Source: a virus (Duplodnaviria; Caudoviricetes). From it: a stretch of 42,231 bases of DNA. Where the stretch lies: the IMG/VR virus record IMGVR_UViG_3300032053_004601, positions 1 through 42,231 of that record. One strand, 5' to 3'. Below are positions 1 through 42,231 of this stretch, one piece after another. Position 1 is the first letter of the stretch. Each line of letters opens with the position of its first letter. The notes under the pieces are model-generated. The model ran no database searches, was not told the origin of the DNA, and saw only the letters and a list, made by a program, of their open reading frames with translations. The position numbers and the translations under genes were made by a program.

Positions 1-1507
1 CATTTCCAACATCTACAATTTTTGAAATTACGTTTTTACTATTGGCAGATTTAGTAGAATTTGGCTCTTCTTTGACGGGCTTGAACATATTATCTTCGTC
101 ACCAAACTCTTTAAGTTTTTTTCTGGCAGCTCTAAGTTCTTTATCAACATTTTCTCCCCATTCTTTAAGAGGATTCCCATGCATCTTGTACTCATTAACT
201 TTTGTAAGATAATCATACAGAGTTACCAATCCACCAATAACGAGCGTAATAATTCCAGCCCAGCCAATAAAAGCAGCTGCTTTATTCATAGCCAATGTAG
301 ACAATCTTGCCGCTTCCGATGCATCTTTTACACCCTTAAGATTAACTATATACCTAGCCAAAACTTGAGTGGCATTATTTACCGTACTCATAAGAGTACC
401 AAAAATGGCTATCAATGGAGATACAGCCGTCATAAGCAAAACAGCCTTTACTCCGGTAGAAGCGATGGCTCCGGCAGCCTCTTTATGTTTTCCTATCCAG
501 CCATTCATACTCTTAACAACCTCAACTATCCAACTCACATATGATTTTAAGGTAGGAAGCATCTCATCAAGTAGTTGATAATAAACACCTTTAAGACCAA
601 GTTTCATCTCCTCCATTTTTCCACTAAAGTCTTCTGCGGCCCTAGCGGTCTTCTCACTAATAACCGCTCCAAGTTCTTCCGCCGCTTTCATAGCTTCTTT
701 TAATCCTTCCGGACCAAGATTCAAAAATGGAATCAATGCTCTTCCATACCTACCCATTAATATTTGTGAAACTTGTAACTTCTTTCCTACATCGTCCATT
801 TCAGCAAGTGTTTTTGAAACATCCATAAGAACGTCTTTAATATTTCTTTTCTGCTTTGTTGCAACATCCACAAGTTCAATACCGTACTTTTTAAATGTCT
901 TTGCCATCAAAGATGTTTGTTTTTCTGCCATCGCCATATTTCTACCAAGTTGTTGCATACCATATCCAACATACTGTAAAGAAACCCCAGACTTTGCCGC
1001 AGCCAGTTGCAAAGCAGACAAGTCTTCTACAGAAACACCAGTCCGTTGATGCATATACCAAAGACTTTCAGCATAAGCCAACGCCTGTTTTGTTGCCATA
1101 ACCGCACCCGCAGTAATAAGCGTAAATATGGCAGTAAGTTTCATTCCTATTTGTTGTATAGCTTGACCACTCTGTGTAAATGAATTTATAAATCCACCAA
1201 ATTTCTGGTTCACACCAGCCATTACTTCACTAAGTCCCCCCATAAAGCCCTTCGCTACATCTATAGCAAAACCAAATTTTCCAGCAAATCCCTGAGCCTC
1301 TTGAAACCCCTTTGCCGTTGCTGAAAGAGCTTGGCGCAAACTCATCGTAGTCTGTTCCATCCCCCCAACAGCCGCCCCTACCCCCTCGGTAGCCACCTTC
1401 ATCTTGTCTGTGGCATTAACGTAATCGTCTCCAAAATTAATTATAGAGACAGACCCTTGATTATCGAGTGTGATTACAAAAGGAAGTTCTAACTGTTCAT
1501 TCGCCAT
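1..1507 (-). CDS. tail tape measure protein (3' end runs off window)
   Basis: Not in ORF track; translated by hand from ATG 1507: MANEQLELPFVITLDNQG...QRTGVSVEDLSALQLAAAKSG...MGRYGRALIPFLNLGPEGL... Ala/Gly-rich helical and open to position 1. Follows the tail chaperone genes. Confidence 0.9.
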   Translation of the reverse strand, partial: MANEQLELPFVITLDNQGSVSIINFGDDYVNATDKMKVATEGVGAAVGGMEQTTMSLRQALSATAKGFQEAQGFAGKFGFAIDVAKGFMGGLSEVMAGVNQKFGGFINSFTQSGQAIQQIGMKLTAIFTLITAGAVMATKQALAYAESLWYMHQRTGVSVEDLSALQLAAAKSGVSLQYVGYGMQQLGRNMAMAEKQTSLMAKTFKKYGIELVDVATKQKRNIKDVLMDVSKTLAEMDDVGKKLQVSQILMGRYGRALIPFLNLGPEGLKEAMKAAEELGAVISEKTARAAEDFSGKMEEMKLGLKGVYYQLLDEMLPTLKSYVSWIVEVVKSMNGWIGKHKEAAGAIASTGVKAVLLMTAVSPLIAIFGTLMSTVNNATQVLARYIVNLKGVKDASEAARLSTLAMNKAAAFIGWAGIITLVIGGLVTLYDYLTKVNEYKMHGNPLKEWGENVDKELRAARKKLKEFGDEDNMFKPVKEEPNSTKSANSKNVISKIVDVGN

Positions 1508-1898
1508 CGGCTCGGCCTTTCATATCGTCAGAAGGACGATTTTCCTTCTTTGCCAACCGCTTCTCATTGGCAACATCAATCATGTACAGAAGCTTACCGG
1601 ACAGCCTGATAGCCGCTGACTCACCGACTTCTAACAAGTCGCATAATGACCTGACCAACTGAGGGTCAAATTTTAAGATACCGACATTGGTATCGACAGA
1701 TTGCGTGAGTAGAATCCCGAAGATGAACCATGCGTCCGAATTCGCCTGCAAGAGCGAAGGAACGCCTTTGGGACACAGGCCATCTTCGTCCAGCTTCTCG
1801 CAATTCGGTCTAAGATTCTTCGGAAGCTGGTCAAATACCCTTTTACAATCCTTGCAGTTCTTGGCATTTGGAGTTTCTACCCACGCAACTATTTTTCC
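1497..1898 (-). CDS. tail assembly chaperone, frameshifted (T) segment of G-T fusion
   Basis: The -1 frame is open from the slippery site: GKIVAWVETPNAKNCKDCKR...CPKGVPSLLQANSDAWF..., continuous with the 1497..1751 ORF. Canonical position before the tape measure gene. Confidence 0.75.
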   Translation of the reverse strand, partial: GKIVAWVETPNAKNCKDCKRVFDQLPKNLRPNCEKLDEDGLCPKGVPSLLQANSDAWFIFGILLTQSVDTNVGILKFDPQLVRSLCDLLEVGESAAIRLSGKLLYMIDVANEKRLAKKENRPSDDMKGRADGE

Positions 1899-2350
1899 AG
1901 ATTCGTCATCTCCTTCTCGGCCTTCTTTTTGTCTTCTTCAAACTGTTCCGGAGTCGTGGCAATGGAAAGTACCCAGTTCTCAAAGTCCGAACTGTTCCAG
2001 AGCAGGGAAATGCGATTTTCCAAATTGGACTCGATTTCCATATCATCGCTAACGCCGGAGTCAAGTTTGACGGGCCAGAGCCTCTTGAACTTGGCTACCG
2101 TCAATCCCTTCCATCCCTTGACCACGCTTTCGGCCCAGACCTTGGCAACACGCCTGCGGTCCACTTCCTGCTCCTGCTTCCGGGTTTCAGCATTCCACTT
2201 TCTAATAGTGGATTCGTCATAAATCCGAAGCATCTCCTGCTTCCCGACAAATGCTATTTCAACCTGAAACCCAGAAATACTGGGATACTCCATCCAGACA
2301 GTAACGCCTTTCATCTGCGTACTGTCAATTAACCGTTGAAGGTCTACCAT
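1889..2350 (-). CDS. tail assembly chaperone (G-like)
   Basis: 153 aa, VKGWKGL motif, lies between tail tube and tape measure, AGGAGGT RBS. Confidence 0.8.
   Translation of the reverse strand: MVDLQRLIDSTQMKGVTVWMEYPSISGFQVEIAFVGKQEMLRIYDESTIRKWNAETRKQEQEVDRRRVAKVWAESVVKGWKGLTVAKFKRLWPVKLDSGVSDDMEIESNLENRISLLWNSSDFENWVLSIATTPEQFEEDKKKAEKEMTNLEK
1892..1898 (-). other. programmed -1 ribosomal frameshift site GGAAAAA
   Basis: CTG GAA AAA TAG ends the chaperone ORF, and a -1 slip gives a long open frame. Analogous to lambda G/GT. Confidence 0.75.
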
Positions 2351-2374
2351 TAATCCTACCTCCTATAAGTAAAT

Positions 2375-3529
2375 TTACTTAAACGTCACTTTTATTTCAT
2401 CGTCTCCGGCTGCCCCACCAACGGCTGTGAACGGAAGTTCAATCATGATTTCCTCGTCCCCAGAAATGACCGGAGTCTTGTACTCAATCTTCGGGCAGGA
2501 AATCTCCATGATTTTTCCCGCAACGCTGCCAGCAGGAACGATAAGCGCGTCCTGAATCTGGTAGTCGGAACGATAGAAATAAGTCGGCATGTTCTTGTAG
2601 AAGTAAAGTCTCAGTGTCCCCGACACATCCCGGAATCCCGGTGCGCCGTAAATCGTGGGGACAACAAGCCCGTTCTTCAGGTCTGTATAGTACTTGATGT
2701 TGTTGTTAATCGTAATCGTAGCCGACAGAACAATAGCCGTATTCGTATCAATGGTCAGATAGCCGAGCTTTCCGTGTACGGGCGCACCCACTTCAACTCC
2801 ATTGGCAGGGAACCACGCCTCAACAGCGGACCCGGAATTAACAACTGCTCCAACAGCCGGACTAATAGCCAAAGTATTTGTAGTGTAGTTTACGCCAGTG
2901 ACAAGAAACCCCAATCCGGTATTAGTAGCAGACCCAATCGTAACCCTAGAAAGTTCTGTGTAACGAGTGGCATCATCAACATGAATATGGTCATCGGGGG
3001 CAGCTGTAGTCGTAGCCAAAATAGAATGACCCGCCCGATACCACTTCATGAACTGCCCGCTCCACGCAACAGAAGCTATGTCGGCTCCCGAGACGTTGAC
3101 TTCTCCCTGATTGACCGTGCATCCTGCCATGTAAAAGACCGTATGACCGACCTTTCTAAGAAGAGAAAAAGACGGCAGGTTCGTAGTGCTGTCAAGCGTG
3201 TAGTCAATTTTGACATTTGGAGTAGGCGTGTTATCGCCCATAAGACATTCCCAAAGAACGTCCGTCTCAGGCTTGGTCCCGGCAACACCGGAGGGCTTCA
3301 CATAGGTATTGAAGCTCCAAGAACCGGGATTCGTCCGGGCCTTGATAGGGGTAGAACGACTGCGCCGCGCCCTGACCTGAGCGTCATCAAGAAATTCGAT
3401 TTCCTGATTCGTAGTAGCCGCACCAACCGCAAGGACCATATCCGTTGCAGTCGGGTAAACCAGAGTACCTTCGACTTGCTCCTTCTTGACAAACAGTTGC
3501 TCTTCGTTTGCAAGAGAAAATTTCTTCAT
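2375..3529 (-). CDS. major tail tube protein
   Basis: 384 aa, beta-rich; KPSGVAGTKPETDVLWECLMG and GFRDVSGTLRLYF; apparent central inserted domain; upstream of chaperones. Confidence 0.8.
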   Translation of the reverse strand: MKKFSLANEEQLFVKKEQVEGTLVYPTATDMVLAVGAATTNQEIEFLDDAQVRARRSRSTPIKARTNPGSWSFNTYVKPSGVAGTKPETDVLWECLMGDNTPTPNVKIDYTLDSTTNLPSFSLLRKVGHTVFYMAGCTVNQGEVNVSGADIASVAWSGQFMKWYRAGHSILATTTAAPDDHIHVDDATRYTELSRVTIGSATNTGLGFLVTGVNYTTNTLAISPAVGAVVNSGSAVEAWFPANGVEVGAPVHGKLGYLTIDTNTAIVLSATITINNNIKYYTDLKNGLVVPTIYGAPGFRDVSGTLRLYFYKNMPTYFYRSDYQIQDALIVPAGSVAGKIMEISCPKIEYKTPVISGDEEIMIELPFTAVGGAAGDDEIKVTFK

Positions 3530-3789
3530 TTGTTATCCTCCAATTTGATAAGTTCCGTCTTTACCTCCCATCCCACGGCTTTTCCATACATCAAAACAGA
3601 AGTCTTAATGCTGTTAAAGACTCGTTCAGGGACTTCTACCCAAACCCCCATAGGTGCTTCTCCGAACCCAGAGATTTTCCTATTGGCATTGCTAGACTTA
3701 ACATAGTATTTAGAAATTGTGAATGTCTTCGGTTTTTGTATGGGCGGTTCCACTTGTTTTTGTTTCTTTGGTTGATAGTAATTAGGCAT
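3526..3789 (-). CDS. hypothetical virion-module protein
   Basis: ORF coupled between tail-completion and tube genes; probable start MPNYY at 3789. Confidence 0.5.
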   Translation of the reverse strand: MPNYYQPKKQKQVEPPIQKPKTFTISKYYVKSSNANRKISGFGEAPMGVWVEVPERVFNSIKTSVLMYGKAVGWEVKTELIKLEDNK

Positions 3790-4204
3790 CTGATATCCTC
3801 TTTTCATACTTCATTTCTATCGTGGCAATAACCTTCCACATGGGGAATTCCCCTGAATTTCTAATATCCGAAACCGATACAGAAGCGCAGGTCTCGTTCA
3901 ATGTAGGGTCTCCTCCAAGTGCATCTTTTACCTCCTTGAACAGGGCTTCACCCTGCTCCCAGTCTGTATTAACACCCAAATAGTAACAAGTCAACACAAC
4001 CCGGTTTCTCCACAAGGCATGCCTGCCTGTTAAATACGGCATAGGAATCTCAGAACTCGGTACTATTTCTATCAAAGGGTATTCTGCGGCGGAATACTCA
4101 TCAGTGTCTATTGGTCCAGATGAAACAACTACTGTTTTCATACTTGTAGTCATAAGTATTGTAGCCAATCTGTCCAGTTGCAAGTGACGAGTAGAGTCTG
4201 CCAT
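3782..4204 (-). CDS. tail terminator/completion-like protein
   Basis: 140 aa; YPLIEI and ALGGDPTLNETC pattern; size and position fit gpU/gp17-like proteins. Confidence 0.55.
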   Translation of the reverse strand: MADSTRHLQLDRLATILMTTSMKTVVVSSGPIDTDEYSAAEYPLIEIVPSSEIPMPYLTGRHALWRNRVVLTCYYLGVNTDWEQGEALFKEVKDALGGDPTLNETCASVSVSDIRNSGEFPMWKVIATIEMKYEKRISDA

Positions 4205-4214
4205 GATGATTTTC

Positions 4215-4631
4215 CTAAACCTGCCCTAGATATGAGACGTTGACCATAAAGATAGCCGCACAGTGTGGCTCCATAAACCCTTGGTCCGTACTAATTGAGG
4301 CTACTTCTACCCCATAGGCCACGCCACCCGCAGAACCATCGGAAGTAAGCGCAGTAAGACCCTGCGTAATAAGAGTGTTCAAAAGAGTGGACATATTACC
4401 ATCTTCGCTTTTACTAAAAATTACAACCGTGTAAGATGCAGTTATTAAAAGGACATCCGAGCAAACATATTTTCTACTCTCCCGAAGTTCGTTCAAAAAG
4501 GCGGACGGGTATTCATAGTTCTCAAAATTCTCCATGTGCTGTCTGTCTACCCGCTTCATTCCAGAGATTCCCAGCAGGGCAGACTCAAGCCATGCAGCTA
4601 TTGCTTCCCTTGTTCCAAAATAAATTCCCAT
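4215..4631 (-). CDS. tail terminator/completion-like protein (paralog of neighbour)
   Basis: 138 aa; YPSAFL and ALTSDGSAGG, with the same layout as 3782..4204. Confidence 0.55.
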   Translation of the reverse strand: MGIYFGTREAIAAWLESALLGISGMKRVDRQHMENFENYEYPSAFLNELRESRKYVCSDVLLITASYTVVIFSKSEDGNMSTLLNTLITQGLTALTSDGSAGGVAYGVEVASISTDQGFMEPHCAAIFMVNVSYLGQV

Positions 4632-5200
4632 TATTGCGGCTCCGCTTCTTTACTTGCTTCTTGCATTTTTACTCTTATACTGTACTGTACAATATCCGAA
4701 ATTGCTTTATTGACTTCGGTAAGTTGATTGAACAAAGCTCTTTTTGTTTGCCGGACCATGCCATAAGGAGTTGTTCCGGGATGCCAAACTAAAGAGGCAA
4801 AAATCTCAGTTCCATCAGAAATAGTAAAGTGAAGTGGTTTTCCGGGTACGACAACCGGGGTAGTTCCACCACGGATAAAATGCGGCCTCGTTCCGTATTC
4901 AAGGAATCGCAAAAGAGGATACGCATTCGGACTCGTATTATGGATGATTATTTTATCAATAAACCCTTCGTTATCTAACTCAGCATCTCTCGTCCAATAA
5001 TTACCAACGTGGTCGGGGGCGTTATGCATCTGTGGGGTAAGACGTTTCAGCATAGCCAAAGTCCCCTCTTGCCCATCTATGGTAGTAACCTCGTCTGCGG
5101 TAAGGCTCCAAACAACATCTCCGGCATACTTCTTAAAGTTTTTCATCTCCCCTATAGCGGCGGCGAAGACGGCATCTGGAGTCTGTAACTTGAATTTCAT
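4631..5200 (-). CDS. HK97 gp10-like neck/tail completion protein
   Basis: FLEYGTRPH...WHPGTTP motif and position. Confidence 0.65.
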   Translation of the reverse strand: MKFKLQTPDAVFAAAIGEMKNFKKYAGDVVWSLTADEVTTIDGQEGTLAMLKRLTPQMHNAPDHVGNYWTRDAELDNEGFIDKIIIHNTSPNAYPLLRFLEYGTRPHFIRGGTTPVVVPGKPLHFTISDGTEIFASLVWHPGTTPYGMVRQTKRALFNQLTEVNKAISDIVQYSIRVKMQEASKEAEPQ

Positions 5201-5892
5201 GGGAACATATTCTTCCTTGATTCAACGCTAAGATACTCATTGAATCTTTGACGTAATTTCTGAGCGTCCTGAAGAGTTGGGTCCGCCTGAGACCACGGAA
5301 GCATACCGCCCGTGTGCGAGACAGCCGTAAGTCTCCGTCTTTTTCTAGCTACGAACTCAAGAGCTTCTGCCGTACAGTACCAGACCATTAGTTTTTCAAA
5401 GCGGTCTGGAAGGGAGTCAAGAGTCCAGCGAGAAACACCTATGTACCAGACTTTGTCTCCTGCAGTCGTTGGAGGAGGAATCAAGAACAACTTGTTATCC
5501 TGAATTCTGAACATCCAGTCATGCGTATCCCGAACCTTTTTCTTTGCCAACGCATCGACAAATTCCTTATAAATTCCGGTCTCTACATCGTAAGGTCCGG
5601 GAGTAACGCCCGGAATGAAAACGTCAAAATCCGTATCGAACAAATCCCCAAGAGTTGACCCACCACTCCAGTCACAAAACAAGACATCTTTAATTCCAGA
5701 AGCTAAAGAATAATCTGGCTGGTTTTTGACAGTCGTGATGGAATATATATTCCAGTTAGATACAGATTCGCTGATTTTATCCAGACAGTCCTGCACCATC
5801 TGGGTAATATCATTATCAGCTATTTCGTCTTCTTTAGGATTACCTGACTCAGCCCTTGTCCGGCTCAGGACTACCGCTTCCCTCACTGGCAT
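5197..5892 (-). CDS. head-tail adaptor/neck protein
   Basis: First structural-type gene of the neck block; probable start MPVRE at 5892 after GAGGA; KLFLIPPP motif. Confidence 0.55.
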   Translation of the reverse strand: MPVREAVVLSRTRAESGNPKEDEIADNDITQMVQDCLDKISESVSNWNIYSITTVKNQPDYSLASGIKDVLFCDWSGGSTLGDLFDTDFDVFIPGVTPGPYDVETGIYKEFVDALAKKKVRDTHDWMFRIQDNKLFLIPPPTTAGDKVWYIGVSRWTLDSLPDRFEKLMVWYCTAEALEFVARKRRRLTAVSHTGGMLPWSQADPTLQDAQKLRQRFNEYLSVESRKNMFP

Positions 5893-6118
5893 TTGATTCC
5901 TCCTCGTCTTCGTCAGGAACAATGTCCTCTGCGTTAATTACCAAGACCTTCTCCCGAGCAAGTTTTGCCCTAAGTATATTTTCACTCTTTCCCGGTTTGA
6001 CTTCAACTGCGTCTCCCAAAGCATTGTAAAAAATCTCAGGATTCTTCCCCTTGTTTGTCACTATCTCCTTGTAGTACTGAATCCTGTCTGTAAGAACAAC
6101 ACCATTTTTTTCTGTCAT
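5849..6118 (-). CDS. small protein with EIFYN module shared with the glycosyltransferases
   Basis: 89 aa; VTNKGKNPEIFYNALGDAVEVKPG; acidic tail; AAGGAG RBS. Confidence 0.65.
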   Translation of the reverse strand: MTEKNGVVLTDRIQYYKEIVTNKGKNPEIFYNALGDAVEVKPGKSENILRAKLAREKVLVINAEDIVPDEDEEESNASEGSGSPEPDKG

Positions 6119-6167
6119 GATTACTCCTTCTTATAAGATGACCACAAATTTCTAAACATTTCCAGTC

Positions 6168-7253
6168 CTAAATAAACTCCGAAAGAAGCCTGTCTCTGCC
6201 AGATAAACAGGACTCAATTACCTCATTGGTAAGGGTCAGACCACATTTTGGACAATCTTTTGGGTTTATAGATATAATTTTCTCAAGATGCTCTTGGCTT
6301 CCCCACAACTTTATTAGCTCCGAAAAATTATCGTACTTTCCAAGATTTAAAGTATTATCTCCTCTGCGGTCAGGACACAGGTAAAATACCTTATTTGCCG
6401 CAAATACACCCGTCAATGGTAGTACTGAACACCTCTCAAATCTGACAATCTTATCCCAATCTCTTCCAACTTTCTGAACAATCCCGTAGATATGAAAGTC
6501 AGGAGATTCAAGTTCAAGCCTAGCATCCTTAATGTATATTTCAGATATTTTCCTAACTCCGACTCCATACTTGTAATGAGGAAGCCACATAGGTCTGATA
6601 TGAACCTCGTCAACACCTATGCGTTTTGCTATGCTGCAAAAGGAGCGTATATCAGCATAGTTTAAATGATGAATAATAAACTTCATCGTGATTACCGGAG
6701 ATTTTTCTTTTCCTCTTTCAGAAACAAGAGATTGAATCCCATTTATAACTTTTTCAAGCGTCCCCAACGGAGCTTTCTTAATTTTCTGATATGTCGCTTC
6801 GGTAGCGGCATCAACGGTAACACCAACCCAAGAGGCTCGTAATAATAGCTCTCGTATCTTTTCATTGTTAAGAGAAGTTCCGTTTGTCTTTACTCCTATA
6901 TGCTGTTCGTTCTTATATGCCGCAGCTAAAAATTCTTGTATTTTAGGATGTAGTAAAGGTTCTCCTCCAGAAAGAGTAATATTTTTAACCCCCCACTCTG
7001 AGAGGTTATTAGGAAGAGAAATGAAAATACCGTCAGGAATCGATGTTGGAGAGTTATTTCTAAAATCTCTATTCTTGCACCACATGCAGTTGACATTGCA
7101 GTTGTTTGTTGGGTCAACTGTAACAGAAAGAGGTGGAGGAAGTTCTTTACTATCTCCTCTCATCCAGACAAGAACTTTTTCAGCATGTTCTTTTTCGGCA
7201 AGAATCCTCATACTATTAAAACTATGATAATTATATGTCCATTCTTTCCACAT
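6168..7253 (-). CDS. radical SAM protein with C-terminal SPASM/Twitch-like cysteines
   Basis: CNVNCMWC (CxxxCxxC), SGGEPLL, TNGT; C-terminal C...CPD...CPKC. Confidence 0.9.
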   Translation of the reverse strand: MWKEWTYNYHSFNSMRILAEKEHAEKVLVWMRGDSKELPPPLSVTVDPTNNCNVNCMWCKNRDFRNNSPTSIPDGIFISLPNNLSEWGVKNITLSGGEPLLHPKIQEFLAAAYKNEQHIGVKTNGTSLNNEKIRELLLRASWVGVTVDAATEATYQKIKKAPLGTLEKVINGIQSLVSERGKEKSPVITMKFIIHHLNYADIRSFCSIAKRIGVDEVHIRPMWLPHYKYGVGVRKISEIYIKDARLELESPDFHIYGIVQKVGRDWDKIVRFERCSVLPLTGVFAANKVFYLCPDRRGDNTLNLGKYDNFSELIKLWGSQEHLEKIISINPKDCPKCGLTLTNEVIESCLSGRDRLLSEFI

Positions 7254-7265
7254 TAGAATTCTCCT

Positions 7266-7520
7266 TCACTTCAAATTTTTCTTTGTTCTATCAGCTGATT
7301 GTGCTGCTGTGTATTTCAACTTTATAGCGTCAGTTCCAGAAATACCTGCAATTAAGATACAAGCTATCCAAGTTGATTTATCTACCAGACTTGTCAGTAG
7401 AGGCATATCAAGACTTGCTATTTTTACAAGATACAAAGAACCAAAGTTCAGAACTGCCCACCCAATAGCAACCCGAACTCTACGACTCCATTTTCTGCCA
7501 TTTCCTGCTTCTTCGTTCAT
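7266..7520 (-). CDS. small two-TM membrane protein
   Basis: Two hydrophobic segments; probable start MNEEAG after AGGAG. Confidence 0.55.
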   Translation of the reverse strand: MNEEAGNGRKWSRRVRVAIGWAVLNFGSLYLVKIASLDMPLLTSLVDKSTWIACILIAGISGTDAIKLKYTAAQSADRTKKNLK

Positions 7521-8715
7521 GTGTCTCCTCAAACTCTTTATTCAATTTTCTAAAGTTTTCCAACTCCAAATTAACGCACCCAAATGTCTTAATATCCCCT
7601 CCCTCTTGCGGGTCCGTTTCAAGGTCGTATAGTTCTTCTGCTTCGTCGTTTGTTAAAATATACTTATACTCTCCAGCCAAAATTGCTTTTTTTCTTGTGA
7701 AGTTAAATAATGCTAAGAAAGATGCAGGCTCAAGATTTTCCCAAATCTTATCTGTCCAAACCTCACTGACAATAAAGTCATGTGATTTATCAGATAGCAG
7801 ATTTATTCCATCTCCATACGACTCAACGTCAAGAATAGTTGGAGCTATATCGATAAGAGAAACTAATTTTTCACTGGTTGCAGCAACCCGTCCGGGATAG
7901 TAGACAGCAAGAGGAACGCTTATGACAGACTCGTAAAGGCTATAGGAATGCGCTCCCCACCCCTTGTCCCACAGCTCCTCTCCGTGGTCAGATGTAAATA
8001 TGACCATCGTATCATCTAAATATCCGTACTCCTCAAGGAATACGAAGATTTTCCCAAGCTTCATATCGTACTGAAACGCAGCTTCTCCGTAATAATGAAT
8101 GGCTTCTCTTCGCAGAGTGACATCGGCAGCCGGAGACGAAGATGTCTTGTATGAATTGAAAGACCCTTCTTTCTGTCTTGGAATCAAATCCTTATGCTTG
8201 TTTCGCCTTTCCCACGCGCCATAAGATTCATGCGTGTCAAAGTCTTGAGAATAAAAGAAAAAAGGAGGCTCTTCTTTAAGTGACTGAACAGTATCCATGA
8301 ATTCTTTTTCCTCAAGATATATCCAGTCTCTGGCCTTAAAAGAGTCAAATCCGTCATTAAGTTTGAAGGTATCAATCAGAAACCCCCCACCCGTCCGGGC
8401 AACCGTCTTGTACCCCCTTCTGTGCAGAGCAGAAGCCAGACTAAGTCCTTCGTGAATCTTGGGAGAATAAAACTCAGGATGATTCTTCATTATTGAAAAT
8501 ATCTCATTGCGGGACAAGTCCTGAACTCCAAGAGTTCTTGGGTACATTCCCCAAAGCAAGGACATATTTGAAGCCAAGGTCCACGGAGCAGCTGTGTAAG
8601 AATTAAGAAATTTAGTGCATTTTTTATCGATAAAATCGTTAAGAAACGGCATGCAATCACTATTGTATGCAGTATCCGAGCGAAGAGAATCAGCGACGAT
8701 AAGTATTACGTTCAT
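7480..8715 (-). CDS. sulfatase/alkaline-phosphatase superfamily enzyme
   Basis: NVILIVADSLR, SYTAAPWTLAS, IFTSDHGE, VSLIDIAPT, ELYDLETDPQE. Confidence 0.85.
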   Translation of the reverse strand: MNVILIVADSLRSDTAYNSDCMPFLNDFIDKKCTKFLNSYTAAPWTLASNMSLLWGMYPRTLGVQDLSRNEIFSIMKNHPEFYSPKIHEGLSLASALHRRGYKTVARTGGGFLIDTFKLNDGFDSFKARDWIYLEEKEFMDTVQSLKEEPPFFFYSQDFDTHESYGAWERRNKHKDLIPRQKEGSFNSYKTSSSPAADVTLRREAIHYYGEAAFQYDMKLGKIFVFLEEYGYLDDTMVIFTSDHGEELWDKGWGAHSYSLYESVISVPLAVYYPGRVAATSEKLVSLIDIAPTILDVESYGDGINLLSDKSHDFIVSEVWTDKIWENLEPASFLALFNFTRKKAILAGEYKYILTNDEAEELYDLETDPQEGGDIKTFGCVNLELENFRKLNKEFEETHERRSRKWQKMES

Positions 8716-8966
8716 TTTTTGCTATAGTCCTTATATTGCGGGACCACAGGATAACAATGCCCTCCGTTTATAATGGTAGACATCATCTCATCGTACTCCT
8801 GAACCAGCGCATTTCTCTGAAGATTCAATCCATCTATTTTTCTTTTCGCTACAGCTACAGTATGGTCATCGGCTTTGGGGTCGTGTGCAACCTCTTCCTG
8901 ATGCCATAGTTTAAGATTTACTATTGCAAGTTTGTCAATAAGACTGCCCGGAGTTTCCATAGTCAT
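8712..8966 (-). CDS. DUF4254-like small helical protein
   Basis: ETPGSLIDKLAIVNLKLWHQEE...NLQRN. Confidence 0.6.
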   Translation of the reverse strand: MTMETPGSLIDKLAIVNLKLWHQEEVAHDPKADDHTVAVAKRKIDGLNLQRNALVQEYDEMMSTIINGGHCYPVVPQYKDYSKK

Positions 8967-9499
8967 TCTCCTATAACAATACCAATGCCATGATTTGCAA
9001 ACCCTTTCTTTGCATGAATGGTTACAAACGATTTACCGTCCATCCCCTGTTTCTTTGTAGTAAGTTCGTTCCAAAACTTTTCAACTTCGTATTTTTGATT
9101 GAAAATGTCATGAAGAGCGACAATACCAGTAACGTATGGAGAGTAAATTTCATAATCTTTTTTAACCGATTCGTATGTATGACAAGCGTCTATAAAAAGA
9201 AGGTCTATTCTTCGTACCTTCAATATCAGTTTCAATTGCTCTAACGTCTTTGGGTCATGCGTATCCCCAAGTATATCTGGAGTAGACTTTTCAGCAGAAC
9301 TATCAATCCCAATGCAAGTAGCACCAAGACCGAACTCATAGAAAATTCGTTGCTTGTTCTCGTACACACCAAGTTCAACAACAACAGGATTTGTTATCTG
9401 TTGCTGTATAAAATAGCTTTCTACAAAATTTAAAAACAAGAACCACTCAGAAGGGTTTTGCCATGGGATAGGATAAATTTCAAATACTTTTTTATTCAT
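8963..9499 (-). CDS. class I SAM-dependent methyltransferase (Methyltransf_24-like)
   Basis: VVELGVY, IDLLFIDACHTYESVKKD, ALHD. Confidence 0.85.
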   Translation of the reverse strand: MNKKVFEIYPIPWQNPSEWFLFLNFVESYFIQQQITNPVVVELGVYENKQRIFYEFGLGATCIGIDSSAEKSTPDILGDTHDPKTLEQLKLILKVRRIDLLFIDACHTYESVKKDYEIYSPYVTGIVALHDIFNQKYEVEKFWNELTTKKQGMDGKSFVTIHAKKGFANHGIGIVIGE

Positions 9500-10100
9500 T
9501 TGACCACTCGCTCATATATCCCCCATGAAGAATAGGACAATGATATCTCCAATCAGCATAATTACTAGGAGTCCTCCAATCTGGACCAAAAAAGACATCC
9601 AACCAAGCTTCGGGTGGACTTGGTACTTTGAACATCTCTCCAGCAAATGGTACAGTTGTAAATTCTTTTAGAATATTTACGGGGTACTCTGTATGCGTTT
9701 CATAACACTTCCATGTTTTCCCCATTCTCCGATTATAAAAGAACAAATCTTTTTGTCTATAATGGCACTGAATCTCAAAAGGAAGTACAAGAGTATCTCC
9801 ATCAAAATGCGTCTTTAACCACAAGATACGTCCGTTTCTAATTTCCTGACCCGTAAAATGGGCTTCGTCGTATAACGGACCTAGTTCATAAAGAATATGC
9901 TCCATACTATCTTCTGACATTACTCCAAGGTCGATATCCTTATCGTATTCAATAAGCCTTCCATCCCGAATAAGACCAAGCAGAGTTCCTGCCATAAGAA
10001 AAACTTCTTCACCAATAGAATCAAGACGCTGCTTCAAAAGAACAAACTCATCCACAACACGGTTCATTCCTATTTTAGAAAATCCAAGTTCTTGGCTCAT
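9492..10100 (-). CDS. LicD/fukutin-family phosphotransferase
   Basis: GTLLGLIRDGRLIEYDKDIDLG and FGPDWRTP. Confidence 0.85.
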   Translation of the reverse strand: MSQELGFSKIGMNRVVDEFVLLKQRLDSIGEEVFLMAGTLLGLIRDGRLIEYDKDIDLGVMSEDSMEHILYELGPLYDEAHFTGQEIRNGRILWLKTHFDGDTLVLPFEIQCHYRQKDLFFYNRRMGKTWKCYETHTEYPVNILKEFTTVPFAGEMFKVPSPPEAWLDVFFGPDWRTPSNYADWRYHCPILHGGYMSEWSNE

Positions 10101-10483
10101 ACGATATGCCCTTTTATTTCAGTAGTCGAAACATTAGGAGTTCTGGGTAAGTAAACAACTTCACAACATGATTTCAAAAAATCGAACTTTCCGGACCAGT
10201 CATCTCCGATAACAAAAACAGATATCCCCAACCGTAGAATATCATTATATTTTTGCTCCCACTCATATTCCGGTATAACTTCATCAACATAACGAATTGC
10301 TTCCAGTACATTTTTACGGTCCTCGTAAGAAAAATAAGAGAGCTTATTCTTCTCTAGCCTATTGAACTCATCCAAGGATAGCGCAACAGTCAAGTGGTCT
10401 CCGAGTTCTTTAGCTCTTCGCAAAAAGTTTATATGCCCATAATGAAGTATGTCAAAGGTTCCATAAGTTATGACTTTTCGCAT
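10097..10483 (-). CDS. tagD: glycerol-3-phosphate cytidylyltransferase
   Basis: VITYGTFDILHYGHINFL (HxGH), GDDW, YLPRTPNVSTT. Confidence 0.9.
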   Translation of the reverse strand: MRKVITYGTFDILHYGHINFLRRAKELGDHLTVALSLDEFNRLEKNKLSYFSYEDRKNVLEAIRYVDEVIPEYEWEQKYNDILRLGISVFVIGDDWSGKFDFLKSCCEVVYLPRTPNVSTTEIKGHIV

Positions 10484-13275
10484 AACAACTCCTTTGCTTT
10501 GGCTAGAACAACCTCGACTGGTATCCCACTCAGGCAGGGAGGGATTTTCCTATTCTCTTTAGACCTATGGTCTGCTCCGTCAATACATTTGACGCTATAA
10601 TCGCAACCAAGCGTTTTACCATCAATTGGGCATGGAATCTGTACAATTTCCATGGAAGGGAACATTTTCTGGAAGACGCTTCCCCCCCTATACCCAAAAA
10701 TGGCTATTGTAGGCACCCCCAAGGCTCCCCCTGCGTTAGAAAAGGCCGAGTCCAAGGAAATGACCACATCTGCCACAGACATCAATTTAAGGGCTTCTGT
10801 GAAGGAATACTTGTATGTCAGACCTGATTTTTCATCCAGTATTTTAAGGCACACTCCCGGAAGCTCTTTTAGCTTGTTTATCAGAGCCGTCATACCGGGC
10901 CAAGTCTTCAACAGGTTTGTCGTCTCCTTAGCTATGGCGATTTTCCTAATTCCATCTTCTACGCCCCATTCTTTATTTGCCCAATCCGTGGCAGCTTCGT
11001 CCACCTTAATCGTAGGATGAGTTTCGTCCCCGAAAATACTTATGTAATTCAGATAAATCTGGTCTCTGGGAGTTACAATTCTACCGTACTTTTGCATCTC
11101 AATAAGTTCAAACTTATAATCAATGTCAGTACAGTCAATCTTCATATCCGCCTGAAGATTTTCCCAATCGTCCGTCTGAACTGTGTCAATAAATTTGTTA
11201 AAGGCATAGGCTTCTTTGAACGCTTTGGGAACAACATATGTTATTTCGCAGGTAGGGAACTTTTTCTTTACAACCTCAGCGATAACCGACATAAATATAT
11301 GGTCCCCAAGGCCACCCATCCAGCGTCTTATCGCAAGATGAAATGTCCCCTTGGAAATTATAAATTCGCTCATACGGTAAAGACTCGCTCCCGTGTCTAT
11401 TATATTTTTCTTTATCTTTCCCAGTGCCTGACTCTCATGTGGATGGATTCCCCACTTCTCTTGGTACAGCCGGATGTTAGTGACCCAATGGATATCCCTT
11501 GATTTTATTTCTTCCTCATTCGTCTTAATGACTCCACCCAGAACATGATAGAACAAGGCTGCCCCAGTCCTGCAAAACTTCTTCCCCGCCAACCGAATCC
11601 GTAACGTATAGTCGTTATCTTCAATATATCTCGGCTTGAATCTCTCATCAAACATACCCACAACCTCAACGCACTCTCTTGAAAAAAGAGTAGCCGAGTA
11701 CGCACCCGGAGGTATGTCCGTTACGATTTCCATGCTCTTCTGTGGAGTCTGACTATCTATGAACCACGGGGCGCACTGTGCCGTTGTAGCAAATACTCCG
11801 TACACATCATTATTGTTCTCAAGAAAATCTACAAGTTTGTCTATGCAGTCAAACCGGAGAGTGATGTCATTATTTACAAGAAGAAAGTGGTCGTAATCCC
11901 CGGCAAGAAACTTTTTTAGACCTATGTTCTGTGCAGCCGCAACACCCGTTCTCTTAGACTCGTAATCAATCCCCTGCGCTTTCAACCACTCAGGTGTCCC
12001 GTCCGTACTCGCATTATCCACTACGAATACATCGTAGTCGTTCCATGCTCGGATAGAAGTCAGAGCTTTTTTAGTCATCTCCAGAAGGTTGTATGTCAGC
12101 ATGCAAACAAGAACTTTTTTAGGCTTTGTAAGATGCTTTTCTATTAAAGCTATAACATCATCCGCCTTAATATCTTTAAGACAACGAGTATATTCTTTAT
12201 CTGCTTTTTCTTGGTAAGATGAACCGTCTATACAATCAAGAGTCCACCAACACGGACCAATCCCAAGAGGGCAAGACCCTTGAATAAAATCAGCCTTCTC
12301 ATAATCTTCACAATACATCTTACCGTCCGTATGCCCAAACAGAGCAACGGTTCTCTTTTTCAATGCTCCTGCAATATGAAACGCTGCCGAATCCGGAGCT
12401 ACGATTACATCACATTCATTGATAATAGCCGCCATCTCTCTGACGGTAAATTTATATGCCCAATCCTTGTTCGTACAAAACTTGTCTAAAAAATTTATTA
12501 CTGAAATCTTTTCGTCTAGTTGTATGACAGAATACTTATTTTTTATTTTATCTATTAACTCTTGCGTTTGCGGGACCGTCCGTGTTTTGCAACTAGACTC
12601 GGTCTGAAATCCAATAAGGGGTCTTGGTAATTTATTACAGATAGTTTTTGCCCAAGCTTTTTCATCCTCCGTAACAGCCCACACAGGATTTCTATCAAAT
12701 AAGAAAAGACCAAGATTCTCTAAAATAACCTCGTTCCTATTTCTGTATCCATAACGTCTGTCAGCAGCTTTCTCCCTCCATTTCAGCTCCAGACCGTTTA
12801 CATCGAGAACTGAATCAAACATAATCTTAACATCGGTTGGAACTTCGTATAAAACTCCACCCGGTTCTATGTATGGATTATTTTCCCAGACGCTCTTAAA
12901 TTTTTCGTTGGCAGCTACATAAATCTTTACTCTTCCTTCATACACTATTTTATATGCTTTTGGGATAACGGTTATCATCACGCTATCCCCAAGTTTGTCT
13001 ATCTTTGAAGCATCAATAAGAATTGAAATCTTATCTTTTTCACGGAACAATTCTTCTGTCAGTCTATGCGCGTTCCAAAGCTCCGGAGAAACAAAATATG
13101 TTTTTATATCCGCATCACTCAAAAACTGGTCAAACATTTTTTCTCCGGGACGAATGACAATAGGTTCGTGATTCCTATTATAAAATATCTCCGAAGACTT
13201 ACTGCTATTAACCCATAATTTACCTTTTGGCAACCTAAAACCTCCTCCACCCTTTTGAAGCATCATATCTTCCAT
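10468..13275 (-). CDS. multidomain glycosyltransferase GT9-GT2-GT9
   Basis: GT9: KLGD...APDSAAFHIAGAL. GT2: VVDNASTDGT...LVNND...FDERF...EDND. Second GT9: GLGDH...SLDSAFSNAGGALGVP. Confidence 0.88.
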   Translation of the reverse strand: MEDMMLQKGGGGFRLPKGKLWVNSSKSSEIFYNRNHEPIVIRPGEKMFDQFLSDADIKTYFVSPELWNAHRLTEELFREKDKISILIDASKIDKLGDSVMITVIPKAYKIVYEGRVKIYVAANEKFKSVWENNPYIEPGGVLYEVPTDVKIMFDSVLDVNGLELKWREKAADRRYGYRNRNEVILENLGLFLFDRNPVWAVTEDEKAWAKTICNKLPRPLIGFQTESSCKTRTVPQTQELIDKIKNKYSVIQLDEKISVINFLDKFCTNKDWAYKFTVREMAAIINECDVIVAPDSAAFHIAGALKKRTVALFGHTDGKMYCEDYEKADFIQGSCPLGIGPCWWTLDCIDGSSYQEKADKEYTRCLKDIKADDVIALIEKHLTKPKKVLVCMLTYNLLEMTKKALTSIRAWNDYDVFVVDNASTDGTPEWLKAQGIDYESKRTGVAAAQNIGLKKFLAGDYDHFLLVNNDITLRFDCIDKLVDFLENNNDVYGVFATTAQCAPWFIDSQTPQKSMEIVTDIPPGAYSATLFSRECVEVVGMFDERFKPRYIEDNDYTLRIRLAGKKFCRTGAALFYHVLGGVIKTNEEEIKSRDIHWVTNIRLYQEKWGIHPHESQALGKIKKNIIDTGASLYRMSEFIISKGTFHLAIRRWMGGLGDHIFMSVIAEVVKKKFPTCEITYVVPKAFKEAYAFNKFIDTVQTDDWENLQADMKIDCTDIDYKFELIEMQKYGRIVTPRDQIYLNYISIFGDETHPTIKVDEAATDWANKEWGVEDGIRKIAIAKETTNLLKTWPGMTALINKLKELPGVCLKILDEKSGLTYKYSFTEALKLMSVADVVISLDSAFSNAGGALGVPTIAIFGYRGGSVFQKMFPSMEIVQIPCPIDGKTLGCDYSVKCIDGADHRSKENRKIPPCLSGIPVEVVLAKAKELLCEKS

Positions 13276-14231
13276 CTGACTCTCTCTACAGCCGCCTCAA
13301 TCTCTTGCCACACTTTTTCTTTATCAGCATACATACACTTATACTTGCTTCCACAAGCTTCCATCTTTTCAAAGCACGGAACACACCCAATAAGTTTACT
13401 AAGACTTACCTCTGTCGCACCTTCCGGCCTTAAAGGATGTTTAGATATTCTCTCAGACCCTCTGGACGGACCCGACAAAAAAACTACAGGGGTACGGGTA
13501 AAGTGAGCCATCCACAAAGCGGCAGAATCAACCGTTATCAGAACAAGCGCGTCCCGGAGTAGCTTAACCGTTTCGTCTGGTGGGATTTTCCTATTTTCTC
13601 CCATGACATAAACAGGAGCTATCTTCTCTAGCCGGGGTACAAGATAGTCAACAGTCTCCTTTGGTATAGTCTTCAAAGGCTTAGAACCACTATGACAAAA
13701 CACTATCCCGCCCGTCCCAACTGTCGGTTGCTCCAGAGACCAGACAGGCTCCTGCTTCTGGTCATACCCAAAAAACTCCCTGAATATGTCTACCCTGTGC
13801 ATAGAGTGATATTTTTCAAGATAAAGGTCTCTCTCAACAAGGTTGTCAAGGTAGAAAGAGACATCATATTTTCTAGGAGTCCTTGTATCAGACATAAACG
13901 AAGAAAAAATACCCTCGTTAAAAATTTCTATAAATCGAAATCCTCTAGCGGGGTCTTTGTTCGTTATCAGGTGTATCTTTACATCTGGATGTTTTTCTTT
14001 GAACTCGCGGGCCACGGGGAGGAACATAAGGACATCCCCAAGCGCGTACCTGCGTATAAAGGCTACGTCACAAACCCCTTTCATAACCTCTGTATATGTT
14101 TCTATTTTTCTGAGTGTTTTTGATAAAGGGATTCTATCGTAGGGTAAATCAAAAGCGGTGCGGGGAGGGATTACAATAGGGTCGTTGAGCCTGTCGTAGA
14201 ATATCTCAAGTCCACCCGCATTGTAAACCAA
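13263..14231 (-). CDS. GT9-family (heptosyltransferase-like) glycosyltransferase
   Basis: RYALGDVL, TVDSAALWMAH, C-terminal CVPC...C...C; TTG start after GGAGGT. Confidence 0.85.
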   Translation of the reverse strand: MVYNAGGLEIFYDRLNDPIVIPPRTAFDLPYDRIPLSKTLRKIETYTEVMKGVCDVAFIRRYALGDVLMFLPVAREFKEKHPDVKIHLITNKDPARGFRFIEIFNEGIFSSFMSDTRTPRKYDVSFYLDNLVERDLYLEKYHSMHRVDIFREFFGYDQKQEPVWSLEQPTVGTGGIVFCHSGSKPLKTIPKETVDYLVPRLEKIAPVYVMGENRKIPPDETVKLLRDALVLITVDSAALWMAHFTRTPVVFLSGPSRGSERISKHPLRPEGATEVSLSKLIGCVPCFEKMEACGSKYKCMYADKEKVWQEIEAAVERVRWKI

Positions 14232-14254
14232 TTACCACCTCCCCGTACCGTATA

Positions 14255-14298
14255 TACAAAATGAACGGGGGGGAAGGGGGAATTCTTCCCCCCCGTTC
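14255..14298 (-). terminator. intrinsic terminator-like hairpin after major capsid gene
   Basis: Perfect 14-bp inverted repeat GAACGGGGGGGAAG/CTTCCCCCCCGTTC (14263-14298) followed on the minus strand by ATTTTGT. Confidence 0.75.
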
Positions 14299-14331
14299 TG
14301 AACAAACGTCCCTCAGTTAATTATTAGACTA

Positions 14332-15534
14332 TTAACTTTGTGTGAGGGTAACGGTTGCCAGTCCGTCCTTGATAAGCGTACCATACGCGAATCGAGTCAT
14401 CAGACCCTTTCTAGGCGTGAAGTCGTTGGTATCCACAATCTTCGGAGTCACATAGAGAGGAATGTAGGGTGAGTAGAAACCAACAGAGTCTGTCCAAGTA
14501 TTTCCCTTATATCCCATGAGGAGCTTGTTCGTGACAGGGAAGAACGGGTCTTTGTAAACCCGGTATCTGTCATTGAGCGTCCCCGAGAGATGCCGACCAA
14601 TTGCAAATTCAGAAGGGTCGTTGGCAGGCGAGAACCGGAACTCTTCAAGCTTCTCAAGACGCACGATGGTATCGGGATGTCCGATAATCCAATTGGCGTA
14701 GCGATATCTCTTCTTGTAAATGAGGTTCGATGCATCCACAACGGCTTCGTAAAGAGTCCGCTTGTAATCCTTCAGGAAAGTCGTGGAAGTATCGCCAGCC
14801 AGCTGACCGTTGATATTCCAGTTGACGTTTCCTGCGCCCGTGCCTGTTCCGTACCCAGAGCCGCCCGCTCCCGCGAGGAGAGCAGTGATAATAAGACCGT
14901 CAATTTCACGGACAATCTGTTCCTGCAGCACGGTCATGAGTTCAGTTTCGGCATTAAGACCATGGTAAGCCATGAGGTCTTGCTCCAACTCCACCGTCCA
15001 GATAGCCTTGAGCTTCTTTTCGATAGCCGTGACGGTCTCGTTGGTGATTTTCAGGTCGAGTTCCTGCACCGTCCCACTCTCAGTCGTAGTAGCATAATTG
15101 GGAGACCGGACTTCGGCTACGCTGTCATCAGCAGTAGCTTGGTCAAAGGTGTTGTGATACTGGAAGTCGAGATAAAAAATCTTAGCCGTAGGCTGTGCAA
15201 TCGGCTGAATGGAAACAAGGTCCATAGCCAAAAGCTTACTAAAGATTTTCCTAACGAGAGGCATGGCGATGGTCGTAAAGGTAAAGGACTGACCGGACGG
15301 AGTTGTCGTAGTCGTATCCTCCAACAGGTGCTTGGCCTGCTGCCTCAGGACTTTGGATATAATCCAGTCCTTGGATGAGGGGTCATTCGCCATTTTGAAC
15401 TTGTCAAAATCTTCCGTCAGGGCCGCGTAAGAGTTTGACAGAAACTTAACCGGGTCTTCAACCAACATCTTCACTTCCGGAGCGGCCTGCTGCCGGAGGT
15501 CGTACTGAGACTTCAGGTCTTCATAAATTTCCAT
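14332..15534 (-). CDS. major capsid protein, T4 gp23-like
   Basis: TVTAIEKKLKAIWTVELEQDLMAYHGLNAETEL, YSPYIPL and FTPRKGLMTRFA are gp23-family hallmarks. Confidence 0.93.
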   Translation of the reverse strand: MEIYEDLKSQYDLRQQAAPEVKMLVEDPVKFLSNSYAALTEDFDKFKMANDPSSKDWIISKVLRQQAKHLLEDTTTTTPSGQSFTFTTIAMPLVRKIFSKLLAMDLVSIQPIAQPTAKIFYLDFQYHNTFDQATADDSVAEVRSPNYATTTESGTVQELDLKITNETVTAIEKKLKAIWTVELEQDLMAYHGLNAETELMTVLQEQIVREIDGLIITALLAGAGGSGYGTGTGAGNVNWNINGQLAGDTSTTFLKDYKRTLYEAVVDASNLIYKKRYRYANWIIGHPDTIVRLEKLEEFRFSPANDPSEFAIGRHLSGTLNDRYRVYKDPFFPVTNKLLMGYKGNTWTDSVGFYSPYIPLYVTPKIVDTNDFTPRKGLMTRFAYGTLIKDGLATVTLTQS

Positions 15535-16247
15535 TACTTATCCTCCTTCTTAATTTTCATACCACCAAAGGACTGCATCTTCCTCTTAAAGTCCTCCGCA
15601 ATCGGGTCATTCCCGTCATTGGAAGGTTTAACCACCCCTTTGCCCTTGTCTTCAAGGATTTTAGATTCCTCACTGGCAAGGACTTTGGCGAAATCTTCGT
15701 CTTCTTTCAGATACTTAGCCACATCTTCCGGAGTCTTGATAATACCCGAATCCAGTTTCTCGACCAGACGGGTCTTAACCAAAGCTCCAAACTTCAACCC
15801 CTGCACACCTTCGTCAATAGAATTACGAAGTTCCTGCTTGAGCTTTTCCTCGGCAACCTTGGCTGCCTGTTCCTTCTGAGCATCCAAAACGGCTGTCTGG
15901 TCAGTGATTGTTTTCTCTAAAAGAGTGACCTTGTCAATCAGAGCCTGCCGTTCCTCGTCCGCCACCTTTGCCGCCTTGGGATTTTCCTTAACGATGTACT
16001 CTTCAAGATATCCGCTAGAGCTAAGGATATCAACAATTCCCTCAAGGACAGAAAGGTGCTTTTCCATCTCCTTGTCCTTCGTGTTCAGCTCGGCTTCCAA
16101 CTGAGAGACACGCCCAAGGTTCTCCTTGAGTTTAGCATCCGCCTCTGTAACCTTAGGCTCAAATTCTTTGGAGAACTCAGCCTTCAGTTCGTCTATAATC
16201 TGAGGATGCTTTTCTTTCAGCAAAGCCAGAGTTAGTTCTTCAGACAT
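15534..16247 (-). CDS. putative nested scaffold protein (internal in-frame start)
   Basis: AGGAGG at 16258-16253, then 5 nt, then ATG at 16247 at the protease/coiled-coil boundary. Confidence 0.6.
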   Translation of the reverse strand: MSEELTLALLKEKHPQIIDELKAEFSKEFEPKVTEADAKLKENLGRVSQLEAELNTKDKEMEKHLSVLEGIVDILSSSGYLEEYIVKENPKAAKVADEERQALIDKVTLLEKTITDQTAVLDAQKEQAAKVAEEKLKQELRNSIDEGVQGLKFGALVKTRLVEKLDSGIIKTPEDVAKYLKEDEDFAKVLASEESKILEDKGKGVVKPSNDGNDPIAEDFKRKMQSFGGMKIKKEDK

Positions 16248-16817
16248 TGCTTCCTCCTGTATGACTTTTTCATTTGCGTCCGCCTGTTCTATGATTTTGT
16301 GAATCTGAGCGGACTGAACAGACGGGTCAATCACAAAATCAACACTCTCCAACTTATAACCCTTTTCAATCTCCTCCAATTCCTCTCCGTTGACAGTAAC
16401 TTTCTTACTGTTACCAGCCCCACGCGAGGAAAATCCCGGCCTTCCACCAGCTCTCAAAATTTCCTTCAAAACAAGACCTGCCGGGGTATTAAGAATAAGA
16501 CATTCACCAAGAATACGGCTAGGTTGAAACTCGTCCCACCAGAGCTTTGTGACCATATGGGACGTTTCCTTCAGTCTCCCTCGCACCTCAGGATGGTCAA
16601 CCTCTCCGAATACACGGTTTTCTTGAAGACGGTCTTTCAGACCAGCAAGTGCTTCCTCAAGGACTTCCTTCTTGTAGATTCTTTTGTTCCGATTGGGAAT
16701 GTCGGCTTCCTGTACAACACCAGTAACCTTCATTCTTTTTTCGGTCTGTCCCTCGACAGCGTCCTCTACAATCCTGAGGTTGCTCCAAGTTGTTTCAACT
16801 AAAAGTTTTTCGGGCAT
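15534..16817 (-). CDS. prohead protease (T4 gp21-like) fused to scaffold/core domain
   Basis: NRNKRIY, FGEVDHP, GFSSRGAG, DFVIDPS, then an acidic coiled coil; probable start MPEKLL at 16817. Confidence 0.9.
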   Translation of the reverse strand: MPEKLLVETTWSNLRIVEDAVEGQTEKRMKVTGVVQEADIPNRNKRIYKKEVLEEALAGLKDRLQENRVFGEVDHPEVRGRLKETSHMVTKLWWDEFQPSRILGECLILNTPAGLVLKEILRAGGRPGFSSRGAGNSKKVTVNGEELEEIEKGYKLESVDFVIDPSVQSAQIHKIIEQADANEKVIQEEAMSEELTLALLKEKHPQIIDELKAEFSKEFEPKVTEADAKLKENLGRVSQLEAELNTKDKEMEKHLSVLEGIVDILSSSGYLEEYIVKENPKAAKVADEERQALIDKVTLLEKTITDQTAVLDAQKEQAAKVAEEKLKQELRNSIDEGVQGLKFGALVKTRLVEKLDSGIIKTPEDVAKYLKEDEDFAKVLASEESKILEDKGKGVVKPSNDGNDPIAEDFKRKMQSFGGMKIKKEDK

Positions 16818-16834
16818 TCTATGCTCCATGTATG

Positions 16835-16866
16835 ACTTTATCCATAGTTTGTAACATGTCAAGTAT
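16835..16866 (-). promoter_or_regulatory. putative promoter upstream of protease/capsid
   Basis: TTGACA-N16-TAAAGT; context resembles the portal-upstream sequence. Confidence 0.4.
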
Positions 16867-16877
16867 TGTTAATTTTG

Positions 16878-17588
16878 TCATTTACCACTTCCACTGATAG
16901 ATTGCAAAACAATAACTAAAAGAACACCAATCCCAAACCCCTCTGCCCTCTTTTTCCATTTGGACTTTTGGTATTCTCTTTTCCACTTATTCATAGCTGT
17001 CTCGGCAGAGTCTTTTGCAAATTCACATTTAACCAACTCTTCGCCCCTAAGTTGTAATGCTTCCTGCAACTTACCAACACTACCAGAACATAGAGTAAAT
17101 TTGTCTACCAACTCTTTAGTCACAGATATCTGGTCCCCAAGTGATTTTCCTAATGCTTCCTCAGACAGAAAGATATTAAGGGTGGACTCAGCTCCGGAAC
17201 GAGTGAAGTCGTATGTTTGTAGGCCAGTCAGACGAACTTCTGTCCCAACCCTACTTGAAATCTTTGTAACAAGTTCATTAGGAGAGAGGGTTTTAGTTTT
17301 GGACTTCTCGTTAGCGAGGGCTTTTTCTGTTTGTATCTGTTTTTCTTCAAGTTCTTTTATCCTTTCGTCCCGCAGAAGTATAAGCTGGTTTGTGTTATTT
17401 ATCTGCAGAAGAAAATCAGAAATCTTAGCCTCGGCTTGAAGCTTGAACGATTTATATTCAGAATCAATATCTTTGAACAACTCCTCAGCGGCAGCAGCCT
17501 TTTTTTCAGACTGCAGCTTTGAATCATATAGATACAAACATCCGGCTATCAAGAGAACAATAACAACGCACAACACAAAGGTTTTCAT
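16878..17588 (-). CDS. spanin-like coiled-coil membrane protein
   Basis: N-terminal signal with IAGC lipobox-like motif (Cys17), long coiled coil, C-terminal TM; next to holin-like gene. Confidence 0.5.
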   Translation of the reverse strand: MKTFVLCVVIVLLIAGCLYLYDSKLQSEKKAAAAEELFKDIDSEYKSFKLQAEAKISDFLLQINNTNQLILLRDERIKELEEKQIQTEKALANEKSKTKTLSPNELVTKISSRVGTEVRLTGLQTYDFTRSGAESTLNIFLSEEALGKSLGDQISVTKELVDKFTLCSGSVGKLQEALQLRGEELVKCEFAKDSAETAMNKWKREYQKSKWKKRAEGFGIGVLLVIVLQSISGSGK

Positions 17589-17631
17589 GCTAGACTCCTA
17601 AAACCCCCTCTCCACCTCGGTTCTAATACCC

Positions 17632-17922
17632 TTACTTGACTGTCGTCTTCGGATGCCAAACGTCGTACAGACCACTGGCAACAAACCAGACGGAAACAGC
17701 GTACAAAAAGAATGCGCTCAGGGTGAATTGCTTGGTGAAAAGCAAGTAACCGCCCGTAAACGCACCCGATACAAGCATAGAAATAACGTAGCCAAGAATC
17801 TTCTTGGTCGCGTCACTCGCGCCCGTAAAGAGTTTCTTAATGTACTCCGTCACACCCTGAACACTCAGGATGCCCCCAACTCCCGCAAGAATAAGCTGCG
17901 TGATAATCGGGTCATAAATCAT
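17632..17922 (-). CDS. holin-like protein
   Basis: 96 aa, three hydrophobic segments, TEYIK and ASGLYD motifs. Confidence 0.65.
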   Translation of the reverse strand: MIYDPIITQLILAGVGGILSVQGVTEYIKKLFTGASDATKKILGYVISMLVSGAFTGGYLLFTKQFTLSAFFLYAVSVWFVASGLYDVWHPKTTVK

Positions 17923-18194
17923 GATGTACCTCCTATTTGGTATGGTAAAGTAGCGTAAACCCTTCTCCCATCCAAGATTTGGGGAAGAGCATCAAAGAAC
18001 TCTTTTGGATTAGCCGTACTGTAAGACTTTCTCTGGTATACAATTCCGTCATCCAATATTTCTTTAGCAAACCCGTTAGTATCTTTCAAAATAATAATAT
18101 TGGTCCCATCAAATCCAAACGTAGCTATGATATCAACATCATCATCGTCTCTGTGTGGAAAGACAACATCAATTCCAAGCATCTTTAACCTCAT
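17919..18194 (-). CDS. small protein downstream of kinase 2, candidate immunity protein
   Basis: ATGA-coupled to the kinase; resembles 19230..19523. Confidence 0.5.
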   Translation of the reverse strand: MRLKMLGIDVVFPHRDDDDVDIIATFGFDGTNIIILKDTNGFAKEILDDGIVYQRKSYSTANPKEFFDALPQILDGRRVYATLPYQIGGTS

Positions 18195-19228
18195 TCATAC
18201 TTCATAACAAATTTATTATTGCTTTTGTCGATTATTTCTCTAGCCTTCGTATCCCAAAGTCCGGGGTTTCCGGGAAATTTATCCATGGTATTTAAAATCT
18301 TTGCTCTGGTAAAAGAGTTTTCCACATGTCGTATAAGTTCTGGAGGAGACCCTATTTTTTGAGCCATAGCCATGATATCTTTCTCTCTACTGACATACCT
18401 TTCAAGCGCGGCATGAATTTTTGGAGAGATAGGTTGGTTTCCAGATTTACTTTCCGCATGCGTCATATAGTAAAAATCATGAGAAAACGAAAGATTATTA
18501 TCTATGGCAATTACTTTTTTAGTAGACTCGTTTATCAAATAGTTATTCATATGTCTATCACTATTCGCTATAACTATATCCAACGCCATCATTTCGTCCC
18601 ATGACTCTTGCTCAGCCCCGTTCTTACCTGTTTGTACCATACCTACCGGAGTCCCCTTCTCATCCCATCTCTGCCAAGAACCGATACCAAAGTGGTTCTC
18701 CTGAATACGATTTAGTTCATCATCTCCTTCTCCAGCTTGCACAGCTTCAATCCCGGCCTGATATCCCATCTTTATTTCTTCAATGGTCGGACCCTCTCTT
18801 ATTATCGTCTCCGGAACGATATCAAACCCCATTGCTCTGCTTATAGCATAACTCAAAGCATCGCGCATCATGGATGACCCTTTATCCCCACCACCTAACG
18901 CATGCTCTTCCGGTTTATAGGCATAGGTTCTTTCTTCCCCATCCGGACCCCTAAGAACCGTCTTCCACGTTTTGCTAATGCCCTGTTTTCCATTCAGTTT
19001 AATATTGATAATATTACCGTTTAAAATAAAGTCTGCTTTGGCTTGGTCCACAAGAGGTCTAGTTCCTAAAATATCTTTGGGAATCTTTAAACTATTGGCT
19101 ATTCTTCCCTTATCATTACCCCTAGCAGAATTAGGCGGCCTTCCAGAGCCGGGACCACCATTTTTACCCGGAGGACCACCCTCAATGAATCTCTTAGAGA
19201 ATTCTTGAACTACCCTGTAATATCCCAT
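18191..19228 (-). CDS. PI3/4-kinase/HipA-like kinase 2 with FIE|GG leader
   Basis: YKP, GFDIVPET, GSWQRW, DIVIANSDRHMNNYL, AIDNNLSF. Confidence 0.8.
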   Translation of the reverse strand: MGYYRVVQEFSKRFIEGGPPGKNGGPGSGRPPNSARGNDKGRIANSLKIPKDILGTRPLVDQAKADFILNGNIINIKLNGKQGISKTWKTVLRGPDGEERTYAYKPEEHALGGGDKGSSMMRDALSYAISRAMGFDIVPETIIREGPTIEEIKMGYQAGIEAVQAGEGDDELNRIQENHFGIGSWQRWDEKGTPVGMVQTGKNGAEQESWDEMMALDIVIANSDRHMNNYLINESTKKVIAIDNNLSFSHDFYYMTHAESKSGNQPISPKIHAALERYVSREKDIMAMAQKIGSPPELIRHVENSFTRAKILNTMDKFPGNPGLWDTKAREIIDKSNNKFVMKYE

Positions 19229-19229
19229 C

Positions 19230-19523
19230 TCAGTCCTCTATTGATTCCTCATAAGGAGCATTCGACCACGACCTGCTGCCATGGTATTCAAAGGGTATAA
19301 GCTTGATAAACCGTAATCCCTCAGAAGAGAAAACAATATCTCTTGTCTTTTCATCCAAAAGAGGCTCCGCCAGCCGTTTTGTAGCAACAGCCAACGGAAA
19401 GTCTTCCGATGTTTTAATTTCAAACGCAGGCCCGCCAGAAAGGTCCGCACCAATGGCGTAGATGGGTGATTTTCCATCTTCCCACTCTGAGTTAAATATA
19501 TCTACCCGTAACACTTGTCTCAT
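19230..19523 (-). CDS. small protein downstream of kinase 1, candidate immunity protein
   Basis: Abuts the kinase stop codon; EGLRFIKLIPFEYHGSRSWS resembles KEFFDALPQILDGRRVYA in 17919..18194. Confidence 0.5.
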   Translation of the reverse strand: MRQVLRVDIFNSEWEDGKSPIYAIGADLSGGPAFEIKTSEDFPLAVATKRLAEPLLDEKTRDIVFSSEGLRFIKLIPFEYHGSRSWSNAPYEESIED

Positions 19524-20570
19524 TTACCCTCTCCCCAGCACATGCGGCACAGCAGCTCGGTTGTTCCGTATAAAAGTTCCACTATTACCCATATAATACT
19601 GAGTTCTCGGTAAAAACTTACCACTAGTCTTCAGTGCTTCCGCCCGAGTAAATATATCCTCTACTCCACGCATATCTGCTGCGCTCATTTTCAATTTTTT
19701 TGCAGCTTTAAATACTTTTTCCTTACCCGCTAAAAGTTTATTAATAGAATTTATAGATGACTCAGATAAAGGCTTCTCTTCGGGATTAAGTTTAAAATCG
19801 TCAAAAACACTAATTCTAATATATGGACTACCTGTCCGCTGAGGAATACAAAGTCCATTATCTATGGCATGAAGCTTACCATTTTCTTCATCAATCATAA
19901 TATTATTTCCATGCCTGTCCGAATTACCTGTGATTGTATCAAGTAGAAAAAGTTTTTCTACTTGGTCCACATGAGACTCAGCAAACCTAGATTGCATCCT
20001 GTCAAATGCCCCGGCCCCATTATTTCTATCCTCCACCTCTCCGTTTATTCCCTTTATCCACCGTTGCGCAGAACCTATTCCCTTCTCTGGATGAACAAAT
20101 AAATCCGTATCTGGAACTAGTCCAAGCCCCATCGTTCTATCAATAACACAAGCCAAAATCTCTCTTTTATAAAAAGTACCCTTTTCTACAAAATTTCTCA
20201 ACTTTTCACCCCGAGGGATTATTAGATTTCCTTGTCTATCCCTACCCATACATTCTCCGTTCTTTGGTTTGAAGCAAGTTTTTAATTCCTCATCCCCAAA
20301 TTTCATATACAGTTTGAACGAAAGGCTCGTAGCGCGGGTATCAGAATTAGGTTCTGTCCTTGACACCTCTCTAGAAATAAGGACATCCTGAAGATTGCTT
20401 CTATCTTCAGGAGCGGAAATAGTAGGATTCTGTTCCCTCGGTATTCTTCCCATATCATGTCCATACCTACTACCTACGGTTCTTCCTGAACCGGGTCCGC
20501 CTTCTAAAATATCCAAAACACCACGATTGAATCGCAGGCGTAAGATGTCGTAGCTCAATTTATTTATCAC
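19524..20570 (-). CDS. PI3/4-kinase/HipA-like kinase 1 with ILE|GGPGSG leader
   Basis: FKPKNGE, REILA, GLVPDT, GSAQRW, DTITGNSDRHGNNIMI, AIDNGL. Confidence 0.82.
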   Translation of the reverse strand: MINKLSYDILRLRFNRGVLDILEGGPGSGRTVGSRYGHDMGRIPREQNPTISAPEDRSNLQDVLISREVSRTEPNSDTRATSLSFKLYMKFGDEELKTCFKPKNGECMGRDRQGNLIIPRGEKLRNFVEKGTFYKREILACVIDRTMGLGLVPDTDLFVHPEKGIGSAQRWIKGINGEVEDRNNGAGAFDRMQSRFAESHVDQVEKLFLLDTITGNSDRHGNNIMIDEENGKLHAIDNGLCIPQRTGSPYIRISVFDDFKLNPEEKPLSESSINSINKLLAGKEKVFKAAKKLKMSAADMRGVEDIFTRAEALKTSGKFLPRTQYYMGNSGTFIRNNRAAVPHVLGRG

Positions 20571-20697
20571 TCTTTTTTAAAAGAATAGTAATGACAGAAT
20601 CATCATCAGTAGGAAATTCGTCTATTTCCGGCAACATGTCAAGCCACACAGAAAACTCATCGTCTGTTTCGATATCAGGTTCTATATTTTCTCTCAT
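20560..20697 (-). CDS. 45-aa acidic peptide (not in ORF track)
   Basis: Hand translation MRENIEPDIETDDEFSVWLDMLPEIDEFPTDDDSVITILLKKSDK; fills the gap exactly. Confidence 0.55.
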   Translation of the reverse strand: MRENIEPDIETDDEFSVWLDMLPEIDEFPTDDDSVITILLKKSDK

Positions 20698-20698
20698 T

Positions 20699-21085
20699 TT
20701 ATTTTGTAAATAAATGTATAAGCCCCAAAATTACCCCGAGTATGGAAATACCAGAAACGAACCAGAGTTGCCCCTGTGAAGCCTTGCCTTGGTGGCTGGA
20801 CCGAAAGTCTCGGCTTTCCCGCAACTCGTCATCATACACCTTGTGAGAAAGAATTGCTTCCGCCCGTGTGAAATAATTCTTAGATTGGTCGCTCATGGCT
20901 TGTCGAAACTCATTCATAGAAGATAAACGAGCATTCATTACCTCATCGCTCTTAGCCATTTCAGCACACAGTGCGTCAAAACGGGAATCAACGTAATCTC
21001 GCAATGTAACCCAGTCTGCCCTGTGCATAACCCCATCTTTTCCTTGTGCCAATTTACCCATTAATCTTCCCACAAGTAAAAACAT
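20699..21085 (-). CDS. coiled-coil protein with C-terminal TM segment
   Basis: VTLRDYVDSRF...MNEFR...; hydrophobic C-terminus; start uncertain. Confidence 0.55.
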   Translation of the reverse strand: MFLLVGRLMGKLAQGKDGVMHRADWVTLRDYVDSRFDALCAEMAKSDEVMNARLSSMNEFRQAMSDQSKNYFTRAEAILSHKVYDDELRESRDFRSSHQGKASQGQLWFVSGISILGVILGLIHLFTK

Positions 21086-21808
21086 TCATTTTCTATCTCC
21101 TTTTATAAAAAAATCATAGGTGAACGGTCCATCCTCCTTTGTCATGACAATCGGCTTTATCATAATATCTTTTCGTTGAACCTTAATTCCTTTTTGGTTA
21201 AGAAGGTCATGAACTCCGTTAATACCCTCAAGGATTTTCCTATCCTCGTTACCGAACTGAGGAACGGACGCTATAAAGAACGATACTTTTCCACTCCTCT
21301 TGAACCAAGTCATCCCCATTTCTTTAGAAGACAAAAAGTCAACGATGTCTTTTTTAAGCTGTGGAGTTACCTTATCTTCTATTGTAAAATGAGTCATCGG
21401 ACTGGCCTCCGAACCTGTAGCCGCAGTCAGCATCAGGACAGCGTCTTGGTCGTTATCCTTGGCAGTCTGAGCTATCATCGCCCTAGCCTTGCCATTACCC
21501 TTATAAGAGACAACCCATGTCGGCTCCACCCCCCCATATATGCCAGACCCAAAACTAACCTTCGCATCCCTCACACCGGGTATGGCTATGAGGATTTTCT
21601 CAAACTCCTGCATCTTCCTATAGACTTCGTGGGTAGACCCGCCAGCTCGGTAACTCGTTATTCCCACCCTTATTTCAGGCTCGGTTGAACCACTACCGCC
21701 GCCCGAAGTGTACTGGTTTCCCCTGAAAGGATGCCCCGGATTCTCACCCGAATTGGCATTACCCTCAGTGATTTTCCTAAATCTGGGTTTAACAATAACG
21801 TATGTCAT
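21086..21808 (-). CDS. tagged cargo protein, possible SAM-lyase-like domain
   Basis: ITE|GNANSGENPGHPFRGNQYT leader, then GIYGGVEPTW...DQDAVL. Confidence 0.45.
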   Translation of the reverse strand: MTYVIVKPRFRKITEGNANSGENPGHPFRGNQYTSGGGSGSTEPEIRVGITSYRAGGSTHEVYRKMQEFEKILIAIPGVRDAKVSFGSGIYGGVEPTWVVSYKGNGKARAMIAQTAKDNDQDAVLMLTAATGSEASPMTHFTIEDKVTPQLKKDIVDFLSSKEMGMTWFKRSGKVSFFIASVPQFGNEDRKILEGINGVHDLLNQKGIKVQRKDIMIKPIVMTKEDGPFTYDFFIKGDRK

Positions 21809-23085
21809 CTCCCCTCCGCCATCAAAACAGACCCCTCAGGAGTGCGAAAGACAACTCCGTCATTCCTCTGAAGCCAGAAACCCCCTCTTTCTACTCTCTC
21901 TACAACCCCCACCCGAACAAGAACTCCATCTAGTTCCCAAACAGTCGCCCCAACAGGAATTGTGGCTGCAGATATCCCAAACTCCATCATGGCAGCTGGC
22001 CTGATGAGCTGCATTCCGTTATTGACCAGAGTCATTGCGTTACTGACGATATTCTCGACTGCAAATCTCGGGACCGCCCTGTATCCCGTAGCATTCATGA
22101 GGTTTATAATCTGGTCGTTCAGTACCTTCCTCTGAGTTATAAAAAATTCCTGTTCTACTCCCGCAGTAATAGCAATCTTAGCCCGAGAAGCATTCATCTG
22201 GCTAAACAAATCATCAAACAAGTCTGCCACGTTCCCGGTCACGGGCGCACCCTCGGCTGTCGTAACGAATGCAGCAAGCCTGTCCAGCCCCGTTATTATC
22301 TCCGGAGACAACGCAACACCACCAGAGCCGTCTGTGTCCTGCATGTCTTCCCGAACATAAACAAGCCTGCACAAGCAATTGAAAAGACACTCCGTATCCC
22401 CTGATTTTGGGACCGTGGGAAGAGTTTCTTTTGTATATGGAGAATTTGCTGCAATATCAAGACAATCCGAACAGTGGTCCCCAATAGGATGTCCTAGTTC
22501 CCAGTGAATCAAAACCCCATCCCAGTCCTGACCTCCAGCAACGTATCCGTTCCAGAACTGTGCCTCAAGAGAATCCGCATAATCCTCGGCGCGGGCCTCC
22601 GCTCCCTTAAGAGACTCATGATTCCCTATCTGCCCAAAGGCATTCTTTGCATACCGGGATTCCTGCCTTAGAGCAATGTTAGAGAATCGCTCATCCGGCT
22701 CCGTCATTCCCTGTGACTGATAAAATGGATTCCCAGAATGCATGGCCCCAGCATTAAACGCCTGCTTGTAAAAGTCAGGACCGAACTCCTTGAACTCCGA
22801 AAGAGCATCCGCAGGCGATATAACCCCTGCGTCTATTCTTCCAGTCAAGTCCTTCAGCCGCGTAGCAAACTCATCCTTAATATCACTAAACGCCGCCAGA
22901 CCCTGCCTAGCGGCCCCACGGTCAAACCCCCCGATAGACCCCAATGCCTGACTCCATATACCCCTCTCAGTCTCCGCCTTCCACCCACCACCAAAGAGGA
23001 ACTTGCGGCCCTCGGTAAGCCAGAACTTATCAATCTCCTCTGTCAGGACCATCGAGTTACCGGGGATTTTCCTAATCAATCCCAA
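21805..23085 (-). CDS. MuF/SPP1 gp7-like head morphogenesis protein
   Basis: HWELG...DHCSDC...PKSGDTECLFNCLCRL Cys pattern; head module location. Confidence 0.7.
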   Translation of the reverse strand: MGLIRKIPGNSMVLTEEIDKFWLTEGRKFLFGGGWKAETERGIWSQALGSIGGFDRGAARQGLAAFSDIKDEFATRLKDLTGRIDAGVISPADALSEFKEFGPDFYKQAFNAGAMHSGNPFYQSQGMTEPDERFSNIALRQESRYAKNAFGQIGNHESLKGAEARAEDYADSLEAQFWNGYVAGGQDWDGVLIHWELGHPIGDHCSDCLDIAANSPYTKETLPTVPKSGDTECLFNCLCRLVYVREDMQDTDGSGGVALSPEIITGLDRLAAFVTTAEGAPVTGNVADLFDDLFSQMNASRAKIAITAGVEQEFFITQRKVLNDQIINLMNATGYRAVPRFAVENIVSNAMTLVNNGMQLIRPAAMMEFGISAATIPVGATVWELDGVLVRVGVVERVERGGFWLQRNDGVVFRTPEGSVLMAEGR

Positions 23086-23576
23086 CCTCCGGTTCTCATC
23101 TTTGAGACACGATTTAACACCCTATCCACCCTCCTTGCCTGACGAGACCACTGCCTAGCCCACTGGACAGTCGCTTTCTTTGCGGCTGGAGAGGCGGCAT
23201 TAGATGACCGAACTGCCAATATAGCATTCTTGGACCCCTCCTTCCTCCAATCCCTTTCTCCCTTGAGTATTTTTATCTGCTGTACCGTAGAAGGAGTGTT
23301 TTTAAGGGCATTTATAAGTTTATTCAATCTGTCTTTCGTAGTTTCTTTGGGAGGATATGTCCTCGTCTGATTATCGTCGGCCCGGTAAGGACTTTTAGCC
23401 TGAAATCGTCTAAGTTTTAACTTCCGGAGTATTCTATTAACTTCTCTTGGATTTTTTGTATTCTTAATATTCTTAGCCCAAGCTTTAGGCTGAGACAACC
23501 CGGACGGTCTTCTCCCCGAACCCGGACCACCCTCTACCAGAATAGTCTCAAAATCTTCGGGGAATACTTTTCTCAT
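23076..23576 (-). CDS. small basic tagged protein 6
   Basis: MRKVFPEDFETILVE|GGPGSGRRP; K/R-rich. Confidence 0.75.
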   Translation of the reverse strand: MRKVFPEDFETILVEGGPGSGRRPSGLSQPKAWAKNIKNTKNPREVNRILRKLKLRRFQAKSPYRADDNQTRTYPPKETTKDRLNKLINALKNTPSTVQQIKILKGERDWRKEGSKNAILAVRSSNAASPAAKKATVQWARQWSRQARRVDRVLNRVSKMRTGGWD

Positions 23577-23585
23577 TTGTGTCTC

Positions 23586-23849
23586 CTATGGCTTGCTATA
23601 TTTATCTATAGTTCTTTTCCAGCCAGAGGATGTGTCAAAAGACATCCTTACAAGCCTATTAAATCTATGCAGCGCATACTTTTTATTGTTAGAACGAACT
23701 CTATCTCCTACCTTCTTCCACACATCTCCATATCGTTTTTGCTGAGAAGGCCAATCAGCTTTCGCTCCCGCCCTTCCCGGTCTCCGTCCACTACCGGGGC
23801 CACCCTCAAGTAAGACTGTGGTGAATTCAGAAGCATTTACTTTTCGCAT
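23586..23849 (-). CDS. small basic tagged protein 5
   Basis: MRKVNASEFTTVLLE|GGPGSGRRP. Confidence 0.75.
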   Translation of the reverse strand: MRKVNASEFTTVLLEGGPGSGRRPGRAGAKADWPSQQKRYGDVWKKVGDRVRSNNKKYALHRFNRLVRMSFDTSSGWKRTIDKYSKP

Positions 23850-24271
23850 TTCTTCCTCCCAGCTAACTTGACCTTCTTATCTGCTCGGTCAGTCCAGTTT
23901 TTTATAAAAGGTTTGTCCGGCTTCCTATGGAGACCAAAATTCTTCATGACTGTTTCAGAATTTCTAGGTCTGGGCTTTTTTGCACCCTCTTGAAAGTTCT
24001 CCCAGTGGACCCTTCCGCCTTGACGATAACTTACCATTCCAACCGCTTTGTACGCAGCAGCTCTCCAATTTCTATTTCCTTTCGGAGCAATAAGTTTAGC
24101 CTTACCTATTTTCAATGCACCCTTGGCAATATCTTTCTCTCCCGCAGCCCGGAGTCTTCGGACCTTATGGGCCAGATAAGTTCTGGCTGTTGCCCCTCCG
24201 GGCCGTCTTCCAGAACCCGGACCACCTTCTACTAGAACAGTATTGAAATCTTCAACATTTACTTTTTTCAT
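23837..24271 (-). CDS. small basic tagged protein 4
   Basis: MKKVNVEDFNTVLVE|GGPGSGRRP. Confidence 0.75.
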   Translation of the reverse strand: MKKVNVEDFNTVLVEGGPGSGRRPGGATARTYLAHKVRRLRAAGEKDIAKGALKIGKAKLIAPKGNRNWRAAAYKAVGMVSYRQGGRVHWENFQEGAKKPRPRNSETVMKNFGLHRKPDKPFIKNWTDRADKKVKLAGRKKCEK

Positions 24272-24273
24272 AG

Positions 24274-24630
24274 TTAGTCTCCGTACATGGGTCCGTATTT
24301 TTTAGATTTAGCAGAGGCTGACATACTATACCTCTTGCTCCACGCCTTGCTCTTCATCTTCATTCCCTTCGATAATTTTTCGGCGTTTTTCTCCATCCAA
24401 CCAAGAGCCTTGATATATCTTTTTTCTCCAAGTTTTGTTTTGGCATTCCAAGATTTTGCTCTAATGACTACCTGACCAATGTCATCCCTCCTGTTGGCTA
24501 GGGAAATAAGTTTAGAAGCCGTCACTCCACTTGGCCCGACTCCCTTCCTTCCACCTCCCGGTCTACGCCCACTACCCGGACCACCCTCTAGTAAAATAGT
24601 CTTGAAATCAGACACATTTACTTTTTTCAT
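24274..24630 (-). CDS. small basic tagged protein 3
   Basis: MKKVNVSDFKTILLE|GGPGSGRRP. Confidence 0.75.
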   Translation of the reverse strand: MKKVNVSDFKTILLEGGPGSGRRPGGGRKGVGPSGVTASKLISLANRRDDIGQVVIRAKSWNAKTKLGEKRYIKALGWMEKNAEKLSKGMKMKSKAWSKRYSMSASAKSKKYGPMYGD

Positions 24631-24631
24631 A

Positions 24632-24886
24632 CTATCTCCTTTTTCCTTTTCTTAAATTACCCATGCCCAAAAACAAAGCCCGATTAGCCCGCTTTGCTAT
24701 AACCTTATTTATACCAGCCCTACTTCTAGGAGAAAAATAATCCCCACTAAAAAATCTTTCTTTACGAATAGCTTTGAGTTTATCAGCAAGATTTTTACGT
24801 GCGCCTGCATGTCCGGGCCTCGGACCACTACCGGGACCACCCTCAATAAAAACAGTAGTGAATTCAGATGCACTTACTTTTTTCAT
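24632..24886 (-). CDS. small basic tagged protein 2
   Basis: MKKVSASEFTTVFIE|GGPGSGPRP. Confidence 0.75.
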   Translation of the reverse strand: MKKVSASEFTTVFIEGGPGSGPRPGHAGARKNLADKLKAIRKERFFSGDYFSPRSRAGINKVIAKRANRALFLGMGNLRKGKRR

Positions 24887-24887
24887 A

Positions 24888-25193
24888 TTATTTTTCTTTC
24901 TTGGCCCACCTTGCCGCTTTCTGTTTTTCTACCTTATCCCAATTATACGGCTTCACAGATTTTGCATTCAATTTAGCAAGCAGCGAAATTGTAGGAATCT
25001 CTTTGATTGAAGGTATCCCTTTCCCTTTAGGGCTGCTTGTGGCCCACGGAGCAGCGGGCTTTGATTTTCTAGAGAACTTTGGATATACACGCTTACCCCC
25101 ACCCGGACCCCGTCCACCTCCCGGTCTCCTACCACTACCGGGACCACCTTCTACTAGAATAGTATTAAAATCTTTAGTATTTACTTTTTTCAT
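24888..25193 (-). CDS. small basic tagged protein 1
   Basis: MKKVNTKDFNTILVE|GGPGSGRRP. Confidence 0.75.
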   Translation of the reverse strand: MKKVNTKDFNTILVEGGPGSGRRPGGGRGPGGGKRVYPKFSRKSKPAAPWATSSPKGKGIPSIKEIPTISLLAKLNAKSVKPYNWDKVEKQKAARWAKKEK

Positions 25194-25384
25194 GATTCAT
25201 GGTCTCCTTGTTTTAGTATAAATTCTTTTCTTTCTGCAAACTCCTGCTGCTTGCCAGAATTCCAATAAGACACAGGCCGCATGTAGCCAACAACTCGACT
25301 ATAGACCTCAACATGTGCCTTACATCCCGGCTCAGAGCAGCAAGGGACAAGTTCTTTTCCACACTTTGAACAGGTTTCACTCAT
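25190..25384 (-). CDS. stand-alone NrdD C-terminal glycyl-radical-motif peptide
   Basis: CSKC...CC...C, then EVYSRVVGYMRPVSYWNSGKQQEFAER. Confidence 0.8.
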   Translation of the reverse strand: MSETCSKCGKELVPCCSEPGCKAHVEVYSRVVGYMRPVSYWNSGKQQEFAERKEFILKQGDHES

Positions 25385-25977
25385 TTCTCATCCTTTCTAA
25401 TCCACCGTCCCGTGGACGATTTTCCATATTCGTTCTTGAACCTGTACCAAGCCCAAACTCTGGGCATGGGCTTACCTGTACTCAAAGCCTCCATATAATA
25501 CTCTCTCCATTCGTTAATCAAATCAAGTCTATGATTAAACATATTTCTAATAAGAGGAGGAAGGGTGTACAGAGAATCAAACCGCTCCTTGAAAACCATA
25601 AATCCGTGTTCCCGTATCCACTTGAAAATCTTGTCTTGGTCCTCTCCGAACTTATCCTTGTCGAACATGATTGCCGCAACAACAAGATTACCAGAATCGT
25701 TCTTTACCTTTACCGAGTGAATCCCATTCTTCTCGTCTACGATAAAGCTATTGTCCCCAGTTTCTTCTGGGATTTCCTGATGGACGTTACGAACCTTTAC
25801 CAACGTCCACTTCTCTCTCATCTCTGGAGATTGATAATATCTAAGGCCGTCAACTAAAACTGATTCATTCACAGATTCCTCCTCATCCGAATCATCTTTC
25901 TTTTTCTTGGGTTCATCTTCAAACACGATGTCATCTATGTCCCAGACAAACCTACTCAAGTCTCTTTCTTCAGGCAT
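25381..25977 (-). CDS. head-associated hypothetical protein
   Basis: Likely start MPEERD at 25977 (AGGAG RBS). The AIMFDKDKF...IFKWIREHGF segment recalls a small domain seen in phage head proteins; unverified. Confidence 0.55.
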   Translation of the reverse strand: MPEERDLSRFVWDIDDIVFEDEPKKKKDDSDEEESVNESVLVDGLRYYQSPEMREKWTLVKVRNVHQEIPEETGDNSFIVDEKNGIHSVKVKNDSGNLVVAAIMFDKDKFGEDQDKIFKWIREHGFMVFKERFDSLYTLPPLIRNMFNHRLDLINEWREYYMEALSTGKPMPRVWAWYRFKNEYGKSSTGRWIRKDEK

Positions 25978-25978
25978 T

Positions 25979-26206
25979 TTATGTCTCCTTCTTAAAGTTC
26001 TTTCTATACTCTTCGGCTTCCGCCTCAGAAACTTCATGATAACTGTCTGCATCGCTTGCATACCCAGATACGGCATCAAGTGTGCTACTCGCAAATACCC
26101 ATTTTCCACTACTGTCCCATCTCTCGATAATTGGAGGAGAAACATCCATGTCCAATCGTCTCAACGACATATCCTTCTCCCCAATATAACGAATAAAATA
26201 TCTCAT
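25979..26206 (-). CDS. small acidic protein, candidate antitoxin of the RelA/SpoT domain
   Basis: ATGA-coupled to the upstream stop; ERWD...W...YHEVSEAEAEE. Confidence 0.55.
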   Translation of the reverse strand: MRYFIRYIGEKDMSLRRLDMDVSPPIIERWDSSGKWVFASSTLDAVSGYASDADSYHEVSEAEAEEYRKNFKKET

Positions 26207-27966
26207 GCCTTCCCCCAATTCTTAAACACTTCTCCCGCCCTCGCTGGAATCTTAAAATCTTTCCAGTTATCAATCATTTCTTTTTCCAAAGCTGCAATCT
26301 CAGCTGCATCTTTAGAAAGCCTTTGTCTTTCATAAATAGGGTGATTTTTCTCAGCTATGACAACAGACTCCTTCGTATGAAACTGAACTTCAAAAACATA
26401 TCCAGTAGTCGTATCTCTGAACTTAGTATTAATTCCTCCATATGAACCAAGCCTCTCAAAATAATTGCTTTTTTTAACAAGCTCATATCCCTGAGATACC
26501 ATTGTTTTTCCCATATTTTCACACGCGTCATAAAAAGTTTCTTCTGGGGCAATGGTTGTATATCTGACTACATCCTTTATTTCCTTAGCCGCATCATCTA
26601 GTGTAAGAACCCTATCCGGTTCTTCTTCCTTCATCTTCTGTAATTTTCTAGCTATCGACGCTTCTGTCTTTAACCGAGTATCAAACCGATTAAATATAGT
26701 CCCATCCGGACGAGTTATAAAACTACTAAGAGTAGTCCCCGAAGAAGCCGCTGAAAAAAGCATGTTAGCAGAAATAGCAGGTTCTACCGCAGCTCCAGCA
26801 GCATACATTACTTTGGCTAGCTTCAGCCTGTTCTCGTAATCAAATGTCTTTTCCCCGGTTCCCTTCGTGGCATCCTTAGGACTATCCCCACCACCCCCGT
26901 CTCTGGGCGCACTCCCACCCACCTGTCCGGGCCTTCCCGCATGGTCATAATTACCAGACTTCTCATTACCTTCCATCCATATTTTCCTAATGCCATGATG
27001 CTTACTCTTGCCAATCAGGAACCAGTACTTGGGACTCAGTAGTTCTCTAAGAGATTCGTTCTTTTTCTTCCCCACAACTTTAAGAACCAAACGCCCATCA
27101 CTCCCCAAGTTCACAACTTTAAAGCTCAATCCCCTCGGAAGAATAAACTCTCCCTCCCGAAGATAATTTCCTTCTGTGACATTTCCAACATGGGGATTAA
27201 ATTTAAATCCCTGTTTCCCTCCTAAAAATGTGTCAACGGGAAGTATATTTGTACCCTTTGGAACGAGTATTTTTATTTGATGATTATTGAATCCTTTGGC
27301 AAAAGTTAAAGAAGAAGAAGCTGACACATAACCAGCATCAGTAAAAATATCTCCTAATTTAATTTTAAACAACTTAGCCCATGTTCTATCTCCAATACCC
27401 CGGAAAAGAGTAAGATTTTCTTTCAGGCTAAATTTTTCTATAGCAGAATCAATATTTGGTATGGCTGTAGTCGCCAATTTTAATCTGTAGTCTACCGAAG
27501 GGCCACTCTGACCGGACAAAAAAGTTGGGTCTCTAAGATATTTATTTATTGTTACAGAATCAGAGATAGTATACTCACTTACCGACACAGTTTCCTCAGG
27601 TGTAATTGTAAATGGGTCAGGAAGATTTAATAGTTCCAACTGTTTATTTATAAATGGACCTATGTCTAAGCCCAAAGGCATCTTATCATCTATTACCGTA
27701 TAGTCTTTCTCGTTGTCTCCAGTACCTCCACCTGCCGTGTACTGATTTCCCCTAAAAGGATGTCCCTCTGGTTCTCCTGAATTAGCATTACCTTCTTCGT
27801 CCGTATCTTCTTCAAGCTCAAGCGGGTCAAACCCCAACATTCCAACAACATCTTCTGGAGTAACATCCATTTCCTCATCATCTGGGTCCGGGTCTTCAAC
27901 CTCCCACCAGTTGACTTCTACCTCTTCAACATCGCCTATGTGGACATCATAATCAAGTTCGCTCAT
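26203..27966 (-). CDS. polyprotein: acidic leader | ADP-ribosyltransferase | RelA/SpoT-like nucleotidyltransferase
   Basis: ART: INKYLR, LFRG, GYVSASS, REGEFILPRG. RSH: RLKTEASIARK, KDVVRYT, YGGIN, FEVQFHT. Start MSELDY at 27966. Confidence 0.85.
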   Translation of the reverse strand: MSELDYDVHIGDVEEVEVNWWEVEDPDPDDEEMDVTPEDVVGMLGFDPLELEEDTDEEGNANSGEPEGHPFRGNQYTAGGGTGDNEKDYTVIDDKMPLGLDIGPFINKQLELLNLPDPFTITPEETVSVSEYTISDSVTINKYLRDPTFLSGQSGPSVDYRLKLATTAIPNIDSAIEKFSLKENLTLFRGIGDRTWAKLFKIKLGDIFTDAGYVSASSSLTFAKGFNNHQIKILVPKGTNILPVDTFLGGKQGFKFNPHVGNVTEGNYLREGEFILPRGLSFKVVNLGSDGRLVLKVVGKKKNESLRELLSPKYWFLIGKSKHHGIRKIWMEGNEKSGNYDHAGRPGQVGGSAPRDGGGGDSPKDATKGTGEKTFDYENRLKLAKVMYAAGAAVEPAISANMLFSAASSGTTLSSFITRPDGTIFNRFDTRLKTEASIARKLQKMKEEEPDRVLTLDDAAKEIKDVVRYTTIAPEETFYDACENMGKTMVSQGYELVKKSNYFERLGSYGGINTKFRDTTTGYVFEVQFHTKESVVIAEKNHPIYERQRLSKDAAEIAALEKEMIDNWKDFKIPARAGEVFKNWGKA

Positions 27967-29774
27967 GCTAATCCCTTTCTCCACACTGCAAAAATAGTTG
28001 GAGATATATACGCCTGTAGCGCAACCGTAGGGGTGTTACCGAGTCTTGCAGCAACGTGTTTGGCAACCTCCCTGACTGCTTTTTTATACAACTTCATAGT
28101 CTTAGGAACTTGAATTTTTTCCATAAACTTCTTTGCCAAAGTTGTACCCATCAGAGTCCGGAAATCTTTAGTAGTAAACTTCCTGCCATTAAGCGTGTGA
28201 ACAAATCTGTTAAGTTTACCACTGTCTATGCTAAACAGCTTGCCATCCTCTCCAGCGGTGATTTTCCTACCAAGCAAAGTCTTCGCAATGTCTTTATCCT
28301 CAATGAGGACATCCTGCGCAACCCCCTTCTTACCGATAAACTGGAGCCGGACCTCTTCTCCAACCTGTACAACATGCCGCCCCTCAAGAGTCGTGGCCCC
28401 GTAAGACTTGACCTTGGCTACAATCTCCTCATCCGAACCGGGCCGAAGACCCGTCTTCATGATAAGATTCGACACAACCGCCGCTTCCCTAGTATCCGCG
28501 TCCCGACTGCGCATTTTCCTGCCTATTTCCTTCTCAATTCCTGCCTGTTTAACTTCCAAGGACTTTATTCGGGCAAACTTCTCTCTAGCCTGCCCCTTCT
28601 TGAACTTCTCACTGTACAGATACTGGTCCCGGCCCGCAGCGTCCTTACCTACAACCAACAACTCCCCCTTGGGGTCCGGGTTAAATCTAACTCCCGTCCA
28701 CGCGGGCGGTATGCGGATTTTCCTAATGTGCTTTGGCAGGTTCTCTTTGTCTTTAGCATCAACGAATCCCTTGGCTACCCCCCCGCCTGCGGGCGAGTCC
28801 CCGCGAGTGTCAAGATTCGTCGCTCCTGATTCTCTCCCAGTATCCTTTCCAGTGCCTGAACCGGGAGTCCGACCAGAACCATCTCCGCCTTCAGCTAAAG
28901 ACTCACCGACCTTGGCTTTCCTGTTCTGGTCTACTACTTTTACACGAAGAAATAGTACGTTCTGTCCATCCACTTTCCTATCTTTAAGTCCGCCAACAAC
29001 TTCATACTTAGTTCCCCGGTCCAGCACAAATTCAGTTTCCCAGAAGGCTAAAGCATTTTGAGAATTTTTAGATGGATTGTATTTGTTAGCCCTATAAATA
29101 TCTGGATTGAATGCCTTCGTTCCCTTAGGGGCAAGTATTTCCAACATAAAATATGAATGCTGTGAAAAATCAATAGCTGTACGCGGAGAAATAGAAGTAG
29201 AACTATATCCCATATCTCTATATGTCGTTCCAGCTCCCTTTTCACGAAGAGCTTTAAACAAACCCTCCTTTACCCCCCGGTAAAGGACAGTTGGTTTCTG
29301 TAAACTTTGCTTATCAAGAATCTTATCCATATCTTCTATAGTTTTAAAGGCAATGGGGTCAATTGGCGCACCATATCTATCTTTCTCCAGTTCAGGATGA
29401 CGAAGATGATAATTAATAAGATTATAATAACCACCCTGATATGAAGTTGCGGCTAAAGCAGACTCTTCTCCCGGAACGGATATCGGACCATGTGCAGAAA
29501 GTATATATTTTTCTACAGAAGAACTCATCTCTCGGGTCATATGAAACATGTCCATATTTCCAGACTCTCCCGGAAATCTCTCATACCCTGCATCCGAATC
29601 CTTAGGAAGACTACCACCCTGATGCCCCTGAATTCCAAGATGGTTGTAATTACCAGACCCAGCACTACCCTCCGCAACCCCGACTGTTTCCTCTTTGGAC
29701 GTAACAACAGGTTCAACCAGCTCGATGTCTCCGGAGTTCCAACCAAACTTATCTATATTAATCATTATGTCCAT
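27963..29774 (-). CDS. polyprotein: leader | ADP-ribosyltransferase | DNA topoisomerase IB
   Basis: ART: INYHLR, LYRG, GYSSTS, WETEFVLDRG. Topo IB: IPPAW, GRDQYLY, GLRPG, FIGKKG, KDFRT, LGNTPTVALQAY. Start at 29774 or 29765. Confidence 0.88.
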   Translation of the reverse strand: MDIMINIDKFGWNSGDIELVEPVVTSKEETVGVAEGSAGSGNYNHLGIQGHQGGSLPKDSDAGYERFPGESGNMDMFHMTREMSSSVEKYILSAHGPISVPGEESALAATSYQGGYYNLINYHLRHPELEKDRYGAPIDPIAFKTIEDMDKILDKQSLQKPTVLYRGVKEGLFKALREKGAGTTYRDMGYSSTSISPRTAIDFSQHSYFMLEILAPKGTKAFNPDIYRANKYNPSKNSQNALAFWETEFVLDRGTKYEVVGGLKDRKVDGQNVLFLRVKVVDQNRKAKVGESLAEGGDGSGRTPGSGTGKDTGRESGATNLDTRGDSPAGGGVAKGFVDAKDKENLPKHIRKIRIPPAWTGVRFNPDPKGELLVVGKDAAGRDQYLYSEKFKKGQAREKFARIKSLEVKQAGIEKEIGRKMRSRDADTREAAVVSNLIMKTGLRPGSDEEIVAKVKSYGATTLEGRHVVQVGEEVRLQFIGKKGVAQDVLIEDKDIAKTLLGRKITAGEDGKLFSIDSGKLNRFVHTLNGRKFTTKDFRTLMGTTLAKKFMEKIQVPKTMKLYKKAVREVAKHVAARLGNTPTVALQAYISPTIFAVWRKGLA

Positions 29775-30519
29775 TCCCCCGGCTAAGAACACGAAGGACT
29801 GCCGTTTTTTCATAAACCGATTCGACTACAAATTTAATTCCTCTATTCAAACATACTTCATTCTCTTCATCCTCATCTATTTTTCCAATCTCCGGGACAG
29901 ATATAGCCGGAGTTCCCTTCGGAACATAAATCTTAACGGAATAGGAAGGACTAGAACCTTCCCTTTGTATATTACGAAAATGGTCTCCTACTATCTTCTG
30001 CGACGAACACGACACAAAACCTTTATCTATAAATGTCTGTCCGACTTTAAGTTCCATACCTCCGACACCACGATATAAAACAGTATCTTTTGTAGTAAAA
30101 CTTTTTTTCATAACTGAATCCATAACAGGAATCAACTTATCAGCTATTATTTGCGTCCATTTATTATCTTTAAAATCTTCTGGATGGGTTCCTCTAAGGC
30201 TATTATTAACCATCGCATGCCCATCAGAAACATACTCTTTAACCAACTCTAATTCTGATTCTAATATATTTTTTGACTCCGCCAAACCGATAGTCCACTT
30301 TGTAGCCTCACGAACTTTAGCTCTGTCATCCCAATTAGTAATCTGTGGAGATTCGGATTCTGCATTCTCAGCTCCAGTACTGCCACCTACTGTATATTGA
30401 TTTCCTCGGAAAGGATGACCTTCTGGTTCTCCCGAGCCTTCTCCGCCCTCAATAACAAGTTTTTTCTTCCCTTTTTTACCGGGAATCCATTTTGGGGACA
30501 AAAAACCAACAAGTTCCAT
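29758..30519 (-). CDS. ADP-ribosyltransferase (VIP2/Alt-like) with VIE|GGEGSG leader
   Basis: VNNSLRG, LYRG, GFVSCS, EENEVCLNRG. Confidence 0.85.
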   Translation of the reverse strand: MELVGFLSPKWIPGKKGKKKLVIEGGEGSGEPEGHPFRGNQYTVGGSTGAENAESESPQITNWDDRAKVREATKWTIGLAESKNILESELELVKEYVSDGHAMVNNSLRGTHPEDFKDNKWTQIIADKLIPVMDSVMKKSFTTKDTVLYRGVGGMELKVGQTFIDKGFVSCSSQKIVGDHFRNIQREGSSPSYSVKIYVPKGTPAISVPEIGKIDEDEENEVCLNRGIKFVVESVYEKTAVLRVLSRGNGHND

Positions 30520-32225
30520 CAGTAAAGCTCCCGCCTCTTCCCTCTAAGTATTTTCTTAATAGCATCTTCGGTTCGCATAACAAGTCTACGCATATTAGGG
30601 TCAGCTAAGACCTTTCTACGAATCTCATCCAACTCAGAAGGAGTCGCCGTGCGAAGACGAGCGGCTGTCCGGGCGGTGATTTTCCTAAATCCCTCCTCCG
30701 GAGGAGGCTCGGGCTGCCCGTCAGCCGACTGTCCCTGTGACTGGTCCTGTTGCATGCTCAACTGCATAGCCATTTGCTGCATCTGCATCTCTTGGTCCTT
30801 TGCCGCAGCTTCTTCTTCCGCATCTTTTATCATCTGTAAAAGCTCTTCGGCCTCTGCAGGTGACAAATTCATGAACATTGTGCGTATAATCCAGTCTGTC
30901 GGCAGGTTTATCCCCATATTTCTGTAGACACTTAGCAAATTGGCCTTTAAGTTCTCTATATTCCACTTAGATTCCTCATCCGGAGTGCCTATCTCAGGAA
31001 ACCTGATTCTCCAATTGAAAGAATTAGGGTTCACCCCCGCCATAATCCAACTTATCTTGTAGATTTTCCTTAACCCCTCTGCTAAAGCATACCTATGTCT
31101 CTTAATCATCTTGACAAAAGCCACGTTCTGCTGGTACAGAGTCGCCTTTGAATTCACATCCCGCTCAAACCCCAAGTACGCCTTGGGAACCTTCGTTCCA
31201 GAGAACAATTTGTTATGAAAGTGTTCGACATCCCGTATTTCACCAAGGTGAGTTACCCCACCAATCATCTGATAGTCGCCTCCGGGCGCATCCTTTCGCA
31301 CGGGTATGTAAATATCTTCCATAGGAATCAGCGGGTCTTTCTCTGTCTTTAGTTTTCCCTCGGCTGAAAAATACCAACGCTTCTGATTCATAAGTCTGAT
31401 TTTATTAATGTGCTTGGCAGCCTCTTTTTCTCCCATCCCCGTAACGTCAATCTTCCAAACTCCCTTTCTATTCGCTTGGGCTATTCTAGTAACAACAAGT
31501 GTATCCTCAAGCATACGCTCGACCCTGTAAGCCCTGCGAAGTTTTGAGAACAAGGAGAAATTAACCCCGTAATCATTATCCCCAATCTTGAAATGAGCAA
31601 TTTCCCACGGGTCGAACTCCGCAACCACGCGAGAAATTGTATCGTCCTTTTGTATATACGGTTTTTCAGTATTGATAGAACCGTCTTTCAGATAATTGCA
31701 GAAGACCTGCTTCGGAGGAAGAAATTTAAGCTTGGTTATCGTCTCCGGAGTGCATACTATCTCGTAAAAGGCATCTCCATAGAGAAGCATGTTCCTAGTA
31801 ATAAACCAAATCTTCTCTTTGAGTTGGAGGTCTTCCTCCATTGCTTCGATTATATCAGACGCTTTTTCCTGCCCCTTTTTAGGAGTCTTTTTAACGTCCT
31901 GTTGTGTCTCATCATCAAAAATAACAGAGTACGAATCCGTAAGGTCAGTCGCAGACGAAACTACAAAGTCCGCATGGACATCAAGAGCCGACGAGAGTTC
32001 GACAATTTCCGTGTCCATCTCTTCATAGTCAACATACTTCTTTAATCTGTCATCTGATATTTCAAAAACAGAACCCTGTGACCAATCAAGCTTCGGCCTC
32101 TCTGTCGTTATATCGTCCTGAGCTACCTGTGTCGGTTCTGTCTTACGAAATACATTCTGAATCCGTTTTATTAAACTTTGTCTTTCCGGTTGTCTTTCAT
32201 CGGATACAAGAAAATTATCTGGCAT
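30519..32225 (-). CDS. portal protein, T4 gp20-like
   Basis: YEEMD, YGDAF, MLEDTLVVTRIAQ...WKIDV, EDIYIP, LGEIRDVEHFHNKLFSGTKVPKAYL. Confidence 0.9.
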   Translation of the reverse strand: MPDNFLVSDERQPERQSLIKRIQNVFRKTEPTQVAQDDITTERPKLDWSQGSVFEISDDRLKKYVDYEEMDTEIVELSSALDVHADFVVSSATDLTDSYSVIFDDETQQDVKKTPKKGQEKASDIIEAMEEDLQLKEKIWFITRNMLLYGDAFYEIVCTPETITKLKFLPPKQVFCNYLKDGSINTEKPYIQKDDTISRVVAEFDPWEIAHFKIGDNDYGVNFSLFSKLRRAYRVERMLEDTLVVTRIAQANRKGVWKIDVTGMGEKEAAKHINKIRLMNQKRWYFSAEGKLKTEKDPLIPMEDIYIPVRKDAPGGDYQMIGGVTHLGEIRDVEHFHNKLFSGTKVPKAYLGFERDVNSKATLYQQNVAFVKMIKRHRYALAEGLRKIYKISWIMAGVNPNSFNWRIRFPEIGTPDEESKWNIENLKANLLSVYRNMGINLPTDWIIRTMFMNLSPAEAEELLQMIKDAEEEAAAKDQEMQMQQMAMQLSMQQDQSQGQSADGQPEPPPEEGFRKITARTAARLRTATPSELDEIRRKVLADPNMRRLVMRTEDAIKKILRGKRRELY

Positions 32226-32242
32226 GGGAACCTCCGCATAGA

Positions 32243-32276
32243 GACGCTACCCTGATTTATATAACAAATCAAGTAT
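32243..32276 (-). promoter_or_regulatory. putative promoter/operator upstream of portal
   Basis: TTGATT-N17-TAGCGT with an embedded inverted repeat TGATTT/AAATCA; GGAGG RBS follows. Confidence 0.35.
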
Positions 32277-32284
32277 AAGTGTTT

Positions 32285-32653
32285 TTATTCAGAGTACCCG
32301 GAGATGACAATTCCGTCAGACACTGTAACTTCTAAAACACGAAAGGGTTCACCTTTTATTGATTCTTGTATGCCCTCAAAAAAGAATTGAGCTAAATACG
32401 AAGGAGTAGGATTGACCTCATTAAACGGAGTAGTGTCGTTAATTATAAAAGGAAGCGTCATAATGATTTTCCCAAGCAATCTATCCAAATCTCTTGGTAA
32501 AGCGATAAGACCAATATCGTTCAACGCTTCCGCACCAAAGTTCGCAGAAACTTTAAATTCATGCGCATGCAACACAGCCTCATCAGACTTGTACCCAGTT
32601 AAAAAATGAGCAGCGGAAAAAGACTTGGATATTTTTATTGTATACATACTCAC
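32285..32653 (-). CDS. queD: QueD/PTPS-like T-fold protein, degenerate
   Basis: FSAAHFL...LHAH...INDTTPFNEVNPT; the usual Cys before LHGH and Glu after NPT are absent. Confidence 0.65.
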   Translation of the reverse strand: MSMYTIKISKSFSAAHFLTGYKSDEAVLHAHEFKVSANFGAEALNDIGLIALPRDLDRLLGKIIMTLPFIINDTTPFNEVNPTPSYLAQFFFEGIQESIKGEPFRVLEVTVSDGIVISGYSE

Positions 32654-32862
32654 TCCTCTTCCTCATCGGCTTCTTCTATTTTTCCGTACTCTTTGGCTTT
32701 TTTAATCCATCTGTGAACAGCCATACTTGAAACACCGAATCTTTCGGCAATCAGACACATCTGAAGACCGTGTATTTGCTTCAGGTCGTTACACTTTTTA
32801 CCAAGGTCAGCCATATCATCCGATGTACGTTTGTGAATTCTTGCTTTTATGTTCAAAAGCAC
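32650..32862 (-). CDS. small HTH DNA-binding protein
   Basis: IAERFGVSSMAVHRWI. Confidence 0.7.
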   Translation of the reverse strand: MLLNIKARIHKRTSDDMADLGKKCNDLKQIHGLQMCLIAERFGVSSMAVHRWIKKAKEYGKIEEADEEEE

Positions 32863-32870
32863 CTCCGGTA

Positions 32871-33068
32871 TTACGGTTGATGGTCACGAATCCACCAAGC
32901 CACAGCAATTACCATAGAAACCAAAATACCGAAGGCCGTATCTGCAGTCATTTTACTGCTAACAAGTAGAATAATCTTAAAAAATGTAGACATAAACAAT
33001 ATAAAAATAGAAACAACCAGCAACAACGAACATAATATAATTGGGAAAGAAAATACCTTTTTCACCAC
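32871..33068 (-). CDS. small membrane protein
   Basis: Two hydrophobic segments; GGAGG upstream. Confidence 0.5.
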   Translation of the reverse strand: MVKKVFSFPIILCSLLLVVSIFILFMSTFFKIILLVSSKMTADTAFGILVSMVIAVAWWIRDHQP

Positions 33069-33241
33069 AAGTCCTCCAAAAGCTGTTTCTTCTTATCGGC
33101 TTCTAGGCTATCAGTAATCAATTTTTTAATCTGTTCTAGTACATCATCCGAAGATGCACAGAATAACCCCCACCCACCACTGCTAACAATAAATCCATTT
33201 TTTATTCTTTCTATGATAATAAATCTTGAATTTATATCCAT
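33062..33241 (-). CDS. 59-aa hypothetical protein (not in ORF track)
   Basis: Hand translation MDINSRFIIIERIKNGFIV...; fills the gap. Confidence 0.45.
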   Translation of the reverse strand: MDINSRFIIIERIKNGFIVSSGGWGLFCASSDDVLEQIKKLITDSLEADKKKQLLEDLW

Positions 33242-33435
33242 AATTTTTCAGCCGCCTTCCACATAAGTTTCATAGGAACACCCCCGCCTCCGGTAATATG
33301 ACATTCTACAAGACCCCTGTTTTTAAGAATCCTAAGCTCCCGCCTAGAAAGACCCTCTCCCGTATAGATAGCTTGATGCAGATAGAAAACTTCCTTGGCT
33401 CGTTTGTTGAGTTCCATATTGTCGTTTAAAACCAT
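33232..33435 (-). CDS. hypothetical protein
   Basis: Tiling minus-strand ORF. Confidence 0.45.
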   Translation of the reverse strand: MVLNDNMELNKRAKEVFYLHQAIYTGEGLSRRELRILKNRGLVECHITGGGGVPMKLMWKAAEKLWI

Positions 33436-33794
33436 CCCTTACCTCCCGGAACAATGATTTCTGGGCAAAGAGCATCCAGAGTTTCAGTAAGCTTTTTATT
33501 GAATTCCAATTTTATAACTGGGTCTTCCATAATCATCTTTGCAAACGTCTGATATCCTTCCTGCGGAACACTCATGCAAGAAGACAGCACCGTATCTAGA
33601 GTTCTCAGCTGTGTTTCAAGCAACGCCCTCAGCTTGTCATCTAACTTCCCACGCTTCTGAATTTCAGTTCCCGAAGCAACCATAAGCTCTCTGTACATAA
33701 CCGTCTTCAAACATATAGTATTAATAACAAGCCTCAACTCTTCCGCTTCCTTATTTTGAATCAACGACTTAGGAATACCGGGTCTATTCTTCAT
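33426..33794 (-). CDS. hypothetical protein
   Basis: Tiling minus-strand ORF directly after the terminase. Confidence 0.55.
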   Translation of the reverse strand: MKNRPGIPKSLIQNKEAEELRLVINTICLKTVMYRELMVASGTEIQKRGKLDDKLRALLETQLRTLDTVLSSCMSVPQEGYQTFAKMIMEDPVIKLEFNKKLTETLDALCPEIIVPGGKGWF

Positions 33795-33795
33795 A

Positions 33796-35973
33796 TCACC
33801 ATCCTATTTTTATAATTCCTGCACTCGTCTTGTCCATAAACTTTCTTGCCTTGTCGTAGTCTTCCATACTCTGCATATCTTCTTCGTCCGGCTTCATTTC
33901 AGCCCAAAGAGCTTCTTCCGTCATAATGTCTTCATCCGGAGAAGGTTCCGGGTCTCCTCGCAACCACCGTACAGAATCAGCCCTCAAGATTTCCTCGGCT
34001 GTACGAATATTCGGCAAACTCTCATAAATATTTTCGTCTCTAACCCCCATCCCCATATAGACCGTAGCATTCCAGACAGCCCCCGCCAAAGCATCTGCCG
34101 TATCTTTAGCCCCTCCGGGAGGATGATTAATCTTCCCTGTGACTGAATCTCTCATCAACTGCCGCAACTCACGAATGACGGGTTCGTAATAATACATCCG
34201 AAGTCTATTCTCGTAAATCGTTTCCTTCAATACGTTGTACGGGTCCGCCGTCTTATCCACAGATAAATATCCGACAACGGAGTCTCCAAATCTTTTCTTT
34301 AACAACTGCTGTGAGTCCTTACTCTGGAACTGGTCATACGTTATACGAGCAAATTTGAATCCAAGAAAAAGAGAACAATCATGAAGGATGTTTCTTATCG
34401 TCTCAATCTGGATTTCACCACCAATCGGAGGAACTATCTTCAACAACAAATCAACATAGACCAAAGGCCGAGTCTCTGCCATTCTCGTCTCAGAACCAGC
34501 CTGCGTCATGACAGTTCTGGTCACATCCATGACCTCTCCAATATGGCAAACACAAAGACCGCATGAATCAGTTGATATTCCTAAATCGATATGGGCAAAT
34601 CGAGTAGCATTAGGATGCATAAGTAAAACTGGTTTTGTTTCTCTCCCAAAAGGAGACACAAGACTTCCCAACTGTAGAGAATCAGGAAGAGAGTCAAAGG
34701 GAAGACCAGAACCGTAAACCTCGGAAAATGGAACTGGAATGTCTGTAGCTACAGAAGTCGATATTTTCTCGTCTTGGGTTATAAATCTGTCAACACTCTT
34801 GACGTTCACACCCATCTCATCCCGCACAGACCCCTCAATATCTCTCTCAAAGTCTGTCTGGTATTCAACCGGGACTTCCTCAACCCTCCCCCGCAGACGG
34901 TACGCCTCGGCCTCTTCGTCAGACCTCATTATTTTTGGAGGAAGGATGTTATTCCCGACAAAGACATAAAACTTCTTACCTGAGTATCTGGAAGGTGGCT
35001 TTGTTTCCCACCCAGAATGTTCAATCATCAGAGTATCTGAATCAGATTCCTTGGATATCTTCTCAAGAAAGTCGTCAGGATACTTAGCAGAACTGTTAAG
35101 TATCAGCATACCGGGAAGTCTTCCGACCTTCTGGTATCTAGACTTCATCCTTCTCCATATGGAATCATGCAACTTCTTAGCTTGGTCCCATTCCCTCTCT
35201 CCAACAGAACGGATTTTCTTACTCGTCGATGAGACTTGAAAAAAGTTAGCCTCTTCTATGACCCCACCAAACAAGTTCTCCCCCAAAGGAGCAAGCTCGG
35301 ACGAAGACCCCGGAACAAAAGATATGTTCTTCTGCCTCCATATAAGAACCGACTCGACATCGGTATCTCTAGGAAACTTTTCTCTGAACCACGGAGACGC
35401 ATCAATCATTTCCTTGAGACCGCTAAAAAATACCCTACGTGCGTGTGTAGCAGTCGTAGAGAGGTTCATGAACGTAATCATAGACCCCCCGGAAAGACCA
35501 AAATATTCCTGTGGTCTACGAAGACAGCCCAACTCATACAGCAGGCGGGCCATGATTAAATCACTCAGAAAGGTCTTTCCCCAACCAATAGCTCCCTTCA
35601 AAATCAATCTTAGCGGGCGAGGATTCGATTCCATGACCCGTATGAATTCACTGCTGACAACGGGCCAAACACTCTCACCGATACGACCAAAATAATCCCT
35701 ATCCATCAACCACTGTGTCGGAGATACTGGCGCATAGGTATACTTGTCCTTCAAGTATGCGGAAGGTTTTATAAACTTTGGATTTCCAGTCTTGGTAGTC
35801 GCCTGAATGAGCATATGGTAAGCTTCCTCGGCTGATATACCGAGGTCGGCTTGAATATCGTCACCAAGACTCTTTAATATGGCTTCCGTCTGTTTTTCTT
35901 TTTCAGATTTTTCCTGCATTTGGCACAACCCTATCCCGCTTGACGTTCTCGTAGAACGGATACGGGTGAACAA
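33796..35973 (-). CDS. terL: terminase large subunit
   Basis: Walker A GAIGWGKT, Walker B VIEE, nuclease AHIDLG...YDQFQS...INHP...KDTADA; true start may be MQEK at 35919. Confidence 0.92.
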   Translation of the reverse strand: MFTRIRSTRTSSGIGLCQMQEKSEKEKQTEAILKSLGDDIQADLGISAEEAYHMLIQATTKTGNPKFIKPSAYLKDKYTYAPVSPTQWLMDRDYFGRIGESVWPVVSSEFIRVMESNPRPLRLILKGAIGWGKTFLSDLIMARLLYELGCLRRPQEYFGLSGGSMITFMNLSTTATHARRVFFSGLKEMIDASPWFREKFPRDTDVESVLIWRQKNISFVPGSSSELAPLGENLFGGVIEEANFFQVSSTSKKIRSVGEREWDQAKKLHDSIWRRMKSRYQKVGRLPGMLILNSSAKYPDDFLEKISKESDSDTLMIEHSGWETKPPSRYSGKKFYVFVGNNILPPKIMRSDEEAEAYRLRGRVEEVPVEYQTDFERDIEGSVRDEMGVNVKSVDRFITQDEKISTSVATDIPVPFSEVYGSGLPFDSLPDSLQLGSLVSPFGRETKPVLLMHPNATRFAHIDLGISTDSCGLCVCHIGEVMDVTRTVMTQAGSETRMAETRPLVYVDLLLKIVPPIGGEIQIETIRNILHDCSLFLGFKFARITYDQFQSKDSQQLLKKRFGDSVVGYLSVDKTADPYNVLKETIYENRLRMYYYEPVIRELRQLMRDSVTGKINHPPGGAKDTADALAGAVWNATVYMGMGVRDENIYESLPNIRTAEEILRADSVRWLRGDPEPSPDEDIMTEEALWAEMKPDEEDMQSMEDYDKARKFMDKTSAGIIKIGW

Positions 35974-37231
35974 TCTTGAAGTCCTTTACAAATTCACCAG
36001 TGTACTGTTTCCACAGACCGACTTTGTCAATGTACTCGCGCCATTGCTCAAGATTCGTCCAGAGTCTCCGCCCTCCCATAATCTTCTCCGTATCCTCCAT
36101 CGTCCCCCTGCGAAGAAGTGTCTTTGAATGGGAAGCGGTCAGCCGAAGTATTGGAAAAGTCCTGAACCTTAGGTTCCGACTATTGAGAGCATTGTGAAGA
36201 AGACGTTGGTCCTGCGGTTTCTCCTGTGACAGGTCGTAGTTCTCCATAGGAGTTCCGGGTGTCGGGTCAATGGGAGTGAACTTAGCCATGATTCTCGGGT
36301 ACAGGTCAACTCCCGGAGGTATTGCCTGATACAACAACTCGTCCATCTCATAAGGATTTTCCAAAATGAAGAACAGCTCTGTCTGTAATTCCATGTTCTT
36401 TGTAATGTCTATGACAGCTCTTATCTCTTCGTTTGTTATCGGCTTGCCGTACCACTCTCTGCGCTTCTCCGTCATCCCCTCAATCCCAATGTGCAGTAGG
36501 TGATGATGTTTGAACTGATGAGTACTAGCCAAGAAGCGTTTGACAGAGACACTGGCAGCCGCAGCCGAGGTTCCGGGGGATTCAAACTCTCCCGTATCGT
36601 TCCCTATCAAATACATGGCGCAATTCTGCCCCGCCTTCGCTAGATTCTTGAACTGCTTCTTGCTGTGTCTAGGATTCACCGTGAAAGGATTCATCCAAGA
36701 GGAATGACAAAAGACGCATTTGTTCCGGCATCCCTTTGAGACCATATAGTAGTAGACATACTTTTGAACTTTGACTACAGGCAGTTCCTCCCACGGAATG
36801 AAATAGCTTGGCTTTATTTCCTGCCCTATCTTGGACCTTGTCGCCATGTAAGGTTGCTCTTCAACCCACTCAACGAGTCCCTGCAGACCTTTATCCACGG
36901 GGACGTTCTGCATGAACTCAAAGCCTTCGCCCACACATACGGCATCTGCGTATGTGAGTATGTACGCCGGGGAGAATCCCTCTATTCCTCCGGCTATGAT
37001 ATAAACATCGGGATGGGCCTGCCTTAACATACGCAGTCGAATAATATCAATCGGGTCGTAAACACTGAATAGTATAACGTTGAATCTTTCGGAATTGTCT
37101 ATTCTAATATTACGCTTCCCCATAAAGAACTTGAACATTCCGAACACATAGCCCTCAAGCATATGCTTCTGGGACGGAGCATACCAAAGGAGAATATCGT
37201 CAGAACTTCTTACACGCGTTTCTTCTGTCAT
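35903..37231 (-). CDS. radical SAM protein with B12-binding-like N-terminal region
   Basis: IIAGG...DAVCVGEG, then SKGCRNKCVFC, IGIEG, PTPGTP. Confidence 0.85.
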   Translation of the reverse strand: MTEETRVRSSDDILLWYAPSQKHMLEGYVFGMFKFFMGKRNIRIDNSERFNVILFSVYDPIDIIRLRMLRQAHPDVYIIAGGIEGFSPAYILTYADAVCVGEGFEFMQNVPVDKGLQGLVEWVEEQPYMATRSKIGQEIKPSYFIPWEELPVVKVQKYVYYYMVSKGCRNKCVFCHSSWMNPFTVNPRHSKKQFKNLAKAGQNCAMYLIGNDTGEFESPGTSAAAASVSVKRFLASTHQFKHHHLLHIGIEGMTEKRREWYGKPITNEEIRAVIDITKNMELQTELFFILENPYEMDELLYQAIPPGVDLYPRIMAKFTPIDPTPGTPMENYDLSQEKPQDQRLLHNALNSRNLRFRTFPILRLTASHSKTLLRRGTMEDTEKIMGGRRLWTNLEQWREYIDKVGLWKQYTGEFVKDFKIVHPYPFYENVKRDRVVPNAGKI

Positions 37232-37416
37232 GCCTTCTTGACTTTGGAACTCTTTTTAATCTTTTTATGAGAACGCAAATAGTATTCACACTTATCGTTC
37301 TTCCGTGGAGTCCCCAAAAAGTAGGATTTATATTTAGGGTCGGACTTCCCCATATACCTCCTACATAATTCCCGTAGGGGGCATTCCGTATCTAAGCATC
37401 TCGTCGTATCAGGCAT
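37228..37416 (-). CDS. small Cys-rich protein
   Basis: C-x4-C-x4-C...CEYY. Confidence 0.6.
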   Translation of the reverse strand: MPDTTRCLDTECPLRELCRRYMGKSDPKYKSYFLGTPRKNDKCEYYLRSHKKIKKSSKVKKA

Positions 37417-38242
37417 CCTGTTTCTTTACTGCCTTCTTTTTTTTAAGCTCTTCGTACTCTTCCCTCTCGGCTGCCTTCCGGGCCTCTCTTTGCGCCATCC
37501 GGGTGTCATGTATATCCTCAATCTTACCGGGCGGAGGAGCAGCCCCAAGTTCTCTCTCAAGCTCTCCCAAAGTCTTCTCAATAATCCACTCACACGCCCG
37601 CCTGCGACCCTCGCGTGTAAGCCCGTATTTGCGCGTGAGCAAAGATACTACAGGCTCGACCACAGTCCTCTTGACCATGCCGCTATAATTCCCCACCCCG
37701 ACAACCGTCCACTCCCCGAATATGGGCATCCGGTTCTTTATTCCTTCTACGTTATCTTCGTCCCAGATGTCCAGTATGGGAAGCGTAGACTCGTCGGGGG
37801 TCATGTCTTTAAGAAGAGTCTGTAAATCCACGGACTTGCCCGTATACACTTCAAGCTCGGACAAAGTAAGCTCATTCTCAAACGGCTTAATCAGGCTGGC
37901 AGTATCCAACTCGTTATAAAAGCCAAAGTGTTGATTATCCAGAAAAGACAACTCTATCTTCTCGGCCTCGCTACTCGGATAATTGACAGACACCTGAACT
38001 AACTTGCTCGCGGGGAACTTTAGTATTTCCTTCATGGCCCTCCAGCGCATGTTTCCTCCCCCGGTAACATAACGCAGAGGCTCCCCCTCTTTCCAGCAGG
38101 TCAGCGTCTGGAACTGCCCCCACTTCTCCATGCTCTTCGCCAAAAGCCTGAGTTTGTCCGGAAGTATCTGGCGCGGGTTCTTCTCCCACGCGGTTATCAT
38201 GCCGAACTCGATAGAGACAAACTCAGGTGGTCTTTCTGGCAC
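37409..38242 (-). CDS. ParB/Srx N-terminal domain protein
   Basis: WEKNPRQI...LAKSMEKWG...GGNMRWRA...DN. Confidence 0.8.
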   Translation of the reverse strand: MPERPPEFVSIEFGMITAWEKNPRQILPDKLRLLAKSMEKWGQFQTLTCWKEGEPLRYVTGGGNMRWRAMKEILKFPASKLVQVSVNYPSSEAEKIELSFLDNQHFGFYNELDTASLIKPFENELTLSELEVYTGKSVDLQTLLKDMTPDESTLPILDIWDEDNVEGIKNRMPIFGEWTVVGVGNYSGMVKRTVVEPVVSLLTRKYGLTREGRRRACEWIIEKTLGELERELGAAPPPGKIEDIHDTRMAQREARKAAEREEYEELKKKKAVKKQDA

Positions 38243-38621
38243 GGGCCTTCCTCCGTCTGGGCTTCGTGGTCATTTCGGTATCAGTACCATTTATCCAATC
38301 TATCGCTATCCTATCAATCCATCTTCCCGAACCTCCTCCTCCCCCTGTTTCTAAATTAGCCGTGAACTCTGGGTGCGTAAAAGACCCCCACTCAGGAGAG
38401 ACTTCCCACACTGCCCTAAGCGTGTGCCTGTCCACAACTATTCTCTCCTCTATCAAAGGCTTTTCAGCAATAGAAAGAATGTCTTTCCATTGTGTCATTT
38501 CATTAAGTTTTATCTCCGGTATGACGGGCAATTTCAGTTTCATATTCTTCATCTTTCCCATGGGGGCTGCTTCAATCCAAATCCCGGAGGGTAGTCGCTC
38601 ATATGCTCTTCCCCGACGCAA
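38223..38621 (-). CDS. hypothetical protein
   Basis: Tiling minus-strand ORF; start uncertain. Confidence 0.4.
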   Translation of the reverse strand: MRRGRAYERLPSGIWIEAAPMGKMKNMKLKLPVIPEIKLNEMTQWKDILSIAEKPLIEERIVVDRHTLRAVWEVSPEWGSFTHPEFTANLETGGGGGSGRWIDRIAIDWINGTDTEMTTKPRRRKARARKTT

Positions 38622-38776
38622 GACCCCTTATCGCTTGGAAGTCCGGCAAGGACGGCAATGATGTCTGTCAGTATGACCATATGCATTTCTTTATTCGGCA
38701 CGGCTTTGTCTTGCCGTATGCCCTCAATCCATCCAGCGACATACGTCATCAACTCCCTTCGCCTCTCAACCGTCAT
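38549..38776 (-). CDS. hypothetical protein
   Basis: Tiling minus-strand ORF. Confidence 0.45.
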   Translation of the reverse strand: MTVERRRELMTYVAGWIEGIRQDKAVPNKEMHMVILTDIIAVLAGLPSDKGSCVGEEHMSDYPPGFGLKQPPWER

Positions 38777-38910
38777 TTATTCTTCCCCTTCGGTTTCCAC
38801 CCATGAGCATAAGCCTTAGCCACCTTCTCAAAGTTGTCCCTCTTCTTCTCCGAGCCGAACTTCCTAATCTTACCGCTCGACATTTTAATGGTCTTCTTAC
38901 CTATCTTCAT
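38773..38910 (-). CDS. 45-aa basic protein (not in ORF track)
   Basis: Hand translation MKIGKKTIKMSSGKIRKF...AYAHGWKP; AGGAG RBS; ATGA overlap downstream. Confidence 0.5.
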   Translation of the reverse strand: MKIGKKTIKMSSGKIRKFGSEKKRDNFEKVAKAYAHGWKPKGKNK

Positions 38911-39162
38911 TTACTTTTCTCCTTGCAGTTTGTGTCCGTGCATGACCCGGCTCCAATCGGGACCGAGGAGCTGCCTAAGATTAAGAATCTCCCCCTTCTT
39001 CATCTTAATCAGAACCTCCTTCTCTTTCAGGCTCTTGATATAACCAACATAATTCTCCACAGCCCTCTTCGTCTCGGGACTGTACTTCCCATTAAGAGCA
39101 ATACTCTCACGCACCGCCTGAAGGGGATTCTCGCCCACGACATCTTTCTTTTCCGTACTCAT
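38911..39162 (-). CDS. hypothetical protein
   Basis: Tiling ORF with AGGAG RBS. Confidence 0.5.
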   Translation of the reverse strand: MSTEKKDVVGENPLQAVRESIALNGKYSPETKRAVENYVGYIKSLKEKEVLIKMKKGEILNLRQLLGPDWSRVMHGHKLQGEK

Positions 39163-39326
39163 TTAATTTTCTCTCCTACAAGACATTTATTTCTTTCGTA
39201 AAAGACACAAACGACAGACTTCTTTTCCTTCTCCGTCAGACAACACCCAAGCCCATGCGCCACCGTAGGGGACATGTACATCCGGCACAGATTCTGTTTC
39301 GGGCAGAACCCGGAATCATTTTTCAT
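39159..39326 (-). CDS. 55-aa Cys-rich protein (not in ORF track)
   Basis: Hand translation MKNDSGFCPKQNLCRMY...CC...CVFY. Confidence 0.4.
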   Translation of the reverse strand: MKNDSGFCPKQNLCRMYMSPTVAHGLGCCLTEKEKKSVVCVFYERNKCLVGEKIK

Positions 39327-39567
39327 CTATCATAACTCCGATAGCCCGCAGCCGGGACTCAATCCATAACAGGGCCGCCTCCGGGTGACTACGACTGAAA
39401 TCCATGCCCGACAACTCCCCCGCCAGCATCCGCAGATTCGTCCGGCTCACATGCGTGGCTGCCTGCGCCGTCTTTGAAGCAGTCCCCTCGACCAACTCGT
39501 TATAACGCCTCTCCCAATCAATGGGGGCCGTCTTTGGAGCCATAATGTCCTTGCTCGTAGAAGTCAT
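39316..39567 (-). CDS. hypothetical protein
   Basis: Tiling ORF with GAGG RBS. Confidence 0.5.
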   Translation of the reverse strand: MTSTSKDIMAPKTAPIDWERRYNELVEGTASKTAQAATHVSRTNLRMLAGELSGMDFSRSHPEAALLWIESRLRAIGVMIDEK

Positions 39568-39834
39568 TTAAGCCTCCTCTTTCTTAGGCAGTCCTTCCAA
39601 CAAATCTTTTATCGTGGGCCAAGCATTCACATGGCCCTCCGTAAGACACGCCTTAGCGTCTTTCTTATCCACCAAGTCAGCCAACTCCAAAAAAGATATC
39701 ACCTCCTCCACCGCAATCCTTCTACTTTTATGTTTTGGCGGACCTTCGTGGTGTGTCTGCCACTGCCTTCTACCATTCAGAATCGATATCGCGTCCTTAA
39801 ACTTTTCACTCATTTGTAATGTCTCCGTTGTCAA
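39568..39834 (-). CDS. hypothetical protein
   Basis: Tiling ORF; start uncertain. Confidence 0.5.
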   Translation of the reverse strand: MTTETLQMSEKFKDAISILNGRRQWQTHHEGPPKHKSRRIAVEEVISFLELADLVDKKDAKACLTEGHVNAWPTIKDLLEGLPKKEEA

Positions 39835-39926
39835 TTATTTTTGTATGACCCTCTAAAAATGGGCCGTGTAGGAATTGGGTGTTCCGCTTATCCCAAGGGG
39901 GGTAGGCAAACTCTATCCCGAATGAT

Positions 39927-40505
39927 TTATGTTTTATCTTCTTCATTTCGATAATCCTCGCTTGTGTTCCCTGTACGCGCAAACGCCATTGTTTGGCTGG
40001 TCATATATGTATATGCCGAATCATAATTGACATTGTAATTGTAAGTGTGTGCTATACCTATGCTCTGCGCCCTCTCCCATGCATCAAGGTTCTCTCCCAA
40101 AAATATGAACTGCCACCCTGCTTGCTCTCTATCCTTGACCATATCTCTTATGTTGGGCAGGGTAAACTCTTTAGACTCGTTCTCTTCCCCATCTGTCATG
40201 ACCACGACTAAAGTGCGCACTACAGCATCATCATGCATAGCCCTGTTGATAGCCTCGCCCATAGCGTCATACAAAGGCGTACCCAAATCAGGCTTGTACA
40301 TCTCTTCTGTCAATATAGGATTATCTAAATAGTCTCTCTTGCCCGTATGGAACAATAGCACTCGTATGTCATAAGTAAAGTCCCCCTGTGCATGCAACGT
40401 GCGTATGTAGTTATTATAGCCATCTAGAACAAGCCCTCTTTTGGGCATCATACTGCCTGACTCATCCAATACTAAAACTACTCTAACTCTTTCTAAATCA
40501 ACCAT
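39927..40505 (-). CDS. von Willebrand factor A domain protein
   Basis: MIDAS DESGSM, GTPLYDAMG, VMTDGEEN. Confidence 0.9.
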   Translation of the reverse strand: MVDLERVRVVLVLDESGSMMPKRGLVLDGYNNYIRTLHAQGDFTYDIRVLLFHTGKRDYLDNPILTEEMYKPDLGTPLYDAMGEAINRAMHDDAVVRTLVVVMTDGEENESKEFTLPNIRDMVKDREQAGWQFIFLGENLDAWERAQSIGIAHTYNYNVNYDSAYTYMTSQTMAFARTGNTSEDYRNEEDKT

Positions 40506-40564
40506 TTACATACCTCCAACCAAATATGTAAGTTATTGGGGATAAGCCCTTTACAAGCACTATT

Positions 40565-40592
40565 AGTTGACATAATGCTTCTTATGCGACTC
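40565..40592 (-). other. dif-like XerC/XerD recombination site
   Basis: Minus strand reads GAGTCGCATAA-GAAGCA-TTATGTCAACT (11-6-11), intergenic; compare E. coli dif GGTGCGCATAA-TGTATA-TTATGTTAAAT. Confidence 0.8.
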
Positions 40593-40618
40593 ATGTTAAA
40601 CTGCTTAAAACAAACAAC

Positions 40619-41383
40619 TTAACTCTTTTCCTCAAACGCGTCTACAAAAGCCTCAGGTGCTTTTTTACGCAAGTACTCCATCAGCCTATCGACCTTATCT
40701 GCCTCACTCTCAGGCAGTCTACGCTTATCAGGTATGATTTGCTCAGGCATCTGGTCTACTATCTTGGACAGGTAAACGTCCAACTCAATCATATCTTTGG
40801 CTTCTTTAAAACTGCGTATCTCTATGCCATGGTCTACCAAATCTTTGCGTAAAAGCTTGAGTCTTTCCTCTGCGTCTTTCTTATGGGCAGTAGGAATGTC
40901 AGGGTGCATCAACTGCTCTTCTATGCTCATGATTGCATTGAGTAGTTTGACTGACTTGCCCAGCTTGCGGCTAAAGGCTACTATGCCCTGCTGTACGAGC
41001 GCACGGTAGCCCATTATGTTCTTCTGACTGGCTACAACCTTCTCCCTCATCTCAGCATCGTTACGGATACGGTCTTCTGTCTCCTTACGCTTGACCCACT
41101 CCTTCCAATGCTCCTTCCATGCCCATCGTTTTATCTTGGTATAGAAGGAGTTCATCTTCGTCTTATACCGAATATCCGTTTCATTACATCCGGGTACTGT
41201 CTCTTTGAACCTTATCTTTGCACACTCCCACATCGTCCTTCGTTCCCCCAACCAGAAATAACACTCAAAGCTCTCTACGTGTTTTGGGTATTCTGCGAAA
41301 ACGTCATCTGGTGGACTTGTTTCTTCCTCCCCTTCTTCCCTTACTTCCACTTCCTCTTCTATTCCGTCTTTTTCTTCGTTCAT
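40619..41383 (-). CDS. putative terminase small subunit / DNA-binding protein
   Basis: FECYFWLGERRT...KRWAWKEHWKEW plus coiled coil; pattern typical of TerS-like HTH proteins. Confidence 0.5.
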   Translation of the reverse strand: MNEEKDGIEEEVEVREEGEEETSPPDDVFAEYPKHVESFECYFWLGERRTMWECAKIRFKETVPGCNETDIRYKTKMNSFYTKIKRWAWKEHWKEWVKRKETEDRIRNDAEMREKVVASQKNIMGYRALVQQGIVAFSRKLGKSVKLLNAIMSIEEQLMHPDIPTAHKKDAEERLKLLRKDLVDHGIEIRSFKEAKDMIELDVYLSKIVDQMPEQIIPDKRRLPESEADKVDRLMEYLRKKAPEAFVDAFEEKS

Positions 41384-41392
41384 CTTGTTTTT

Positions 41393-41421
41393 ATTATCTG
41401 GTTTTTCTATTTGTTTGTCAA
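41393..41421 (-). promoter_or_regulatory. sigma70-type promoter
   Basis: TTGACA (41421-41416), N17, GATAAT (41398-41393). Confidence 0.7.
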
Positions 41422-41540
41422 GGGAAAATCCACTTCTGTCTTTCGTCTTTTGCTACAGCTTTAATACATTGAATTGTAGTGTCTGATAGTCTTTCAATAT
41501 GTTTTGCTTTTTCTTATATAAGATTTGTCTTTCCGTTTTG

Positions 41541-41768
41541 TTATACCCTCGATACATTTTTACTTGGTTTAAGCTTCCTATTCTTTTTAGGGTCAATTAC
41601 AAAAGGCTTTAAAACCTCCCGCTCCATTTCTGCATCCAAACTCTTATGCCCCATATGACAGAGTATCCATTCATTCAACATGGGGTCTTTATAATCTGAA
41701 AAGACAACCCAACCGCCACAACTGCAAGACAATTTTATTTCCGTGCTTGGTTTATACGGGTGAGCCAT
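41541..41768 (-). CDS. small putative Zn-binding protein
   Basis: CSCG...W..CHMGH. Confidence 0.5.
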   Translation of the reverse strand: MAHPYKPSTEIKLSCSCGGWVVFSDYKDPMLNEWILCHMGHKSLDAEMEREVLKPFVIDPKKNRKLKPSKNVSRV

Positions 41769-42035
41769 TTAACTTACCTCGTCTCCCGGCCCGGAGATAG
41801 ACACTTGGAGTCGCCGCTCGTCGTGCTTGCTTCCGGTCAAATCGAAGAACTCCATGAGTCGGAATATCAACAGCAATCCCGCCTCAAGGTTTCCCCATTG
41901 GCTTTCGTCCTCGGCAATGACCTCGCGGCCTGTGGTCGTGATTCCCGCGCCATCCTCGTATGTCTCGTATACGTTGGGGAACTCCAGCAGGTAGCCATTG
42001 TCAACTTTCTCGATAGACATTTTGTAATCGCTCAT
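41769..42035 (-). CDS. hypothetical protein
   Basis: IEKVDNGYLL...GSKHD; AGGAGG RBS. Confidence 0.6.
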   Translation of the reverse strand: MSDYKMSIEKVDNGYLLEFPNVYETYEDGAGITTTGREVIAEDESQWGNLEAGLLLIFRLMEFFDLTGSKHDERRLQVSISGPGDEVS

Positions 42036-42231
42036 GCTTCCTCCTTTACTTGACTCATCGTTTTTTTCATAAAGTCATTGCAGACAAAGCTTGAATTTGG
42101 GGCTGCTAGAACTTTGCAGTTACTCTGACATTCCCTGCATACCTCCTGATAGCCGCGCATGGCATTGGCAAAACACTTTTCCCTATAGGCTGCCCGTCTG
42201 CTTTTTAAAGATACGTCTGGATAGGCTTTAA
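42032..42231 (-). CDS. partial Cys-containing hypothetical protein (5' truncated)
   Basis: Open frame ...CRECQSNCK...C ending in an ATGA overlap. Confidence 0.45.
   Translation of the reverse strand, partial: KAYPDVSLKSRRAAYREKCFANAMRGYQEVCRECQSNCKVLAAPNSSFVCNDFMKKTMSQVKEEA

What the first reader, a model, noticed from the sequence alone, without database searches (positions are those of the whole stretch)
17919..30519. Candidate protease-tagged capsid cargo system: 14 E|G motifs in 12 unrelated genes between portal and prohead protease
SEEN: the motif x-x-E|G-[G/N/S]-x-x-S-G (usually preceded by hydrophobic residues) precedes every enzymatic or basic domain in the island. Approximate Glu positions: 30449 (VIE|GGEGSG), 29671 (VAE|GSAGSG), 28891 (LAE|GGDGSG), 27794 (DEE|GNANSG), 26972 (WME|GNEKSG), 25150, 24843, 24587, 24228, 23806, 23533 (all xxE|GGPGSG), 21765 (ITE|GNANSG), 20503 (ILE|GGPGSG) and 19182 (FIE|GGPPGKNGGPGSG, an expanded variant). 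I did not see it in other genes of the window. KNOWN: T4 gp21 cleaves after Glu in (I/L)-x-E sites; T4 internal proteins and the Alt ADP-ribosyltransferase are packaged and gp21-processed. This phage encodes gp20/gp21/gp23-like proteins. INFERENCE: a modular address-plus-cleavage tag loads many effectors (3 ARTs, topo IB, RelA/SpoT-like, 2 kinases, possible SAM lyase, 6 basic proteins) into the head. Cleavage would expose a common Gly-rich N-terminus that may act as an ejection signal. Gly-rich motifs of this kind may occur in MuF/polyvalent phage proteins; I cannot confirm novelty.
Basis: partly seen in the sequence, partly recalled or inferred. Interest (0 to 1): 0.93.

Follow-up and report, generated by a model that had tools for sequence, protein, structure and literature searches.

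The report
Portable glycine tag on capsid cargo
Twelve head-region genes of this uncultured phage carry a short glycine-rich tag right after a glutamate that its T4-type head protease likely cuts; other phages place the same tag after their own protease's predicted cut residue, or at the very start of the protein where no such protease is found, so it is likely a portable label for proteins carried inside the capsid.

Summary
In detail: 14 Glu|Gly-rich motifs in 12 genes (strict motif 13 in the island, 0 in 40 other genes; shuffles 0.17). The Gly-rich tail is not private to this phage. It occurs in hundreds of phage loci, and the residue before it follows the head protease: E with S77 (6/6 contigs), K with S78/XkdF (22/24), D with DUF2213 (21/22), L with Mu-type (3/3); 10/10 held-out loci agree. 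That residue also ends the protease domain in most classes. In five records with no assemblin-type protease detected, the tag starts straight after the initiator Met. So the Glu is a predicted gp21-type cut site and the tail a separate, portable signal at the N-terminus of each mature cargo module, likely holding it in the head for ejection. Predicted cargo: three ADP-ribosyltransferases, topoisomerase IB, a (p)ppApp-synthetase-type domain, two kinases, a likely SAM lyase, six basic proteins. No cut, packaging or partner is measured. I found no paper on the tag. This scan noted the tag and the residue switch before on other DNA (e1-5899475, e1-5960527); my one look-up for the leaderless form returned nothing.

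The parts
30519..32225 (-). T4 gp20-type portal, upstream boundary of the island
   Evidence: PF07230 E 5.5e-44
29758..30519 (-). cargo gene: 24-residue leader, tag, ADP-ribosyltransferase 1
   Evidence: PF03496 E 6e-14; R-S-E motifs present
30388..30450 (-). Glu24 plus tag (hybrid: GGEGSG head, GHPFRGNQY body)
27963..29813 (-). cargo gene: tag-ART2-tag-topoisomerase IB
   Evidence: PF03496 E 9.7e-13, PF01028 E 6e-26
29610..29672 (-). Glu plus tag before ART2
28830..28892 (-). internal Glu plus tag before topoisomerase IB
26203..27984 (-). cargo gene: acidic leader, tag-ART3-tag-(p)ppApp-synthetase-type (Apk/SAS) domain
   Evidence: PF03496 E 2.3e-14; PDB 8vx3 SaSAS E 2e-15; RYT and GxN motifs (PMC12226406 passages)
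27799..27966 (-). acidic 56-residue leader, candidate partner or inhibitor of the topoisomerase IB encoded just upstream
   Evidence: homologues follow topoisomerase IB in L046, L061, L090, L096; weak complex support
27733..27795 (-). Glu plus tag before ART3
26911..26973 (-). internal Glu plus tag before the Apk/SAS domain
25381..26145 (-). untagged head-module gene shared with relatives
   Evidence: homologues beside the portal in 5 of 8 relatives mapped
24888..25193 (-). basic protein 1: shared 15-residue leader, Glu15, tag
   Evidence: pI 11.0 after the cut
24632..24886 (-). basic protein 2: shared leader, Glu15, tag
   Evidence: pI 12.0
24274..24630 (-). basic protein 3: shared leader, Glu15, tag
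   Evidence: pI 10.7
23837..24271 (-). basic protein 4: shared leader, Glu15, tag
   Evidence: pI 11.2
23586..23849 (-). basic protein 5: shared leader, Glu15, tag
   Evidence: pI 11.3
23076..23576 (-). basic protein 6: shared leader, Glu15, tag
   Evidence: pI 11.8
21805..23085 (-). untagged MuF-like core head gene; fused to tagged cargo in some relatives
   Evidence: homologue in 8 of 8 relatives mapped; nearest named Atlas family PF04233 at 0.94, a lead; no MuF Pfam hit in 9 of 9 homologues
21086..21808 (-). cargo gene: leader, Glu15, tag, likely SAM lyase
   Evidence: Atlas PF23780 clusters at 0.85-0.86, a lead; a tagged gene in G061 hits PF23780 at E 8e-7
19524..20570 (-). cargo gene: leader, Glu23, tag, PI3/PI4/HipA-like kinase
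   Evidence: PF00454 E 3e-12
19230..19523 (-). untagged acidic 97-residue gene after the kinase, candidate immunity protein
   Evidence: position and pI 4.7; no homologue in fetched loci
18191..19228 (-). cargo gene: leader, Glu16, expanded tag, PI3/PI4/HipA-like kinase
   Evidence: PF00454 E 2.7e-7, PF20613 E 3.7e-5
17919..18194 (-). untagged acidic 91-residue gene after the kinase, candidate immunity protein
   Evidence: 33% homologue follows a tagged kinase in L257
15534..16817 (-). gp21-type (S77) prohead protease with C-terminal scaffold; His75, Ser130, Asp160; invariant Glu18 and Glu177 flank the domain
   Evidence: PF03420 E 2.5e-17; T4 gp21 5JBL E 5.5e-10; alignment A1
14332..15534 (-). 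gp23-type major capsid protein with predicted propeptide cut after Glu72
   Evidence: PF07068 E 1.5e-60; junction Glu in 15 of 15 related capsid proteins

Best explanation
The 14 motifs are each made of two separable parts: a Glu that the phage's gp21-type prohead protease likely cuts, and a Gly-rich tail that would then form the N-terminus of every mature cargo module and likely keeps that module in the head for ejection with the DNA. Steps: (1) late genes between portal and protease make precursors (shown: gene order and domains). (2) They enter the prohead; for the six basic proteins the shared 15-residue leader may act like T4's capsid-targeting sequence (inferred, about 0.8 that these are virion proteins). 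(3) The protease cuts after hydrophobic-x-Glu, as predicted for its own ends, the scaffold and the capsid propeptide, removing leaders and splitting two-domain precursors (inferred, about 0.85). (4) Each released module begins with the tail, which binds something common to unrelated heads, most simply the packaged DNA, so cargo stays while scaffold fragments and leaders leave (inferred; about 0.5 for a post-cut role, about 0.3 that the partner is DNA). (5) Untagged acidic partners (genes after the kinases; the leader after topoisomerase IB) would restrain the enzymes in the producing cell and be left behind (inferred, about 0.5).
For: Motif 13 vs 0.17 expected, 0 outside the island. Residue before the tag follows the protease in 68 contigs holding both: S77 E 6/6; a second unnamed clade E 4/4; S78/XkdF K 22/24; DUF2213 D 21/22; Mu-type L 3/3; phrog_760 L 6/9 (families anchored). 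21 of 23 protease clusters (45% identity) concordant, 0 of 100000 permutations. 10 of 10 held-out genome loci agree. The protease domain is followed by the same residue in most classes. Capsid junction Glu in 15/15. T4, phiKZ and SPN3US proteases cut after Glu (PMC9026906 passages); P1 gp23 is cut after Glu120 (PMC9024508 passages). Cultured phage Rb1 has the tag after Asp, with Asp at its protease end and capsid junction. Internal tags are as conserved as first tags (0.96, n=55; 0.94, n=114), median spacing 249 residues. The tag follows the start codon directly in G046 (10/10), G058 (4/4), G059 (1), G061 (3, plus 1 with one extra residue) and G060 (2); G058 and G061 have scaffold-plus-coat heads with no protease gene found.
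Against: No cut, packaging, ejection or binding is measured, and the phage is uncultured. 20 of 91 contig groups had tags but no protease assigned and 3 had a protease but no tag caught; these were left out. Four of the ten E-class contigs came from a scan that required Glu. The permutation is not a tree-based test. Exceptions exist (R, V, A, N, H, M before some tags; Asp two residues before Glu at 27795). The tag is dispensable for the lineage: 4 of 8 mapped relatives with the same backbone have no tagged cargo, and most S77-relative loci show none in the flank fetched (many are short). The leaderless records are 8-79% complete, so a protease elsewhere is not excluded, and G060 has an S49 protease. 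One G061 tag has an extra residue after Met and one window tag is expanded, so a strictly free Gly-1 is not required. DNA binding has no direct support.
Confidence: 0.6

Rival explanations
1. The tail is the prohead loading address itself. It binds a head component (portal, MuF-like protein or scaffold) before maturation, at any position in the chain; the cut only frees domains, and per-domain repeats are left over from fusion of singly tagged genes.
For: In leaderless phages the tail is the only shared feature of the cargo genes. PF04233 MuF is found in 19 of 37 tag-bearing records and in G058 and G061. SPP1 gp7 binds the portal (PMC5576092 passages).
Against: The same tail occurs with T4-, HK97-, Mu-, P22/SPP1- and P1-type head proteins that share little sequence; 18 of 37 records show no PF04233 hit (the search misses divergent MuF such as the window's own). 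Internal copies are as conserved as first copies, though one address per chain would be enough.
Confidence: 0.27
2. The tail is only an extended protease-recognition and flexible-linker sequence (the side after the cut), with no role afterwards.
For: Gly-rich stretches suit protease access; every window copy follows the predicted cut.
Against: The capsid, scaffold and protease ends carry the cut residue without the tail. The tail is conserved for up to 20 residues, with His, Arg and aromatic positions at 84-100%, is shared by unrelated proteases, and occurs after the initiator Met where no cut is needed.
Confidence: 0.06
3. The motif is a DNA-level recombination joint for swapping cargo modules, kept as a nucleotide repeat.
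For: Island content varies widely among relatives; identical codons among tag copies are somewhat above expectation (181 of 422 vs 131).
Against: Ser codons switch between TCN and AGY and most third positions vary; the residue before the tag tracks the protease.
Confidence: 0.04
4. The tagged proteins are not virion cargo but act late in the producing cell, the tail being a localisation or stability signal there.
For: No virion data exist; kinase-plus-small-gene pairs resemble toxin-antitoxin pairs.
Against: Prohead proteases act within the prohead (PMC9026906 passages); the tag sits inside protease-, MuF- and DarA-containing head polypeptides elsewhere.
Confidence: 0.03

Closest known systems
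T4 internal proteins IPI-III and Alt with the capsid-targeting sequence (CTS), processed by gp21 (PMC9026906, passages)
   Same: gp20/gp21/gp23-type head; short N-terminal propeptide ending in hydrophobic-x-Glu; small basic proteins and ADP-ribosyltransferases as cargo.
   Different: In T4 the shared signal lies before the cut and mature IPs diverge; here a conserved tail lies after the cut, recurs inside two-domain chains, and is shared with phages of other head types. No PHROG family hit for the six basic proteins.
MuF polymorphic toxins (Jamet et al. 2017, PMC5576092; Apk2, PMC12226406; passages)
   Same: MuF-like gene in the portal module; ART and (p)ppApp-synthetase domains; small untagged genes after the enzymes; in L257 a MuF-like domain is fused to a tagged kinase.
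   Different: Here the enzymes are in separate genes from the MuF-like gene; the passages read describe no junction motif or protease processing ('motif' 0 and 'processed' 0 occurrences in PMC5576092).
Polyvalent proteins of phages (Iyer et al. 2017, PMC5512222; passages)
   Same: Several effector domains in one head-associated chain, predicted to be injected; tag-bearing chains elsewhere hit ART-PolyVal.
   Different: That paper proposes metallopeptidase autoprocessing; 'glycine' and 'linker' do not occur in its main text. Its supplementary alignments were not seen.
Phage P1 Dar system (DarA processing, DarB targeting signal; PMC9024508, passages)
   Same: Head-packaged, partly processed cargo; P1 Pro is a distant S77 relative (local HMM E 7.6e-6) and gp23 is cut after Glu120; the P1-like phage Rb1 carries the tag in its DarA-like protein.
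   Different: The DarB signal is in its first 30 residues with no consensus among Dar proteins; P1 DarA has no such tag.

Membership tests
T4 gp21-type (S77) prohead protease | PF03420 domain above cut-off, similar to gp21 | tested here: met
   63.4 bits vs cut-off 27; 5JBL E 5.5e-10
T4 gp21-type (S77) prohead protease | His-Ser-Asp catalytic triad | tested here: met
   His75, Ser130, Asp160 invariant in 15 homologues and aligned to the gp21 positions (that 5JBL carries Ala substitutions at two of them is recalled)
T4 gp21-type (S77) prohead protease | cuts after Glu in head proteins | not testable with these tools
   predicted from conserved Glu at protease ends and capsid junction and [LIVF]xE excess in scaffolds (78 vs 55, z 3.7)
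T4 internal protein / CTS system | short N-terminal propeptide ending in hydrophobic-x-Glu on small basic proteins | tested here: met
   six genes with a shared 15-residue leader and pI 10.7-12.0 after the cut
T4 internal protein / CTS system | sequence homology to IPI-III or Alt | tested here: not met
   no PHROG or Pfam hit for the basic proteins; ARTs hit Alt-like phrog_802 only weakly (E 1e-5 to 2e-6)
T4 internal protein / CTS system | leader sufficient to load a reporter into heads | not testable with these tools
   needs experiment
MuF polymorphic toxins | N-terminal MuF domain fused to a C-terminal toxin | tested here: not met
   MuF-like gene 21805-23085 is untagged and separate from the enzymes; the fusion is seen in relative L257
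MuF polymorphic toxins | a MuF-family domain in the portal module | tested here: inconclusive
   no PF04233 hit in 9 homologues; nearest named Atlas family PF04233 at 0.94; Cys-pair motifs visible
MuF polymorphic toxins | immunity gene after the toxin | tested here: inconclusive
   small genes follow both window kinases and those of L257, L269, L270; neutralisation untested
Polyvalent proteins | two or more effector domains in one phage late protein | tested here: met
   ART plus topoisomerase IB; ART plus Apk/SAS
Polyvalent proteins | large-polyvalent-associated domains or MPTase | tested here: not met
   no such Pfam hit in island proteins at E 0.01
Apk / (p)ppApp synthetases | syn2 RYT and syn3 GxN signatures | tested here: met
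   both present, signatures from PMC12226406 passages; 8vx3 match; activity untested
SAM lyase PF23780 | profile match above cut-off | tested here: inconclusive
   no Pfam hit, no PDB hit; Atlas 0.85-0.86 and TM 0.46

The most novel reading that the evidence does not exclude
Tailed phages of unrelated head types (T4-, HK97-, Mu-, P22/SPP1- and P1-like) share one portable N-terminal peptide that ties any protein to the packaged genome for co-ejection; it is unmasked by whichever head protease the phage has, or by Met removal when it has none, and the same cut strips off inhibitor modules so that enzymes are armed only inside the sealed head.
Probability: 0.35. Interest if true: 0.92.

Novelty: new variant of a known kind. 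Interest (0 to 1): 0.76.

Why it matters
How proteins are chosen for, kept in and ejected from phage heads is known for only a few signals (T4 CTS, P1 DarB). A 7-20 residue tail shared across head types gives a direct handle on that question and a searchable marker for injected phage effectors. The residue before it also predicts the unmeasured specificities of several prohead protease families (Asp for DUF2213, Leu for Mu-type, Arg/Lys-x-Leu/Ala for phrog_760). A cultured carrier (Xanthomonas phage Rb1) makes the cut testable by virion mass spectrometry.

Tried and rejected
DNA-repeat origin: rejected as the main cause. 'Pfam family fixes the cut residue': rejected in strict form, since a non-S77 clade also goes with Glu and Rb1, a P1-like Pro relative, has Asp. 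ClpP (PF00574) as the missing protease of unassigned records: 0 of 22. A named Pfam family for the tag: none in 11 tag-bearing proteins at E up to 1 or in the window. Cultured carriers by tblastn of short tags: 2 of 4 queries found nothing and 2 found only Rb1 (E 9 and 1); low-complexity masking makes these blanks weak. PDB searches for the SAM-lyase-like domain and the MuF-like protein: no hit. Met before the tag in G019/G055, L386, L387 and L395 was rejected as a start codon because long in-frame sequence precedes it. Close relatives L008/9, L015, L054 and copies are at least 99.97% identical to the window and were not counted as independent.


Full report
1. Observation. Six-frame translation finds all 14 motifs at the stated Glu codons, in 12 minus-strand genes between the portal (PF07230) and the S77 protease (PF03420) and gp23-type capsid gene (PF07068). 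The strict pattern E-G-x3-S-G occurs 13 times in the 18 island genes and 0 times in the 40 other genes that I called; shuffles give 0.17. Ser codons alternate between TCN and AGY, so selection is on the peptide. Eight fetched loci are at least 99.97% identical to the window, which supports the assembly but adds no independent case.

2. What the tagged genes encode. Three ADP-ribosyltransferases (PF03496) with R-S-E motifs, a topoisomerase IB (PF01028) and two PI3/PI4/HipA-like kinases. The RelA/SpoT-like domain matches the SaSAS structure 8vx3 (E 2e-15) and has the RYT and GxN signatures given for (p)ppApp synthetases of MuF toxins (PMC12226406, passages); it also hits the C-terminal domain of XopAD-type models far below their cut-offs. 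The SAM lyase is a lead only (Atlas 0.85-0.86; no Pfam or PDB hit). Six proteins of 84-166 residues share a 15-residue leader and are very basic after the predicted cut. The untagged gene 21805-23085 is MuF-like by position, Cys motifs and an Atlas lead (0.94), without a Pfam hit.

3. The tail is widespread and the residue before it changes. Scans that did not fix the preceding residue found 55 stretches with the GHPFRGNQYT form and 178 of an estimated 230 with the GGPGSGN[FW]GH form (that extension of the pattern was recalled, not read from the window). The residue before the tail was D 86, K 80, L 49, E 36, A 18, others 29 among distinct sites (which also covered the ten loci of the Glu-requiring scan), and nearly uniform within a contig. 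Logos of 277, 95 and 41 distinct tails show three related forms with His, Arg, Gly and aromatic positions conserved for up to 20 residues; three window tags are hybrids of two forms.

4. That residue follows the head protease. Pfam searches of 49 records gave S77 in 4 (all E), S78 in 3 (all K), DUF2213 strongly in 13 of 13 D records and weakly in 6 L/A/H/N records; XkdF-type S78 in 3 of 26 further-tested records, all K; Mu-type in 3 of 22, all L; ClpP in 0 of 22. With local profiles grown from these hits, 68 of 91 contig groups had both tag and protease: S77 E 6/6 (36 of 38 sites), an unnamed clade (phrog_15531/29592) E 4/4, S78/XkdF K 22/24 (101 of 114 sites), DUF2213 D 21/22 (61 of 62), Mu-type L 3/3, phrog_760 L 6/9 with A, N, H, M in the rest. 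Twenty groups had no protease assigned and three no tag caught; most of the 630-base loci were not used. Four of the ten E contigs came from the Glu-requiring scan, and three (the window among them) were picked by their protease. After clustering proteases at 45% identity, 21 of 23 clusters were concordant and 0 of 100000 permutations reached this; kinship between clusters was not modelled. Ten loci from bacterial genome contigs (nine contigs, two of them duplicates), fetched afterwards, all agreed.

5. Independent sign that it is the cut site. In DUF2213, many S78, phrog_760 and Mu-type proteases the catalytic domain is followed by the same residue that precedes the tags; XkdF types that end at the domain give no such test. 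In the window's family Glu18 and Glu177 flanking the protease domain are invariant in 15 homologues, the triad aligns with T4 gp21, scaffolds are enriched in [LIVF]xE, and the capsid junction Glu is kept in 15 of 15. T4, phiKZ and SPN3US proteases cut after Glu (PMC9026906 and PMC10052503, passages). P1 gp23's measured N-terminus (PMC9024508, passages) follows Glu120. The P1-like cultured phage Rb1 (PQ569993) has the tail after Asp in its DarA-like head protein, and Asp at its protease end and at the matching capsid position: the tag follows the genome's own predicted motif, not the family label. Lys cleavage by HK97 gp4 is recalled; my search did not confirm it in a passage (listing only).

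6. A natural experiment: tails with no leader. In G046 all 10 and in G058 all 4 copies follow an ATG or GTG, mostly with a ribosome-binding site and within about 20 bases of the upstream gene's stop; G059 has 1, G060 2, G061 3 plus one with a single extra residue. G058 has MuF, scaffold and P22-type coat genes in a row; G061 has an SPP1-type portal, MuF, tagged genes, a DUF4355 scaffold and a capsid gene. Six local protease profiles found nothing in G058, G059, G060, the first 20 kb of G046 or the 34 kb of G061 that I fetched; whole-record Pfam searches of G046 were also blank. G060 has an S49 protease. These records are 8-79% complete. Removal of Met before Gly by methionine aminopeptidase (established knowledge, recalled) would give the same N-terminus that the protease is predicted to make here. 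Other Met-preceded tags were internal.

7. Mechanism. One address would load a whole chain, yet tails recur before each domain (median spacing 249 residues) and later copies are as conserved as first ones. That favours a role after the cut, once per product. The tail is shared by heads whose portal, scaffold and capsid families differ, and PF04233 is found in only 19 of 37 records (insensitive to divergent forms), so DNA is the simplest common partner; this is inference only. A role as the loading address is the main rival. The island is optional and variable: of 8 relatives mapped, three have Glu-tagged cargo, one a variant tail, four none; among 93 S77-relative loci my pattern found Glu tags in four (many loci are short).

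8. Partners left behind. The acidic leader of gene 26203-27984 resembles segments directly after topoisomerase IB in L046, L061, L090 and L096; two other homologous loci showed none. A predicted complex scored 0.52 against a best control of 0.00, verdict weak support; runs agree in at least 38% of contacts, partner pLDDT at least 52; the mark was reached by 116 of 157 solved and 2 of 215 mismatched pairs, but at 0.60 or under by only 18 solved pairs and both mismatches. Small untagged genes follow both window kinases and those of three other loci.

9. Prior knowledge. Closest are T4's CTS system, MuF toxins, polyvalent proteins and the P1 Dar system. Full-text searches for the motif strings returned 17 papers, none about phages by the 14 listed; topic searches showed no description of this tail in their listings; passages of PMC5512222, PMC9503650 and PMC5576092 do not mention it. 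I read passages only, saw no supplements (Iyer 2017's domain alignments may bear on novelty), and the library lacks most subscription papers. This scan noted the tail and the residue switch earlier on other genomes; one look-up for the leaderless form was empty.

10. Verdict. Real, well above chance, and a new variant of known head-cargo systems. Cut after Glu about 0.85; virion cargo about 0.8; post-cut role of the tail about 0.5. Interest 0.76.

Noticed in passing
window 27799-27966 (-): Acidic 56-residue segment with a conserved W...DD...T..V..LGFDP pattern that follows topoisomerase IB in four other phages; candidate DNA-mimic inhibitor, here fused as the leader of the next cargo gene.
   Followed up: partly
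window 30450-30500 and 26973-27040 (-): The leader of ART1 and the internal linker before the Apk/SAS tag share an LSPK.W..GK-like stretch, a second possible leader family.
   Followed up: no
window 29675-29774 (-): The leader before ART2 has an F-x-W-x-x-G-D-I stretch; similar stretches occur near N-termini of tagged genes in L025 and L043. Possible partner of the ART upstream.
   Followed up: partly
window 5849-6118 (-): 89-residue gene after the capsid and glycosyltransferase block ends with a degenerate E-G-S-G-S near its C-terminus.
   Followed up: no
window 6168-14231 (-): Block between capsid and neck genes: radical SAM, sulfatase, methyltransferase, LicD, cytidylyltransferase and two glycosyltransferase-like genes, suggesting virion or surface glycan modification; similar genes follow the capsid gene in relatives.
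   Followed up: no
window 25190-25384 (-): Stand-alone 64-residue NrdD C-terminal zinc-ribbon gene inside the island, untagged.
   Followed up: no
L096:3650-4600 and L396:215-2760: Other short tail families in the same positions: NDVHDERGRF-like and HPRGEDGKF-like after Lys/Asp, and QPRVPAG..GGQW-like right after the start codon beside leaderless Gly tags.
   Followed up: no
L261:128-9098: Close relative with variant tails in which one residue separates Glu from the Gly-rich part, and a 41% homologue of the SAM-lyase-like domain.
   Followed up: partly
L370:19095-19952 and L370:35314-36966 (phage Rb1): P1-like phage whose predicted maturation motif has shifted from Glu (P1) to Asp across protease, capsid and DarA-like protein.
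   Followed up: partly
L224:10779-12719, L225:7263-9179, L232:2318-3781: Unnamed prohead-protease clade (no Pfam protease hit; phrog_15531/29592) that goes with Glu tags and PF25209 capsids.
   Followed up: partly
L058, L076/L252, L101, L106, L110: Tag-bearing records, two of them complete (G019, G022), with K or mixed K/L/M before the tag and no protease found by six Pfam families or local profiles; possibly further protease families.
   Followed up: partly

Follow-up and report, generated by a model that had tools for sequence, protein, structure and literature searches.

Two open reading frames of the window, by which we mean the whole stretch of 42,231 nucleotides analysed, are strings of tagged modules (ORFs A and B, Table 1), and we put at roughly two in three the probability that the phage cuts them with its own gp21-type protease, after the Glu preceding each tag. 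A preliminary description had noticed a second Glu-Gly motif between the two catalytic domains of both frames; this proved right, the Glu codons lying at 28892 and 26973, within one base of where it had placed them. It had described ORF B as ART plus RelA/SpoT, and both domains stand, although the frame also opens with an acidic partner of topoisomerase IB (TopIB) and its RelA/SpoT part is of Apk2/Tas1 type. The site ESLRE308, this partner at the start of B and an immunity-like gene behind B had passed without mention.

Table 1. Positions of ORFs A and B, their modules and sites, and the neighbouring head and cargo genes in the window
Feature	Positions	Strand	Remarks
gp23-type major capsid protein	14332..15534	-	LLE72 site
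gp21-type (S77) prohead protease-scaffold	15534..16862	-	conserved His, Ser, Asp; PDB 5JBL, E 2e-14
Three further tagged cargo genes	18191..21808	-	240-aa unknown and two PI3/4-kinase/HipA-like kinases
Six small basic proteins	23076..25193	-	each with 15-residue leader ending hydrophobic-x-Glu, then GGPGSG
75-aa ORF, IapK-like immunity candidate	25979..26206	-	overlaps B's stop
ORF B: acidic TopIB partner, tag-ART, basic spacer, tag-Apk2-type synthetase	26203..27966	-	587 aa; P0070
Apk2/Tas1/SaEAS-type alarmone synthetase	26242..26853	-	residues 372-575; motifs RLK..S..RK, D..RYT, YxGxN, EVQFHT
ORF B internal tag GNEKSGNYDHAGRPGQVGGS	26911..26970	-	IWME, then GNEKSG; Glu codon 26973, residue 332; residues 300-362 pLDDT <50
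ESLRE308 site and 24-residue basic spacer ending IWME332	26971..27045	-	ESLRE Glu codon 27045, at end of B's ART
ART domain of B	27073..27606	-	about residues 121-298; R-S-ExE intact
ORF B first site	27739..27795	-	Glu58, then tag GNANSGEPEGHPFRGNQY
Acidic module	27793..27966	-	58 residues, 26 Asp/Glu, zero Lys/Arg
ORF A: leader, tag-ART, tag-topoisomerase IB	27963..29774	-	603 aa, ATG at 29774; matches database protein P0001
Topoisomerase IB, bacterial/poxviral type	27966..28730	-	residues 349-603; R444, K482, R539, N580, Y589 present
ORF A internal site	28860..28892	-	ESLAE295, then tag GGDGSGRTPG; Glu codon 28892
ART domain of A	28929..29594	-	residues 61-282; Arg166-Ser192-Glu246/Glu248; VIP2/C3 fold
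ORF A first site	29610..29672	-	Glu35, then tag GSAGSGNYNHLG..GHQGGS; pLDDT <50 at residues 22-59
Stand-alone tagged ART	29758..30519	-	LVIE24, then GGEGSGEPEGHPFRGNQY
T4 gp20-type portal	30519..32225	-	PF07230, E 6e-44

In Pfam, ORF A matches ART PF03496 and TopIB PF21338/PF01028. Its ART has the Arg, S-x-S and E-x-E motifs and the fold of the R-S-E (VIP2/Alt-type) class, and the last strand ends at residue 282, after which residues 295-345 have pLDDT <50 and the TopIB match starts at 349 (the structure model covered residues 1-345 only, the mixed ART+TopIB alignment being misaligned). The stand-alone ART terminates a few residues past the same last strand; as a homologue query it returned one match, itself. 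The TopIB module matches PDB 2F4Q with E 4e-28 over residues 349-598 and in its core fold, resembling bacterial TopIB (PDB 2F4Q/3M4A, the Deinococcus radiodurans enzyme) in sequence and in keeping what we take to be the R-K-R-H/N-Y set of catalytic positions (R444, K482, R539, N580 and Y589); it differs in belonging to a phage clade encoded amid head genes, either tagged or joined to portal, MuF or ART, with a dedicated acidic partner downstream. For ORF B, Pfam reported ART PF03496 and missed the RelA/SpoT-like domain, and the full-length structure model gave the ART half no confident fold. As the preliminary description had proposed to check by structure prediction, both internal tags lie outside predicted folds, each inter-domain junction being low-confidence coil between predicted domains, with the low linker pLDDT partly due to missing alignment rows. 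A second assembly (L361) spans both joints with 99.98% identity over 26821-31739, a contig of run X8 does so over 26802-29468 with zero differences, and contigs of four runs, patchy in coverage in three, held no module-swapped variants or joints at tags.

A six-frame search of the window for the Gly-x-x-x-Ser-Gly core, with a pattern that omits Glu but was written after the window's tags had been read, returned 15 matches, 14 of them preceded by Glu against a background Glu frequency of 7.8% of residues. All 14 fall in the interval bounded by the genes for T4-type portal and gp21-type protease; the fifteenth, at 38345, is poly-Gly sequence that does not belong to the head genes. P3 is hydrophobic at 13 of the 14 head-region sites (34% background), with strict Ile or Leu at 8 of 14 only. 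The passages available from PMC12991175 state that gp21 cuts after I/L-x-E; A295 and B308 fit this rule, whereas B332 (Trp at P3) and B58 (Asp at P3) do not. Bare Glu-Gly is unspecific, with four occurrences in ORF A and five in ORF B, some within catalytic domains (VTE/GN at B265, TLE/G at A464). The tag GNANSGEPEGHPFRGNQY recurs in the stand-alone ART and in ORF 21086-21808, and ESMRE or SLRE also precede tags in another locus (L184). Hydrophobic-x-Glu sites occur in the head proteins themselves: the capsid site holds its position in 4/4 related capsid proteins (5/5 including the window), and the proteases start with such a site.

The tag was then surveyed in 45 de-duplicated multi-tag contigs with 157 tags, using a search pattern blind to the pre-tag residue. 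Each phage has one such residue (Lys, Asp, Leu/Ala, Asn or Glu), with agreement in 252 of 284 within-contig pairs (shuffle mean 0.25, maximum 0.37 in 2000) and just 9-24% within-contig agreement at P2, P3, P4 and P6. Judging from these sequences, what had been described as one Glu-Gly motif is split in two: the residue ahead of the putative cut, which is specific to the phage, and a Gly-rich tag common to phages with different head proteases. The pre-tag residue also varies with the family of head protein, in keeping with a cut site: strong DUF2213 matches occur in 12/13 Asp-type records versus 0/36 others, S78/S78_2 in 5/11 Lys-type and 1/1 Arg-type records versus 0/37 others, and S77 in 5/18 Glu-type records versus 0/44 non-Glu, although these tallies are not independent, because related phages inherit both residue and protease by descent, and 4/5 of the S77-positive Glu-type records themselves built the second S77 profile. 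The HK97 head cut site is at Lys. No S77 was found in 13 of the 18 Glu-type records, four of these at least 90% complete; PF03420 matched nothing in 49 records including five Glu-type ones (the positive control matched), phrog_207 nothing in those five, and Pfam named no protease among five candidate head proteins from Glu-type phages, S77 being unmatched in four of these phages. A protease role of DUF2213 is unproven, since comparison of the S77 and DUF2213 profiles gave no match and the solved member 9B40 is named a scaffolding protein. Tag-like sites in head proteins were densest in their own class, but the patterns were post hoc with n=2-9 per class, and we did not count them. With the tag alone, a short low-complexity query, cultured phages gave no match, and for a five-tag protein the best 25 of 194 matches covered enzyme domains alone.

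Codon usage and separate-gene relatives bear on where the chains came from. GC3 steps from 0.30 to 0.52 at A's internal tag (p 1e-7), which points to modules of different origin, and goes from 0.28 to 0.35 across B's RSH tag (p 0.13), so that the earlier suggestion of a whole tagged gene fused on finds support for TopIB and not for RSH. The accompanying suggestion that the linker before the RSH tag resembles the leader of the stand-alone ART gained modest backing from an end-anchored global alignment (post hoc; 32/5000 shuffles reach it), but none from local alignment (901/5000) or at the DNA level, and other window proteins score higher; we rejected the linker as a copy of that leader and keep the likeness as a weak hint, the LSPK[YW]-then-tag pattern being in no other fetched protein. 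Stand-alone tagged relatives, which the preliminary description had recommended seeking, exist for both TopIB and synthetase: among 151 RSH-domain matches 16 are solo with a tag and 16 fused with a tag, and a tag-like motif lies immediately upstream of 46/67 TopIB matches versus 6/191 control stretches inside domains.

Such relatives and the GC3 step would also be expected if the internal tags were leftovers of recent fusions, only the N-terminal leader being cut and the chains injected whole as two-enzyme polyvalent proteins. Phage N4 packages its virion RNA polymerase without processing it, according to the accessible part of PMC5512222, and a fusion within one phage would carry its pre-tag residue anyway. 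In phage SPN3US, as far as the excerpted text of PMC10052503 goes, the identified cuts are N-terminal propeptide removals, except for protease self-cleavage, and some 80% of the head proteins escape cleavage, all of which counts against internal cutting. However, internal tags keep their own phage's residue as strictly (65/69) as N-terminal tags do (45/48), even in chains with as many as six tags, the internal tags of the RSH module follow Glu, Asn, Lys or Arg depending on the protein, and the extra Leu-x-Glu site of B falls exactly at the end of its ART; we therefore regard whole-chain injection as unlikely. This comparative evidence supports internal tags as putative processing sites, which is the part of the earlier claim, that the motif is more than a leader, that it strengthens.

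Alternatively, the Gly-rich tag of each module might be bound by a head protein (the portal, scaffold or capsid wall) for loading or ordered ejection, the pre-tag residue reflecting the partner and not a cut. The tag is kept across phages with different proteases and would remain on the mature protein, other, unrelated tags sit in the same slot, and loci picked by S77 alone carry tags in only 1/79 (there 4/4 after Glu), from which it follows that the tag is not needed for S77 cutting. The sharp switch of residue at one position with free neighbours, together with Glu accompanying S77, is better explained by protease specificity, and we consider binding in place of cutting quite improbable; as regards the tag itself, binding and cutting can both hold. 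An inhibitor-like module behind each enzyme could suggest non-virion toxin-antitoxin or superinfection-exclusion modules that happen to lie among head genes, the motif then serving in recombination or as a linker. This is barely credible, as conservation of the tags is at the protein level, other phages join homologous modules to portal and MuF (PF06381, PF06074, PF05136, PF04233) and the contigs of the four runs show no joints at tags.

Under the cutting model, A and B would be co-translated late with the head genes and loaded into the prohead, addressed by the leader and/or the Gly-rich tag. Cuts, which we consider probable, would then fall at A35, A295, B58, B308 and B332, short peptides leaving the head, and two ARTs, topoisomerase IB and an Apk2-type alarmone synthetase would be released as separate 27-34 kDa proteins. 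After ejection with the DNA, host proteins would be ADP-ribosylated, (p)ppApp-type products synthesised and the incoming genome relaxed; the two steps of prohead loading, and of ejection with action in the host, also seem to us probable. In T4, the available sections of the sources describe the internal proteins IPI-III and Alt, whose capsid-targeting sequence is removed by gp21 (S77; PDB 5JBL) (PMC5694885, PMC12991175, PMC9503650). Like T4, the uncultured phage of the window has a gp20-type portal, a protease of gp21 type and a gp23-type capsid protein, together with hydrophobic-x-Glu sites, small basic proteins that begin with short leaders, and ART cargo (compare the packaged Alt, as those sections have it). 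Unlike in T4, some sites fall between enzyme domains, the site is followed by a conserved Gly-rich tag that phages with other head proteases also have, and one of the leaders is a module of 58 residues that belongs with the upstream enzyme; the single 10-20-residue N-terminal propeptide of T4 type is seen in the neighbouring cargo only, since the leaders of A and B measure 35 and 58 residues and both chains have internal sites as well. The chains also recall polyvalent proteins, in which disparate effectors (ART, RelA/SpoT) share one late-gene chain and which, in the portion of the paper at hand, are proposed to be injected and then processed into units by a built-in metallopeptidase (Iyer et al., 2017, PMC5512222). 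That peptidase is a common hub and not universal, and in A and B no peptidase domain was detected, the Pfam and PHROG matches covering ART, TopIB and RSH alone. In the accessible main text of PMC5512222, 'topoisomerase' and 'prohead' occur in the reference list only. Our literature search, which covered subscription literature only partly, returned no description of the tag or arrangement.

In the producing cell, the acidic leader of B would restrain TopIB and the 75-aa protein the synthetase. An acidic partner follows phage topoisomerase IB in 62/65 loci, and a partner profile built without the window matches the leader of B with E 9e-16; it is absent after a cellular-type TopIB copy (L449) and after top1E of Bacteroides phage BS162P1. 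The 58-residue module, which matches no Pfam family and whose Atlas neighbours do not exceed 0.78, is likely a TopIB inhibitor, albeit a putative one, and that it holds TopIB off in the producing cell is somewhat favoured. In the literature searched we met no description of a topoisomerase IB that is carried in virions and has a small inhibitor of its own. The RelA/SpoT domain of B is, by sequence and fold match, of the toxic Apk2/Tas1 type: it matches phrog_7625 (with the C-terminal RSH part of B only), the XopAD C-terminus and PDB 8VX3 (E 2e-15), its closest folds are 8VX3 (TM 0.80 by target) and 6OX6, and it is about 30% identical to Streptococcus phage head-morphogenesis proteins; as homologue queries, short RSH relatives gave three matches only. 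Related synthetases are Tas1/Apk1 (6OX6) and SaEAS (8VX3, PMC12691689). Of the Apk-type signatures RYT, GxN and YH (PMC12226406), B has RYT at 468-470 and GxN at 511-513, but FH instead of YH at syn4 (529-530). As in the MuF toxins Apk2-IapK-Aph1 (PMC5576092, PMC12226406), a C-terminal synthetase is followed by a small ORF, whereas A and B have no MuF Pfam match and carry tag and ART in its place. A small ORF lies directly behind the synthetase in 37/53 distinct related loci, and a profile of such ORFs from other phages ranks the 75-aa ORF first of 492 frames (E 3e-7; next frame 0.58); with a weak lead to Tis1_ImmP as well, it is a likely, if putative, immunity gene for the synthetase. No gene for an Aph1-type HD hydrolase (PF13328) was found in the 42-kb record, estimated to be 32% complete. 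Each PI3/4-kinase/HipA-like kinase gene is followed by an ORF of 91-97 aa.

More broadly, and as a doubtful extension, many unrelated tailed phages may share a portable cargo grammar, in which an inhibitor of the upstream enzyme, a protease-matched residue, a universal Gly-rich address tag and an enzyme follow one another and maturation arms the cargo. The acidic module would then represent a new family of DNA-mimic TopIB inhibitors, and the residue would report protease specificity, for example Asp for DUF2213. If so, head maturation would split the chains and expel the inhibitor peptides, and TopIB and toxins would gain activity in the finished virion and not before. Cutting at these sites, if it occurs, would extend prohead proteolysis from leader removal to the splitting of multi-enzyme cargo, which would answer how polyvalent proteins without a built-in peptidase become separated. 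In raw genomes, a short sequence rule would then locate injected phage effectors and mark their limits, even for domains of unknown family, and the same rule would predict head-protease specificity.

The preliminary description had placed a second tag between the two catalytic domains of each of two effector chains, ORF A (an ART module and a topoisomerase IB, TopIB) and ORF B (an ART module and a RelA/SpoT-like, or RSH, synthetase), and the internal tags indeed lie at those positions, with their Glu codons at 28892 and 26973, respectively. The Gly-x-x-x-Ser-Gly core of the tag has 15 matches in the six frames of the window; 14 of them follow a Glu, all 14 between portal and protease, with P3 hydrophobic in 13/14 and Ile or Leu in 8/14. 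Since the core pattern was drawn up once the window tags had been read, this count is a description, and the independent test comes from other phages. The bare Glu-Gly pair lacks specificity, being also found within the ART and TopIB domains. Both joints are covered by a second assembly and by a Logan contig, which possibly share one sampling campaign and therefore rule out misassembly, no more. Structure prediction places the internal tags in coil outside the confident folds. The AlphaFold2 model of ORF A residues 1-345 contains a confident ART of VIP2/C3 fold (61-282) between stretches of unconfident coil (22-59 and 295-345), and the TopIB match to 2F4Q begins at residue 349; the ORF B model gives a confident synthetase (about 372-575) and shows residues 300-362 as coil, linker confidence being low in part for want of alignment rows there. 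The ORF B ART ends near residue 298 according to the alignment. The stand-alone tagged ART of the window has its natural end right behind the same last strand, so that cuts at ESLAE (after Glu A295 of ORF A) and ESLRE (after Glu B308 of ORF B) would leave ART C-termini of similar length.

Coordinates of the features discussed
Feature	Position	Strand	Remarks
ORF A	27963-29774		603 aa; ART + topoisomerase IB
ORF B	26203-27966		587 aa; ART + RelA/SpoT-like domain
Terminase	33796-35973	-	
T4-type portal	30519-32225	-	cargo array follows, up to protease
gp21-type S77 protease-scaffold	15534-16862	-	
gp23-type capsid protein	14332-15534	-	
Glycosyltransferase gene block	6168-14231	-	between capsid and tail genes
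QueD-like gene + B12/radical SAM gene	32285-32653, 35903-37231	-	near terminase
64-aa protein	25190-25384	-	cargo array; match restricted to C-terminal Zn-ribbon/glycyl-radical end of NrdD
Presumed MuF-like gene	21805-23085		
Six small basic proteins	23076-25193	-	in tandem
Two tagged kinases	18191-20570	-	PI3/4-kinase/HipA-like
(R/K)-F-x-W-x-x-x-D-(I/F/V) motif, ORF A leader	29700-29760	-	
ORF with the same motif	25381-26145	-	motif at ~25930-25970

The window is a 42-kb fragment, about 32% complete, of an uncultured phage in which every late gene lies on the minus strand. Its protease keeps the conserved His, Ser and Asp of its relatives and matches T4 gp21 (5JBL, E 2e-14), and an LLE72/ site (the slash marking the putative cut) lies directly ahead of the conserved core of the capsid protein, likewise in 4/4 related capsid proteins. 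T4 gp21 cuts after I/L-x-E (PMC12991175, accessible part), and giant-phage proteases related to it likewise cut after Glu (PMC5694885, in extract). The glycosyltransferase block, in which sulfatase-like, radical SAM-like and cytidylyltransferase-like ORFs were read by eye, suggests virion glycosylation.

The proposal that a whole tagged gene had been fused on is favored for TopIB, where the GC3 value jumps at the tag, going from 0.30 to 0.52 (p 1e-7), but not for the synthetase, which shows no GC3 step (p 0.13). The supposed likeness of the ORF B linker to the leader of the stand-alone ART turned out to be weak: its local score was reached by 901/5000 shuffles and nothing appeared at the DNA level, while 32/5000 shuffles reached the score of an end-anchored global alignment picked afterwards. 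Separate-gene relatives retaining the tag do exist, namely the database proteins P0002 and P0050 for TopIB and 16 solo proteins among 151 RSH domain matches, 96 of the 151 being without a tag by the patterns used. In the phage locus L179 (T4-type portal, S77, gp23) the same TopIB follows LVE/GNAQSGNYGH and forms a fusion with a homologue of the window gene that, from its Cys motif, we take to be MuF-like; a Pfam search of the latter gave no match. That the tagged, multi-module chains are real is well supported by sequence comparison.

A search with a DNA pattern for GSGN[FY]xHxGRPG, the preceding residue left free, returned 162 stretches from about one third of IMG/VR; 49/114 contigs had at least two tags, and removal of 4 with shared upstream context left 45 contigs with 157 tags. 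Within-contig pairs shared their pre-tag residue in 252/284 cases (shuffles: mean 0.25, maximum 0.37), and this residue was uniform in 38/45 contigs, as Lys, Asp, Leu, Asn, Glu, Phe or Ala; agreement at P2, P3, P4 and P6 was 14, 24, 22, and 9%. The contig-majority residue was kept by 65/69 internal and 45/48 N-terminal tags. The main alternative to cutting at every joint would confine it to N-terminal leaders, as in SPN3US, where, in the available portion of PMC10052503, all identified cuts but self-cleavage remove such leaders.

Head proteins were searched in 49 of 50 records, picked by class and length out of 114. Strong DUF2213 matches were found in 12/13 Asp-type records vs. 0/36 others, with the reservation, common to all these residue and head-protein tallies, that kin share both traits; weak ones were found in 6/9 Leu/Ala-type records and in a single His/Asn record. 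Of the Lys-type records, 5/11 had S78 or S78_2, as did the only Arg record (0/37 others), and S77 was found in 0/44 non-Glu records. HK97-type proteases cut after Lys. Among 18 Glu-picked records S77 accompanied gp23 in 4, with a weak fifth recovered by a profile from those four and the window. Some observations run against this link of residue and head protein: S77 was not found in the other 13 Glu records, four of them near complete; among 79 other S77 loci the tag was present in just one, 4/4 times after Glu; and DUF2213 gave no match in comparison with S77, while the entry for its solved member names it a scaffolding protein. Four loci with Glu-type tags (L162, L169, L171, L176) combine Phage_capsid_4/Mu gpT-like capsids with 470-640-aa head proteins without a named protease family, which are candidates for a further Glu-cutting protease clade. 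The motif consists of two parts, a residue varying with the head machinery and a downstream tag; such a one-position switch beside a constant tag is what a cut site would produce if it adjoined a distinct address tag.

ORF B opens with an acidic module (26 acidic and 0 basic among residues 1-58), detected in the window at E 9e-16 by a profile from seven relatives. In 62/65 distinct IMG/VR loci (79 fetched minus 11 duplicates and 3 too short; 2 of the 62 are profile seeds) it lies downstream of TopIB at a distance of up to 1.2 kb. It forms a separate ORF in 42 cases and the start of a longer ORF in 23, a tag-like motif following soon after in 14/23. The profile found it in 0/342 fetched loci without TopIB, many short or redundant, and in GTDB it stands behind 7/7 phage-type TopIB genes and not behind the cellular-type one. 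Being acidic and dedicated to an enzyme that is basic and clamps DNA, this module is most likely a TopIB inhibitor.

All three window ARTs keep R, S-x-S, and E-x-E, at a mutual identity of only 30-33%. The nearest relatives of the ORF B synthetase are SaEAS (8VX3, TM 0.80) and Tas1, and it carries the RYT and GxN signatures, described as Apk-type in the accessible text of PMC12226406; Streptococcus phage head-morphogenesis proteins resemble it, and extracts of PMC12691689 include XopAD and MuF fusions in its clade. A 75-aa ORF overlaps the synthetase stop at the end of ORF B. A small ORF lies behind the synthetase domain in 37/53 distinct loci, and a profile of these, without the window protein yet with members chosen with its help, ranked the 75-aa ORF first of 492 frames, which fits an IapK-like immunity function as outlined in parts of PMC5576092 and PMC12226406. 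In four loci (L209, L210, L215, and L234) the following ORF is longer and begins with the fused immunity-like domain, with a tag directly behind this domain in L215; the inhibitor-as-leader arrangement therefore recurs.

The six small Lys/Arg-rich proteins have near-identical 15-residue leaders and unrelated bodies, resembling T4 internal proteins or DNA-condensing cargo; Pfam gave no match and PHROG one weak match. Behind each tagged kinase, a type also present in L175 and L185, lies a 91-97-aa ORF that may encode its immunity protein, with no relatives among the fetched loci. The (R/K)-F-x-W-x-x-x-D-(I/F/V) motif adjoins ART domains, on either side, in a few other cases (P0084, P0088, P0118, L267) and is possibly an ART partner peptide. 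P0071, P0074, P0088, and P0145 hold 4-9 ART domains per chain, spaced by other tags (H..HDQKSHGNW, FNxxQPR, FNENHDExGRF), each behind a constant residue.

Literature searches, covering passages of papers, found neither the tag nor the residue switch described, nor the partner of TopIB. MuF-VIP2 fusions are on record (PMC7302621, in part). ORF A and ORF B share their architecture with polyvalent proteins (PMC5512222, PMC9503650, available excerpts), show no built-in peptidase in Pfam and PHROG searches and do not belong to the MuF toxins; by analogy, the system would work like the internal proteins of T4 and like Alt. In the most likely scheme, whose steps past the anatomy we infer, the chains and their inhibitors would be made late, and the chains would enter the prohead, undergo cutting behind the Glu of every joint and be injected as separate enzymes, which would modify host proteins, drain adenine nucleotides or use them for signaling, and relax the incoming DNA.
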